This document shows positions 1 through 58,038 of a stretch of DNA of 58,038 nucleotides, one piece after another; the first letter of the stretch is position 1; each line of letters opens with the position of its first letter. The notes beneath the pieces were generated by a model. That model saw only the letters and a list, made by a program, of their open reading frames with translations. It had not been told where the DNA came from and made no database searches. A program made the translations under genes and the position numbers. Location: the IMG/VR virus record IMGVR_UViG_3300018428_000023, positions 1 through 58,038 of that record; one strand, 5' to 3'. The DNA is from a virus. Lineage: Duplodnaviria > Caudoviricetes.

Positions 1-1
1 A

Positions 2-220
2 ATCTTAGAGTTTAATCTACCAGAAGACCAATCTGACTTTGATTTAGCGGTCAATGGTGCTAAAGCACAAGTAGCCCTTTGGGAAATGGACCAATGGTTA
101 CGAGCACAGTATAAGTATATGTCTGACGATGAATACAGTAAGGACAAATACGAAACATTTGAGAAGTGTAGAGAACAGCTCCGTGAGATTATGTTTGAGA
201 ATGGATTAAAATTTGACTAA
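2..220 (+). CDS. Hypothetical phage protein, 5'-truncated by the window edge
   Basis: Open frame from the edge, ILEFNLPEDQSDFDLAVNG...GLKFD, ending TAA at 218-220; not in the ORF track. Confidence 0.75.
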   Translation: MLEFNLPEDQSDFDLAVNGAKAQVALWEMDQWLRAQYKYMSDDEYSKDKYETFEKCREQLREIMFENGLKFD

Positions 221-232
221 CACCAAAGAGAG

Positions 233-463
233 ATGGGACAGAAATCAAAGTTAATGCTTGATAATAGAACAGGCTTTAACAATAATATAGTTACTGGACG
301 GGGAAAAAAAGAACCTTTTAGAATTACAGATAATGTTATGAAATGGGGTAAGTATAGAGGAAAAAAACTTTCTGAAGTTCCTCGTTCTTACTTAGAATGG
401 ATGCTTAAAGAAATGGATTTGTCCACTACAAGAATTAGAGCAATTAAAGATGTTTTAAAATGA
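233..463 (+). CDS. Small DUF3820/QSregVF_b-like protein
   Basis: MKWGKYRGKKLSEVPRSYLEWM matches the family pattern (M/F)xFGK(Y/H)KGxxxxxVPxxYLxW. Confidence 0.7.
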   Translation: MGQKSKLMLDNRTGFNNNIVTGRGKKEPFRITDNVMKWGKYRGKKLSEVPRSYLEWMLKEMDLSTTRIRAIKDVLK

Positions 464-552
464 TTAATTTTAAATGGATTATAATAATACTGACTTATCT
501 ATTGGCAGTGTATTTTATTTACTTAACTGGTAAAGAAGACAATAAAAAATGA
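460..552 (+). CDS. 30-aa single-TM membrane peptide
   Basis: MINFKWIIIILTYLLAVYFIYLTGKEDNKK; ATGA overlaps with both neighbours. Confidence 0.6.
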   Translation: MINFKWIIIILTYLLAVYFIYLTGKEDNKK

Positions 553-836
553 AAAAGTTATTATTCGTCACAATTATTGGAATATTTGTGACATCATGTA
601 CTGGTACTCTAATAGCATTAGAGGCCAATCCTGGAGATTTTCAGGCTAAATCTGAATTAGTTCTTGCTTCTGTTAATGATAGCATACTACTAATTAAAGA
701 TAATGATGTTGGTCATCACCTTTATGAAACCTGGTTAACAGGTGCTTGGGGTAATGACCATGTTGTTATCCTTATGGATACATTGTATTTTAATAAAATT
801 TATGAAGAATTATATATGGTTAATAAAACCAATTAA
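549..836 (+). CDS. Putative lipoprotein
   Basis: MKK, hydrophobic stretch, then lipobox-like VTSC. Confidence 0.65.
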   Translation: MKKLLFVTIIGIFVTSCTGTLIALEANPGDFQAKSELVLASVNDSILLIKDNDVGHHLYETWLTGAWGNDHVVILMDTLYFNKIYEELYMVNKTN

Positions 837-1401
837 AAAAGTACTAAAGATTACCGGTATAATTATGACAATATTTATAGCAACATTGCTTTCATTGCAT
901 TTTATACCGGTAAACTCTTACAGTGAATCAACTGAAGCAGAATTTTACCTAATGGATAATGGTCAACACATTGATATAATCCTGTATGAAGATTCTGTTT
1001 ACAAAGCCTATGGTTGGGGGTCAAAAATATTTTTTACTGAAGTAAATAATTTTGAAGATCTAACCATTAAAACAGCAATACAATCGTTGTTTACAGAGCC
1101 AGCTTCTTTAATGAGAGTGCTAGAATATAAAACAGTTAATCCCAGATGGCATAGAGTTAATTGTAGTAATGAACAGTATAATATTATACGTAATTATATA
1201 CATAACTCTTATTACCATAACCTTAAATACAATGATAAATTTTATCATGCTAAAGGTAATTACAATGCGTTGAACACATGTAACACTTGGGTAAATACTG
1301 GTTTAAAGAAAGCAGGTTTAAAGGCTGTAATGTATACTTTAACAAGTAGTCCAATATCAAAACTTTATGAAGAATCATATACATCTAGAAGCAGTAATTA
1401 A
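802..1401 (+). CDS. DUF2459 (TIGR02117-like) membrane-anchored protein
   Basis: N-terminal TM; motifs NGQHIDI, YGWGSKIFF, FYHAKGNYNALNTCNTWVNTGLKKAGL; ATG at 802 preferred over the upstream start at 742. Confidence 0.7.
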   Translation: MKNYIWLIKPIKKVLKITGIIMTIFIATLLSLHFIPVNSYSESTEAEFYLMDNGQHIDIILYEDSVYKAYGWGSKIFFTEVNNFEDLTIKTAIQSLFTEPASLMRVLEYKTVNPRWHRVNCSNEQYNIIRNYIHNSYYHNLKYNDKFYHAKGNYNALNTCNTWVNTGLKKAGLKAVMYTLTSSPISKLYEESYTSRSSN

Positions 1402-1753
1402 GGACGGTAAGTTTAGTTATCCTATATCGGCTAATGAATCTAGATTAAAGAACTTTTTAGCTAATGCTCCAGAAGGTGCAAAAGTTGAAATGTTTATTAG
1501 TGTATCTGATGAAAAGAAAGGCAGCAATGCTCAGCTGGCAAGAATCCATGCTATGTGTAGGGAGATTGCAAATGAGCTAGGTTATACATTTGAGGAGATA
1601 AAACTCCAGGTAAAGAGACAAGCAGGACTCTGTTTTATGAAAAATAATTCAGAGTACTGCAAGTCCTTTGCTACCTGTGACAGGGCGGAGTTAAATCTTG
1701 CTATACAAGCATGTATAGAAATAGGAGACTTTAACAATATGAACCTAAGATGA
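1367..1753 (+). CDS. NinB/Orf-like recombination accessory protein
   Basis: SNAQLARIHAMCREIANELGYTFEEIK...KSFATCDRAELNLAI resembles the NinB/YbcN pattern. Confidence 0.5.
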   Translation: MKNHIHLEAVIKDGKFSYPISANESRLKNFLANAPEGAKVEMFISVSDEKKGSNAQLARIHAMCREIANELGYTFEEIKLQVKRQAGLCFMKNNSEYCKSFATCDRAELNLAIQACIEIGDFNNMNLR

Positions 1754-2167
1754 TTTGGGTGTGATGAGCTCGGCTATTTTTTGTAGCTTCTCATCTGCCT
1801 TACCATCTTCGTTTATAACAGATCTCATATACTCTGTAACTTGTTCTTTTGTTACTTTGGTTTCAACTGGAATCTCAAGATTCTGTTCTTTAGCTTTTGC
1901 TTTAAGTAATTGTTGAAGAGCAAACAGAGTATATAACTGTCTTTCTATATAATCTAATTCAATAGAATTATCATCAGTAGCTTCACCTTTAATGATTGCT
2001 TCAAACTTTTTAAAAGTTGATGGTAATGTAGTTGGATCCTCAATAATGTTTCCTATGTAATACATTAGGATGCTATCTAAACCAAGAATAAAACCGGTAT
2101 TGATTTCAATATCTTTAATATTTTTTGTTAGATCGTATGTATGAGTTGCCTTTAGATAATCAGCCAT
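1745..2167 (-). CDS. Hypothetical protein; only minus-strand gene in the early block
   Basis: Fills the gap between two + genes; likely start MADYLK (ATG at 2167) with a TATATTTG element 20 nt upstream. Confidence 0.7.
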   Translation of the reverse strand: MADYLKATHTYDLTKNIKDIEINTGFILGLDSILMYYIGNIIEDPTTLPSTFKKFEAIIKGEATDDNSIELDYIERQLYTLFALQQLLKAKAKEQNLEIPVETKVTKEQVTEYMRSVINEDGKADEKLQKIAELITPKSS

Positions 2168-2186
2168 AATAAAATTGTTTAATACA

Positions 2187-2194
2187 CAAATATA
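2187..2194 (-). promoter_or_regulatory. Bacteroidetes primary-sigma -7 element (TATATTTG)
   Basis: Matches the TAnnTTTG consensus just upstream of the minus-strand ORF; no well-spaced -33 seen. Confidence 0.55.
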
Positions 2195-2201
2195 ATAAAA
2201 A

Positions 2202-2897
2202 ATGAACACAATCATTATACCTGATAAGATAGAAGCGTTAAAAGAAAAATTAAAAGGTACAGGTTGGGAATCTATTATATATCCATATTTAGATTCAGAA
2301 AACTTTTATAGTACTTTAAAAAAACTTGTAGGTTTTGTTCAGGATGGTAAAAGGTTTACACCTAAAATGAAAGACTGGTTTAGAACATTTGAAACCTGTT
2401 ATTATAGTAACTTGAAAGTTATTTTTATAGGTCAGGATCCCTATCCTCAACTTGGCGTTGCAGATGGTATCTCATTTAGTTGTAGTCATACAATGAAAGA
2501 ACAGCCCTCTCTTAGACACATCTTCAACTCTTTAGAGAAACAGTATCCAGGATATGAACGCAATCCAGATCTTACCAGATGGTCAGAGCAGGGTGTTCTT
2601 ATGCTTAATACTGCACTAACTGTAGAAGTAAACAAGATTGGTTCACACTATTCACTATGGAGAGCATTTACTGAACACTTATTGCAAAAAATAAGTAATG
2701 ACAAATCACATTTAGTTGTGGTTTTGCTTGGTAAGAAAGCTCAAGAGTGGAAGAAGTATCTTAAGAATCAAACTATAATAGAGGTTGAACATCCAGCGGC
2801 AGCTGCTTATAAAGGTGGTGTTTGGAATGACAAAGACCTTTTTATAAACGTAAATAAACTACTAGAAAGTCAAGGTAAAGCTTTGATAAACTGGTAA
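2202..2897 (+). CDS. ung: Uracil-DNA glycosylase, family 1
   Basis: GQDPYP, ADGISFS, PSLRHI, QGVLMLN and HP motifs. Confidence 0.95.
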   Translation: MNTIIIPDKIEALKEKLKGTGWESIIYPYLDSENFYSTLKKLVGFVQDGKRFTPKMKDWFRTFETCYYSNLKVIFIGQDPYPQLGVADGISFSCSHTMKEQPSLRHIFNSLEKQYPGYERNPDLTRWSEQGVLMLNTALTVEVNKIGSHYSLWRAFTEHLLQKISNDKSHLVVVLLGKKAQEWKKYLKNQTIIEVEHPAAAAYKGGVWNDKDLFINVNKLLESQGKALINW

Positions 2898-2912
2898 AAT
2901 ATCTTATCTTTG
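2882..2912 (+). promoter_or_regulatory. Bacteroidetes-type promoter, TTTG-N19-TATCTTTG
   Basis: TTTG at 2882-2885, 19-nt spacer, TATCTTTG at 2905-2912, ATG at 2928. Confidence 0.75.
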
Positions 2913-2927
2913 AAAGAATATAAACTA

Positions 2928-3458
2928 ATGAAAAATACTGTAAATCAAGAAGTTACATTACAACAGGAGTTAAAAGACTTTAAGAAAAAGGTTCTTGATA
3001 AATACAAAGTTGAGTTACATACATATGTAAGAAACTCAAAAATATTAAGACCTTCTTATGAACAAATAGAAAAAGCATGTTTGCTTGCTTTGTATAATCT
3101 TTTCCCTGAATATAGAGATGTAAAAACACTTAAAGTGGTTGTTAAAAACCGACCAATTGTTATAATGAGGCAGATCTTTGCATACTTGTCTGTAAATGAC
3201 TTTGGATATGGTGTAACAGAAACAAGTAGATACTTGGTTAAGAACCATGCTACTATACTGCACTCTATAAAAGCTTGTAACAATTACATATTTACAAAGG
3301 ATAAATTATTTCAAAACTCTATAAACCAAGTAAAAATTCATTTAGGAAAATATGTGGGAACTATTCCAGAAAATATTAGCGGAGAAGATAACTCCCAATC
3401 AAATGCTTCTACTTTATGGGATGAAGGAAAAAATCCAAATTGGCTCATTGAAGTCTGA
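2928..3458 (+). CDS. DnaA C-terminal (domain IV)-like HTH protein
   Basis: KNRPIVIMRQIFAYL...ETSRYLVKNHATILHS matches the Bac_DnaA_C pattern; start moved to ATG 2928, downstream of the promoter. Confidence 0.75.
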   Translation: MKNTVNQEVTLQQELKDFKKKVLDKYKVELHTYVRNSKILRPSYEQIEKACLLALYNLFPEYRDVKTLKVVVKNRPIVIMRQIFAYLSVNDFGYGVTETSRYLVKNHATILHSIKACNNYIFTKDKLFQNSINQVKIHLGKYVGTIPENISGEDNSQSNASTLWDEGKNPNWLIEV

Positions 3459-3945
3459 GGATGAACTACCTGGTCTTATATCAGAAGGATTTATTGAAAA
3501 GCAAGAATCTTCTTATATACTAACACCTAAAGCTAAGGCATTAATAACCAAGCTTGATAACTATTTTGTTAAAGCAAAGAAGAAAACTAATATCCAGTTG
3601 ATGGGTAAAGAGTTTAATGACAAGATAGAGGAGTATAGAAATATATTTCCTGCAGGTAAACTACCTTCGGGTAGTCCAGCAAGACAGAATGTAAAAGCCT
3701 TGACAGAATCTTTTAGATGGTTCTTTGAGACTTATGATCATAACTGGGATGTAATTATAAAAGCAACCAAGATGTATGTAAATGAGTACAGAGCAACTAA
3801 CTATAAGTACATGAAGACAAGTCAATACTTTGTAGCTAAACAAGATAAACACAGAGTAAAGCATTCAGAACTTGCAGATTATTGTGATATGATTAATGAT
3901 GGCGTTCAAACAGAAGTCCATCACTTTAAAGAGAGAGTTGTATAA
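3352..3945 (+). CDS. Putative replication initiator/helicase-loader-like protein (N-terminal wHTH)
   Basis: wHTH-like LISEGFIEKQESSYILTPKAK; position upstream of DnaB; function inferred. Confidence 0.4.
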   Translation: MWELFQKILAEKITPNQMLLLYGMKEKIQIGSLKSEDELPGLISEGFIEKQESSYILTPKAKALITKLDNYFVKAKKKTNIQLMGKEFNDKIEEYRNIFPAGKLPSGSPARQNVKALTESFRWFFETYDHNWDVIIKATKMYVNEYRATNYKYMKTSQYFVAKQDKHRVKHSELADYCDMINDGVQTEVHHFKERVV

Positions 3946-4097
3946 TGGCAGGTACAGTAGAAGTATTAGAAAAGTTGAATTTAGTCTTGGAAGATTTGCA
4001 AATGCTTAGAGATGAAACTTGGGTCCCTGATGAATCAAGTTGTGAAGCAAGTATTGAAAATCTGCAAGACGCTATATATATTTTAGAACATGAGTAA
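3945..4097 (+). CDS. 50-aa acidic hypothetical protein
   Basis: MAGTVEVLEKLNLVLEDLQMLRDETWVPDESSCEASIENLQDAIYILEHE; TAATG coupling to the upstream gene. Confidence 0.7.
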   Translation: MAGTVEVLEKLNLVLEDLQMLRDETWVPDESSCEASIENLQDAIYILEHE

Positions 4098-5046
4098 ACC
4101 AACAGAAGAGTGGGTTGGACAATATGCGTCCTTTAATGATGCCCTTAAATACATGGTTAAACGTGCTAATGGTGAAGAGAAATCTATTTACACACCTTGG
4201 CCTAAGTTTAATGATGCTACTACTGATGGTTTAGAATGGAATACACTTACTGTAATGGGTGGAAGACCTGGTTCAGGTAAAACACTTATTAAAGATCAGA
4301 TCATAAGAGAATCTTTTGCATTAAATCCTAATGATGACTTTAGAGTTCTTGAGTTTCAGTTTGAGATGGTTGGTAGAACCTCAGCATTGCGTGAGTTCTC
4401 ATCCATAACAGGTAAAACTTATAAAGAACTATGTAGTGCTGGTAGTGTATTAACTACAGATGTACTAAACTCTTGTCATCAATATGCAAAAGAACGTGTA
4501 AAGTATCCAGTTGATATTGTATCAAGACCTATGACTGTTAACCAAATGCGTGAACAAATAGACATGTATATGGAAAAACATAAGGGTAAGAAAACAATTA
4601 TTACATTGGATCATACCATGCTTGTAAAGAGAGCACCATATCAGAATAGTAGTTTAGATATGCTATTTGAATTAGGTGAGTTCTTTACACAAACCAAAAG
4701 GGAGTATCCCTGTATGTTTATTGCATTGTCACAGCTTAATAGAAATATTGATAATCCAGAACGTGCACAACAAGGTAAGTATGGGAACTATGTACTTGAA
4801 TCAGATATCTTTGGTTCAGATGCTATGTTACAACATGCTGATACTTTGATTGGTATTAACCGTCCTGCTAAACAGAAGATTAGATTGTATGGTCCAGACA
4901 GGTATATTATAGAAGATGATAGAACTCTTGTTCTTCACTTCTTAAAAGCTCGTAATGGTGATACAAGAATGAGTTTCTTTAAAGCACAATTTGAACGGAT
5001 GGAGATTGCTGAAATGGCAACACCACCACAAGAAGCACCAAGATGA
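4090..5046 (+). CDS. dnaB: DnaB-like (SF4) replicative helicase
   Basis: Walker A GGRPGSGKT, FEM, ITLDH, LSQLNR, GSDAMLQHAD, KARNG. Confidence 0.92.
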   Translation: MSKPTEEWVGQYASFNDALKYMVKRANGEEKSIYTPWPKFNDATTDGLEWNTLTVMGGRPGSGKTLIKDQIIRESFALNPNDDFRVLEFQFEMVGRTSALREFSSITGKTYKELCSAGSVLTTDVLNSCHQYAKERVKYPVDIVSRPMTVNQMREQIDMYMEKHKGKKTIITLDHTMLVKRAPYQNSSLDMLFELGEFFTQTKREYPCMFIALSQLNRNIDNPERAQQGKYGNYVLESDIFGSDAMLQHADTLIGINRPAKQKIRLYGPDRYIIEDDRTLVLHFLKARNGDTRMSFFKAQFERMEIAEMATPPQEAPR

Positions 5047-5579
5047 TAACAACAAAAATGTATGAAGTAAAAAATTTAAAAATGACTCCTGAAGAAAGAA
5101 AACAAAAGGTAGCAGATTTAAAAAGACAGCATGAGGAGTATTTCAACTCAAATGAATTACAAGATGCTGCCTATATACCTAAAATGGCTTATAGACCACC
5201 GGGTAAAGATGACTTACATGTCAGCTTTTTTCCAAGTGAGCTAGAAAGAAATAAAGATATTTACACAGAGTTTGTAAGTATTGACTATGATGCAGAAGAT
5301 CCTAAAAGAACTTTGTATCTACATAAATACAACCCTCACTGGAAGGAAGAATATGAAATGATTGAAAGCAGTAGTGGTTTTCAAAGACATATTATTCCTG
5401 TATCAGAATTAAAAGTTGTAAGTGATGCTGTGTCAAAGCAAGGGAAAAGTAATATATTTGATCTTGATGACTTGACAGATTTACCAAACCCAGATGAAAC
5501 ATATTCATTTAGAGGTGTGGTTGAAGCACTCAATAAGATAGCAGAGACTTTAAGTAGAATAGAAAATAAATTAAAATAG
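5043..5579 (+). CDS. Hypothetical protein
   Basis: Coupled ORF in the replication operon; exact start uncertain. Confidence 0.7.
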   Translation: MITTKMYEVKNLKMTPEERKQKVADLKRQHEEYFNSNELQDAAYIPKMAYRPPGKDDLHVSFFPSELERNKDIYTEFVSIDYDAEDPKRTLYLHKYNPHWKEEYEMIESSSGFQRHIIPVSELKVVSDAVSKQGKSNIFDLDDLTDLPNPDETYSFRGVVEALNKIAETLSRIENKLK

Positions 5580-6266
5580 ATGGCACAAAGTGTTTTAGTA
5601 ATTGCTGAGTCAGGCTCAGGTAAATCAACGTCTATTAGGAATCTTAATCCTAAAGAGACAGTAATCATTAACATTGCTAACAAACCTTTACCTTTTAAAG
5701 GTTGGAAAAGCAAATACACTCCTTTGGATAAAGCAAATCCAGATGGCAATTTGATTAGCGTATCAAGCGGTCCAGGAGTTTATAAAGCCATGCAGCATGT
5801 AAGTGAAAAGATGCCGCATATCAAAAACTTAGTTATTGATGATTGGCAATATATGTCAAGCTTTGAGTACTTTGATAAAGCTACTGAGAAAGGCTATGAT
5901 AAATTTACCCAGATTGCAGCTAACTTAGCTCAGGTTGCTAAGCTTCCTAAAGACCTGAGAGATGATCTGTATGTCTTCTTCTTGACACACTCAGAAGAAT
6001 CCACAGATATTAATGGTCATCGTAAGGTTAAAGCTAAGACTGTAGGTAAAATGATTGACAATGCTCTTACATTAGAAGGTTTGTTCTCTATTGTATTGTT
6101 TGGCAAAGTCCGCAAAGAAGATGATGGTAGTCTTCACTATGGTTTTGAAACACAAAACAACGGTGAGAATACCTGTAAGTCACCAATGGGCATGTTTGAA
6201 GAGGAGTTTATTACAAATGACCTTCAATATGTCAAGGATGCAATCTATGCATACGAAAATGAATAA
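5580..6266 (+). CDS. AAA_24/Sak4-like ATPase
   Basis: Walker A AESGSGKS, Walker B LVIDD, FLTH, TCKSPMGMF; next to an SSB-like gene. Confidence 0.8.
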   Translation: MAQSVLVIAESGSGKSTSIRNLNPKETVIINIANKPLPFKGWKSKYTPLDKANPDGNLISVSSGPGVYKAMQHVSEKMPHIKNLVIDDWQYMSSFEYFDKATEKGYDKFTQIAANLAQVAKLPKDLRDDLYVFFLTHSEESTDINGHRKVKAKTVGKMIDNALTLEGLFSIVLFGKVRKEDDGSLHYGFETQNNGENTCKSPMGMFEEEFITNDLQYVKDAIYAYENE

Positions 6267-6295
6267 TTAAAAGTTAAATTTTAAATCAACAAGAA

Positions 6296-6973
6296 ATGTT
6301 AAGTACTAAAGACATGTCCGCTGGTAGCGGCAAGATCAAGCCGGTAATTGATGCTGGTAACCAGGAATTGAAAATTAATTCTATCACTCTACACACTCCA
6401 CCTTATGATCAGAACGCATATGATCTACAACTTAATGTAGAATCACACCCTGTTGGTGGTGAATTTGAAGGTTTCCTTCTTGATGTGAATAATCCAAATG
6501 GTCCACGTTATCAAGGTCAAGTTGGTAGAGTATCTTTCCAACGTTATGCATTCTCTGACACAACTTTACCTAGCGGTAGAGAAATTAACCGTGATGCAGA
6601 AATCATGAAATCTTTGATCTTGCTTGCTGAAATGCAAGGTAAGCGTAGTGAACTTGATTCTATTCAAGCACAAACTATTGAAGGCTTTGTGCAGTCAGCA
6701 GATGCTATTCTTAGCGGAGATACTTACTACAACTTCTGTATTGCAGGACGTGAGTGGGAAAACAAAGAAGGTTACATTAACCTTCAGTTGTTCTTACCTA
6801 AGCGTACTGGTACAGGTGTTCCTTTTGAATCTCTTGATGTAGATAATTCTAGATTGATTGAATTCAGTAGAGATGAGCACATTGTTCCTGTAAAGACTAG
6901 AACAACGCAAAACACAACTCAAAGCTTTGAACCAGTAGCAGGTACTGTATCTGGGGATGATTTTGATTTGTAA
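6296..6973 (+). CDS. Putative single-stranded DNA-binding protein
   Basis: Beta-rich core, acidic/aromatic tail SGDDFDL, between the ATPase and primase. Confidence 0.6.
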   Translation: MLSTKDMSAGSGKIKPVIDAGNQELKINSITLHTPPYDQNAYDLQLNVESHPVGGEFEGFLLDVNNPNGPRYQGQVGRVSFQRYAFSDTTLPSGREINRDAEIMKSLILLAEMQGKRSELDSIQAQTIEGFVQSADAILSGDTYYNFCIAGREWENKEGYINLQLFLPKRTGTGVPFESLDVDNSRLIEFSRDEHIVPVKTRTTQNTTQSFEPVAGTVSGDDFDL

Positions 6974-6981
6974 ATAAATAT

Positions 6982-7008
6982 GGAGGGGGCTGCGGCCCCT
7001 TCCTTTTT
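6982..7008 (+). terminator. Intrinsic terminator
   Basis: GGAGGGGGC-TGCG-GCCCCTTCC followed by TTTTT. Confidence 0.85.
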
Positions 7009-7011
7009 ATT

Positions 7012-7986
7012 ATGTTAAGTAGCAAGAATTTAGTAATAGACATAGCAGATGTCCCAAGTTATTGGGTGTTTCAATATTATCTGGAACTGCCTGAGAAACT
7101 CACAGGACAAGATGTTAAAATCAAATCTATTTTTAATCCAACAGAACGCACACCAAGCTTCTGTATATATGTAGATAAGTCAATACAACAATATAAGTTT
7201 AAAGATTTTTCTACTGGTGTTTCTGGTAGTAAGATTGATGTAGTCCGTAAGTTATTTAATCTCAACTTTACCCAAGCCGTTAATCAAATTATAGAAGACT
7301 ATAATGATTATGTTGGCAACGGTGAGGTTGAATTAATTACACTAAAAGCGGATGCTAAATGGACTCTTGATTATGTTCACACAAGAGAGTGGAACCAACA
7401 AGATGCTGATTTCTGGCTGTCATTTAGAATTGGCAGCTCACTACTCAACGAGTATAATGTAAAACCTATAGAATATTTTACCCTCATAAAAGATCAGGAT
7501 GGTAAAATTGAAAAAGCTAAGTTTAGAAAACCCATGGCATATGGTTACTTTACTAAAGATGGTGCTGTGTATAAGATATACCAGCCTCATGATAGCTTTA
7601 AGTTCTACAATGTAGTGTCCCACTTACAGGGATATGATCAACTTAAGTATGATAAACCATACCTGGCAATCTGCTCTTCATTAAAAGATGCAATGACTCT
7701 AAAGGGTATGGGTTATAACTTAGAGGTTATAGCACCTAACAGTGAGAACACAATGATCAAGCCTTATATGATTAATAATCTAAAAACAAAATATAAGAAG
7801 ATCATTACTTTGTTTGACAATGATGATGCAGGTAGGAATGCCATCCAATCATATGCAAAAGCATATAATATTCAAGGATGTTGCCTTTCTATATGCAAAG
7901 ACATATCAGATGCTATAAGAGAACACGGTTTTGAAACAGTTCATAAGGAACTAAAACCTTTATTACAAAGAACACTAAAATTATAG
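7012..7986 (+). CDS. DNA primase (crAss-type Toprim)
   Basis: FNPTERTPSF...FKDFSTG N-terminal domain; SSLKDAM; Toprim LFDNDDAG; KDISD. Confidence 0.88.
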   Translation: MLSSKNLVIDIADVPSYWVFQYYLELPEKLTGQDVKIKSIFNPTERTPSFCIYVDKSIQQYKFKDFSTGVSGSKIDVVRKLFNLNFTQAVNQIIEDYNDYVGNGEVELITLKADAKWTLDYVHTREWNQQDADFWLSFRIGSSLLNEYNVKPIEYFTLIKDQDGKIEKAKFRKPMAYGYFTKDGAVYKIYQPHDSFKFYNVVSHLQGYDQLKYDKPYLAICSSLKDAMTLKGMGYNLEVIAPNSENTMIKPYMINNLKTKYKKIITLFDNDDAGRNAIQSYAKAYNIQGCCLSICKDISDAIREHGFETVHKELKPLLQRTLKL

Positions 7987-7987
7987 T

Positions 7988-8446
7988 ATGAAGTGGTTTA
8001 TACCAGGAAATGTACCCAGCTCAAAGAATGGGCGTAGATGGACAGGGAAGTATTTCATAGCAAGTAAAACTGTTGTGAACTACCGTAAGAATACTAAAGA
8101 GTATTATCAGAAATATACTAAAGAGTTTAGAGATGAACTCAAAAAGTATAAACTTCCAGTCAAGATAGGGTTTACATTTGTTAGGGGTACACGTCATAAG
8201 TTTGACTATATTAATCCTGCACAAACAGTGCAAGATGATATGGTGTCTCACCATTGGATTGATGATGACAATGCTGAAAACATACTGCCAGTATTTTATC
8301 AGTATACATATGACAAAATTAATCCAGGTGTCTACATAGAAATATTGAAAGATAATGAATTAAAAGATGGAAAAGAAACAACAAGACAGACTAAGACAAC
8401 TACTAGCTCTAACAAATCTAAAAGACCTAGGGGTAAAAAACGTTGA
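7988..8446 (+). CDS. RusA-like Holliday junction resolvase
   Basis: IPGNVPSSKN, FDYIN, VQDDM, WIDDDN acidic motifs. Confidence 0.7.
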   Translation: MKWFIPGNVPSSKNGRRWTGKYFIASKTVVNYRKNTKEYYQKYTKEFRDELKKYKLPVKIGFTFVRGTRHKFDYINPAQTVQDDMVSHHWIDDDNAENILPVFYQYTYDKINPGVYIEILKDNELKDGKETTRQTKTTTSSNKSKRPRGKKR

Positions 8447-8756
8447 CATAAATTTCTCAGGGTCAGGAGACTCAGGAGATATAGATGAAGTAGAGTTCAG
8501 ATCATGGGATGATGCCTACTGTACATCTACAGTTATAGAGCAATTTGCTTTAAAGAGTATTAAAATAGATGAACTATTTGCAGATTTAGCTTGGGATATT
8601 ATATCAGACAAAGTTGATCCAATTGGAGATTGGGTTAACAATGAAGGTGGGTATGGTAGTATTAGAATTGATGTAGAAGAACAAAGATATGACCTTGATT
8701 ATCATCAGCGTACAACTGATGATTATGATTGGTCAGATGAAATTCTATTTATATAA
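8367..8756 (+). CDS. DUF6878-like protein
   Basis: FSGSGDSGDIDEV and DWVNNEGGYGSIRID motifs. Confidence 0.6.
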   Translation: MEKKQQDRLRQLLALTNLKDLGVKNVDINFSGSGDSGDIDEVEFRSWDDAYCTSTVIEQFALKSIKIDELFADLAWDIISDKVDPIGDWVNNEGGYGSIRIDVEEQRYDLDYHQRTTDDYDWSDEILFI

Positions 8757-9103
8757 TGGCACATCCAATAGCTCATGCTAAAAGTTCAGTAAGAAAGTGG
8801 GGTGGAACAGTTGAAGACTATCAACATATTCATGATTGGTTTGATCAAACCAAAGGTTGGATTGGACATAGTATTCATAGAATGTTCCGTCATCACTCTG
8901 AAGGAATCTTTGAAGCAGAAAAAATATTTGGTAAGAGTTTTACTAATTCAGATGGTAGAACTGTATTTACAAGGTATGTTGGAGAACAACATGTAAAAGA
9001 AGATTGCAATGGGTATATCCCTACAGCAAAAGAGTGGTTAGTTCACATGAATAAAGAGAAAAAACCACAGTGGATGACAAAGACTTTAAAAGTAGAAGAT
9101 TAA
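8756..9103 (+). CDS. DUF6915-like His-rich protein
   Basis: MAHPIAHAKSSVRKWGG, IHDWFDQTK, HRMFRHHSEG, GEQHVKED. Confidence 0.7.
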   Translation: MAHPIAHAKSSVRKWGGTVEDYQHIHDWFDQTKGWIGHSIHRMFRHHSEGIFEAEKIFGKSFTNSDGRTVFTRYVGEQHVKEDCNGYIPTAKEWLVHMNKEKKPQWMTKTLKVED

Positions 9104-9104
9104 A

Positions 9105-9542
9105 ATGGAAGTATTAAACAAAATTCTGCCTAGTGAATACATTTCACTAAAAAAAATGCTTGGTTCTTCAAGTGAAGATCAAAGCATATGTGTTGAAAAC
9201 ATAAAGAATCTAAATCTAGATCCTATTTACATTGTATTTCTTGCAAAGACTGCTTGCTCATTAAACTATAGAGAAGAGTTTTTAAGCAACTTTAAAGATA
9301 TTTTTGAAGAAGAGCCTTGGCTCTCTACAAAAAAGGTTATACGCAGCAGATGGGGCAATGACTCTACTGTATTTGATTTCTCTTGGGAAATGATTCATAG
9401 CATTATAAAGAAGCATTATTCTAATGATTCTTTTGTTATCAGGTTATTTACCACAGAGTTTAATAATCAAGTATCAAATGAGATAATTGCAAATACAACT
9501 TGGAAATTTGTATCAAAGGTTAATTGTGAAATTATATGGTAA
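9105..9542 (+). CDS. Hypothetical protein sharing a helical motif with the 11971 and 13011 genes
   Basis: ILPSEYISLKKMLGSSSEDQSICVENIKNLNL resembles LTKEEYLNARNMIKSDDKENTALALELLSNCNL. Confidence 0.65.
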   Translation: MEVLNKILPSEYISLKKMLGSSSEDQSICVENIKNLNLDPIYIVFLAKTACSLNYREEFLSNFKDIFEEEPWLSTKKVIRSRWGNDSTVFDFSWEMIHSIIKKHYSNDSFVIRLFTTEFNNQVSNEIIANTTWKFVSKVNCEIIW

Positions 9543-10699
9543 ACATATCTGACCTGCTTGCTAAGGCAAGTAAGACATTAATACTAGAGGAGCCCTTTTA
9601 CGGGCTCTTTTTAGTTGGTCTAAACAAAACATTTAGAAAAGATATCCCAACAGCCGGTGTGAGCAAACATGGTATTGGAGTACAGCTTGCTGTTAATCCT
9701 GATTTCTTTCAAGCATTGAGTCTTGAGCACAGAATTGGATTGGTTAAGCATGAATTACTCCATATTAGTTTTGGACACTTGACTATCAGGGATTTATATG
9801 CTGATAAAAAACTATTTAATATTGCAGCAGACTTGGAGATTAATCAGTACATAGCTTCTGATTACTTGCCAGAAGGCGGTCTAACATTGAATAGTTTTCC
9901 AGAGCTAAAGCTTCCTGTTAAAGCAGGTACTAAAGAGTACTATGATTTATTACAGCAAGCAAAAGAAGAAGGTACATCTCCATCTCTTGATGATCTATTA
10001 GATCAAATGAATGGTGATAGTCCTTATGATCATATGACTTGGGATGAGTTTGATGAACTATCTGAAGCAGATAAAAAGCTGATTCAGAAGCAAGTAGAAC
10101 ATCAACTTAAAGAAGTTGCAGATCAAACAGAGAAAAGATGCGGCAGTATTCCTGGAGAATTAGCTGATCTTATCTCTAGACTTAGACATGTAGAACCAGC
10201 CAAGTTTGATTGGAAAGGTTATCTCAGACGCTTTGTTGGAAACTCTTCTATCATCTATACTAAGAAGCTTAGAAGAAAATACAACAAGAGATATGTTGAG
10301 AACCCTGGTTTGAAAATTAAGTTTAAGAATCACATTCTTGTTGGTATAGACACATCTGGTTCTGTATCAAGGGATGAGTTAAAGGAATTTATGAATGAAC
10401 TCGTGCATATGCACAAGACCGGACATAAAATTACTGTAGCTCAGTGTGATACAAACTTAAATTCAGTAGAAGAGTTTAACCCAAAGAAGGATTGGGAGAT
10501 CAAAGGTAGAGGTGGTACTAGTTTCCAACCTGTCATTGATCATTTTAATGAAAAGAAGGGGCATTATACTGCCTTGATATATTTAACAGATGGTGAAGCA
10601 TGGAACCCTGAGAACTGTCCAGCTAATACTTTATGGGTATTAAGCAGCAGATCGCAGATGAACAATGAGTTACCCGGAAAAGTAATACAGTTAAACTAA
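9536..10699 (+). CDS. DUF2201-type metallopeptidase plus VWA domain protein
   Basis: HELLH (HExxH), NIAADLEINQ; MIDAS DTSGS; GRGGT, YLTDG. Confidence 0.9.
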   Translation: MVNISDLLAKASKTLILEEPFYGLFLVGLNKTFRKDIPTAGVSKHGIGVQLAVNPDFFQALSLEHRIGLVKHELLHISFGHLTIRDLYADKKLFNIAADLEINQYIASDYLPEGGLTLNSFPELKLPVKAGTKEYYDLLQQAKEEGTSPSLDDLLDQMNGDSPYDHMTWDEFDELSEADKKLIQKQVEHQLKEVADQTEKRCGSIPGELADLISRLRHVEPAKFDWKGYLRRFVGNSSIIYTKKLRRKYNKRYVENPGLKIKFKNHILVGIDTSGSVSRDELKEFMNELVHMHKTGHKITVAQCDTNLNSVEEFNPKKDWEIKGRGGTSFQPVIDHFNEKKGHYTALIYLTDGEAWNPENCPANTLWVLSSRSQMNNELPGKVIQLN

Positions 10700-10705
10700 A
10701 GAATT

Positions 10706-11971
10706 ATGGCACAAGTAAATTTAAACATTGATGAAGTAAAAGGTTTTGTAAACCATATCATCAACAACAACAGATTCTTGCAAGAGCAAGGTAAACCACC
10801 AGTAGCAATTGAGGTTGTTGGTGAATCAGGTATTGGTAAAACATCTACGGTTGTAGAACTTGCAAAGGATAATAATTTAAACTTTGTTAAGTTAAACTTG
10901 GCTCAGATAGAAGAGCTTGGTGACTTAGTTGGTTTTCCTGTACGTCAATTCCAGATGTATAAGGAGAAAACAATTAAGAAAGTAGATGATCTTAACTATA
11001 CTACAGCACAGAGAAATGCTGCAGCAGGTGATCTTGCTAATATTAGCGGTACCGTGACCAAGAAAGTTGGTCAGTGGGTTGATGAGCTTGCTGTTGCAGA
11101 ATACTTGAAGAATGGTTATAAGATGACAGGTAAGAATAGAATGTCTTACTGTGCACCAGAATGGATTGCTGATAAGAAAGATGGTGGTATTCTATTGCTA
11201 GATGACTGGAATCGTGCTGATGTACGTTTCATTCAGGCAGTTATGGAATTAATTGACCGTCAGACTTACATCTCTTGGACTTTACCTAAAGATTGGCACA
11301 TCATTCTAACATCAAATCCTGATAACGGTGATTATATGGTTAACTCTGTGGATGCTGCACAGAAGACCAGATATATTACCGCCAATCTAAAGTTTGATGT
11401 AAATGTATGGGCACGCTGGGCAGAAGAAGCAGGAATTGATACTCGCTGTATCAACTTTTTGCTTCTCCACCCAGAGCTTGTAACACAAGAGACTAATGCA
11501 AGATCTATTACTACATTCTTTAATGCCATCTCTAGCTTTGATAGCTTTGAAGACAACCTAACCATGATTCAAATGATTGGTGAAGGTTCTGTTGGTGATG
11601 CGTTTGCTAGTATGTTTACCACTTTTATTAATAATAAACTTGATAAGCTTGTGACTCCTAAAGATTTATTGACTCATGAAAATGAATCATACATCTTAGG
11701 TGAGCTTAGAGGTTGTATTGGTAAAGATGATGCATACCGTGCAGACATTGCATCTACTCTTGCAACTCGTTTGGCTAACTTCTCAGTAGTATATTCTAAA
11801 GAAAATACAATTACTCAGAAGCTTACAGATCGTTTGATTGCATTGTGCACTAAAGATTATTTCACTAATGACTTGAAGTATTTAATTGTACGTACAATCT
11901 TCAACGGTAATAAACAGAAGTTTAATAAAATGATGATGAATCCAGAAATCATCAAAATGACAATGAAGTAA
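10706..11971 (+). CDS. MoxR-like AAA+ ATPase
   Basis: Walker A GESGIGKT, ELGDLVGFP, Walker B LLLDDWNRA, TSNP; adjacent to the VWA gene. Confidence 0.88.
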   Translation: MAQVNLNIDEVKGFVNHIINNNRFLQEQGKPPVAIEVVGESGIGKTSTVVELAKDNNLNFVKLNLAQIEELGDLVGFPVRQFQMYKEKTIKKVDDLNYTTAQRNAAAGDLANISGTVTKKVGQWVDELAVAEYLKNGYKMTGKNRMSYCAPEWIADKKDGGILLLDDWNRADVRFIQAVMELIDRQTYISWTLPKDWHIILTSNPDNGDYMVNSVDAAQKTRYITANLKFDVNVWARWAEEAGIDTRCINFLLLHPELVTQETNARSITTFFNAISSFDSFEDNLTMIQMIGEGSVGDAFASMFTTFINNKLDKLVTPKDLLTHENESYILGELRGCIGKDDAYRADIASTLATRLANFSVVYSKENTITQKLTDRLIALCTKDYFTNDLKYLIVRTIFNGNKQKFNKMMMNPEIIKMTMK

Positions 11972-13014
11972 TGGCAAGTAAATCAGTATATCAAGAATAT
12001 AATACTGATGCACTAGATCACTTTGGATTAGAGACAGCCTCATACTATGGGGTTGTCTCATCCAGTGGTGTAGACACAGTATTGTTTACAGATTCAGAAA
12101 CAACATATGATAAGGTTAAGGATCTTCTTAAAACTAACACCTTAAGTGGTACTAGCTTTAAAAATAAGAAAAAGGCTTTCTTATTACCTAAGAGTCCTGT
12201 ATCTCTAGACAGAGTAAGAGCTGCATGTAAAGAGCATAAAATTACAATAACAAATGATTATGAAGCAGCTGATTTAATTATATCTCATAGTGATTTCTCA
12301 CAAAGATTTGAGCACGGTGAAACTATTAAATCAACAGTAATGATGGGTAAGTTTTGGAACTATCATACTGCAGTTGATAGTGGAGGTCCCTCAAAAAACT
12401 TTGTAGATGAGTATTTTGAAACAACAGGCTATGAAATTTTAATTGATACAAAGTCTGAAGATCATATACGTATATATGGTTGTAGTAATGGTGAATCTTT
12501 ATATGATTCTTGGATGATCACCGGTATGGCTCTTGATTTAGCTTATAAAATAGATTTAGGTGAGCTTGATATTATTGATGTAGATACTGTAGTATCAGAA
12601 TCTGCAAATAAACAAGAGTTAACTGAAGATCTAATGAGAACTTTAATTACTCAGGTTAGTTCATACAATGAAGAAGATCAGTCAATGGCTGCTATGGTTC
12701 TTCCTACAATTGATTATACTAAAAATCATCATTTACTTTGGCAATTTGCTCAGGAGTGTGGTCATAAGATGTATAATTTCAACAGGAACAAAGACGTCCA
12801 ATATTGGTTAAGTGCTTCTAATTTTATGAAGATGCATAATATGAATGCTCAATCTATGATACAATGGCTTGAGAAAAAGGAGTTACTTAGCTCTGAAAAC
12901 TTTAGATATTTAGAACCTATTGTAAGAAAAGAAATCACCATTTACAATAGAGACCTATATGTATTTAAAGTTGAAGTTAAACCGGAGTATAGAAAATATT
13001 TAAAAAAATTATGA
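11971..13014 (+). CDS. Hypothetical protein, paralog of 13011-14126
   Basis: FLLPKSPVSLDRVRAACKEHKITITNDYEAADLII aligns by eye with FYRYPKLTLPRMKVDLLKEKANITITRSKDTADYKII. Confidence 0.7.
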   Translation: MASKSVYQEYNTDALDHFGLETASYYGVVSSSGVDTVLFTDSETTYDKVKDLLKTNTLSGTSFKNKKKAFLLPKSPVSLDRVRAACKEHKITITNDYEAADLIISHSDFSQRFEHGETIKSTVMMGKFWNYHTAVDSGGPSKNFVDEYFETTGYEILIDTKSEDHIRIYGCSNGESLYDSWMITGMALDLAYKIDLGELDIIDVDTVVSESANKQELTEDLMRTLITQVSSYNEEDQSMAAMVLPTIDYTKNHHLLWQFAQECGHKMYNFNRNKDVQYWLSASNFMKMHNMNAQSMIQWLEKKELLSSENFRYLEPIVRKEITIYNRDLYVFKVEVKPEYRKYLKKL

Positions 13015-14126
13015 CAAATTCAATTAACGTAAGGCAAATAAGATTAACGGATAATAATGGTCTATATAGTGGTGTTAAAGAAGAAGAAATTAGAGAGTTT
13101 CTCTCTGGTGAAAATTCTAACTCAGGTATTAATCAATTTAATATAATACTACCTGAACCTACACTAGCATCTATAAAAGATAAAAGTTTCTATAGATATC
13201 CAAAGCTTACTTTGCCAAGAATGAAAGTAGATTTGCTAAAAGAAAAAGCAAATATTACTATCACAAGAAGTAAAGATACTGCTGATTATAAAATTATATC
13301 AGAAAGATATCTTAATTCTCTGAGTGATTATAGCTGGTCAAAGCTTTATACAACAGAAAGCATTTTAGAAGAGTTAAATAACAATTCTAATAACTTCACA
13401 CATGATTGTATTACTGAGTTTAAAAGTCTTTTAAATGCGTATCCTGATGATTATTGGGATATAAAACAAGGTTGGTATTATAACAGTGTCTATAGACTTA
13501 CGGATAATTTAGAATGTGCTTATCATAACTATAAGTATATAAAAGAATCAGATGTTTCAACCTTTAATGAAATATTAAATTCAAACAATCTTTTATTAGA
13601 TACTCAGTTAAATACTATTATATATGAAGACATGCATGTTCTTACAAAAGAAGAGTATCTTAATGCAAGAAACATGATTAAATCAGATGATAAGGAAAAT
13701 ACAGCATTGGCATTAGAATTATTGTCTAACTGTAATCTAAATGAATCTTTTGATTATGTTGCTTTGTTATTTTACTTTTATCATGATCATTTAAAAGAAG
13801 CAAGAAATTGGAATAGTATTAATGTAAAAACTTTGAGAAATACTATGTCTGATTTTGTAGCAAATAGTAATGCATCTTATGGTTATTATTATAACAACTT
13901 CTTGCAAAAGTTAATTCATCATGATAAACTGACGGAATTTGCATTTAAAGAAGTTGCTAGATATGCATTTCACAATGTTGTAAAAAGATCATTAGGATTA
14001 TCTGATGAATCTGTATTTACTGTTAATCTTGATGCAATTAAAATCAATCCTAAATACAAAGATAAGATTAAATCAAATCAGGATTTTTTTATAACTGATC
14101 TTGAAAAAGCAGTTGCAAAATTTTAA
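13011..14126 (+). CDS. Hypothetical protein, paralog of 11971-13014
   Basis: Same two shared motif blocks; ATGA coupling. Confidence 0.7.
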   Translation: MTNSINVRQIRLTDNNGLYSGVKEEEIREFLSGENSNSGINQFNIILPEPTLASIKDKSFYRYPKLTLPRMKVDLLKEKANITITRSKDTADYKIISERYLNSLSDYSWSKLYTTESILEELNNNSNNFTHDCITEFKSLLNAYPDDYWDIKQGWYYNSVYRLTDNLECAYHNYKYIKESDVSTFNEILNSNNLLLDTQLNTIIYEDMHVLTKEEYLNARNMIKSDDKENTALALELLSNCNLNESFDYVALLFYFYHDHLKEARNWNSINVKTLRNTMSDFVANSNASYGYYYNNFLQKLIHHDKLTEFAFKEVARYAFHNVVKRSLGLSDESVFTVNLDAIKINPKYKDKIKSNQDFFITDLEKAVAKF

Positions 14127-14193
14127 GGAGAATTAGCCATAATTGTGGGGGATTCTTGATTCGCGTATTGCAAATTGAGATCCCCCCTCCTTA
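14124..14193 (+). ncRNA. Candidate structured RNA (bulged long hairpin)
   Basis: TAAGGAG/CTCCTTA outer stem, 16-nt 5' bulge AATTAGCCATAATTGT, inner helix GGGGGA..TCTTGATTCGCG/TGCAAATTGAGA..TCCCCC with G-U pairs that favour the + strand. Confidence 0.55.
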
Positions 14194-14209
14194 TTTAATG
14201 TATTAATAA

Positions 14210-15187
14210 ATGGACAAAAACGCACTAGATAGTTTTTATAATGAAACATTTCAGTTTAGTTACTCATCACTAAACAAGTTATTGTTTTCACCATCCTTGT
14301 TTTACAAGGACTATATATTGAAAGATAGAGAACTAAAGACAGACAAATATCTTATAGAAGGTAAGCTTGTACACTGTTTAGTATTTGAACCAGAGAATCT
14401 AAAAGAAAAGTTTAAGATTGTCCCCGATAAAACACCAACTGATAGCGTAAGAAAAATTCTACACAAAGTTCATGATAAAGATAAGAGTGTAGATATTATG
14501 ACTGCAGATGATCTTATACTTGAAACTCTTCGTGAAGAAAATTTATATCAGACATTAAAAGAAGACTCTGCTAGGCTTGCAAAGATTCAAACAGAAGAAT
14601 CTAAAATCTACTGGAAGTTCATTGCAAACCCAATGGTTGATGTAATAGATCAGGATACCCTGGCTAAGTGTACAGACTATGCAGAAATAATCAAAGCTAA
14701 TACAGATGTAATGGCTTTATTTAGTTCTACCTCCACTGATTTTGATCTTGATCCTGTTCAAACATATGCAGAGAAGCCTCTTAATTGTGAGCTTAAGGAT
14801 AAACCATTTGGTTTGAAAGGCATCATTGACTTCTATAAAGTAGATGATGATGAAGAGTTGGTCACAATTTGTGATCTCAAGACAACCAGCAAATCAATAT
14901 CTGACTTTAAAGAAACAGTGGAGTTCTATAATTACTGGTTGCAAGCGGCAATATATTGTAAACTAGTTTTTGAAAATCTTGATGAGTCACAACAGGATTA
15001 CAATTTTATTTATAAATTTGTAGTGATTGATAATTACAAGCAGGTCTATGTCTTTGATGTATCACCTGAAACTTTATCAATGTGGACGCAAGGTTTAGAA
15101 GAAACATTAAAGGTTGCAGACTATCATTACACTCAGAGAGATTTTTCCTTGCCCTATGAATTTTTAGTAGAAAAGGTTATCTTATAA
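14210..15187 (+). CDS. PD-(D/E)XK exonuclease (RecE/DUF3799-like)
   Basis: SYSSLNKL, GKLVHCL, KGIIDF, CDLKTT, YWLQAAIY. Confidence 0.85.
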   Translation: MDKNALDSFYNETFQFSYSSLNKLLFSPSLFYKDYILKDRELKTDKYLIEGKLVHCLVFEPENLKEKFKIVPDKTPTDSVRKILHKVHDKDKSVDIMTADDLILETLREENLYQTLKEDSARLAKIQTEESKIYWKFIANPMVDVIDQDTLAKCTDYAEIIKANTDVMALFSSTSTDFDLDPVQTYAEKPLNCELKDKPFGLKGIIDFYKVDDDEELVTICDLKTTSKSISDFKETVEFYNYWLQAAIYCKLVFENLDESQQDYNFIYKFVVIDNYKQVYVFDVSPETLSMWTQGLEETLKVADYHYTQRDFSLPYEFLVEKVIL

Positions 15188-15188
15188 T

Positions 15189-15770
15189 ATGATGGGTGTA
15201 TACACACAATATTTTCAAAAGAGTAAAGTATTTCTTTATCCGCTTTTAAAGCTGAAAAAAGGAATAGCTTTTGTCCCAGAACAAACATACATTGCCTGGG
15301 ACAAACTTTACTCTCCTGATGATATGAAATTAATGTGTTTATACAATGCAGAATCATCAACAAAATACTTAAGCTTTGAAACAAGATATCTTAAATCACA
15401 CCCACTTTTAGAAGCATACTTTCAAATAGATGAGAATAAGCATGTATATGTATTTGATATGTCAGAATATAAGTATGATCATAAAGCTTTTGTAAAGGGT
15501 AAGTATTCTAAATTTAGTTTACGTTCTAAAGATATAATTAAAGAATTCTTTGGAACTGTAGGAAATATATCAGACTATGTAGTTAGTTTCCTACGCCCTG
15601 ATGAATATCATGAATTATACGCAGATGCTTTAGGTGTTGATCTTGATCTCATAAAAAATGTTTATGAGTTATGTTCACCACCAGACCTTGAGAAAGAAAC
15701 AATTTTTGAGAATATTCCACAGGAGATTGAAATTTTTGGAAACAATTCAATATCTTTGGATAAATTTTAA
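15189..15770 (+). CDS. Hypothetical protein
   Basis: Full-length ORF in operon context; no motif recognised. Confidence 0.7.
   Translation: MMGVYTQYFQKSKVFLYPLLKLKKGIAFVPEQTYIAWDKLYSPDDMKLMCLYNAESSTKYLSFETRYLKSHPLLEAYFQIDENKHVYVFDMSEYKYDHKAFVKGKYSKFSLRSKDIIKEFFGTVGNISDYVVSFLRPDEYHELYADALGVDLDLIKNVYELCSPPDLEKETIFENIPQEIEIFGNNSISLDKF
15751..15758 (+). promoter_or_regulatory. Bacteroidetes-type -7 element (TATCTTTG)
   Basis: 17 nt before ATG 15776; TTG with a 21-nt spacer upstream. Confidence 0.55.
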
Positions 15771-15775
15771 AACCA

Positions 15776-16198
15776 ATGGCAAATACATTAGGTAACAACA
15801 TGATGCTTGTACACTCTGTTTTCAGAAATGCAAGATCTTTTAGTTTGATTCCGGTGAGTAATGATTCACCATACGTTGAAGCTATGTTTGATCCAGCATC
15901 AAGCATTTTAGCAGTAATTACAAAAGATAGAAAACAATCATTCCATATGATGCCTCGTCTGGATGATAATGGTCAACCCCAAAGACTAAAGACTCCTAAC
16001 ATGGAGACAGGGAAGACCGTTAAAGAACAAAGAGTTCAGATTGATACATTCAATGAGTTCTATCTAAATGAAAAAGCAGATATAGAAACCTTTGTTGAAC
16101 TATTTGCAATCAATGCATCCTCTTTTGATTATAAAAGCTTCTTGGATGTAGATGTAAAGGAAACAAAAGTTTCAAACATCATAATGCCGGGTCAGTAA
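15776..16198 (+). CDS. Hypothetical protein
   Basis: ORF flanked by its own promoter and terminator candidates. Confidence 0.75.
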   Translation: MANTLGNNMMLVHSVFRNARSFSLIPVSNDSPYVEAMFDPASSILAVITKDRKQSFHMMPRLDDNGQPQRLKTPNMETGKTVKEQRVQIDTFNEFYLNEKADIETFVELFAINASSFDYKSFLDVDVKETKVSNIIMPGQ

Positions 16199-16220
16199 GC
16201 TTACACTCACCCAAACAAAG

Positions 16221-16243
16221 AGAGCCCCTTGTGGGCTTTTTTT
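16221..16243 (+). terminator. Intrinsic terminator
   Basis: AGAGCCC-CTTGT-GGGCTTT followed by a T-tract. Confidence 0.75.
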
Positions 16244-16265
16244 GGCACCTATAAAAAATGCAGAT

Positions 16266-18257
16266 ATGAATCACTGGGTAATGGACTATGAGACATTATC
16301 AAATTGCTTTACGGCAGTATTTGAACACTATAAGACTACAGAAACAAAAGTCTTTGTTGTTCATGATCTTCGTAATGACTTTGATGATTTCATAGATTTC
16401 TTAAAACAAAATACGGATAACCGGGAGTGGCATATTTCTTACAATGGTTTAGCGTTTGATGCACAAATCACACACTATATCATTGAGAACTATGAACTCT
16501 GGGAAAATCTGAGTGCTGGTGATATAGCTGGTATTATATATGAATATGCTGGTAAGTGTATAGCTCGTAGTGATGCTAAAGACTTTCATGACTACCCACA
16601 ATGGAAAATGTGTATAGGTCAGATTGATCTTTTTAAGATGCATCACTGGGACAACCCAGCAAAAAGATCTAGTCTTAAGTGGATACAGTATAGTATGGAC
16701 TGGGATAACATGCTTGACATGCCTATAGACCATTCTGTTAATATAACCACAATAGAGCAGATTGAAACAATTCTGGATTACAATATCAATGATGTGAAGT
16801 CTACTAAAGAAATTTTTAATAGATCTCATGAGTTGATTAAATTAAGAAAGGAATTGACTAATACGTATAGTATTAATCTATACAGTGCATCTGAGCCTCG
16901 TATAAGTAAAGAGCTTTTTGCTTATTACATGTCAGAAAAACTAAACATCCCAAAAAGAGACCTTAAGCAATTAAGAACTTACAGGAATGTTGTTAGGGTT
17001 AAAGATATTATCTTACCCTATATAAAGTTTGTATCTCCTGAATTCAAGAGTTTACTTGATAGATTTAACGCCTTGGAAATTAATCCAGAATCATTAAAAG
17101 GTGTTTTTAAATATTCTGTTACATACAAGAATGTTAAAACAGACTTTGGTATTGGTGGTGTTCATGGTGCAAATAAATCAGGAGTGTATGTATCTGATGA
17201 TGAGTATGTTATAATGTCTTCAGACGTTACATCATTCTATCCTAATTTGGTTATTAGAAACAAATGGTCACCGGGGCATTTCCCTGCAGAACAATTTTGT
17301 GATCAGTATGAATGGTTCTTTGAAGAGAGAAAGAAGATACCTAAGAGTAATCCAATGAACTATGTTTACAAGATTATTCTTAACTCAACCTTCGGTCTTA
17401 GTAATGATAGGAACAGTTTCTTTTATGATCCAGAATTAACTATGAGAATTACAATTAACGGTCAGCTTAGTCTAATGTTATTGTATGAGATGATTATGGA
17501 ACGTATACCAAATGCATTAGCAATTATGCATAATACAGATGGTTTAGAAACTAAGATACCAAGAGAGCATGTAGATACTTATATGGAGATTTGTAAAGAG
17601 TGGGAACAGATAACTAATTTACAGTTAGAACATGATGAATATCAAAAACTCGTTGTTGGTGATGTCAACAATTATATTGGCCTCAACAACTACAAAGAAG
17701 TTGATCTTACTACCTGGAGAGAAGTTAAAAGAAAAAACCCTCATTACAAATTCAAAATAGAAAGAGACAAGTTCTACTTTGCTCCAGCTAAACTAAAGGG
17801 TAGATTTGATTTCTATGGATTACAACTACATAAGAATAAGTCTAAGCTAGTGATACCCAAGGCAATATATAATTATTTTATACATGATATTATACCGCAG
17901 GATTATCTAGATCAAAACAAAAACATATTAGACTATTGTATTGGTGGTAAATCTAAAGGAGATTGGAAACAAGTAGCAAAGTATATAAAGGATCAGAAAT
18001 ATCAAGAAGAGGATCTTCAGAAGATTAATCGTTATTATATTTCTAACTCAGGGATCAAGATCATTAAAGTAAATAAGTCAGATGGCCGGGAGATTCAACT
18101 TGAATCTGGACAGTGGTTGCAGACTGTATTCAACAAGATGAAAATTGAACCCAAGTGGGAGAACTATAATATTAACAGAGCGTATTATCTAGAAGCTATA
18201 GAGCAAGAGATAGATAATATTACTAATGTGAGCAGTAATCAGCTTACTTTATTTTAA
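16266..18257 (+). CDS. polB: Family B DNA polymerase with 3'-5' exonuclease
   Basis: Exo DYE, YNGLAFD, YNINDV; polymerase motifs SDVTSFYPN, KIILNSTFG, NTDG; ATG 16266 preferred over TTG 16242, which lies in the terminator. Confidence 0.92.
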   Translation: MNHWVMDYETLSNCFTAVFEHYKTTETKVFVVHDLRNDFDDFIDFLKQNTDNREWHISYNGLAFDAQITHYIIENYELWENLSAGDIAGIIYEYAGKCIARSDAKDFHDYPQWKMCIGQIDLFKMHHWDNPAKRSSLKWIQYSMDWDNMLDMPIDHSVNITTIEQIETILDYNINDVKSTKEIFNRSHELIKLRKELTNTYSINLYSASEPRISKELFAYYMSEKLNIPKRDLKQLRTYRNVVRVKDIILPYIKFVSPEFKSLLDRFNALEINPESLKGVFKYSVTYKNVKTDFGIGGVHGANKSGVYVSDDEYVIMSSDVTSFYPNLVIRNKWSPGHFPAEQFCDQYEWFFEERKKIPKSNPMNYVYKIILNSTFGLSNDRNSFFYDPELTMRITINGQLSLMLLYEMIMERIPNALAIMHNTDGLETKIPREHVDTYMEICKEWEQITNLQLEHDEYQKLVVGDVNNYIGLNNYKEVDLTTWREVKRKNPHYKFKIERDKFYFAPAKLKGRFDFYGLQLHKNKSKLVIPKAIYNYFIHDIIPQDYLDQNKNILDYCIGGKSKGDWKQVAKYIKDQKYQEEDLQKINRYYISNSGIKIIKVNKSDGREIQLESGQWLQTVFNKMKIEPKWENYNINRAYYLEAIEQEIDNITNVSSNQLTLF

Positions 18258-18258
18258 T

Positions 18259-18432
18259 ATGCAAAATTGGGTTGCAAGAATAGCATGGAAGGACATGTCT
18301 GATGCAGGTGTTAATCATACATTATTTTGTGATTGGCAATACTGTAAAGAATTTGTTCTTCCTTTAAATAAAAAACTTGGTCTTCATAAGATCAATAAAG
18401 AAGATAACATTAAAAATATACCAGGAAGATGA
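18259..18432 (+). CDS. 57-aa hypothetical protein
   Basis: MQNWVARIAWKDMSDAG...IPGR; fills the gap, ATGA overlap with the MazG-like gene. Confidence 0.55.
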   Translation: MQNWVARIAWKDMSDAGVNHTLFCDWQYCKEFVLPLNKKLGLHKINKEDNIKNIPGR

Positions 18433-18731
18433 ATTATTCAGAATTAGAAATTGCTGTAGAGCAATGGGCTGCAGACAAGGGAATCTTGTCTAAAGCCACT
18501 CCAATGGCGCAAGCTCTTAAAACACTAGAAGAAACAACAGAGCTATGTACCTCTGTTAATGCTGATGATAGAGCAGAAATCATTGACGCTATGGGTGACA
18601 TTATGGTTACCCTGATCATTCAGGCTAAGATGCAAGGACTCAAATTAGAAGAGTGTCTTGAATCAGCTTATAATGTAATTGCTAAACGTACAGGTAAAAT
18701 GGTTAATGGTCAATTTGTAAAAGATGCATAA
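18429..18731 (+). CDS. MazG-like NTP pyrophosphohydrolase
   Basis: KTLEETTEL...IIDAMGDIMVTL...CLESAYNVIAKRTGKMVNGQFVK. Confidence 0.85.
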   Translation: MNYSELEIAVEQWAADKGILSKATPMAQALKTLEETTELCTSVNADDRAEIIDAMGDIMVTLIIQAKMQGLKLEECLESAYNVIAKRTGKMVNGQFVKDA

Positions 18732-18946
18732 TGGAACTATATAACGTACCCAAAAACTCAAGAATTAAAGTCATTGGTGATATTAAAGTACCACCAGGAG
18801 CTCCTGAAATTAAATCTGGAGATGAATTGAACTTTAGAAGTATTGATGGAATGTATTCTTATTGTACAACAGATACAGGAGAAGTAGTACACTTAGTTGC
18901 CTGGGCTGAAGTAGAAATAATAGATGATCAAGGTTCAAAAGACTAA
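18731..18946 (+). CDS. Small beta-barrel hypothetical protein
   Basis: TAATG-coupled ORF; IDGMYSYC motif. Confidence 0.65.
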   Translation: MELYNVPKNSRIKVIGDIKVPPGAPEIKSGDELNFRSIDGMYSYCTTDTGEVVHLVAWAEVEIIDDQGSKD

Positions 18947-19757
18947 GACTCTAATTACTAAGGACAATGACAATAGTGCTAATTGCATTGCACCAAACGT
19001 TATTTATGGATGTTTTGGTGGATGTGTTAGCACTTATTGTTATATGTCTAGGTATAATGGAGACCGAGTCTTTGTAAACAGCAATGTTGATCAGATATTT
19101 GAGTCTGTTGTTGAATGGGAAAAAGACTATGTCAAAGTACCAGATCAACAGGATCCTATATACACTATGGTAGATGTGGCCTGTAACAGTGATTTAGTAC
19201 TGATGCAGAAACATATGCCTGAACCCCTGATAGACTATCTTAAAAGATACGATGATCATCCTAGACTTAATAGTACTATGGCTACTAAGTATCCTGATTT
19301 GTTGAAGCTAGATGTAAACCACTTCAATAAGAAACCTAGGGTACGTGTAAGTCTTATGCCCCAAGTATATTCTGACATCTTAGAGCCTAAAATGTCAAGT
19401 ATTTTGCGCAGAATACATGACATTAACCGCCTTAAAGAGTTAGGTTGGGAGGTACATATAAACTATAGTCCTCTGATCTTTTATCATGGCTGGAAAGAAG
19501 AGTATGATAATCTGTTTAAAACAGTAAAAGATATTGCTGGTGAAAATAAATGTGAGGTAATTGCACTCACTAATCATGCTAATCAAATGGCAAGATCTTC
19601 AGAATCAGCTCAGGAGTTGATGAAATATAGCTCAGAAATTAAAAACAAGCAGGGTATAATGAGATATCCTCTGAGCCACAAATCAAGATTGTTAAATGAA
19701 TTCAAGGAGATATATTCAAAATATTTCAACCTTGATACTATCAGATATATATTTTAA
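18924..19757 (+). CDS. Spore photoproduct lyase-like radical SAM protein
   Basis: GCFGGCVSTYCYM cluster motif, VDVACNSD (SplB-like ACTSD), ATKY, RVRVSLMP, HINYSPLI, MRY. Confidence 0.8.
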   Translation: MIKVQKTKTLITKDNDNSANCIAPNVIYGCFGGCVSTYCYMSRYNGDRVFVNSNVDQIFESVVEWEKDYVKVPDQQDPIYTMVDVACNSDLVLMQKHMPEPLIDYLKRYDDHPRLNSTMATKYPDLLKLDVNHFNKKPRVRVSLMPQVYSDILEPKMSSILRRIHDINRLKELGWEVHINYSPLIFYHGWKEEYDNLFKTVKDIAGENKCEVIALTNHANQMARSSESAQELMKYSSEIKNKQGIMRYPLSHKSRLLNEFKEIYSKYFNLDTIRYIF

Positions 19758-19788
19758 TTGTATTGATCCAACTTAATTTGTATATTTG
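19758..19788 (+). promoter_or_regulatory. Bacteroidetes-type promoter, TTG-N20-TATATTTG
   Basis: TTG at 19758-19760, TATATTTG at 19781-19788, ATG at 19808. Confidence 0.7.
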
Positions 19789-19807
19789 AAACTAAATAAG
19801 TTTAAAC

Positions 19808-20653
19808 ATGGGATATTCACGTCCAAAAGAAACAACAAAGTCTTACTTGGAGAACGCTCCGCTACCATCTCACGGTGATACTTATACAGTAATACCACAT
19901 AGAGATGTAATTGAAAACACTCTTAACATGTTGAATGCCAGTGGCTTCACGGTTACCAGAGAACTCTACAGAGCAAATGTAAATGCTAATGTAGCTCAGG
20001 GTATTTATCATATTATACCCTCAAATCCAATTGATCCTGCTGTTAAATCAGAGACTGAACTAGGAATGATGTTTGCTTGGACCAACTCTTATGACAAAAG
20101 CACCCGCTTCCAATGTGCTATTGGTGGCTATGTAATGGTTTGTTATAATGGTATGGTTGCAGGTGATATGATGTCGTTTGCTAGAAAGCATACAGGATCT
20201 GCAGATTATGAGATTAGAATGCAGATCTCTAATCAGATTAAAAATGCTGAGAAGTATTACAAGAGAATTATAGATGACAGAAACAATCTAAGAACTGTAA
20301 CACTCTCAGTAAAAGAACAGGCAGAACTTTTAGGACGCTTGTATGCTCAAGAAGAAATTCTTGATGTCAATCAAGTTGTTACTGTAAAACAAGAGATGTC
20401 TAAACCTTCTTATGATTATCAGGCGGACCAAGAAAACGCCTGGGCTTTCTACAATCATGTTACACATGCTCTTAAAAAGTCACACCCACGTTCTTGGTTA
20501 AGTGACTCTCAGAAGTTTCATGACTTTATCGTTGCAGATCTACTGGGTCAAATGGGTATTCAAACAAAAGATGTTGTAGAAGATCCAAATCAAACTACAA
20601 TGTTTGATGAAGTTGAGTTGGTTGAAGAAGAACAATATACTTTTGATTTATGA
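19808..20653 (+). CDS. DUF932-like protein
   Basis: YTVIPH, NSYDKS, VCYNGMV, RKHTG, NAWAFYNHVT. Confidence 0.75.
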   Translation: MGYSRPKETTKSYLENAPLPSHGDTYTVIPHRDVIENTLNMLNASGFTVTRELYRANVNANVAQGIYHIIPSNPIDPAVKSETELGMMFAWTNSYDKSTRFQCAIGGYVMVCYNGMVAGDMMSFARKHTGSADYEIRMQISNQIKNAEKYYKRIIDDRNNLRTVTLSVKEQAELLGRLYAQEEILDVNQVVTVKQEMSKPSYDYQADQENAWAFYNHVTHALKKSHPRSWLSDSQKFHDFIVADLLGQMGIQTKDVVEDPNQTTMFDEVELVEEEQYTFDL

Positions 20654-21003
20654 AACAGGTAGATATAAAAACAGAGTTTGCAGACTTATTAAAGCATGCA
20701 GCATCTGTTCTTAAAGGTGAAGGTATTCTTGTTAAAAATGAATACAATTCAGATCTACCTTATATAAGCTCTTCCTTTATTAATGGAAGAGAAGGTATAT
20801 ACTTTAAAGTTGATCAACGTGATTTCTTATCAGATGATCAAGAAGAAACCATTAATAGGATTTTTCCAATCAAATTTAAAAATGATGAAGGTTATTATAG
20901 ACTAAATCTTTTAAGTATTTATGATTATGAATGGGATGATGATAGATCATGGGAACCATCAATAGCTATGGAAATAATTCATAATGGTAAGATGGTTATA
21001 TGA
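20650..21003 (+). CDS. Hypothetical protein
   Basis: ATGA-coupled ORF. Confidence 0.65.
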   Translation: MKQVDIKTEFADLLKHAASVLKGEGILVKNEYNSDLPYISSSFINGREGIYFKVDQRDFLSDDQEETINRIFPIKFKNDEGYYRLNLLSIYDYEWDDDRSWEPSIAMEIIHNGKMVI

Positions 21004-21071
21004 TAAAGACAGTTTTAATATTATTATTAGGACTAGGTTTAATAATCATGGCATCAGCTAATAATGATTAA
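21000..21071 (+). CDS. 23-aa hydrophobic peptide
   Basis: MIKTVLILLLGLGLIIMASANND; ATGA overlap. Confidence 0.45.
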   Translation: MIKTVLILLLGLGLIIMASANND

Positions 21072-21075
21072 TCAT

Positions 21076-21129
21076 AGGAAGGGCAACCAATCCGCAGGTT
21101 TTGCATTTCCTGCGGGCCCTTCTTCTTTT
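21076..21129 (+). ncRNA. Candidate structured RNA or terminator (bulged hairpin)
   Basis: AGGAAGGGC/GCCCTTCTT outer stem, 5' bulge AACCAAT, inner CCGCAGG/CCTGCGG, loop TTTTGCATTT, then CTTTT. Confidence 0.55.
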
Positions 21130-21140
21130 AAAATAAAATT

Positions 21141-21437
21141 ATGAAACAACAAATATTTGTAGACGGAAAACATGATTATGATTTTGAAGAGATAACCACA
21201 TCAGAGGGTATACTCTATATATTATCACGTAGTGATTCTGAAGAATGGTCAGATGATGTTAAAGGTAAAATTATCTACTCTGTTCTAAATACAGGAGATG
21301 GCTTTGAGTTTGAACAAAAGATCCACAGAAAAATGGATTACCATGATGCATTCTCTTTAAGTGTCATTCTTAAAAAGATATCCTTTAATGAATCTACTGT
21401 AGAAATTACACAGATTCCTAAGATAGAGTTACTGTAA
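21141..21437 (+). CDS. Hypothetical protein
   Basis: ORF with an A-rich start context. Confidence 0.65.
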   Translation: MKQQIFVDGKHDYDFEEITTSEGILYILSRSDSEEWSDDVKGKIIYSVLNTGDGFEFEQKIHRKMDYHDAFSLSVILKKISFNESTVEITQIPKIELL

Positions 21438-21646
21438 TGCCAGAAGGAAAAGTGCAAGCTCAAGAAATCCTAAATAAATTAGGAGTAGATGATGGTAAAA
21501 AGCATATAACACAATTGTTATATTTTGCAGAAGGAGTTGGTTCAAATGAACTAATAACTTATTGGAAGAAAGTAGAAAAAGAATTTAATGATGCAGTTAA
21601 TAACAACACACCCAATAAAAAAATCAGACCTTGGCTTCCACGCTAA
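21437..21646 (+). CDS. Hypothetical protein
   Basis: TAATG-coupled ORF; tail overlaps the next gene. Confidence 0.6.
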   Translation: MPEGKVQAQEILNKLGVDDGKKHITQLLYFAEGVGSNELITYWKKVEKEFNDAVNNNTPNKKIRPWLPR

Positions 21647-21995
21647 TCTCTTTGGAGGTAAGTTACTTGCTTGGTTAGACGCTGCTGGTGCCGCATACGC
21701 TATGGAAGTATGTGATACTCCGCGTATGGTAACAGTAATGATAGATAAATGTATCTTTAAGAAGCCTGCAAAAGAAGGACAGCTCATAAAGATATACGGC
21801 AAGGTTGTACATATAGGTAATACTAGTATAACCTTTTACTTAGAAGCACGAGCACATAATGTTTATTCTGGTAACCAGACTGTAGTTTTACAAACAAACA
21901 TTAGATTTGTAAGGATAGATGAAAATGGGGACCCCGTCCCTATTGCAGATAGAGTAAAAGACAAGTATGAACAAGAAGGATTGGAACAAGTGTAA
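21588..21995 (+). CDS. Acyl-CoA thioesterase (hotdog fold, YciA-like)
   Basis: DLGFHANLFGGKLLAWLDAAG, VTV...FKKP, GNTS, FVRIDENGDPVP. Confidence 0.85.
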   Translation: MMQLITTHPIKKSDLGFHANLFGGKLLAWLDAAGAAYAMEVCDTPRMVTVMIDKCIFKKPAKEGQLIKIYGKVVHIGNTSITFYLEARAHNVYSGNQTVVLQTNIRFVRIDENGDPVPIADRVKDKYEQEGLEQV

Positions 21996-22083
21996 ACTCT
22001 GCGGAGATCCTATTCCGCCAGGATTAAGAATGACAAAAATTTGTCCCTTGTGTTTAATTAAAAAACCAAAGAAAAATGATTGA
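21967..22083 (+). CDS. 38-aa C4 zinc-finger peptide (DksA/TraR-finger-like)
   Basis: MNKKDWNKCKLCGDPIPPGLRMTKICPLCLIKKPKKND; not in the ORF track. Confidence 0.6.
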   Translation: MNKKDWNKCKLCGDPIPPGLRMTKICPLCLIKKPKKND

Positions 22084-22171
22084 CTGGATTATAGTTATAT
22101 TTATTACTGTAGCATTTTTTAGCTACCTTACTTATAAAATGATTAAAGATGACAGAACAACAAATACATAA
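22076..22171 (+). CDS. 31-aa single-TM peptide
   Basis: MIDWIIVIFITVAFFSYLTYKMIKDDRTTNT. Confidence 0.5.
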   Translation: MIDWIIVIFITVAFFSYLTYKMIKDDRTTNT

Positions 22172-22466
22172 ACTTATGGAGGTCCAATACTTAAAGGGCC
22201 GAATTGATGAGCTGCATAAAGCTTTTCCCACTATCACTAATATGGATAGAAGTAGAAAGATTGATATGCGGCTCGCTAAATACTATGAGAAGTTAAAGAA
22301 TACTTCAGAGGAAGCTTACCATCTTTTCCAGGTAGAAAGAGTTAATTATCAAATCTCAAAGAAAAAGTCTAAGACGTTCATGAAAGAACTACTTGAGGAG
22401 CTGGTCCCATATATACAGGATGAAGAGCTTTTACAGAAACTCTCTAGACAAATAAATAAATATTAA
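22149..22466 (+). CDS. Hypothetical helical protein
   Basis: ORF in operon context. Confidence 0.65.
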   Translation: MTEQQIHKLMEVQYLKGRIDELHKAFPTITNMDRSRKIDMRLAKYYEKLKNTSEEAYHLFQVERVNYQISKKKSKTFMKELLEELVPYIQDEELLQKLSRQINKY

Positions 22467-22467
22467 T

Positions 22468-22881
22468 ATGAATGATCCATTTGGAAATCACTTTGAAGAG
22501 CACCCGGACTCTGCAGATTCTTTAAAAGATGAGCAGAGCCCCCAATACGGAGACCCTGTCGCCATCTGTGAAGCAAAATATCCTGAGACAACTGCCGAGT
22601 TTAAAAAGATCCAGCAGGTACAGTATGAATTGTTTTGTAAGAAACAACTAGACTACGGTCCGGAGAATATCACTCTTGGTAAAGACACAGAGAAATCTGA
22701 GAACCGTAAGTTGAGTTTGATGGGTTTATGGTTTAGAATGAATGACAAGATCCAACGCATCTTGAATATCGTCAACAACCATGTTAAACCTAACAATGAG
22801 AGTCTTGAAGATTCGTGGATTGATCTATCCAACTATTCAATCATCTCTATCTTAGTACACCGTGGAAAGTGGGCTAAGTAA
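22468..22881 (+). CDS. DUF1599 / nucleotide-modification-associated domain protein
   Basis: LFCKKQLDYGPENI, RMNDKIQRI, ESLEDSWIDLSNYSII. Confidence 0.78.
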   Translation: MNDPFGNHFEEHPDSADSLKDEQSPQYGDPVAICEAKYPETTAEFKKIQQVQYELFCKKQLDYGPENITLGKDTEKSENRKLSLMGLWFRMNDKIQRILNIVNNHVKPNNESLEDSWIDLSNYSIISILVHRGKWAK

Positions 22882-22882
22882 T

Positions 22883-23009
22883 CGTTAATCAATAAACGTG
22901 ATGTGGTGATGAATAGATGTAACTGTACAGTCTTCTACACCACATTGATTAAACGTGGGCTCGTAAGTAATTGCTTCTGAGCTTGCACAAGACGCTAAAA
23001 GAATTAGCG
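22883..23009. ncRNA. Candidate multi-hairpin structured element
   Basis: TTAATCAA/TTGATTAA, ATGTGGTG/CACCACAT, TAGA/TCTA; GGGCTC/GAGCTT; CGCTAA/TTAGCG; TAAACGTG present twice. Confidence 0.5.
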
Positions 23010-23093
23010 CAAAAAAAGAAAGTAACTTTTTCATCTTATGTAAATTTATGGTTACTATACTATAAAAATACGGTTAATAAAAATGAAATCAAA

Positions 23094-23243
23094 ATGAAAG
23101 TAGAAATCTACAGTATGGATAGGTGGTATATAACACCCGCAATCGTACATTATAATGACTTTGACTGGCATGGCTATACTAGTATAGACCTTGTCTGGTT
23201 GAAATGGGGTATTGGTATTATATGGAATAAAAAAGGGGAGTAA
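23094..23243 (+). CDS. 49-aa beta-strand-rich small protein
   Basis: MKVEIYSMDRWYITPAIVHYNDFDWHGYTSIDLVWLKWGIGIIWNKKGE; ATG 23094 preferred over TTG 22971. Confidence 0.6.
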   Translation: MKVEIYSMDRWYITPAIVHYNDFDWHGYTSIDLVWLKWGIGIIWNKKGE

Positions 23244-23258
23244 TTAAACTCCCCTTTC
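23228..23258. terminator. Probable bidirectional terminator at the convergence point
   Basis: AAAAAAGGGGAGT-AATTAA-ACTCCCCTTT between convergent gene blocks. Confidence 0.75.
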
Positions 23259-23291
23259 CAATCAAACTAGATAATAATTATTATTATACTC

Positions 23292-23600
23292 TTATCCTTT
23301 TTTCCATTTAGTGCTACTAGACTTTGTTTTACTAGGAGACCATTTTACTTTATCAGCCCAGTAAGCAGCACTCATTTTACCTTTTTTAATATTTTTAGCA
23401 TGTCTGCTTTTAAATGCCTTACGTTGTCCTACAGTTTGATTTGTTTTAACACCCTGTTGTCCAAAGCGGATAGTTTTAACTTTATCTCCTTCTTTAGCCA
23501 CAACTATGTGTGACTTAGTAGGATGAGATGGGGTTCTCTTAGGTTTATTATACCCAGAGACCCCAGCTCTTGTTAATCTACTATCTTTTTTATCAGCCAT
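23292..23600 (-). CDS. Small very basic protein
   Basis: K/R-rich; KSHIVVAKEGDKVKTIRFGQQG...FKSRH...SAAYWADKVKW. Confidence 0.75.
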   Translation of the reverse strand: MADKKDSRLTRAGVSGYNKPKRTPSHPTKSHIVVAKEGDKVKTIRFGQQGVKTNQTVGQRKAFKSRHAKNIKKGKMSAAYWADKVKWSPSKTKSSSTKWKKG

Positions 23601-23606
23601 ACTTTA

Positions 23607-26600
23607 TTAAGCTCTAACAGCTCCTTCACCGTAATTGGCACTAACACACTCTGTTACAGTTATATTCATATTTGCTTGTAAAAGCGTAAAGTCAGGTGCA
23701 ATAGCAGTAGGTTTAGCAATTTGAGCAATAACCATTTCTTGATCAGGTAATTCAATATAACCAGTATAAGTTCTTGTTACAGGATATTCAGCACTTAAGC
23801 TTTGACTATCTTGCCAAGTAACTACAGTAGCAATTGAGTTACCACCTTGATCAAAATGCTCTAAACGAGTATTCCAGCCGTGTGAACCACCACCACCAAT
23901 ATCTTCAAGCATAATTGTCCATGACACAACTAAGTTTAATGCCTTACCTGATACATTTCTGTAACCAAGTGAGACTCCACCGCTACCATCAATATCATTA
24001 AAAGTAGTTGTATTAATTGTTCTTGAACCAATCCATAAATCATTATAGAAACAAGCAGTAGCTGGATTTGGTAATGTTATTGTTTTAACATTTACAGCAT
24101 CAACGTGTCCTGTTGCATTTGTTGATACATCATCAACAACAGTAAAGGTTTGTCCATGACCAGGTGCAGCAGCTGAAGTAGTATCAGTTCTAGAAGTTGC
24201 ATCATGATTAACAGTACCACTTGTTTCTGTTAAGTAAGTACCAAATGTATAACTACTGCCACCACCTGTAGCATCAATTGTAATTCCATTTACTCCATTG
24301 GCTGTTAAACTAATATTATTACCTGCAACCAATGTAACTATACTGTCAACTCCGTTAGAATCAGTTAAAACAATATCAGCATCATTAGCATTTTGTGCAT
24401 TTGATATAGTGTATGTTGTATCTGTATCATCTAAGAAACTACTCAAGTCAATACTACCACCAAAGGCATTACCAACACCTGTAAAGTCTAAATTAGTGCC
24501 ATTAAGTACTACATCACTTACATAATCAATATCATTTGTATTAGTTATAGTAGATGCAATTGCAATAGTATTAGTGCTTAAGTTTTCTGTAACAGTAATA
24601 CCTGAACCACCAGCAATAGTAAACTGACTATCAGCACCACCACCAGCACCAGTTAATTTAACAACCGTGTCATTTGAACCACTAGCAACTAAACCTAAAC
24701 TATAAGTGGCATTAGTATCATCTAAGAAGCTGCTTAAATCAACACTACCGGCAAAAGCGTTACCAACTGAAGTAAAGTCTAAGTTAGTACCATTTAAAAC
24801 TACATCGCTGATATAGTCAATATCATTAGTATCAGTTACAGTATTAGTAATAAATACTTTTTTCTGAACAGTATTTGTTTGCAATTGAATTCCAGTACCC
24901 GCAACAAATTCTAATGTATCTGTTGTAGTATTAGCTGTAATTGTTTGTTGACCTGCAACAGCAATGTTAGCCCATAAGTTTTGATCTGGATTATCATAGT
25001 CAGATAAATCAACATTAGTTACATTACCGTTCTCATCCGTATAAAGAAGCAAATCATTACTTCTTGATAATGATGTAAGTGTCTCTGTAGTTGCTAAAGA
25101 AGCAAGGTTAATACTACCATTAAATCCACCATTAGATCCAGTAAAGTCTAATACACTAGTGTTAGAATCAAAAGTTACATTTGTAATAACACCATCAGCT
25201 CCAGTTCCTGAAGTAGGAAGAGTAACAGACTTAACGTTTACTGCAGTTACTTGACCTTTAGCATTTGTAGTAATATCATCAATTACAGTAAAGGTTCCCG
25301 AATGTGTAGGGCTTGCTGTGCTAGAACTATTAGTTCTTGAAACATCTGTTAAACTAAATTCATTGGCATTAAGATCTAAACCAGCACCTGCAGTATAATT
25401 TCCGCCAGATGACAAAGGCATTGTAAAGGTTCTTGTGTCATAACCTGTAATGTGACCATATGCATCATGAGTAACATCAACAATGGCATCAAACGTAGCA
25501 CCATATGTTAAACTTTGAGTACTTGTAGTTGGTGTTGTTGTAGTTGTTTGGTGAGAAACAGTTACTGTTCCCGCACTACCGTTAACACTTACATTAATTT
25601 TATCACCAGCAACAATATCAGATAGTGCCATACCGCCACCACCTAATGAGGCAAGACTTACTGTTCCAGAGAATCCATTATTTACCCCAGTAAATTGAAG
25701 ATCTGTACCTATAAGTTGTACATCAGAAATATAATCAATATCGTTTGTATCATTAGCATCTATTTCAATAACACCTCCTACTGGGTCTACGCTAAGGACA
25801 ACATTTTGTCCAGGATTAATTGAAATAGCATCAAGAGTACCATTAGATCCTACTAATCTAATCTGACCTCCTTGAGCAATATTATTTGCTAATTCTAAAT
25901 CATAAGTAACATCTAAGTCACTTAAATCTACAGGACCTGTGAAAGCATTTCCAACACCTGTAAATTCAAGTTGAAATCCATTAAACTGAACATCTGATAC
26001 ATAATCAATATCGTTTGTATTAGCAGCACTTATTTCAATTACACGTCCCGGTTCATTTACAGCAAGTGTAACATTTGATCCAGGATTAATTGAAACAAGA
26101 TCAATTGTGCCATTAGATCCTAATAACCTAAGATCACCACCATTCAAACCATTATTTCTTACATCGTAACCATAGAGTGTATCAGTGTTATCTAGGTATT
26201 TAGATAAATTAACTGTTCCTGAGAATGCAGCACCTACTCCGGTAAATTGAAGATCATCTCCTATAAGTTGTACATCAACTACATAAGCACCAGCTTGACT
26301 ATCAACATAATCTTTAATAGCCGCAACTGTTGCTAAAGATTCATCATTATCATTTGATGCTAAACCTTCTGCTTCATTAACAACATTCACTAGGTTTTCA
26401 CCATCCATTCTAAGTGCACCAGAAATATTGGCATCTCGTGTGGCCATATCTTCACCAAAAGTTGACCACAAACCGCGTGCATTATCCCATGCCCAAGTTT
26501 TAATACCTGCAGGAACAACTACTTCAATACCAGAATCAAGAGGAGCACCAGTAGAGTTAATACGGAAAATGTTATCAGCCACCTGTACTACAGTTGACTC

Positions 26601-26993
26601 AACAATAGTTTGAGTACCTAATACTAATAAATCACCTTCAAGTACGGTGTTACCACTAACTCTAAAGTCACCACTTACCAAACCTTCACTTGCTGCGGGA
26701 TCTTGACTGAAAATTGAATCAACAATTGTTTGAACACTACAGTTATTTTCATTGACTGTAGACCACATTGGTAATGTGTGTTCAGTTCCAGTTCCCTCTA
26801 CAAGACCAGAAATAATGTTACACTTAAGATCATCATATCTGATCGCATGAGGGGTCATTTTAGGAGAGTATGCTGGCGTAGCCAATCTGCTGGTCTTTGT
26901 TCTCCCAAACTCAAACCAGTCTCTCGTGAGTTCTAATTTATCTTTATCCTGCTTTCTTACTAACAGGTTCAAGACTTCTTGTACAAAGTTCAT
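23607..26993 (-). CDS. Tail fibre/spike-like virion protein with internal repeats
   Basis: T/N/G/D-rich; about 6 copies of DYxSDVxLxGTxLxFTGVGxAFxGxVDLS and 3 copies of a TFTVxDDxxTNAxGHVxAVNVKxxTLP-type repeat. Confidence 0.75.
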   Translation of the reverse strand: MNFVQEVLNLLVRKQDKDKLELTRDWFEFGRTKTSRLATPAYSPKMTPHAIRYDDLKCNIISGLVEGTGTEHTLPMWSTVNENNCSVQTIVDSIFSQDPAASEGLVSGDFRVSGNTVLEGDLLVLGTQTIVESTVVQVADNIFRINSTGAPLDSGIEVVVPAGIKTWAWDNARGLWSTFGEDMATRDANISGALRMDGENLVNVVNEAEGLASNDNDESLATVAAIKDYVDSQAGAYVVDVQLIGDDLQFTGVGAAFSGTVNLSKYLDNTDTLYGYDVRNNGLNGGDLRLLGSNGTIDLVSINPGSNVTLAVNEPGRVIEISAANTNDIDYVSDVQFNGFQLEFTGVGNAFTGPVDLSDLDVTYDLELANNIAQGGQIRLVGSNGTLDAISINPGQNVVLSVDPVGGVIEIDANDTNDIDYISDVQLIGTDLQFTGVNNGFSGTVSLASLGGGGMALSDIVAGDKINVSVNGSAGTVTVSHQTTTTTPTTSTQSLTYGATFDAIVDVTHDAYGHITGYDTRTFTMPLSSGGNYTAGAGLDLNANEFSLTDVSRTNSSSTASPTHSGTFTVIDDITTNAKGQVTAVNVKSVTLPTSGTGADGVITNVTFDSNTSVLDFTGSNGGFNGSINLASLATTETLTSLSRSNDLLLYTDENGNVTNVDLSDYDNPDQNLWANIAVAGQQTITANTTTDTLEFVAGTGIQLQTNTVQKKVFITNTVTDTNDIDYISDVVLNGTNLDFTSVGNAFAGSVDLSSFLDDTNATYSLGLVASGSNDTVVKLTGAGGGADSQFTIAGGSGITVTENLSTNTIAIASTITNTNDIDYVSDVVLNGTNLDFTGVGNAFGGSIDLSSFLDDTDTTYTISNAQNANDADIVLTDSNGVDSIVTLVAGNNISLTANGVNGITIDATGGGSSYTFGTYLTETSGTVNHDATSRTDTTSAAAPGHGQTFTVVDDVSTNATGHVDAVNVKTITLPNPATACFYNDLWIGSRTINTTTFNDIDGSGGVSLGYRNVSGKALNLVVSWTIMLEDIGGGGSHGWNTRLEHFDQGGNSIATVVTWQDSQSLSAEYPVTRTYTGYIELPDQEMVIAQIAKPTAIAPDFTLLQANMNITVTECVSANYGEGAVRA
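24070..26290 (-). repeat. Interspersed coding repeats in the fibre gene
   Basis: Nucleotide-level copies, e.g. ATAATCAATATCGTTTGTAT near 25731 and 26001, CCAGGATTAATTGAAA near 25810 and 26080. Confidence 0.8.
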
Positions 26994-27016
26994 AATTATC
27001 TAGTTTTAATTTTTAT

Positions 27017-27259
27017 TTATCGTTTTTTGCCTTTATGTAATCCATGACTAGCATGTTGTTTACCTTTTTTAGTTGCAGCTCTTTTCTTTTTATTTGCTGC
27101 TGCTAATTTTTTTCTACCCGCTGCAGTACTCTTAAGCTTAGATATTGTTTTAGATGGAGCATAGACTTCACCAGTTTCTGAAGACTTTTTACCAGAAGGA
27201 GTTCTCCACTTCTGTTTAGTCCATCTATCTAAACTTTTTTGTCTTTTGGTTTTAGCCAT
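27017..27259 (-). CDS. Small basic protein (resembles the C-terminal part of DUF5872-like proteins)
   Basis: QKSLDRWTKQKWRTPSGK...GEVYAPSK; very K/R-rich. Confidence 0.7.
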   Translation of the reverse strand: MAKTKRQKSLDRWTKQKWRTPSGKKSSETGEVYAPSKTISKLKSTAAGRKKLAAANKKKRAATKKGKQHASHGLHKGKKR

Positions 27260-27462
27260 TACTTTTTAGTTTTATAACCTCCACCTTTTGCTTTATACTG
27301 TTTAGCAAGCATTTGTGCTTTACGTGCTGACCATTGACCAGGACGTCCACCCTTACTACCGGCTTTAATTCTTTCAAATAAAGCTTTACGCATACTGGGT
27401 TTTGTATAATTACCAGATGCATTAACAGTACTTTTTTTAGTTTTTGTCTTTTTTGCAGGCAT
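27259..27462 (-). CDS. Small basic DUF5872-like protein
   Basis: NYTKPSMRK...IKAGSKGGRPGQWSARKAQMLAKQYKAKGGGYK. Confidence 0.75.
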   Translation of the reverse strand: MPAKKTKTKKSTVNASGNYTKPSMRKALFERIKAGSKGGRPGQWSARKAQMLAKQYKAKGGGYKTKK

Positions 27463-27464
27463 AC

Positions 27465-28436
27465 TTACTTTAGTTCATTTATAAAATAAATAACATCTCC
27501 TACAAAAACAGAACCTCCATCTGCTCCAATATTTACTTGCAAACCCCAATCAATTAAATCTTGATCTACATAAAATTGAAACATTTCATGAAAGTTTTGA
27601 ACTGTTCCATTTCCTTTATAGAAACCAATGCTTTTACCAAGTCTAGAATAATCTCCTTGAGCTGTAAATGCAATATCTATATGAGTTTGATTTGCATTTG
27701 GTGCAGATGCTTTAAATACAACAGTAAGCGTGTACACCTTATTTTTATCACTTTGACTAAACTCAAATCTTCCATTAGTATAATGAAAAGGATTAAACCC
27801 ACTCATAATAGTACTATATAGAACATTTATTGGTTGAAAAAAAGCTCCATCATTGATAGTGAACTGTGTACCGTTGTCAAAGGATTCATAGAAATCATAT
27901 CTAGCCCAAGCCGGAGGACCTGACGGTGCTGATATTTGATTAACACTTAAATCTATTTCTGTTACACTTTGTTGAATTTGAACAGAACCATCACTGGATG
28001 TGATAGATCTAAATCTTAAATCTTCACCAGACTTGTTTACAAAGACACCGGCTCCTTCTCCTAGATTACTAGCAGTGTTTGGTTCACCGGTTGTAGAAAT
28101 CTCAATTTCATTATTGTTTAGAGTAACAGATAAATTGTTACCCGTACTGCACAAGCTTCTAAGATTAACAGAAGCCGGTGCTGTAGTAGTGTTTTTATAA
28201 ATACCTACAGGATTAGTTCCTGTTCCATTATTAATGTTGGTATATGTAACATTACTAGAGGCGTCAATAAGGTCTTTAACCTTAATTAACTTAGCACTCT
28301 TATAAGGAATAGGAGATGCAACACCCAACATATCAGGTTCTTCATGTCTACCAAGTACAACAAGATCATCCGGAGTTGCTTCCGTTACAAATTGTTTTCT
28401 CTTAAAGAGGCTTAATATGTCAGTTAGTATTTGCAT
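27465..28436 (-). CDS. Virion fibre/decoration-like protein
   Basis: N-terminus resembles the 1128-aa fibre; LRFRSI/VNLRSL-type repeats; beta-sandwich-like C-terminus. Confidence 0.6.
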   Translation of the reverse strand: MQILTDILSLFKRKQFVTEATPDDLVVLGRHEEPDMLGVASPIPYKSAKLIKVKDLIDASSNVTYTNINNGTGTNPVGIYKNTTTAPASVNLRSLCSTGNNLSVTLNNNEIEISTTGEPNTASNLGEGAGVFVNKSGEDLRFRSITSSDGSVQIQQSVTEIDLSVNQISAPSGPPAWARYDFYESFDNGTQFTINDGAFFQPINVLYSTIMSGFNPFHYTNGRFEFSQSDKNKVYTLTVVFKASAPNANQTHIDIAFTAQGDYSRLGKSIGFYKGNGTVQNFHEMFQFYVDQDLIDWGLQVNIGADGGSVFVGDVIYFINELK

Positions 28437-28712
28437 TTACTTCTTTCTTTTTGTAGGTCCTGAGTATGTATTTCTACCTGATGTACCGCCTATTTTCATT
28501 TTTTTCATTTTTTCTTTGCCGTAACCATATTTCTCTGCACCATATCTCATTTTATCTGCAGCCATTTCAGCAAAGTCTAACATACCGCCAGCTTTCATAA
28601 GTAGTTTTTCACCACCAGCTTTCATATAACCCATTTTGTTACGTACTGCAGTTGAAAGACTTCTTAGGCCATTGTATTTTTTACCTGCTGGTACTTTTTT
28701 CATATTTCCCAT
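28437..28712 (-). CDS. Small basic Met/Lys-rich protein with KxGG repeats
   Basis: MKAGG twice, MKIGG once. Confidence 0.7.
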   Translation of the reverse strand: MGNMKKVPAGKKYNGLRSLSTAVRNKMGYMKAGGEKLLMKAGGMLDFAEMAADKMRYGAEKYGYGKEKMKKMKIGGTSGRNTYSGPTKRKK

Positions 28713-28713
28713 T

Positions 28714-28860
28714 TTATTCTATATCTAATGTTAGTGTCATAATAAATAAATACAACTTAATGGTTGTATAATTAAAGTCTTCATTTGGTCTCATATAATC
28801 CCAACCAAGAGCAAGTCTATCATGGGGCCAGTGAAACGCTATTTCTAGTTGCCAATTCAT
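28714..28860 (-). CDS. 48-aa beta-strand-rich small protein
   Basis: MNWQLEIAFHWPHDRLALGWDYMRPNEDFNYTTIKLYLFIMTLTLDIE; fills the gap exactly; not in the ORF track. Confidence 0.7.
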   Translation of the reverse strand: MNWQLEIAFHWPHDRLALGWDYMRPNEDFNYTTIKLYLFIMTLTLDIE

Positions 28861-28991
28861 TTTCCTTGACCTCTATATCTTTTTTTATAATTAGTGCTGT
28901 TCTTGCTTTTACTAGATTTAGTCTTTGCATGAACACCAGGTCTTTTGGTTTTAGGTTTTCTTTCATAAACCCCGCCTACTAGCTTTGCCAT
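28857..28991 (-). CDS. 44-aa basic peptide ending YRGQGK
   Basis: MAKLVGGVYERKPKTKRPGVHAKTKSSKSKNSTNYKKRYRGQGK; TAATG and ATGA overlaps; not in the ORF track. Confidence 0.7.
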   Translation of the reverse strand: MAKLVGGVYERKPKTKRPGVHAKTKSSKSKNSTNYKKRYRGQGK

Positions 28992-29236
28992 TACTCTTGA
29001 TCTTTTTTATTACCCCAAATCTTATCCACAGAAGCAAGACCTAAAGTACCAAAGGCTAAAGCCGCAACTGCATTTATTAAAATAGGAGAAGGAGCAATAT
29101 GCTCCTCAGTAAATTGGTTAGCAAATAATGTAACACACAAAGAAATCCCAGATAGGATTCCAATAAATCTCTTAGAAGATGGGGTTCCCTTCTCATCTTT
29201 AAGAAGACCGCTCAACCAACTTATAATCTTTTTCAT
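28991..29236 (-). CDS. Holin-like two-TM protein
   Basis: PSSKRFIG followed by two hydrophobic segments and a charged tail. Confidence 0.55.
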   Translation of the reverse strand: MKKIISWLSGLLKDEKGTPSSKRFIGILSGISLCVTLFANQFTEEHIAPSPILINAVAALAFGTLGLASVDKIWGNKKDQE

Positions 29237-29487
29237 TGTTTCTTTTTTCTTGGTCTACCTTTACGTTTGTTGCCTTTAGCTGCATCTACAACATCTTTGC
29301 TTTGCTCTACAGCTTCTTTAACAGCTTCTTTAACATCTGCCAATTCTTCTTTAACTCTTTTGGCTCTCTGTTTAACTTCTTTTACAGCTTCAATAGCTTG
29401 TTCATCAACAGTAGTCTTAGACCAGATCCAATCCCAACCTTTTTTAAGTGAAAAATTCCAGATGCTGTTTAATACTTTTTTAATCAT
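29233..29487 (-). CDS. Amphipathic coiled-coil protein with basic tail
   Basis: Trp-rich N-terminus, xVKEAVKE heptads, KRKGRPRKKK tail. Confidence 0.65.
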   Translation of the reverse strand: MIKKVLNSIWNFSLKKGWDWIWSKTTVDEQAIEAVKEVKQRAKRVKEELADVKEAVKEAVEQSKDVVDAAKGNKRKGRPRKKKQ

Positions 29488-29551
29488 TTTATTATATTAA
29501 TGGTTACTCTATAAATATAAGAAATTTTTAAATCATTTCAAAATCACAGAG

Positions 29552-29860
29552 TTACAGGTTCTTTAGTCTTTCATTTTCTTTTTCTAAAAATTCCACCTTA
29601 ACCCTTAAGGAGTGGACTTCCGCAGTCAACGCTAATACTTGCTCTCTCATCTCATCTTTCTCTTGTGAAGACTTAGACAAGAGCTCTTCAAGATTGCGGA
29701 CTCTATGTTTTAGGTCATCTCTATATTGCACACCGTCACTATTTATATGGTCAAATTTTTCTTTTTCTTTATTTTCTTTATATCGTGTTGATATGAATTG
29801 CCATATTCCCGTTGAACCAGCAACAGTTATGACCGTGATAATTATTTCTGTGAAATCCAT
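29552..29860 (-). CDS. N-terminal TM plus coiled-coil protein (holin/lysis-like)
   Basis: IIITVITVAGSTGIWQF followed by a long heptad region. Confidence 0.6.
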   Translation of the reverse strand: MDFTEIIITVITVAGSTGIWQFISTRYKENKEKEKFDHINSDGVQYRDDLKHRVRNLEELLSKSSQEKDEMREQVLALTAEVHSLRVKVEFLEKENERLKNL

Positions 29861-29906
29861 TTGTCAAATACTTATAAATAAAAAAAGATAGGGAGTACAA
29901 AATCAT

Positions 29907-29914
29907 TATATTTG
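29907..29914 (+). promoter_or_regulatory. Possible Bacteroidetes-type -7 element (TATATTTG) in the divergent region
   Basis: Consensus match 76 nt before ATG 29991; lies inside an inverted repeat. Confidence 0.4.
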
Positions 29915-29990
29915 TACACTATCTACATATAATATACAAAATCTACAGCAGATTTTGAAACCTTAAACTCAGAAACTTTAAATTTTAAAT

Positions 29991-30179
29991 ATGAAACCAA
30001 CAAACGTATCATTTAACCACAAAACAATGTGGACCATTTTACCAGGTCAACCCATGCTTGGATTTCAAATCATCAACAATGAAGTGCTTTGTGAAGATGA
30101 TCAATGGAGACGCATGTATGGAATTGTTATAGGTTTATTTTTTATCAAGTTTGAATACGCCAACATTATCTGGAAATAA
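29991..30179 (+). CDS. 62-aa beta-strand-rich small protein
   Basis: PMLGFQII...YGIVIGLFFIKFEY alternating hydrophobic pattern. Confidence 0.6.
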   Translation: MKPTNVSFNHKTMWTILPGQPMLGFQIINNEVLCEDDQWRRMYGIVIGLFFIKFEYANIIWK

Positions 30180-30235
30180 TCAAACTTCCTTTAGGAAGCC
30201 TCATCAATTTTTTGTAAATTGATTATACATTAACC

Positions 30236-30279
30236 GCTATGCAGAAAGCCTTATTGGTAACACTGCATAGCTTTTTTTT
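30236..30279 (+). terminator. Terminator/attenuator-like hairpin in the nrdB leader
   Basis: GCTATGCAG/CTGCATAGC around an 18-nt interior, then T8; ends 27 nt before the nrdB ATG. Confidence 0.65.
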
Positions 30280-30306
30280 CTCTAACTGATTTTAAATAAG
30301 AACATT

Positions 30307-31287
30307 ATGACAAGAAACATTTTTATGGCCAGGGAAAACATCCTTCCCTATGAATATCCCAGTCTGTTAGAATATAAGGACGCTATTAGACATTCTTACT
30401 GGATTGACACAGAATATAACTTTACTACAGATATAGATGATTTTAAAATTAAAGTGTCTGATGAGGAGCGTGAAGTAATTAAAAGAACCATGCTTGCAAT
30501 TGCTCAAATTGAGGTTAATGTGAAAACTTTTTGGGCAGACCTTTATAAGAGGATGCCAATTACAGAGATTGGAGATGTAGGAATGACCTTTGCAGAATCT
30601 GAGGTCCGCCATAAAGATGCATATGCTAGACTATTAAGAATCTTAGGATTGGAGGAAGAGTTTAAAACTGTAGTTGAAATTCCTGCAATCAAAGGTAGAA
30701 TTAGCTACCTTAAAAAGTATCTTGATGGATCTCGCAGTAGAGATAATAGAATGTATACTAAGTCCGTTCTTTTATTCTCACTGTTTATAGAGCATGTTAG
30801 TTTGTTTAGCCAGTTTTTAATCATGATGTCTTTTAACAAAGAGAAGAATATCTTTAAAGGTATCTCTAATGTTGTTGAAGCAACAAGTAAAGAAGAAGAC
30901 ATTCATGGTAACTTTGGTGTAGAGATTATTAATATTATCAAATCTGAGAACCCAGATTGGTTTGATGAAGAGTTTGATCATATTATTTACTCTGCTTGTA
31001 ACAAAGCATACATTGCTGAGTGTGGTATCTTAGATTGGATCTTTGAAGAAGGTGAGCTTGAGTTCTTACCAAAAGAAACAATTAAACATTTTATCATGAA
31101 CCGTTTTAATAACTCACTAAAGAAGATTGGTATGGAGCCTTTCTTTGAGGTTGATGCTGATTTGTTAGCTTCAACAAAATGGTTTGATGTTGAGATTACT
31201 GCTACCAAAGAAGGAGATTTCTTTTACAAAAAGCAAATTGATTACAACAAGAAAAGTAAAAGCATAACCGTTGATGATTTATTCTAA
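30307..31287 (+). CDS. nrdB: Ribonucleotide reductase class I beta subunit
   Basis: Dimetal ligands QIE, ESEVRH, IEHVSLF, KEEDIH; radical Tyr in HKDAY; DFF..Y tail. Confidence 0.95.
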   Translation: MTRNIFMARENILPYEYPSLLEYKDAIRHSYWIDTEYNFTTDIDDFKIKVSDEEREVIKRTMLAIAQIEVNVKTFWADLYKRMPITEIGDVGMTFAESEVRHKDAYARLLRILGLEEEFKTVVEIPAIKGRISYLKKYLDGSRSRDNRMYTKSVLLFSLFIEHVSLFSQFLIMMSFNKEKNIFKGISNVVEATSKEEDIHGNFGVEIINIIKSENPDWFDEEFDHIIYSACNKAYIAECGILDWIFEEGELEFLPKETIKHFIMNRFNNSLKKIGMEPFFEVDADLLASTKWFDVEITATKEGDFFYKKQIDYNKKSKSITVDDLF

Positions 31288-31291
31288 GAAA

Positions 31292-32917
31292 ATGAGTTAT
31301 AAGAAATACTATTGGCTTAATGAGGAGAGCCGCACCTTTTTATCAAGAGGTTATATAAATGAAAGTCCTGAACAAAGAATTAAAGACATTGCAAACACAG
31401 CTGAAAAGTATCTTAAAATTGAGGGTTTTGCTCAGAAGTTTGAAGATTACATGGCTCGTGGTTTTTACAGTTTGTCTACTCCTGTATGGATTAACTTCGG
31501 TAAGCAAAAAGGTTTACCTATTAGTTGCTATGGTTCTAATGTGGATGATACTTTAGATAGCATCCTTAATGCTGGTCGTGAGATTGGTATGATGTCTAAA
31601 TATGGTGGAGGCACTAGTGTATTTCTAGGAAACATTAGAGAGCGTGGTGCTACTATATCAACCGGTGGTACTGCAGATGGACCAGTTCACTATGCTAGAA
31701 TCTATGATACTGTTGTTGATGTGTGTAAACAATCAGAAGCAAGACGCGGTGCTTGTGCTGCTTGGTTGCCAGTAGAACATCCAGATATCTTAGAGTTCTT
31801 AGATATTGGTAGTGAGGGTAATCCTATTCAAAACTTACAGTATGGTATTACAGTAGGTGATGCTTGGTTACAAGAAATGAAAGAAGGAGATGCTGACAAA
31901 CGTAAAGTATGGGCAAAGATTATTCAGAGGCGTAATGAGTTTGGGTTTCCTTACATTATGTTTAAAGATAACTCTAACAATAACTCTCCTTATAAAGAGT
32001 TAGGTCTAGAGATTACAGCATCTAATTTATGCTCTGAAATCCAGTTGCCTACAGATAGTTACAATTCATTTGTATGCTGTCTTGGTTCTTTAAACCTATT
32101 ACACTGGGAGGAGATTAAGGAGACTGATGCCATTGAAATCTATGTAATGTTCTTGAATGCTGTTATGGATGAGTTTATTACAAAATCTTCTACATTACCA
32201 GGATTAAAAAGAGCTTATAGATTTGCTAGTCAACACAGAGCTATTGGTCTTGGTGTTCTTGGTTATCATTCTTTCTTACAATCTAACCTGATTGAGTTTG
32301 AATCTCTAGAGGCTAAGATGTGGAATAACCAAATCTTTAAGATTATTAAAGATAAAAGTGATGAAACATCTAAGTGGCTACATGAGTATAAAGGTTACAC
32401 ATCTTTGAGAGACGGTTATGCAAATACAACGTTGCTTGCAATTGCACCAACTAAATCAAGCTCATTTATTCATGGTCAAGTGTCTATGGGTATTGAACCT
32501 ATTAAATCTAACTACTTTATAAAAGATCTTGCCAAGAGTAAGACAGTATATAAAAATCCATTCTTGGAAGCTGAGTTAGAAAAACATGGTTTGAATACTG
32601 AAGAAACTTGGGATAGCATTCTAAAGAAAGATGGTTCAGTCCAACACTTAAACTTTCCAACTAAGGAAGTGTTTAAATCATTTATTGAAATCACACCAAA
32701 AGAGATTATTCTCCAGGCAGCTCAGAGACAAAAGTATATTGATCAGGCACAGTCATTAAACTTAATGATTCATCCTAGCGTACCTGCAAAAGATATTAAT
32801 CAATTGTATTTGTACGCCCATGAGATGGGTGTTAAAACACTATACTATCAATTTAGTCAAAGCTCTGCCCAGGCATTCTCTAGAAATATTTTAGAGTGTG
32901 CAAGCTGTGAAGGATAA
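31292..32917 (+). CDS. nrdA: Ribonucleotide reductase class I alpha subunit (short, no ATP cone)
   Basis: PISCY, GGGTS, SNLCSEI, AIAPT, KTLYY, C-terminal CASCEG; ATG at 31292. Confidence 0.95.
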   Translation: MSYKKYYWLNEESRTFLSRGYINESPEQRIKDIANTAEKYLKIEGFAQKFEDYMARGFYSLSTPVWINFGKQKGLPISCYGSNVDDTLDSILNAGREIGMMSKYGGGTSVFLGNIRERGATISTGGTADGPVHYARIYDTVVDVCKQSEARRGACAAWLPVEHPDILEFLDIGSEGNPIQNLQYGITVGDAWLQEMKEGDADKRKVWAKIIQRRNEFGFPYIMFKDNSNNNSPYKELGLEITASNLCSEIQLPTDSYNSFVCCLGSLNLLHWEEIKETDAIEIYVMFLNAVMDEFITKSSTLPGLKRAYRFASQHRAIGLGVLGYHSFLQSNLIEFESLEAKMWNNQIFKIIKDKSDETSKWLHEYKGYTSLRDGYANTTLLAIAPTKSSSFIHGQVSMGIEPIKSNYFIKDLAKSKTVYKNPFLEAELEKHGLNTEETWDSILKKDGSVQHLNFPTKEVFKSFIEITPKEIILQAAQRQKYIDQAQSLNLMIHPSVPAKDINQLYLYAHEMGVKTLYYQFSQSSAQAFSRNILECASCEG

Positions 32918-32921
32918 AAGT

Positions 32922-32956
32922 AAGGGGAGAGCCTTATAACTCTCCCCCCTTTTTTT
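32922..32956. terminator. Intrinsic terminator between convergent genes
   Basis: GGGGAGAG-CCTTATAA-CTCTCCCC followed by CCTTTTTTT. Confidence 0.85.
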
Positions 32957-33437
32957 ATATTATTTTTCTAAAGGAAAGTTGGATTAATTCTCTACTAGAT
33001 GATGTAATTGAAGGTTCAAATGAAAATTCTTCTTTTAATTGAATATGGGCATAAATTGTTGTAGGTGTCTTGTAATATCCGTTTTTTGGAAGGGGACCTA
33101 ATAACCAAAGCGGAGCAATTCCTACTCTAATTTTATCGTTTAATTGATATTCTACTTGAACTAATCTAAGTCTGAATTGAGTATTCATTTGATATGTAGA
33201 ATCCCCACCCTTATAACTTTCAGTAGTAAATAAATTCACTAACTCAGCTCGGGGGCCAAATTTAAATTTACCATAAGTAAATTCTTTTTCTATACTAATA
33301 GATAGAGAATTGTAGTATGAAACATTTACTGCCATCTCTACAAAAACACCTTCAGATTTAGGAATTGTATCTTTTTCTTTTGCAGAAACAAATAATGAAG
33401 AGAATAACACAAAGCATGAAAGGATAAAATATTTCAT
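32955..33437 (-). CDS. Signal-peptide protein with amphipathic beta strands (outer-membrane-like)
   Basis: MKYFILSCFVLFSSLFVSA|KE signal; alternating strands such as FRLRLVQVEYQL and IQLSFRKII. Confidence 0.55.
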   Translation of the reverse strand: MKYFILSCFVLFSSLFVSAKEKDTIPKSEGVFVEMAVNVSYYNSLSISIEKEFTYGKFKFGPRAELVNLFTTESYKGGDSTYQMNTQFRLRLVQVEYQLNDKIRVGIAPLWLLGPLPKNGYYKTPTTIYAHIQLKEEFSFEPSITSSSRELIQLSFRKII

Positions 33438-33492
33438 AATAGAGAGATTTATATATATATAATATATGTATAAGTAAGGGTAGTTTATCCAT

Positions 33493-33500
33493 TACATTTG
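33493..33500 (+). promoter_or_regulatory. Bacteroidetes-type -7 element (TACATTTG) upstream of the two-component operon
   Basis: TAnnTTTG match in the divergent intergenic region. Confidence 0.45.
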
Positions 33501-33567
33501 TCAAAAACCAGTCAAATAAGCGGCTGACCCTTCTTGTTTTGCAAGCTTAAAAATTGTATATTATTAT

Positions 33568-33678
33568 ATGGATGCATATGAATACTTTAAAACAAAAGAA
33601 TTTAAATCTTTAGGCTTGCCTAAAAAAATATGGTTACGCTTGCAGGTTGCATTCTTTGAAACTATACAAATGTTATGA
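33568..33678 (+). CDS. 36-aa leader protein of the two-component operon
   Basis: MDAYEYFKTKEFKSLGLPKKIWLRLQVAFFETIQML; ATGA overlap with the next gene; not in the ORF track. Confidence 0.6.
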   Translation: MDAYEYFKTKEFKSLGLPKKIWLRLQVAFFETIQML

Positions 33679-33863
33679 AAAACTTTTCTTCTATAAGAGC
33701 AGTGTACCTATTGATGTCTTTAGTTCTATTGATGGGTTTATTGCTTAAAAATTGGTATGTAATATTATTTGTAGTTGTTATGCTACAAGTGGGTGTGTGG
33801 ACAAAGTTTTGTCCCAGCAAATGGCTTTTTGAAAAACTTGGTTTCCGTAAGAGTGATTTGTAA
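33675..33863 (+). CDS. YgaP-like/DUF2892 two-TM membrane protein
   Basis: RAVYLLMSLVLLMG...VGVWTKFCPSKWLFEKLG: two TMs followed by the conserved CP motif. Confidence 0.7.
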   Translation: MKNFSSIRAVYLLMSLVLLMGLLLKNWYVILFVVVMLQVGVWTKFCPSKWLFEKLGFRKSDL

Positions 33864-34768
33864 TGGGTGCTTTACAGGGTATATCAAAAAAGAGTAGAAT
33901 ATCTTTACTTATTGCTGTCATTATTATGATAGCGTTTTTTGGTGTAGAAACTTGTATTGTATTTGGTCTTTGTGAACCCAGTTATTTTTTAGCCGGTTTT
34001 GGATATGCTTGTATTATTGGTTTTATGCCACCCTTTTTTATAGTAGTAGTTGAATTTTTACAACAAAAAAAAGCAACACTGTCAAGCTTATCACAAAAAA
34101 ATATATACCTAGAACATGCAGCAAAAATCATTAGACATGATATGCACAGTGGTATCAATACTTACCTACCGAGAGGAATCAAGTCCCTTAACCGCAGACT
34201 TACTGAAGAAAATATTGAAGAACTCAGAATCAAAGCACCGCTGCAATTAATTACAGATGGTTTACATCATGCTCAAAAAGTGTATGCTGGTGTATATGAG
34301 TTTACAAATTTGGTAAAAGAGAACGCTGTCTTAAACACAGAAACTTGCAATCCAAAAAAAATATTAATTGACTATCTTAGGTTAACTGCTTATAAAAATC
34401 AAGTAATATTAGATGACAGTTTACCAGAATCATTAGAATTAAATGAAGCATTGTTTTGTACTGCTATAGATAATTTAATTCGTAATGGTCTTAAGTATAA
34501 TGATAGCCCAACTAAATGGGTTAAAATATATCATGAAGGATCTTACCATACTGGTTCATTTATTGTGGTGGAAGATAACGGTCGTGGTATAACACAAGAA
34601 GAATTTATAGAATTAAGTAGACCTTATGCCAGAAAAGAAGGCCAACAAGAACAAGGCACAGGGTTGGGCTTAAACATATGTATTGAAATATTAAAAGAAC
34701 ATGGATTTAAAATATCCGCAGAAAAGAAATTAAAAGAAACTGGAACCAAAATAAAAATTGAATTATGA
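33863..34768 (+). CDS. Membrane-bound sensor histidine kinase
   Basis: Two N-terminal TMs; H-box IRHDMHS; N-box IDNLIRNGLKY; G1 EDNGRG; G2 GTGLGLNI. Confidence 0.92.
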   Translation: MGALQGISKKSRISLLIAVIIMIAFFGVETCIVFGLCEPSYFLAGFGYACIIGFMPPFFIVVVEFLQQKKATLSSLSQKNIYLEHAAKIIRHDMHSGINTYLPRGIKSLNRRLTEENIEELRIKAPLQLITDGLHHAQKVYAGVYEFTNLVKENAVLNTETCNPKKILIDYLRLTAYKNQVILDDSLPESLELNEALFCTAIDNLIRNGLKYNDSPTKWVKIYHEGSYHTGSFIVVEDNGRGITQEEFIELSRPYARKEGQQEQGTGLGLNICIEILKEHGFKISAEKKLKETGTKIKIEL

Positions 34769-35202
34769 TTAATACATTAATGTTAATTGATGATGAGAAT
34801 CTATTCCACCTAGTATTTGAGGATGCGTGCTCTCTACTAGATATGGCCTTATCTATTGAAGCCCTTGATAGCTCTGATGAAGCAGATGCTAAATTTAAAA
34901 AATGGTTTCCTGATGATCCTGATCATGAAAGACCTGAGTGTGTGTTTGTTGATCTTAATATCATTGGGTCTTCTTATGATGGTATTGAAATGATTAGAAA
35001 GGTAAACCATGAGTATGGTAATGGTTGCGTTATTGGCATTATCTCCTCTTCTTCTGATACACAAGAGATTGAGAAAGCCAAAAAGGTAGGCGCACAATTC
35101 TGGATTATTAAGTCTGATGACATTGAACCACGTCTTGAAGAGTTTATGAAAGACTATGATGGATATGTTAAAAAGACAGCACCTTTTAAAATATATAAGT
35201 GA
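34765..35202 (+). CDS. Stand-alone response regulator receiver (CheY-like)
   Basis: LIDDE acidic pocket, phosphoacceptor VFVDLN, IISSS, WIIK; no output domain. Confidence 0.9.
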   Translation: MINTLMLIDDENLFHLVFEDACSLLDMALSIEALDSSDEADAKFKKWFPDDPDHERPECVFVDLNIIGSSYDGIEMIRKVNHEYGNGCVIGIISSSSDTQEIEKAKKVGAQFWIIKSDDIEPRLEEFMKDYDGYVKKTAPFKIYK

Positions 35203-35780
35203 TTGAAATAACTGAACATACAAGGAACGTACTATTAGAGGTTGCCAAAAAGAAAAAGATATATGTTGAAGGCAGCTTTCTAAAACTATTACGTGCACCC
35301 AAAGATGATCAGGAATTTGCAGATTACTTAGAGCTTTGTAAAAAAAAGGATACAGATGCTCGTAGAAAAAGACTTCAAGTAACAAAACAAGTACAGGCTC
35401 AGAATAAAGAGCTTGAAGCTAAACAAAAGGAAAATGAAACCTTAATGATTGAACTTGAAGCAGCTTTAGAAGAGGCACAAAAATTAAAAGAACAAGCTGA
35501 AGCCGGAATGGATAAAGCACTAGAGGATTTGGATCTAATGCAAAAGCGTAGTCAGTTTGAGCTTATAGGTACTATTGTGAGAGTAGCACTAGTTATAATT
35601 GTAGGTGTAGGTGTTCTTACTACTGTAATGTATGGTCTTGCTTTAGTGTCGGGTACTGATACTCAGATAATTGGGAGTACCTGGTCTAACATGTTTGGTA
35701 TATTATTAACCAACGCGTTTAGTATTGTAGGTACTATAATGGGTGTAAAGTATGCAACAGAAAAATCAGAAGACAAATGA
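35199..35780 (+). CDS. Coiled-coil protein with two C-terminal TMs
   Basis: Long heptad region, then VALVIIVGVGVLTTVMYGLALV and MFGILLTNAFSIVGTIMGV; overlap-coupled to the receiver gene. Confidence 0.75.
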   Translation: MIEITEHTRNVLLEVAKKKKIYVEGSFLKLLRAPKDDQEFADYLELCKKKDTDARRKRLQVTKQVQAQNKELEAKQKENETLMIELEAALEEAQKLKEQAEAGMDKALEDLDLMQKRSQFELIGTIVRVALVIIVGVGVLTTVMYGLALVSGTDTQIIGSTWSNMFGILLTNAFSIVGTIMGVKYATEKSEDK

Positions 35781-45000: not shown

Positions 45001-48000
45001 TTGCGTTTCTTTACCGTCTTTGGCTAGTCTTTCATATTGCTCATTAAACTTATTGTATCTAACACCATTAAATTCAATTTGAGGAATTGTTTGACCGCCA
45101 ACAACTTTACTACGGATTTCAATATTATATTCTCCTAATAGGTTTAAGTATAAGTTTGGTAGTACGGCAGCACCAATTGCACCGGCACCTTCTTTATTAT
45201 TCTTAAATGCTCTTCCTTTACCAAATAGGTTGTCTACATCTATACCTTCTTCTTCAACCAATTGAGCTAGTTCTGGCAATTCTTTTTGAATATCCTCCCA
45301 TACATCAGTTAATGGTGTAAGTACAGCAGGGTCATAAGCAATAGGATTTTCTCCATCTTTTCTTGCAACCGTATTACCTTCATTACCCCACAAAGCAAAC
45401 TTATAATCTAATAATTGATTGTTTAATGCTGCCTCATATGGATAACCAAACTTATCTCTATAAGCAACAAACTCTTCTACTGTTGTTGGCAAGCCTAAAA
45501 CTTTCAATGAAGTAGTAATTCCTTTACCAATAAGTCTTGCTTGTAAATCAGTATATTGCCCTTCTCGTCTTAATCTTCTCTTACCTTTTTCAAGAGCTTT
45601 TGCATATACAGATGATGGAGAGTTTATTTCTTTTCCAACATAGTGTATGTAGTCATCAAACTGTTCTTGATCAGTTCTTGTGGTATCACCATACTCAATG
45701 AACTTACCATTTTTAATATACCACTGTTTCATTTGAGTGTATACCTTATCAATATCAAAGTCAGCTCCTGATATTTCAATAAGTTCTTTTGAGAATATTG
45801 CAGTGGAACCATATGATGATGGTAAGAAGTCAACAACCTTTGTAGCTAATGCAGAGTGTTTATCCTGTGAAGGAATACGTACAGCAAACATTTTAGCAAA
45901 TGCGTCTGGCATAGGCTTACCTGTTTCCTCTATCATCTCCATAATTTGTTCAGAGAATGCAGGCATAATAGATTCCGTGTATCTTACCCCAGTAAAGTTT
46001 CCATCTTGATCATACTCTTTAAGATTGTGTCTTAGTTCATCTCTAACAATAACACCTTTACCATTTGATCTTTCAATTGCATCTGCTAATCCTACAAGAT
46101 TGCCCTCAGAGTCTATGTCAATTTCTATTGGTAATGGATTGCTATTATAAACTTTATCTCTAATGACTTCAAACTTATCTGGAACACCGTTTTCATCTAC
46201 AGAGAAAACACGTCTTATAACCTTCACACCACTATCAGACATAAGAGCTAAAGCATCTCCGGCTACTTTTTCTGACATTGTTTCTTTGGTAAAGTATGAT
46301 AAGAATAGTTGTTCAAACTTATCAATTACCATAGGGTTATTCAAATCATATTGACCACTTGGATCAAAGAACTCAATGACATTACTAGAGGCCTGACTTG
46401 CTTTAAGACCTTCTTGAGCAAATTGTAAAAAGTCTCTTAACTCTATTGTTAAAGACCCCAGCTTTCTACTATCATCTAATGATCTCATTGCAGTTTCTAA
46501 ACTGAAATCAGCAATAAGATTCACCTTATTATGATATTTAAGATTTAGTCTAGCAGCTGTTCCTCTATTATAGAGTTCTCTTAGTTCACCTAAAGTTTTA
46601 GATACATAACCATCTAAAGTTTTAATCATCACCTCTACGGTATCTACCTGTTCTGAAGTAATTAAACTTCTTAGCTGTGTTGGATCTGTAATCTTTTGTT
46701 TATTAGAAGGGTTCACCAATTGCAATCCAATAAATCTAGCATTAAGCATTGTGTGCGGTAATGCTTGAGCATTAGGATTAAACTGACCAAACGCTGCTTC
46801 ATTGCTAACAACATTTGGTTTCATCATTTTACTTGCACTAGCTGGTGCAGCCATTGCTATTGTTTGATCTCCATCAGCTTCAATCTTTTCAAGCTTCAGC
46901 CTTAAGTTATGTAGCTCTTCATATTGAGCTTTGGCTGTTCCATCTTTTCTTGTCGTAAGTTCTGGAGTTAAAACAACTGCAGACATTTTAAGGAATGTTT
47001 GACCATCACCATAAACAAGTTTTAGTGAGTTAAATACACTTCCTTGTTTGATATGACCACCAGCAGCATAATATTCTTTTGGTGTTACCGTTTCACCTCT
47101 TTCTAATTTATTTAATAGTTCTGCTTTATCTTGTGTAAGCTCTGCAAAACCAAATAGCATATGACGCAATGCTTTGGTAGTAATATAAACCTGAGCATCT
47201 GTTCTCTCACCTTGACCACCAGAATACTTTTTATTAAATAAAGTATCACTAAATGTGACAAGAGATATATTTTCAGTTGCGTGATAAACACCACGACTTT
47301 CATCAATAACAGGTGTGTAAGCACTCTTATATGATGCATTTTGCATCTTAGCTCTTTTAACCTTATCAACAGAATCCTTTAAAGATACAGCTTGATCACC
47401 CAGTAGTAATTGATTAATTGCTTTTGTGTTTAACCAATCATTAAAGAAGATCTGCATTAAGTTATAATCTTCATTATCTCTAACAAGATTTAACTGTTCC
47501 ATTGCAGCATCACCTTGTGCTACACCATTGTCATCAGTAATACCATTTAATATATCTGAAGAAATTAAATCTTTAACACGTAAGTTATCCAGTTCTTGAG
47601 CAAATCTTTCATACTCTGACATCAATCTAGTTTTAAGCAAGTCTTTAAAATCACTTACCGTTACAGATGATTCATTAAGCATTCCAATTGCTTCTTCTAA
47701 TGAAATGTCAGGATTATTTATTGCTATTTGTTCTAACTCTTCTTTAAAATCAAACTCTTGTTGAGTAGCTATTTCTTCTTGGAATTGATCATAAGGAACA
47801 AGTTCATAACCAAATCTGGTCTTTTTCCCTTCCAAGAAATCCTTCATTACTTTAGTCTCAACATATAGTGTAGTGTCACCAACATTTACAGCAAAGTTAA
47901 ATTGTTTGGATTTTTCTAGTTGAACCGCATCCCCCATTGATTTAACAATGTTAGATATATTGGTGCTATCAACTTTTGTTTGACCCAACGCTCTTAAAAC

Positions 48001-51000
48001 AAAAACACCCTCTTGTTTTCCAGATCTAACTGTAACATTTGCTCTTGTGTTTTTTAGCGTTAAACCTATTGTCTTAGCCTGAGCATCACTAACATATACA
48101 GTTTTTTGCGTTCCTTCTAATACTCTATTTCCAATTTCTGAAGTAAACTTGGGATCTTTAGCATCAACTCTGGTTTCTTCTTCTTTTGTTGTTTTGAGTA
48201 AACTTGCTGTATCATTAAACTGATAAGCCCTACCTTCATTATCAGTGAGGACACCATTCTTAGCATTGTATCCTTCTATTGGTACTTTATCTTCATCAGC
48301 TTTGCTTGATTCTCTTTGAATTCTTTCAAACTCTCTTCTAAGTTCTTCAAAGAATAAATTAACAGTAGGTTCTGTAATTGTAACTTGACCACTTGCATCA
48401 AATTCAACAGTCTTAATAATAGGTAAACTAAGTAAATCACCAGTATTAGATGCTTCAATAACTCTAATAAGAACAGGAGCCAATGCAGTTTCTACAACCT
48501 CGTTGTCTTCATTTGTAAATACAACAGTTTTATTCTGTTGTTTAAATGCCTGGTAATTAGCTAAATAGGAATTCACTAAAGTTGCAGTAAACTCTGCACC
48601 AGTTAGACTACCATATGTTTTACCATCTTTATCTAGAGCTACTCCACCATTTTCATCTAATGCGTTTTCATCAGTAGATCCCAATGCGCTTTCTTTTGTA
48701 CCAGCAATTCTAAGAACACTTAACCTTTCTTCTTCTGACAACTGCATAAAAGCAGGACTGTTCAAAAGAATATTGGTTAGATTATATCCTTCCTGACGTT
48801 GTCTTAAATCTTTAAGGAAGCTTGCATCATTTAATTCTTGTACCATTTTTAGATGATACGTTGGCATTTGGTGAGCATAAACAAAATTACCCTCTGCATT
48901 TAAGAATACACTTTGTCCAATTGTCTCATCAAACAAGGCATTATTCTTTGCAAGCAACTGCAATCTAGATTTAATACCGCCTTTTCTTGTAAACAAGTAA
49001 GCTGATTTTCTTCTTGATGTTTTATTTAGCTGTAGTTGTTTTGTAAACTCTACGATTGTATCTTTACTAATACCCTCAGCTTGTTTGTTACTTTCAACTA
49101 AAGATTGTTGATACGGAGTTCTGTTTTGAATGTTCTTAGCAATAGTAAATTCAATGTAAGCGGGAGATAGTTTTATACCTACAGTCTCATATATATCATT
49201 AGATATCTGAGTAGCAACAGATGAAAGCTCAGAGTCTTCCATTTCTTCCATAGTTTCCAAGTAAGGTAATAAGCTTTCAAGAGCATCTACTGCATTGAGC
49301 ATGTCAACTTCACTTTCCTTGATAGCTTTAAATCTTTCATTATGTGACTGTTTCCATACATCAATCTGATTAGCTGCATCGTCTCTATTAGCTGCATTGT
49401 ACAACAATAGTTTTCTACCTTGAACGCCTCTTTTTGTATTAACGTGAGCAAATAAATAATCTACTCTAAAGTTTTCAAGGCCTTTATACAACTCATTGAA
49501 GAATACACGGTTTGTGATGCTATCAAGTATTTCTTCTCTTGTTCCAGTTAATACAATCTCTTCTGATGTACCCAATGTTCTAAAGATCTTATCTACAACA
49601 GCTGCTGTTTGTCTGTTACCTTTAGAAAATGAAAGCATTGCTCTAAGAATACTAATCTCATCTGTTAGATTTTTTACAGACTTAAGAAGACCATTATAAG
49701 CACTCTGATAATCTACAGGAATAAATATTGCACCCTTACCGTCTAGTAATTCTGCATTACCAAACTCATCAGTTGCTTCTATCTTTGTTGTACCTATAAA
49801 TGCTCTAAATGCAACAGGCAAGCTAGAGAAACCACCAATCATTGATTGATCAGTATTCCAATCACCAACACCTCTTAAACCTTGATCATATTCTATTTCC
49901 TCATTTGCGTACTCCTCATCTTTTATTTGTCTATCAAATAAAGAAATATATTGAGCAACTGCATCGTATGTATTTTTCTCATACTCTGCTTTCTTAATTG
50001 TCTTTTCTACGGTTTCTTCACCAATCACACCACCCAATGCAGTGTAAATCTTGATCATCTTTTCAATTTGATCTCCAGACTTATTGCTATTGTGATCTGC
50101 CATAGGATCATAGAGTTCTCTAAAATCCTCAATAACTCTCATAACAAGTTCTTGTCTAGTTTCTTGATCTTCTATTTTACCACCCTGTAGTCTTGTTAAG
50201 TATGTACCGGTCATGGTTCTGATTAAAGTATCAGCTGTATCAGGATCAAGATATTTTTTAGCAACACCTCTCTCTAATTCTATTTCATCATAAGCAAGAA
50301 CCTTAAAAGCTTCTAATGTAACACCAGGTTTGAGACCTTGTGTAAACATATTATTCTGTACACCAGCTGATTTATATTTACCAGCATCAATGTTTCTGAA
50401 TAGCTTTTGCAATTCACTAACGCTATATGTACCAAACACATTCTTAATCCACTCAATAAGCCTATTAAAGAATGACTTAATTACAGAACTGGTTTCTGTT
50501 GATCTAGGATTAGTTTTAAACTTCTCAAACTCATCAGCCAAATATTCTTCATAGTACTCTCTCTTGAGTTGCTTTTCAGACATATTCTGATATTTCTCAG
50601 CAGAGTTTTTGAACTTCTGTAGTTCTTCTGCAAGAGTTTTACCTTCTGCTTTAAGCTTAGCTCTTACTTCATTAGCTGCTATAGCCAAGTATTTAGTTTG
50701 CTCTTCTTCACTAAGTAATAATCTAAACACTGCATGGAAGGCTTCATGGTATCTAAAACCTTTTGAACCTACATATACAGTACCACCTATTTCTAGTTGA
50801 CCAGCAAGATTTCTAAGATGCATAGCAAACAAACCAACAGGTATACCATTAGTTTTTAGTCTTTCTGCTACTTCACTAATATCTCTAATCTGTACAAACT
50901 CAGGTAGATTTTCTGCAGCCCAAGTAATAAATGTATCAATATCTTCAACATCTTCAACTGAAAAGTCTTCATCTACAATCTTAGGAGCAAAGCTACTTAA

Positions 51001-54000
51001 GATTCTTTCTCTTTTCTTAAACTCGTCATTAAGTTCATTGTAAGCTTGATCTACACCTCCAACTAAAATGTTGGTTAAATCTTTATTTGTTAGTTCACCA
51101 GCATCAACTTTTGCTTTTAAATCAGCAACGTAAGCCTCTCTAGCAGCTTTTGCTTTATCATATTCATTCTTAGCTTCAACATAATCATCATCCGCTTTAG
51201 TCTGACTTTTTAATTGAGATGCTTTAAACTCAATCATGTTGGTAAGTACATTATACACTATACCTTCTCTTTCAGAAAGAGCTTCACCAACGGCATAGTT
51301 AGCGGCAATAGCATCTAAGAATTCAGAATCAATACCCTCAAAGTTATTTGCTCTAAGTTCTTCAAACTCTTCTTCACTCAGTTCATCAACAGTGGCTGTA
51401 GACAATTGATTATTTAAGTTGTCTAATGTTTCTTGAGCATTTGAGTTATCTGCAACATCATCATCAGCTACACTATCTAGAGCTCTTTGAGCACCAATAT
51501 ATTCTTCTACAGAAGCTTCATCTACAGAGTAATCTAAGTATACATCATAAAATGCTTCAGGATTAATATTAGTGGTTGTAAGGTATCTAATTGCCTGTGC
51601 TGAAATCTCGGTAGGTATATTCTTTCTAAATGAATCAGAGGTTGCTTTTAACTTCAGACTTTTTACAGTTGCATCTGCATTCATTGCAGCATTCAAAGCA
51701 CTCATTAATTTATCAAAAGAATCAACTTCTGTTGCAGATGGGTCTACAAATGCGGAGAATAGCTTTTTATCATTTACTGTATCAATAAGTACTAGCTCTA
51801 AGGCACCACGAGCACTTACCTTTAGCTGAGCATCATAACCAGATTTCAATGAAATATAAAACTTATCATTGAACTCATCATTAAAGGTGTCGTTGTATCC
51901 CTTAGACTTAACTACTTTTTTACCTTCTACAGTATCAACGTTTTCTTCAGCTGTTTTAGCAGCCCGGTCAAGCATCTCTTGTAAAAGTCCATCCTTGCTT
52001 TCCTGATCAAGAGCTGTTGATTTTAATGGAGCAAATACAATGTTGCCGTTAGGTGTTTTAATTACAGCATGATATCTATCAGTTGTTCTATCACTCTTAA
52101 GGTAATCTAGTAATGATGTACCATTCTGTAATTTTTTATTATTGAGTTCAGCTAAAACTTTATTTCTTAATTCCTTATGTTCTTTAGAACCTTTAGGATA
52201 GTTTGTTTTAACATCTATAATTCTATTTCTCTTCTTAGTCTGAGGATCTAATCTATAACTATAGTCAATTACAACAAATTCTCCATCATAAGTATTGTAT
52301 GGTAAAGATTCTACTGCGGTTTGAGTATCACTATAAAGATTACTGTATCCTTGTCTGACACTCAGCATTTCTACAAAATCAGATAAGAACATGTTTTCAT
52401 AGTCATCTGTTCTATCTAAAATTCTTTTTCTTATTATTTGCTGAGTTGCTAAAGCTCTAATGGCTGCAACAGGATCTGAGAAATATTTTTTTGCTTGTTC
52501 TTTTGAAAGAGTAAATGGATTTACTTCTGAACCATCTTCTGCAAAGAATTTTAAATTACCTGAAGGTAACTGAATATCTACAGAGGTGATAGAACCAGAA
52601 TGTCCATTTTCTTTTAATATATTATTTACTTTATTTCTAACTTCAGGATCAGCTATAACAAGTCTAAAGCTGTGAGATTCTTTAGTATACTTAATTAATG
52701 GATTTACCTTACCCTTGGAATCTTTAAAGTCAAATAAATCAGAAGATTCTTCATTAACATCAGCAAATACTCTAATTTCTTGTAGATCTTCTGCAGAAAG
52801 ATTTTGAAGTAATATGGATAATATTGTCTCACCTTCTTCTCTATCAAGAGTATCTGACATTGGATATACACCTAAGATATTAGGAATACCAACTCTTGGC
52901 ATATCTTTAGTAACAAGAGTTTCTGCAAAGGATTCTTCCAACACAGAGAACTTAGACTTAAACTCATCAGCGGTTACTCTAATAGCTGCCTTTTCTCTTT
53001 GTTTAGTTGTTTTGTATTTCTCTATATCTTCCTCTGGTACTATAAATAGAGTACCGTTAGATTCTACTTTAGCAGGTGTACCTAAAGAAACATATCTCTT
53101 ACCTTTCTTATCTACTACAATATCACCATAGTGAAGGGTTTGTCCCGCAAATTCAAAAGGATCTGTTTCTGGTACTGTGCTTAGCAGTGATCTCCAAACT
53201 TTTTTAGCATCTGAAATCTTAGAGTATGATGCTCTAATTTTGCTTTTGTCTATACCAGCTGCTTCATAAAGTTCATCAGAAATCTCTGCACCGTTAGAAA
53301 GCTCAACAATATATTGATCTACAAGCTTGCCCTCTACCTTAGCTTTAGTTTTTCTAATTCTAACTCCAGCACGCTCTTCAACAATCTTATCTTTGCTATT
53401 TGCAGGAGTAGATTGTTTTTGATCAGAAAGAACTTCAAATGATAAACCAACGCTTTCACCAGCATCTATAACTAGTTCACGCACTTGGTCATTATCTTTA
53501 TTAGCCTGGATCCATTCTTTGAATCCTCTCTCTTCTTTAATTACATCAGCTATATCTGGTTTACTCTGATCTAAAGAAGCAACCCATAATGCTTTTAAAT
53601 CTGTAAGAATAGAAGCAATCTTCTGTCCTTCTTTAGACGCACTATATTGTTCAAGAGATAGTCTTTGCTTACCGGTTGCTGTTCTTGCAGCGTTTACACC
53701 TTTATGTATTCTTCTAAGTATACCTTTTGCAAAAGCATTTACAGACTCGTCATTGTTAATGACCTTTGCCGCTTTATCAGAGTCAGGTGCATCTTCATCA
53801 AGTTCTTCTTCTATATCTTCTGCATCTTGTACTTCTTCTGGTTGAGTTAATTTGATATAGTTATTTTTAATTCTTTCAATTTCTATAACTTTATCTGCGT
53901 CAACTGTTTTTTGAACAAGACCGTTTTCTGTGTAAAAAGTTTGAAGAAACTCTGGATTACCCGTTTCTAAAAATAGTTCTGCTTCAGCCGGATCAGGTAC

Positions 54001-57000
54001 AATACCTAATTCATCCAAGTCTTTTAAAACTTGTGCTGCTTCTTCTTTGTTTATTGCAGCATCAATTCTTTCTCTTACCGCTTTTCTATCTTGCTCATAT
54101 TGCTGCTTAAAGAATGCAGCACCTCTTTCTACAATTGATTCAAAGTTGCCAGGGTTAGCCATAAACTCAACAGCTTTATCATAAGCTCTTGTTCTATATT
54201 GCAGTTCACCATAGTCAACCATCTTCTTTAAGACTTCTTTTACTTTAGCTTTATTTGCATAAGCTCCATTTTCTTCTGCTAAGAATTCAATGTAAGCAAC
54301 AAATGCTTTTTCTAAAGTTGATGTTTCAGTTGCCTTAAGAACCTTTTCTCCATTAACTTCTTCAAGCTCACTTGCAATAGTTGTAAGACTACCAATCTTT
54401 CTTTTATCAAATCTAGTTGCACCGTCTTTGCCTTTAGTTGATATTTGATTCTTGGGATCTGTTAATACTTTACGGTAGTTATTAAGAAGTTTAAGTTTCT
54501 TTTCTTTTTTAGCTAACAACTCTGCATCAGCTTCAGATTCTTTTAATGCTATAATTTCTGCTTGCAACAGAGAAATCTCTCTTGATATAGTATCCGGATC
54601 TAAAAGAGTTGTTAGATCGCTTGCACCTAATTTAGATATATTAATACCACCCTCTGTTCCAGGAACATATACCAAATCACTTGATGATAGTTCATTAGCA
54701 ATTGTTTGCATTCTTTTTAAAGAATCTTCAAATGCTGTTCTGGTAAACATTGCTAGGTATCTTGCATGATTCCAAGCTATCTGTTTGTATAATTCATTAT
54801 TATATTCTCTGGATCCTTTTTTATAAGCACTCGCATCATATGGATTTGGGAACTTATCATTAAGCTCATTATAGTTATCCTCTATCTTATATGACTTATC
54901 CAAGTAATCTTGCAATCTCTTTCTGACCTTCCCACTCTTTGCATCTTTAACTGCATTAGGAAAAGCTTGAGCAAGTTCCTCATCTGACAGATTCATTAAA
55001 TCTTTTAGTTGTTTTCTAAAAGGTTCAATCATATCATTCTGCAGCAAAGATTCTAATTGAGCAAACTCTAAGTAATCTTGGTTATCTTTAAAACCAAGAG
55101 GATCTTGCTCATACGCAGATCTTTGTTGTTCTGCTGCAGCTTGTCTTACCTTAACAAAGTTTAAATTTGCTGTATCAAATAAAGAATTTAGTTCTGCTTG
55201 TTGATCCCATTTTTCATTTGCAGTCTTTACAAGAGTGTTTAAAAGATTTTCTCTATCCTGCTTGTTCTTCTGGAACTCCTCCTTATTAAAGACTCTATTA
55301 TATGTATCTGGTACTGTATTATAGATAAGTTTAGATCCACCGCCTAGGATACCCCCGGTAGCAAACCCAGACATAAAGACTTCAAAACCTTGAGCTGAGT
55401 ATTGACTATCAATAGCTTTATTTAATGCAGCATTAAGTGCAACACGGGTATCTGTTGCTGGATCCTTAAGTAGTTCACTGTAGTAATCTACAACACCAAC
55501 TTGCAAACCTTCTTGATAAAGTTCCTGAACACCTTCTGCAATATTAGCCGCAAAGAATCTTAAAGCACCATGAGCACCTTTCATTACATAATCCCCAAAG
55601 CTATATGCATTTTTTCTTTGTTGTCTACCAGCCTTAGTCCAAATACTTCTCTTTACTTCAAAAGGACTTCTTGATATCTTACCATCAACACCAACAGTTT
55701 TCTTAGTTTTAATTATTTTCCTACCAAGTTTACCAGTACTAGCATCAAGAGCTCTTGCCAATCCTCTACTAAAAGGACTAACAACAGCACCTAAACTAAT
55801 TCTGTTAGTTGCATAGATAACAGGGGCATTTGCCCAAGTTGTTGTTGAACTAGCTTTAACTGCTTCTTTTTGAATTGCTGCAAGTTGAGCATCTGTTAAA
55901 TTTACTTGACCTGTTTTATCTCTTTCAATTTGAATACCGTTGGCAATCATGTTATTGTAGACAAAACCTGCTTCAAGACGGCTTTCATCAAGAGCCAAGT
56001 CAATCATTCTAATATCTCTATAGAAACCACCAAAAGCTGCATAGCCTTTACCAAGTTTATGTATTGCAGTACCTACATCTTTTGTTTTATCAAAGCTTCT
56101 TAGAGCTTGCATTGTTTCAGGTAAGAATATTCTTCCTGCTAGATTTTCTCCTGATTTAATTCCTGTCCAAAAATCACGGGCTTTATCAGCATTTTTTAAA
56201 GCACCAACAATAGATCTCCCACCTTTAAAAACTCTACCAACAGCAAAGGCATCTCCCATTCTTGCAAACATTTTTGAAAGTTTTGCCACATTATAAGCAG
56301 TTCTTGCAGTTGCGGCTGCTCCTGTTGCTGCAGCCGCTGCACCAGATGCACCACCTGTGAAAGGTGTTGCAGCAGCTAGTGCTGCCGTTGCTCCCCACAT
56401 TGCAATTTCTTCTGCTGCAATGCTTGACATAATACCTATACTATATGCGGAGTTCAATGCAAATCTGTTAAATGCTGCACCAAAACCTTCACGAGAATCA
56501 TTACCAATTCTCATAGCTTCTGACATTCTTACAGCAGACTCTGTGTCAGCACTTGCATCAAATAAATCAAATACACCTTGATTGTTATTATCAAACATTG
56601 CATCTGTTAAGCCAAAAAAACTAAAGGCAGGAGAAAAGTTTGCTCCAAATTGACTCATTGCTCTACTAAAGTTATCATACCATGTAGAGTTCTCATTGTA
56701 ATAAGTCTCGTTGTCTCTATATGGATTGAAGCCTAAGTCTGCAAATTTTGGATGAGCATAATATCTATCAAAGTTTGTATCTCTAATACTAAATGCTTGC
56801 CTTGGTTTAATTTCTCTTTGGCTAGGTTCATTAAATGTTTGTTTTACATCAAACCACGTATTAGCAACAGGTGCTTGTTTTTGTTGAGGAACTACTTGCG
56901 CAGATCCTGGAATACCATTCATGTAAGGGCTTATGGTAGTAACCATATCAAGATACTCATCATCTACAGTTTGTAGATAATCAGGATCATACCCCAAATC

Positions 57001-57090
57001 TAAAATATCAACAGGTTCATACTCTTTATTTGCAATTGATGAGTTTGTAAAAGTCTGTTGATCTAGTGGTTTGTTTAAATTATTATCCAT
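42100..57090 (-). CDS. Giant virion-associated RNA polymerase polyprotein (crAss-type)
   Basis: 4996 aa; RIPSQDKHS and GADFDIDK (DFDID at 45748-45762); zincin HEAFH (50734-50748) with EEYLADEF; Ala/Gly-rich hydrophobic N-terminal region. Confidence 0.85.
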   Translation of the reverse strand: MDNNLNKPLDQQTFTNSSIANKEYEPVDILDLGYDPDYLQTVDDEYLDMVTTISPYMNGIPGSAQVVPQQKQAPVANTWFDVKQTFNEPSQREIKPRQAFSIRDTNFDRYYAHPKFADLGFNPYRDNETYYNENSTWYDNFSRAMSQFGANFSPAFSFFGLTDAMFDNNNQGVFDLFDASADTESAVRMSEAMRIGNDSREGFGAAFNRFALNSAYSIGIMSSIAAEEIAMWGATAALAAATPFTGGASGAAAAATGAAATARTAYNVAKLSKMFARMGDAFAVGRVFKGGRSIVGALKNADKARDFWTGIKSGENLAGRIFLPETMQALRSFDKTKDVGTAIHKLGKGYAAFGGFYRDIRMIDLALDESRLEAGFVYNNMIANGIQIERDKTGQVNLTDAQLAAIQKEAVKASSTTTWANAPVIYATNRISLGAVVSPFSRGLARALDASTGKLGRKIIKTKKTVGVDGKISRSPFEVKRSIWTKAGRQQRKNAYSFGDYVMKGAHGALRFFAANIAEGVQELYQEGLQVGVVDYYSELLKDPATDTRVALNAALNKAIDSQYSAQGFEVFMSGFATGGILGGGSKLIYNTVPDTYNRVFNKEEFQKNKQDRENLLNTLVKTANEKWDQQAELNSLFDTANLNFVKVRQAAAEQQRSAYEQDPLGFKDNQDYLEFAQLESLLQNDMIEPFRKQLKDLMNLSDEELAQAFPNAVKDAKSGKVRKRLQDYLDKSYKIEDNYNELNDKFPNPYDASAYKKGSREYNNELYKQIAWNHARYLAMFTRTAFEDSLKRMQTIANELSSSDLVYVPGTEGGINISKLGASDLTTLLDPDTISREISLLQAEIIALKESEADAELLAKKEKKLKLLNNYRKVLTDPKNQISTKGKDGATRFDKRKIGSLTTIASELEEVNGEKVLKATETSTLEKAFVAYIEFLAEENGAYANKAKVKEVLKKMVDYGELQYRTRAYDKAVEFMANPGNFESIVERGAAFFKQQYEQDRKAVRERIDAAINKEEAAQVLKDLDELGIVPDPAEAELFLETGNPEFLQTFYTENGLVQKTVDADKVIEIERIKNNYIKLTQPEEVQDAEDIEEELDEDAPDSDKAAKVINNDESVNAFAKGILRRIHKGVNAARTATGKQRLSLEQYSASKEGQKIASILTDLKALWVASLDQSKPDIADVIKEERGFKEWIQANKDNDQVRELVIDAGESVGLSFEVLSDQKQSTPANSKDKIVEERAGVRIRKTKAKVEGKLVDQYIVELSNGAEISDELYEAAGIDKSKIRASYSKISDAKKVWRSLLSTVPETDPFEFAGQTLHYGDIVVDKKGKRYVSLGTPAKVESNGTLFIVPEEDIEKYKTTKQREKAAIRVTADEFKSKFSVLEESFAETLVTKDMPRVGIPNILGVYPMSDTLDREEGETILSILLQNLSAEDLQEIRVFADVNEESSDLFDFKDSKGKVNPLIKYTKESHSFRLVIADPEVRNKVNNILKENGHSGSITSVDIQLPSGNLKFFAEDGSEVNPFTLSKEQAKKYFSDPVAAIRALATQQIIRKRILDRTDDYENMFLSDFVEMLSVRQGYSNLYSDTQTAVESLPYNTYDGEFVVIDYSYRLDPQTKKRNRIIDVKTNYPKGSKEHKELRNKVLAELNNKKLQNGTSLLDYLKSDRTTDRYHAVIKTPNGNIVFAPLKSTALDQESKDGLLQEMLDRAAKTAEENVDTVEGKKVVKSKGYNDTFNDEFNDKFYISLKSGYDAQLKVSARGALELVLIDTVNDKKLFSAFVDPSATEVDSFDKLMSALNAAMNADATVKSLKLKATSDSFRKNIPTEISAQAIRYLTTTNINPEAFYDVYLDYSVDEASVEEYIGAQRALDSVADDDVADNSNAQETLDNLNNQLSTATVDELSEEEFEELRANNFEGIDSEFLDAIAANYAVGEALSEREGIVYNVLTNMIEFKASQLKSQTKADDDYVEAKNEYDKAKAAREAYVADLKAKVDAGELTNKDLTNILVGGVDQAYNELNDEFKKRERILSSFAPKIVDEDFSVEDVEDIDTFITWAAENLPEFVQIRDISEVAERLKTNGIPVGLFAMHLRNLAGQLEIGGTVYVGSKGFRYHEAFHAVFRLLLSEEEQTKYLAIAANEVRAKLKAEGKTLAEELQKFKNSAEKYQNMSEKQLKREYYEEYLADEFEKFKTNPRSTETSSVIKSFFNRLIEWIKNVFGTYSVSELQKLFRNIDAGKYKSAGVQNNMFTQGLKPGVTLEAFKVLAYDEIELERGVAKKYLDPDTADTLIRTMTGTYLTRLQGGKIEDQETRQELVMRVIEDFRELYDPMADHNSNKSGDQIEKMIKIYTALGGVIGEETVEKTIKKAEYEKNTYDAVAQYISLFDRQIKDEEYANEEIEYDQGLRGVGDWNTDQSMIGGFSSLPVAFRAFIGTTKIEATDEFGNAELLDGKGAIFIPVDYQSAYNGLLKSVKNLTDEISILRAMLSFSKGNRQTAAVVDKIFRTLGTSEEIVLTGTREEILDSITNRVFFNELYKGLENFRVDYLFAHVNTKRGVQGRKLLLYNAANRDDAANQIDVWKQSHNERFKAIKESEVDMLNAVDALESLLPYLETMEEMEDSELSSVATQISNDIYETVGIKLSPAYIEFTIAKNIQNRTPYQQSLVESNKQAEGISKDTIVEFTKQLQLNKTSRRKSAYLFTRKGGIKSRLQLLAKNNALFDETIGQSVFLNAEGNFVYAHQMPTYHLKMVQELNDASFLKDLRQRQEGYNLTNILLNSPAFMQLSEEERLSVLRIAGTKESALGSTDENALDENGGVALDKDGKTYGSLTGAEFTATLVNSYLANYQAFKQQNKTVVFTNEDNEVVETALAPVLIRVIEASNTGDLLSLPIIKTVEFDASGQVTITEPTVNLFFEELRREFERIQRESSKADEDKVPIEGYNAKNGVLTDNEGRAYQFNDTASLLKTTKEEETRVDAKDPKFTSEIGNRVLEGTQKTVYVSDAQAKTIGLTLKNTRANVTVRSGKQEGVFVLRALGQTKVDSTNISNIVKSMGDAVQLEKSKQFNFAVNVGDTTLYVETKVMKDFLEGKKTRFGYELVPYDQFQEEIATQQEFDFKEELEQIAINNPDISLEEAIGMLNESSVTVSDFKDLLKTRLMSEYERFAQELDNLRVKDLISSDILNGITDDNGVAQGDAAMEQLNLVRDNEDYNLMQIFFNDWLNTKAINQLLLGDQAVSLKDSVDKVKRAKMQNASYKSAYTPVIDESRGVYHATENISLVTFSDTLFNKKYSGGQGERTDAQVYITTKALRHMLFGFAELTQDKAELLNKLERGETVTPKEYYAAGGHIKQGSVFNSLKLVYGDGQTFLKMSAVVLTPELTTRKDGTAKAQYEELHNLRLKLEKIEADGDQTIAMAAPASASKMMKPNVVSNEAAFGQFNPNAQALPHTMLNARFIGLQLVNPSNKQKITDPTQLRSLITSEQVDTVEVMIKTLDGYVSKTLGELRELYNRGTAARLNLKYHNKVNLIADFSLETAMRSLDDSRKLGSLTIELRDFLQFAQEGLKASQASSNVIEFFDPSGQYDLNNPMVIDKFEQLFLSYFTKETMSEKVAGDALALMSDSGVKVIRRVFSVDENGVPDKFEVIRDKVYNSNPLPIEIDIDSEGNLVGLADAIERSNGKGVIVRDELRHNLKEYDQDGNFTGVRYTESIMPAFSEQIMEMIEETGKPMPDAFAKMFAVRIPSQDKHSALATKVVDFLPSSYGSTAIFSKELIEISGADFDIDKVYTQMKQWYIKNGKFIEYGDTTRTDQEQFDDYIHYVGKEINSPSSVYAKALEKGKRRLRREGQYTDLQARLIGKGITTSLKVLGLPTTVEEFVAYRDKFGYPYEAALNNQLLDYKFALWGNEGNTVARKDGENPIAYDPAVLTPLTDVWEDIQKELPELAQLVEEEGIDVDNLFGKGRAFKNNKEGAGAIGAAVLPNLYLNLLGEYNIEIRSKVVGGQTIPQIEFNGVRYNKFNEQYERLAKDGKETQGNRTQFIISALITAMTDNAKERLAAKLGLNRDALAVVTTLTKLGVPIKTSILLVNHPIIREEYFAANNKRRATDPGIATRIQSIIKTLELDFADAGIRTNTVQVSDELLKEQIRKGDDLVVNPEMDFEEASAIYSILKQFIAAHNVKSFLSDMSSVMNISKGPGRTFADVNQKLTEIKNLGVGLSDKEFADLEFKGAPVPIDVRPIFKSDAWQANMVKVLNHFSNVILPNVFVSKTPAFDRLLSATLRNLTSNDYVLDAEQKDKIGKDLLSYLTIKAYMHSLDKKGSQMSLGSLNNAFIYPQSGAALNINGLVDQLRKIYPDNFFLNEFMFNENARDLDNKSGIHKAESNTFGKRSDIDKLRIQNSFIEIFSNNRLEATHLIHYMMVKDGLQFGAGSLLEAVTPALLDTFSTSIEDIHDMMKKDRLDLFESKFGMSYPELLNDFVLGYLQSNKNNILLNRVSNIPFYKQIFEETEVLPGQVNKKIVEANPDKVYVYVDNARQLGTVGSSTVRGMENALPLTLMYDLTTMFDSEDLDSFVERFDTEVNDILESGKPIVFPKQLLDKKQLKKLKSASKDVYNYIEEKLRQEFGYSLTKGVLTETGSTTQRAINVAPIAMSLTNEENVLIVDIYKGVKPFKRSGNTQNTRKFGDRFNENQFKKLAKNIRELERKGFVIKKDIIINGKRTFVVELPAVLKVVTGKKNKTVRYFRLKETYTPVTVTEDNIINSSEGMSIGNAGVYEEIKMKGSNYQNGIGFMFDGGGFERPAYTDIRTFVEKLEKEGGFEEGFLPVSEQAVLSKAKTMGYDIEYIGNTVYVNLNSFAPGGVEKNLVKVSDLTMEMLEENDLGPTAEDFDEYGPGGGGGVEADVTSEEVDASDVTSQGVDASDRPPVSLSLFDQLEETNLEEEYPAIVDFWDKNVQTNPEARQKLRDQNINDLEDFIAQRNDPDVIYDSDEDFLDNIKSCIL

Positions 57091-57108
57091 GCCTAGATAT
57101 TATATTCT

Positions 57109-58038
57109 TTAATTGCTTGCTGTTTTATTGTACAAAGCTTCTGCAGCTTGGTTTTTTTCTAAAATTTGCTGCATTTTCACAAACTCCATATAATCAGCAA
57201 CTTGTTGTATTCCATTTGCTTGAACCGGTTGTCCAGCCAACTCTCCATAAACTGATGGATTATTTGGGTATCTTATAACTTCCATTGGTATGTTTGTGCT
57301 AACATAGTGATCAGCTGTACCAGCTTTTGGATCAAATGTTCTTTCAGTTATACTTGTAAAATACAAACCATTATTTCTCCAAATTTTAAATTCTCCTGCT
57401 CCAGGAACTTCTCTATAGTATTTACCATCAAATTGAATTTGAGTATCTACTTCAGAATAATTATAGTTAGCTTGTGAATAACCGCTTACATCTTCTTCTT
57501 TATTTACAAGAAGTGTAACTGTAGAAAATTTATCTTTTTCCAATTTTGTAAGAATACCATAACCAGGATTATCTGAATCACCTGTTGCTAGTTTCTTTAA
57601 ATAATCTTGATCAAATGTAATTACATATGCTCCTGTTTTTTCAGGAGAATCAACAGCCCCATAAGCATCTATATAACTAACGCTAAATACAGCTTTGTTT
57701 TTCATATTAGAACCTTGACTACCAGCATCAAGATCCATTAAAGCTTGCCCAACAATTCTTTTGGTTTTAGTCCCATAATCTTCAACGTTATCTGTCAAAT
57801 CATCCGTTTCTAGATCTCTAGCATCACCAGCAACATATTGAACACCACCCACTTGAATTTGATTTACAAGATCAACTAAAACATTTTCTTGTTCTACACT
57901 AAGAGAGTTTAAGTTTTGTGGAACAATTACACCACTGTTATATGAGTTAGACATAAAAGCGTTTTCATCTGACATGTTCTTTACAGATTCACCTCTTAAT
58001 ACACTATATACACCAAAGGCTTTAAATGGTCTTTGTGC
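57109..58038 (-). CDS. Large virion protein, 5'-truncated by the window edge
   Basis: Frame stays open upstream of the 57975 ATG to the window end (AQRPFKAFGVYSVLRGESVKNM). Confidence 0.7.
   Translation of the reverse strand, partial: AQRPFKAFGVYSVLRGESVKNMSDENAFMSNSYNSGVIVPQNLNSLSVEQENVLVDLVNQIQVGGVQYVAGDARDLETDDLTDNVEDYGTKTKRIVGQALMDLDAGSQGSNMKNKAVFSVSYIDAYGAVDSPEKTGAYVITFDQDYLKKLATGDSDNPGYGILTKLEKDKFSTVTLLVNKEEDVSGYSQANYNYSEVDTQIQFDGKYYREVPGAGEFKIWRNNGLYFTSITERTFDPKAGTADHYVSTNIPMEVIRYPNNPSVYGELAGQPVQANGIQQVADYMEFVKMQQILEKNQAAEALYNKTASN

Follow-up and report, generated by a model that had tools for sequence, protein, structure and literature searches.

The c4 RNAs of phages P1 and P7 are structured phage antisense RNAs in which short exposed single-stranded stretches mask the start region of a target in the same operon; a c4-type RNA is a discrete, processed RNA of ~77 nt, and it represses its target. 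Small RNAs derived from 3' untranslated regions and spacers follow a stop codon, have a terminal hairpin that they share with the upstream mRNA, and carry a U-rich tail and a conserved seed. In the Bacteroidota, start selection is described as depending on the context of the AUG, and small RNAs of the GibS type in Bacteroides as repressing by annealing across start codons that lack a Shine-Dalgarno (SD) sequence (PMC7366714). Among crAss-like phages, the account given of the cultured phage phi14:2 places the replicative module early, transcribed by the virion RNA polymerase, and the capsid module late, the most abundant transcript being that of the major capsid protein (MCP) (10.1101/2020.03.07.982082). 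Translation control without SD sequences, in crAss-like phages and in the Bacteroidota, is poorly understood.

The element considered here, a hairpin in an operon spacer of an uncultured environmental crAss-like phage whose hosts are presumed to be Bacteroidota, resembles c4 in having an exposed loop complementary to a start region in the same operon, that of an ATPase gene. It differs from c4 in showing no similarity to it in sequence or by Rfam model (none at an E-value of 10 or below; over positions 14050-14270 the best Rfam E-value was 1.1, and every score lay far below gathering). It differs also in architecture, for c4 has two seeds in hairpin loops and a downstream target, whereas the element has one seed in a one-sided internal loop and an upstream target, and in setting, its system being SD-less and its second candidate target a late capsid gene. 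In the 3'UTR-derived small RNAs the seed lies 5' of the hairpin; that of the element lies inside the hairpin, in the internal loop, and the 3' end is predicted. With GibS, as far as the published description of that RNA goes, the element shares a conserved single-stranded seed complementary to SD-less starts; GibS, however, is encoded by the host on its own between genes and carries a long, unstructured seed at its 5' end, whereas the seed described here sits between two helices, in a spacer that begins at a stop codon within a phage operon, and is known from sequence alone. The early non-coding RNAs reported from the rightward early region of phi14:2, whose function is not known, match the element in phage group and in its presumed timing, but as described in that report they are long intergenic regions near the genome start, unlike the element (10.1101/2020.03.07.982082).

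A full-text search of the literature, with supplements outside its scope, found no riboregulator of Crassvirales, and the element may be the first RNA regulator proposed for them. What would set it apart from the known systems is a seed placed in a one-sided internal loop, a spacer that opens at a stop codon, and a capsid gene as putative target. If the pairing is true, antisense control would be built into an operon spacer, with its seed in the internal loop of a terminator-like hairpin. The short conserved motif would act on the surroundings of the AUG in an early ATPase gene and in the late gene with the highest expression, which makes the hypothesis testable by compensatory mutation, and sequence and structure together provide a signature for an uncultured lineage of salt-marsh and marine crAss-like phages.

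The window, by which we mean the whole stretch of 58,038 nucleotides that was analysed, is a 58-kb fragment of a viral contig, ~50% complete. The element occupies positions 14124-14193, between a 371-aa ORF and a PD-(D/E)XK nuclease gene (Table 1), in a long plus-strand cluster that includes helicase, primase, AAA-type ATPase, nuclease and DNA polymerase genes. The closest GenBank records by protein are gut crAss-like phages (~25% identity for the nuclease), and the 538-aa gene of a complete relative, G001, matches Crass_capsid, the Crassvirus major capsid family, at 3e-32. DNA similarity to positions 12000-16500 was not found among GenBank phages, nor was any tRNA or tmRNA found in the whole window. 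Ahead of the 441 ORF starts taken from six related genomes, A rises to 0.66 at position -3 and the frequency of G is at most 0.12 at every position from -20 to -1; there is therefore no SD signal at these starts, and the SD-less initiation assumed at the outset holds. Judging by the timing of the phi14:2 genes, the element would be part of an early RNA.

Table 1. Coordinates in the window of the element, its parts, its flanking genes and the gene starts complementary to its loop.
Feature	Position	Strand	Remark
421-aa AAA-type ATPase gene start, GAATT-ATG-GC	10701..10710	+	9 nt complementary to loop in window
Upstream 371-aa ORF	13011..14126	+	no known family; stop codon opens P1
P1 5' strand, TAAGGAG	14124..14130	+	opens with the TAA stop codon of the 371-aa ORF
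One-sided internal loop, AATTAGCCATAATTGT	14131..14146	+	16 nt, nothing opposite; holds anti-start CAU
Near-invariant loop core, GCCATAATTG	14136..14145	+	conservation across family members
P2 hairpin	14147..14186	+	G5/C5 base, variable apical part
P1 3' strand, CTCCTTA	14187..14193	+	stacks directly on P2
T-rich tail, TTTAATGT	14194..14201	+	terminator-like look
Downstream PD-(D/E)XK nuclease gene	14210..15187	+	start 16 nt past P1
102-aa ORF start, T-ATG-GCT	23595..23601	-	weak 7-nt complement (AGCCATA at 23595)
80-aa ORF start, ATG-GCT-AA	27252..27259	-	weak 8-nt complement (TTAGCCAT at 27252)
1882-aa ORF start, AATT-ATG-GCT-AA	42090..42101	-	12-nt loop complement; overlaps TAA stop of 4996-aa ORF

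The sequence folds into an outer helix (P1), a one-sided loop and an inner hairpin (P2). In a 91-nt context the minimum free energy is -28.8 kcal/mol (z -4.0) and none of 200 shuffles folds as well, so that the hairpin of the original prediction is real by this measure, and all the k-mers quoted with it are present. Over the ensemble, the mean unpaired probability is 0.59 for the loop core vs 0.12 for P1. The self-pairing of the bulge, which had been raised as a caveat, is possible in part in the window; the mini-helix is weak and is not kept across relatives. The apical part of P2 is shortened or replaced in relatives. No Rfam family matches at gathering anywhere in the window.

We have seen the element in about 28 related crAss-like genomes. 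Ten of 54 viral loci collected through the nuclease gene share its architecture, seven with the element directly upstream of the nuclease (L001-L003, L006, L007, L009, L010) and three with it one gene further upstream (L022-L024). Pattern scans of viral contigs add at least six more (L116, L141, L271, L322, L336, L352), and 80 metagenome loci chosen without bias, by way of the ATPase gene, add 16 among the 56 that are long enough to be judged; a search for related loci through the upstream 371-aa ORF gave one only. Many relatives are without the element, including L008, a close relative of L007, and L435 has a different, plain hairpin at the site. By covariance model the element is present in single copy, always at the same syntenic site, in G001, G002, G003 and G005, and dispersed extra copies were not found in these four genomes; it is therefore not a mobile repeat of the MITE or REP-like kind. 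No element is called by the model in 28 element-lacking loci, where no match does not equal absence, for this model (R1) detects only loops of the ..TTGT and ..TTGA types and misses the longer GATTGTTA-type loops (G004, L271, L336, L352) as well as L409. In a broader contig scan none of the stretches listed, at least 120 in number, had the architecture, a result that is uninformative on the host. The matches listed by 14-mer scans of viral contigs are mostly chance.

The covariance model built from relatives, a check proposed at the outset, bears out the stems. Across 18 distinct family rows, in an alignment that was fitted to the model structure, 95.8% of cells pair and 12/15 pairs change on both sides (P1 5/7, P2 7/8); the covariation score is 0.594 vs 0.198 for shuffled alignments, none of 500 of which reaches it, and slid registers score at most 0.155. 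The plus strand folds better in 14/14 elements, with G.U at 27 of 252 pairs, which assigns the structure to the sense RNA. Its geometry is likewise conserved: among 14 distinct elements the loop length ranges from 13 to 21 nt, and 13 of the 14 have no base facing the loop; in 15 of the 21 members examined the upstream stop codon and the 5' end of P1 overlap (offset -6 to +1). The stems both turn over, yet the core GCCATAATTG shows no change in 10/10 aligned diverged members. Core variants were met in three metagenome members, L378 and L417 with one substitution each and L409 with a 2-nt insertion, and the substitution in L417 is compensated in its own ATPase start.

The ATPase start, listed originally as a minor match, and the MCP start are, across relatives, the conserved partners of the loop. 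The ATPase gene lies two genes, or 3.4 kb, upstream of the element, in the same operon and on the same strand. Its 421-aa product had been called MoxR, a label that stays putative: the protein matches phrog_1297 'ATPase' at 1e-34, and its Pfam matches, to AAA/AAA_5, are weak and below cut-off. In the window the duplex of loop and ATPase start reaches -12.2 kcal/mol, third of 56 starts. In-register complementarity extends over 9-13 nt in 22/23 distinct combinations of loop and start, and over 10-13 nt in most relatives. The exception is G003, whose ATPase start is complementary over 5 nt only and whose best duplex does not stand out from those of shuffled loops (a fraction of 0.40 do as well, in a control that leaves GCCAU free and thereby overstates the significance of duplex energies); the contig is 82% complete, and the loop is kept. 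In six genomes AATTATGGC occurs nowhere but in the element and at true gene starts, two of which recur across genomes.

Loop and ATPase start also change together. In G011, L391 and L403 a loop of type ..TTGA(T) faces the start (A)TCAATT, where elsewhere ..TTGT faces ACAATT; in L417 a G-to-A change in the core is accompanied by C-to-T at position -5 of the start; and L373 has AGCC with GGCT vs TGCC with GGCA in its sister L378. In L368 position -6 forms a G.U pair, allowed in RNA only. Mismatches are found in several lineages, among them the G at -5 in the window, the changed core of L378, and AGCC loops facing GGCA starts. Cognate pairs of loop and start are complementary over 10.65 nt on average vs 10.29 nt when permuted, and 158/5000 permutations reach the observed mean, a modest signal (p about 0.03) drawn from rows related by descent. 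Covariation of bulge and target, a check proposed with the original prediction, is suggested for the ATPase start by the three compensatory changes and this permutation signal, in related lineages whose tree is a polytomy; the 1882-aa start, which had been put forward as the target, differs in G001 and G003 although the loop is the same.

The MCP gene lies outside the window and is missing from the G003 contig as well. In G001, G002, G004 and G005, the four genomes that hold both gene and element, the MCP start region has the same sequence, aaCAATCAATTATGGCAACTCC, and is in every case complementary to the genome's own loop (over 10, 12, 17 and 16 nt, respectively); in G004 and G005 it gives the top duplex of all starts, by about 9-10 kcal/mol. 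In L141, L391 and L424, P1 and loop together read GGAGTTGCCATAATTG(A), an exact antisense match to the MCP consensus, and at least 13 further MCP starts of the aaCAATCAATTATGGCAACTCC type occur in viral contigs. In phi14:2 the motif is absent, and there is no meaningful antisense match to the phage's own MCP start.

The start motif goes with the element. AATT occupies positions -4 to -1 of the ATPase ATG in 27/28 element-bearing vs 1/59 element-lacking genomes (Fisher p 3e-20, with rows that are related), the motif CAATTATGGC is absent, one MCP start excepted, from five element-lacking genomes, two of them complete, and CAATT occurs once among the MCP starts of six element-lacking genomes. Phylogenetically the association is weak: the ATPase tree is a polytomy, its best version needs five changes of element state, well-supported branches force only one and provide only one supported independent pair, and the tree does not fix the number of independent events. 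The clearest contrast is between G012 and L368, which have both element and CAATT, and their sister clade G009/G020/L385/L386, which has neither, a split supported at 99/90 in one tree and at 84 in another.

We suggest that this structured RNA of the sense strand is an antisense riboregulator of translation initiation in an SD-less system, a reading that we judge somewhat better than an even call. A strand-specific, covarying scaffold, a constant loop and start words that change in step with it make RNA-RNA pairing over the AUG the simplest interpretation, and it is in this form, with loop conservation, stem covariation and loop/start co-variation behind it, that the idea of an exposed loop antisense to AUG-GC starts survives, shorn of the 1882-aa gene as its main target. 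P1 and P2, coaxially stacked, would hold out the one-sided loop, whose core GCCAUAAUUG would pair with CAAUUAUGGC at translation starts, at the ATPase in cis or in trans and at the late MCP in trans only. Such pairing would occlude the start codon and most likely lower initiation; capsid synthesis could be held back while the early RNA dominates, and ATPase synthesis could be tuned. Since P1 starts at a stop codon and a U-rich tail follows, the element may have a second role in termination or as a 3' end, and its folding, or the exposure of the loop, could respond to ribosomes that finish translation just upstream. Pairing in vivo, the sign of its effect and its action in cis or in trans are all things that we infer from sequence comparison. 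Stacked helices close the loop, and unless P1 opens, a duplex of 10-17 bp within it is under topological strain. Four metatranscriptome runs (X19, X20, X22 and X24) gave 1-4 short contigs at a depth of 2-16, none of which spans the element; one contig starts at 14184 and another at the P2 5' end of a relative, and these inconsistent ends speak neither for nor against a discrete RNA.

We would also entertain, as a distinctly speculative elaboration with little probability, a switch working in both directions, by which the RNA would time infection by crAss-like phages. In the early phase the loop would mask the start codons of capsid and ATPase; late in infection the abundant MCP mRNA would invade the loop together with the P1 5' strand, which is antisense to MCP codons 3-4 in several lineages. 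P1 would then open and P2 would be parted from the U tract, altering the termination or decay of the early replication operon, with ribosomes that stop at the UAA inside P1 as a third input. If true, this would be a start-codon-directed riboregulator replacing SD-directed control in phages of the Bacteroidota.

The main rival to antisense riboregulation, which we consider unlikely though deserving of serious attention, is that the element is an intrinsic terminator or a protective 3' hairpin closing the ATPase-ORF347-ORF371 unit, its loop kept on different grounds, for instance because a nuclease or an RNA-binding protein recognises it, and its complementarity to starts a relic of an inverted copy of the MCP start that forms no pairing today. 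The G+C-rich stem is indeed followed by a T-rich tail, with at least 4 T in 8 nt in 15/21 members, but in the other six the tail is weak or absent (0-3 T), the element is not called by a consensus scan, and early genes may use the virion RNA polymerase with other terminators. A terminator would also suit the position of the element, since the stop codon marks the beginning of P1 and in most members 13-21 nt separate P1 from the next gene, and the plain hairpin at the element site of L435. The antisense match of P1 and loop to MCP codons 1-4 in some members does suggest an origin as a copy of the MCP start. A relic would decay, however, and here a 10-nt core is held while both stems turn over, and where the loop varies the ATPase start varies to match; an RNA-binding protein, for its part, leaves the complementary motif at gene starts unexplained.

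Complementarity between RNAs is formally identical to one double-stranded DNA word present in both orientations, and it is conceivable, if rather improbable, that CAATTATGGC is bound as DNA by a phage regulator at the ATPase start, at the MCP start and, inverted, at the spacer, the inverted repeats around it being incidental or a terminator. The word is found in 3-4 places per element-bearing genome and, apart from the single MCP start already mentioned, in none of the five genomes without the element, as such a regulator would have it. Yet the fold that presents it, always in its single-stranded loop, covaries, is strand-specific and has G.U pairs, and the G.U of L368 is a mismatch at the DNA level. 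The concordant changes at two sites (L417, the G011 clade, L373) fit base-pairing rather than a fixed protein specificity, and a site across the ATG and second codon is an odd position for an operator.

The original prediction had a dedicated early sRNA that mainly silences the 1882-aa virion gene or host AUG-GC messages, and this we now hold to be very unlikely. The 12-mer TTAGCCATAATT does occur in the window at 14133 and 42090 only, and the start of the 1882-aa minus-strand ORF (ATG at 42097) is its reverse complement and gives the best loop duplex in the window at -15.7 kcal/mol; this antisense relation is confirmed. As evidence, the 12-mer is at chance level: of 300 random 70-nt segments, 236 have an exact word of 12 nt or more in common with another place in the window, in either orientation, and 12 is the longest that the element shares elsewhere, the fixed-word expectation of 0.03 for a 12-mer being a post hoc figure. 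Nor is GCCATAATTG with at most one mismatch enriched in the window (3 found vs 4.6 expected). Across relatives the start is complementary in only two of four: the homologous giant gene of G002, with a protein 96% identical, starts TAATTATGGCTAAG and is complementary to the loop, and that of G005 starts AATAATTATGGCAAC, a partial complement of 9 nt, but those of G001 and G003 start ATAAAATGAGCAAG and TATAAAATGAGTAAA (also written AAAATGAGC and AAAATGAGT), which are not complementary despite loops identical to that of the window. The 1882-aa gene is thereby lost as the headline target, and its start and other AATT-AUG-GC starts are most likely lineage-specific extras.

A chance hairpin of no function in an A+T-rich spacer, to which the shortness of the spacer and the absence of the element from many relatives (L008 among them) might point, is scarcely credible against conservation and covariation over about 28 genomes, in which the ATPase proteins diverge by as much as about 16%. 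Three further ideas about the loop and stem were rejected. A small minus-strand ORF beginning at the loop's ATG has lengths of 5, 8, 5, 18 and 63 aa and no common frame; pairing of the loop with the nuclease start just downstream is not conserved on inspection of the loci; and the P1 3' strand as a mimic of the 16S 3' end or anti-SD is at odds with the covariation of P1, for example AAGGGT with ACCCTT. The shorter matches to gene starts that accompanied the 12-mer in the original prediction are all present in the window, at 23595 and 27252 (Table 1), at 2162 (AGCCATAAT) and at 10702 (the complement of GCCATAATT).

Two of the related crAss-like lineages carry something else where the window has the P1/one-sided loop/P2 RNA element. 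At the same intergenic site, locus L435 has a plainer, different hairpin, rich in G+C and followed by TTTTGCATTT; this hairpin is without the anti-start loop, yet AATT is present at the L435 ATPase start. In the element-lacking relatives of the G009 lineage, represented by locus L385, the position is occupied by an extra gene of 277 aa and by a pair of long spacers, each measuring about 180-190 nt; for one of these spacers, folding at -42 kcal/mol is predicted.

A close relative without the element, G018 (the contig of L008; loci L232 and L236), matches the ATPase gene in two pieces, covering residues 1-172 and 170-421. Because these pieces lie about 1 kb apart and the read-through between them contains stop codons, the arrangement suggests an insertion, perhaps an intron or homing element, or else a disrupted gene.

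In the window, only 6 nt separate the stop of the DUF2201 gene from the ATG of the AAA-type ATPase gene, and the loop's target covers this junction. The two genes resemble a MoxR-VWA type pair, here placed within a phage replication module. Upstream of the major capsid protein (MCP) gene in related genomes, repeated AACAATCAAT-like units (e.g., aataataacaatcaataataacaatcaattATG) stand in the 5' leader immediately before the ATG, and might represent a late promoter or a translation-enhancing leader element.

Coordinates of genes, spacers and repeats in the window and its relatives
Feature	Source	Position	Strand	Remark
DUF2201 metallopeptidase/VWA-like protein	window	9536-10699		directly 5' of ATPase gene
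AAA-type ATPase gene	window	10706-11971		next after DUF2201 gene
4996-aa ORF	window	42100-57090	-	giant ORF
1882-aa ORF	window	36449-42097	-	giant ORF
Hairpin	L435	about 3536-3616 nt after ATPase start		
Spacers	L385	about +3470-3653 and +4486-4679 from ATPase start		
MCP leader repeats	G002	near 97925	-	also in MCP upstream regions of G001, G004, G005

The giant ORFs are arranged head to tail, the stop of the longer one falling just 2 nt ahead of the ATG of the shorter (junction TAATTATG). [quoted passage not shown] This contig probably represents an abundant but unrelated RNA or organism with a short stretch in common.
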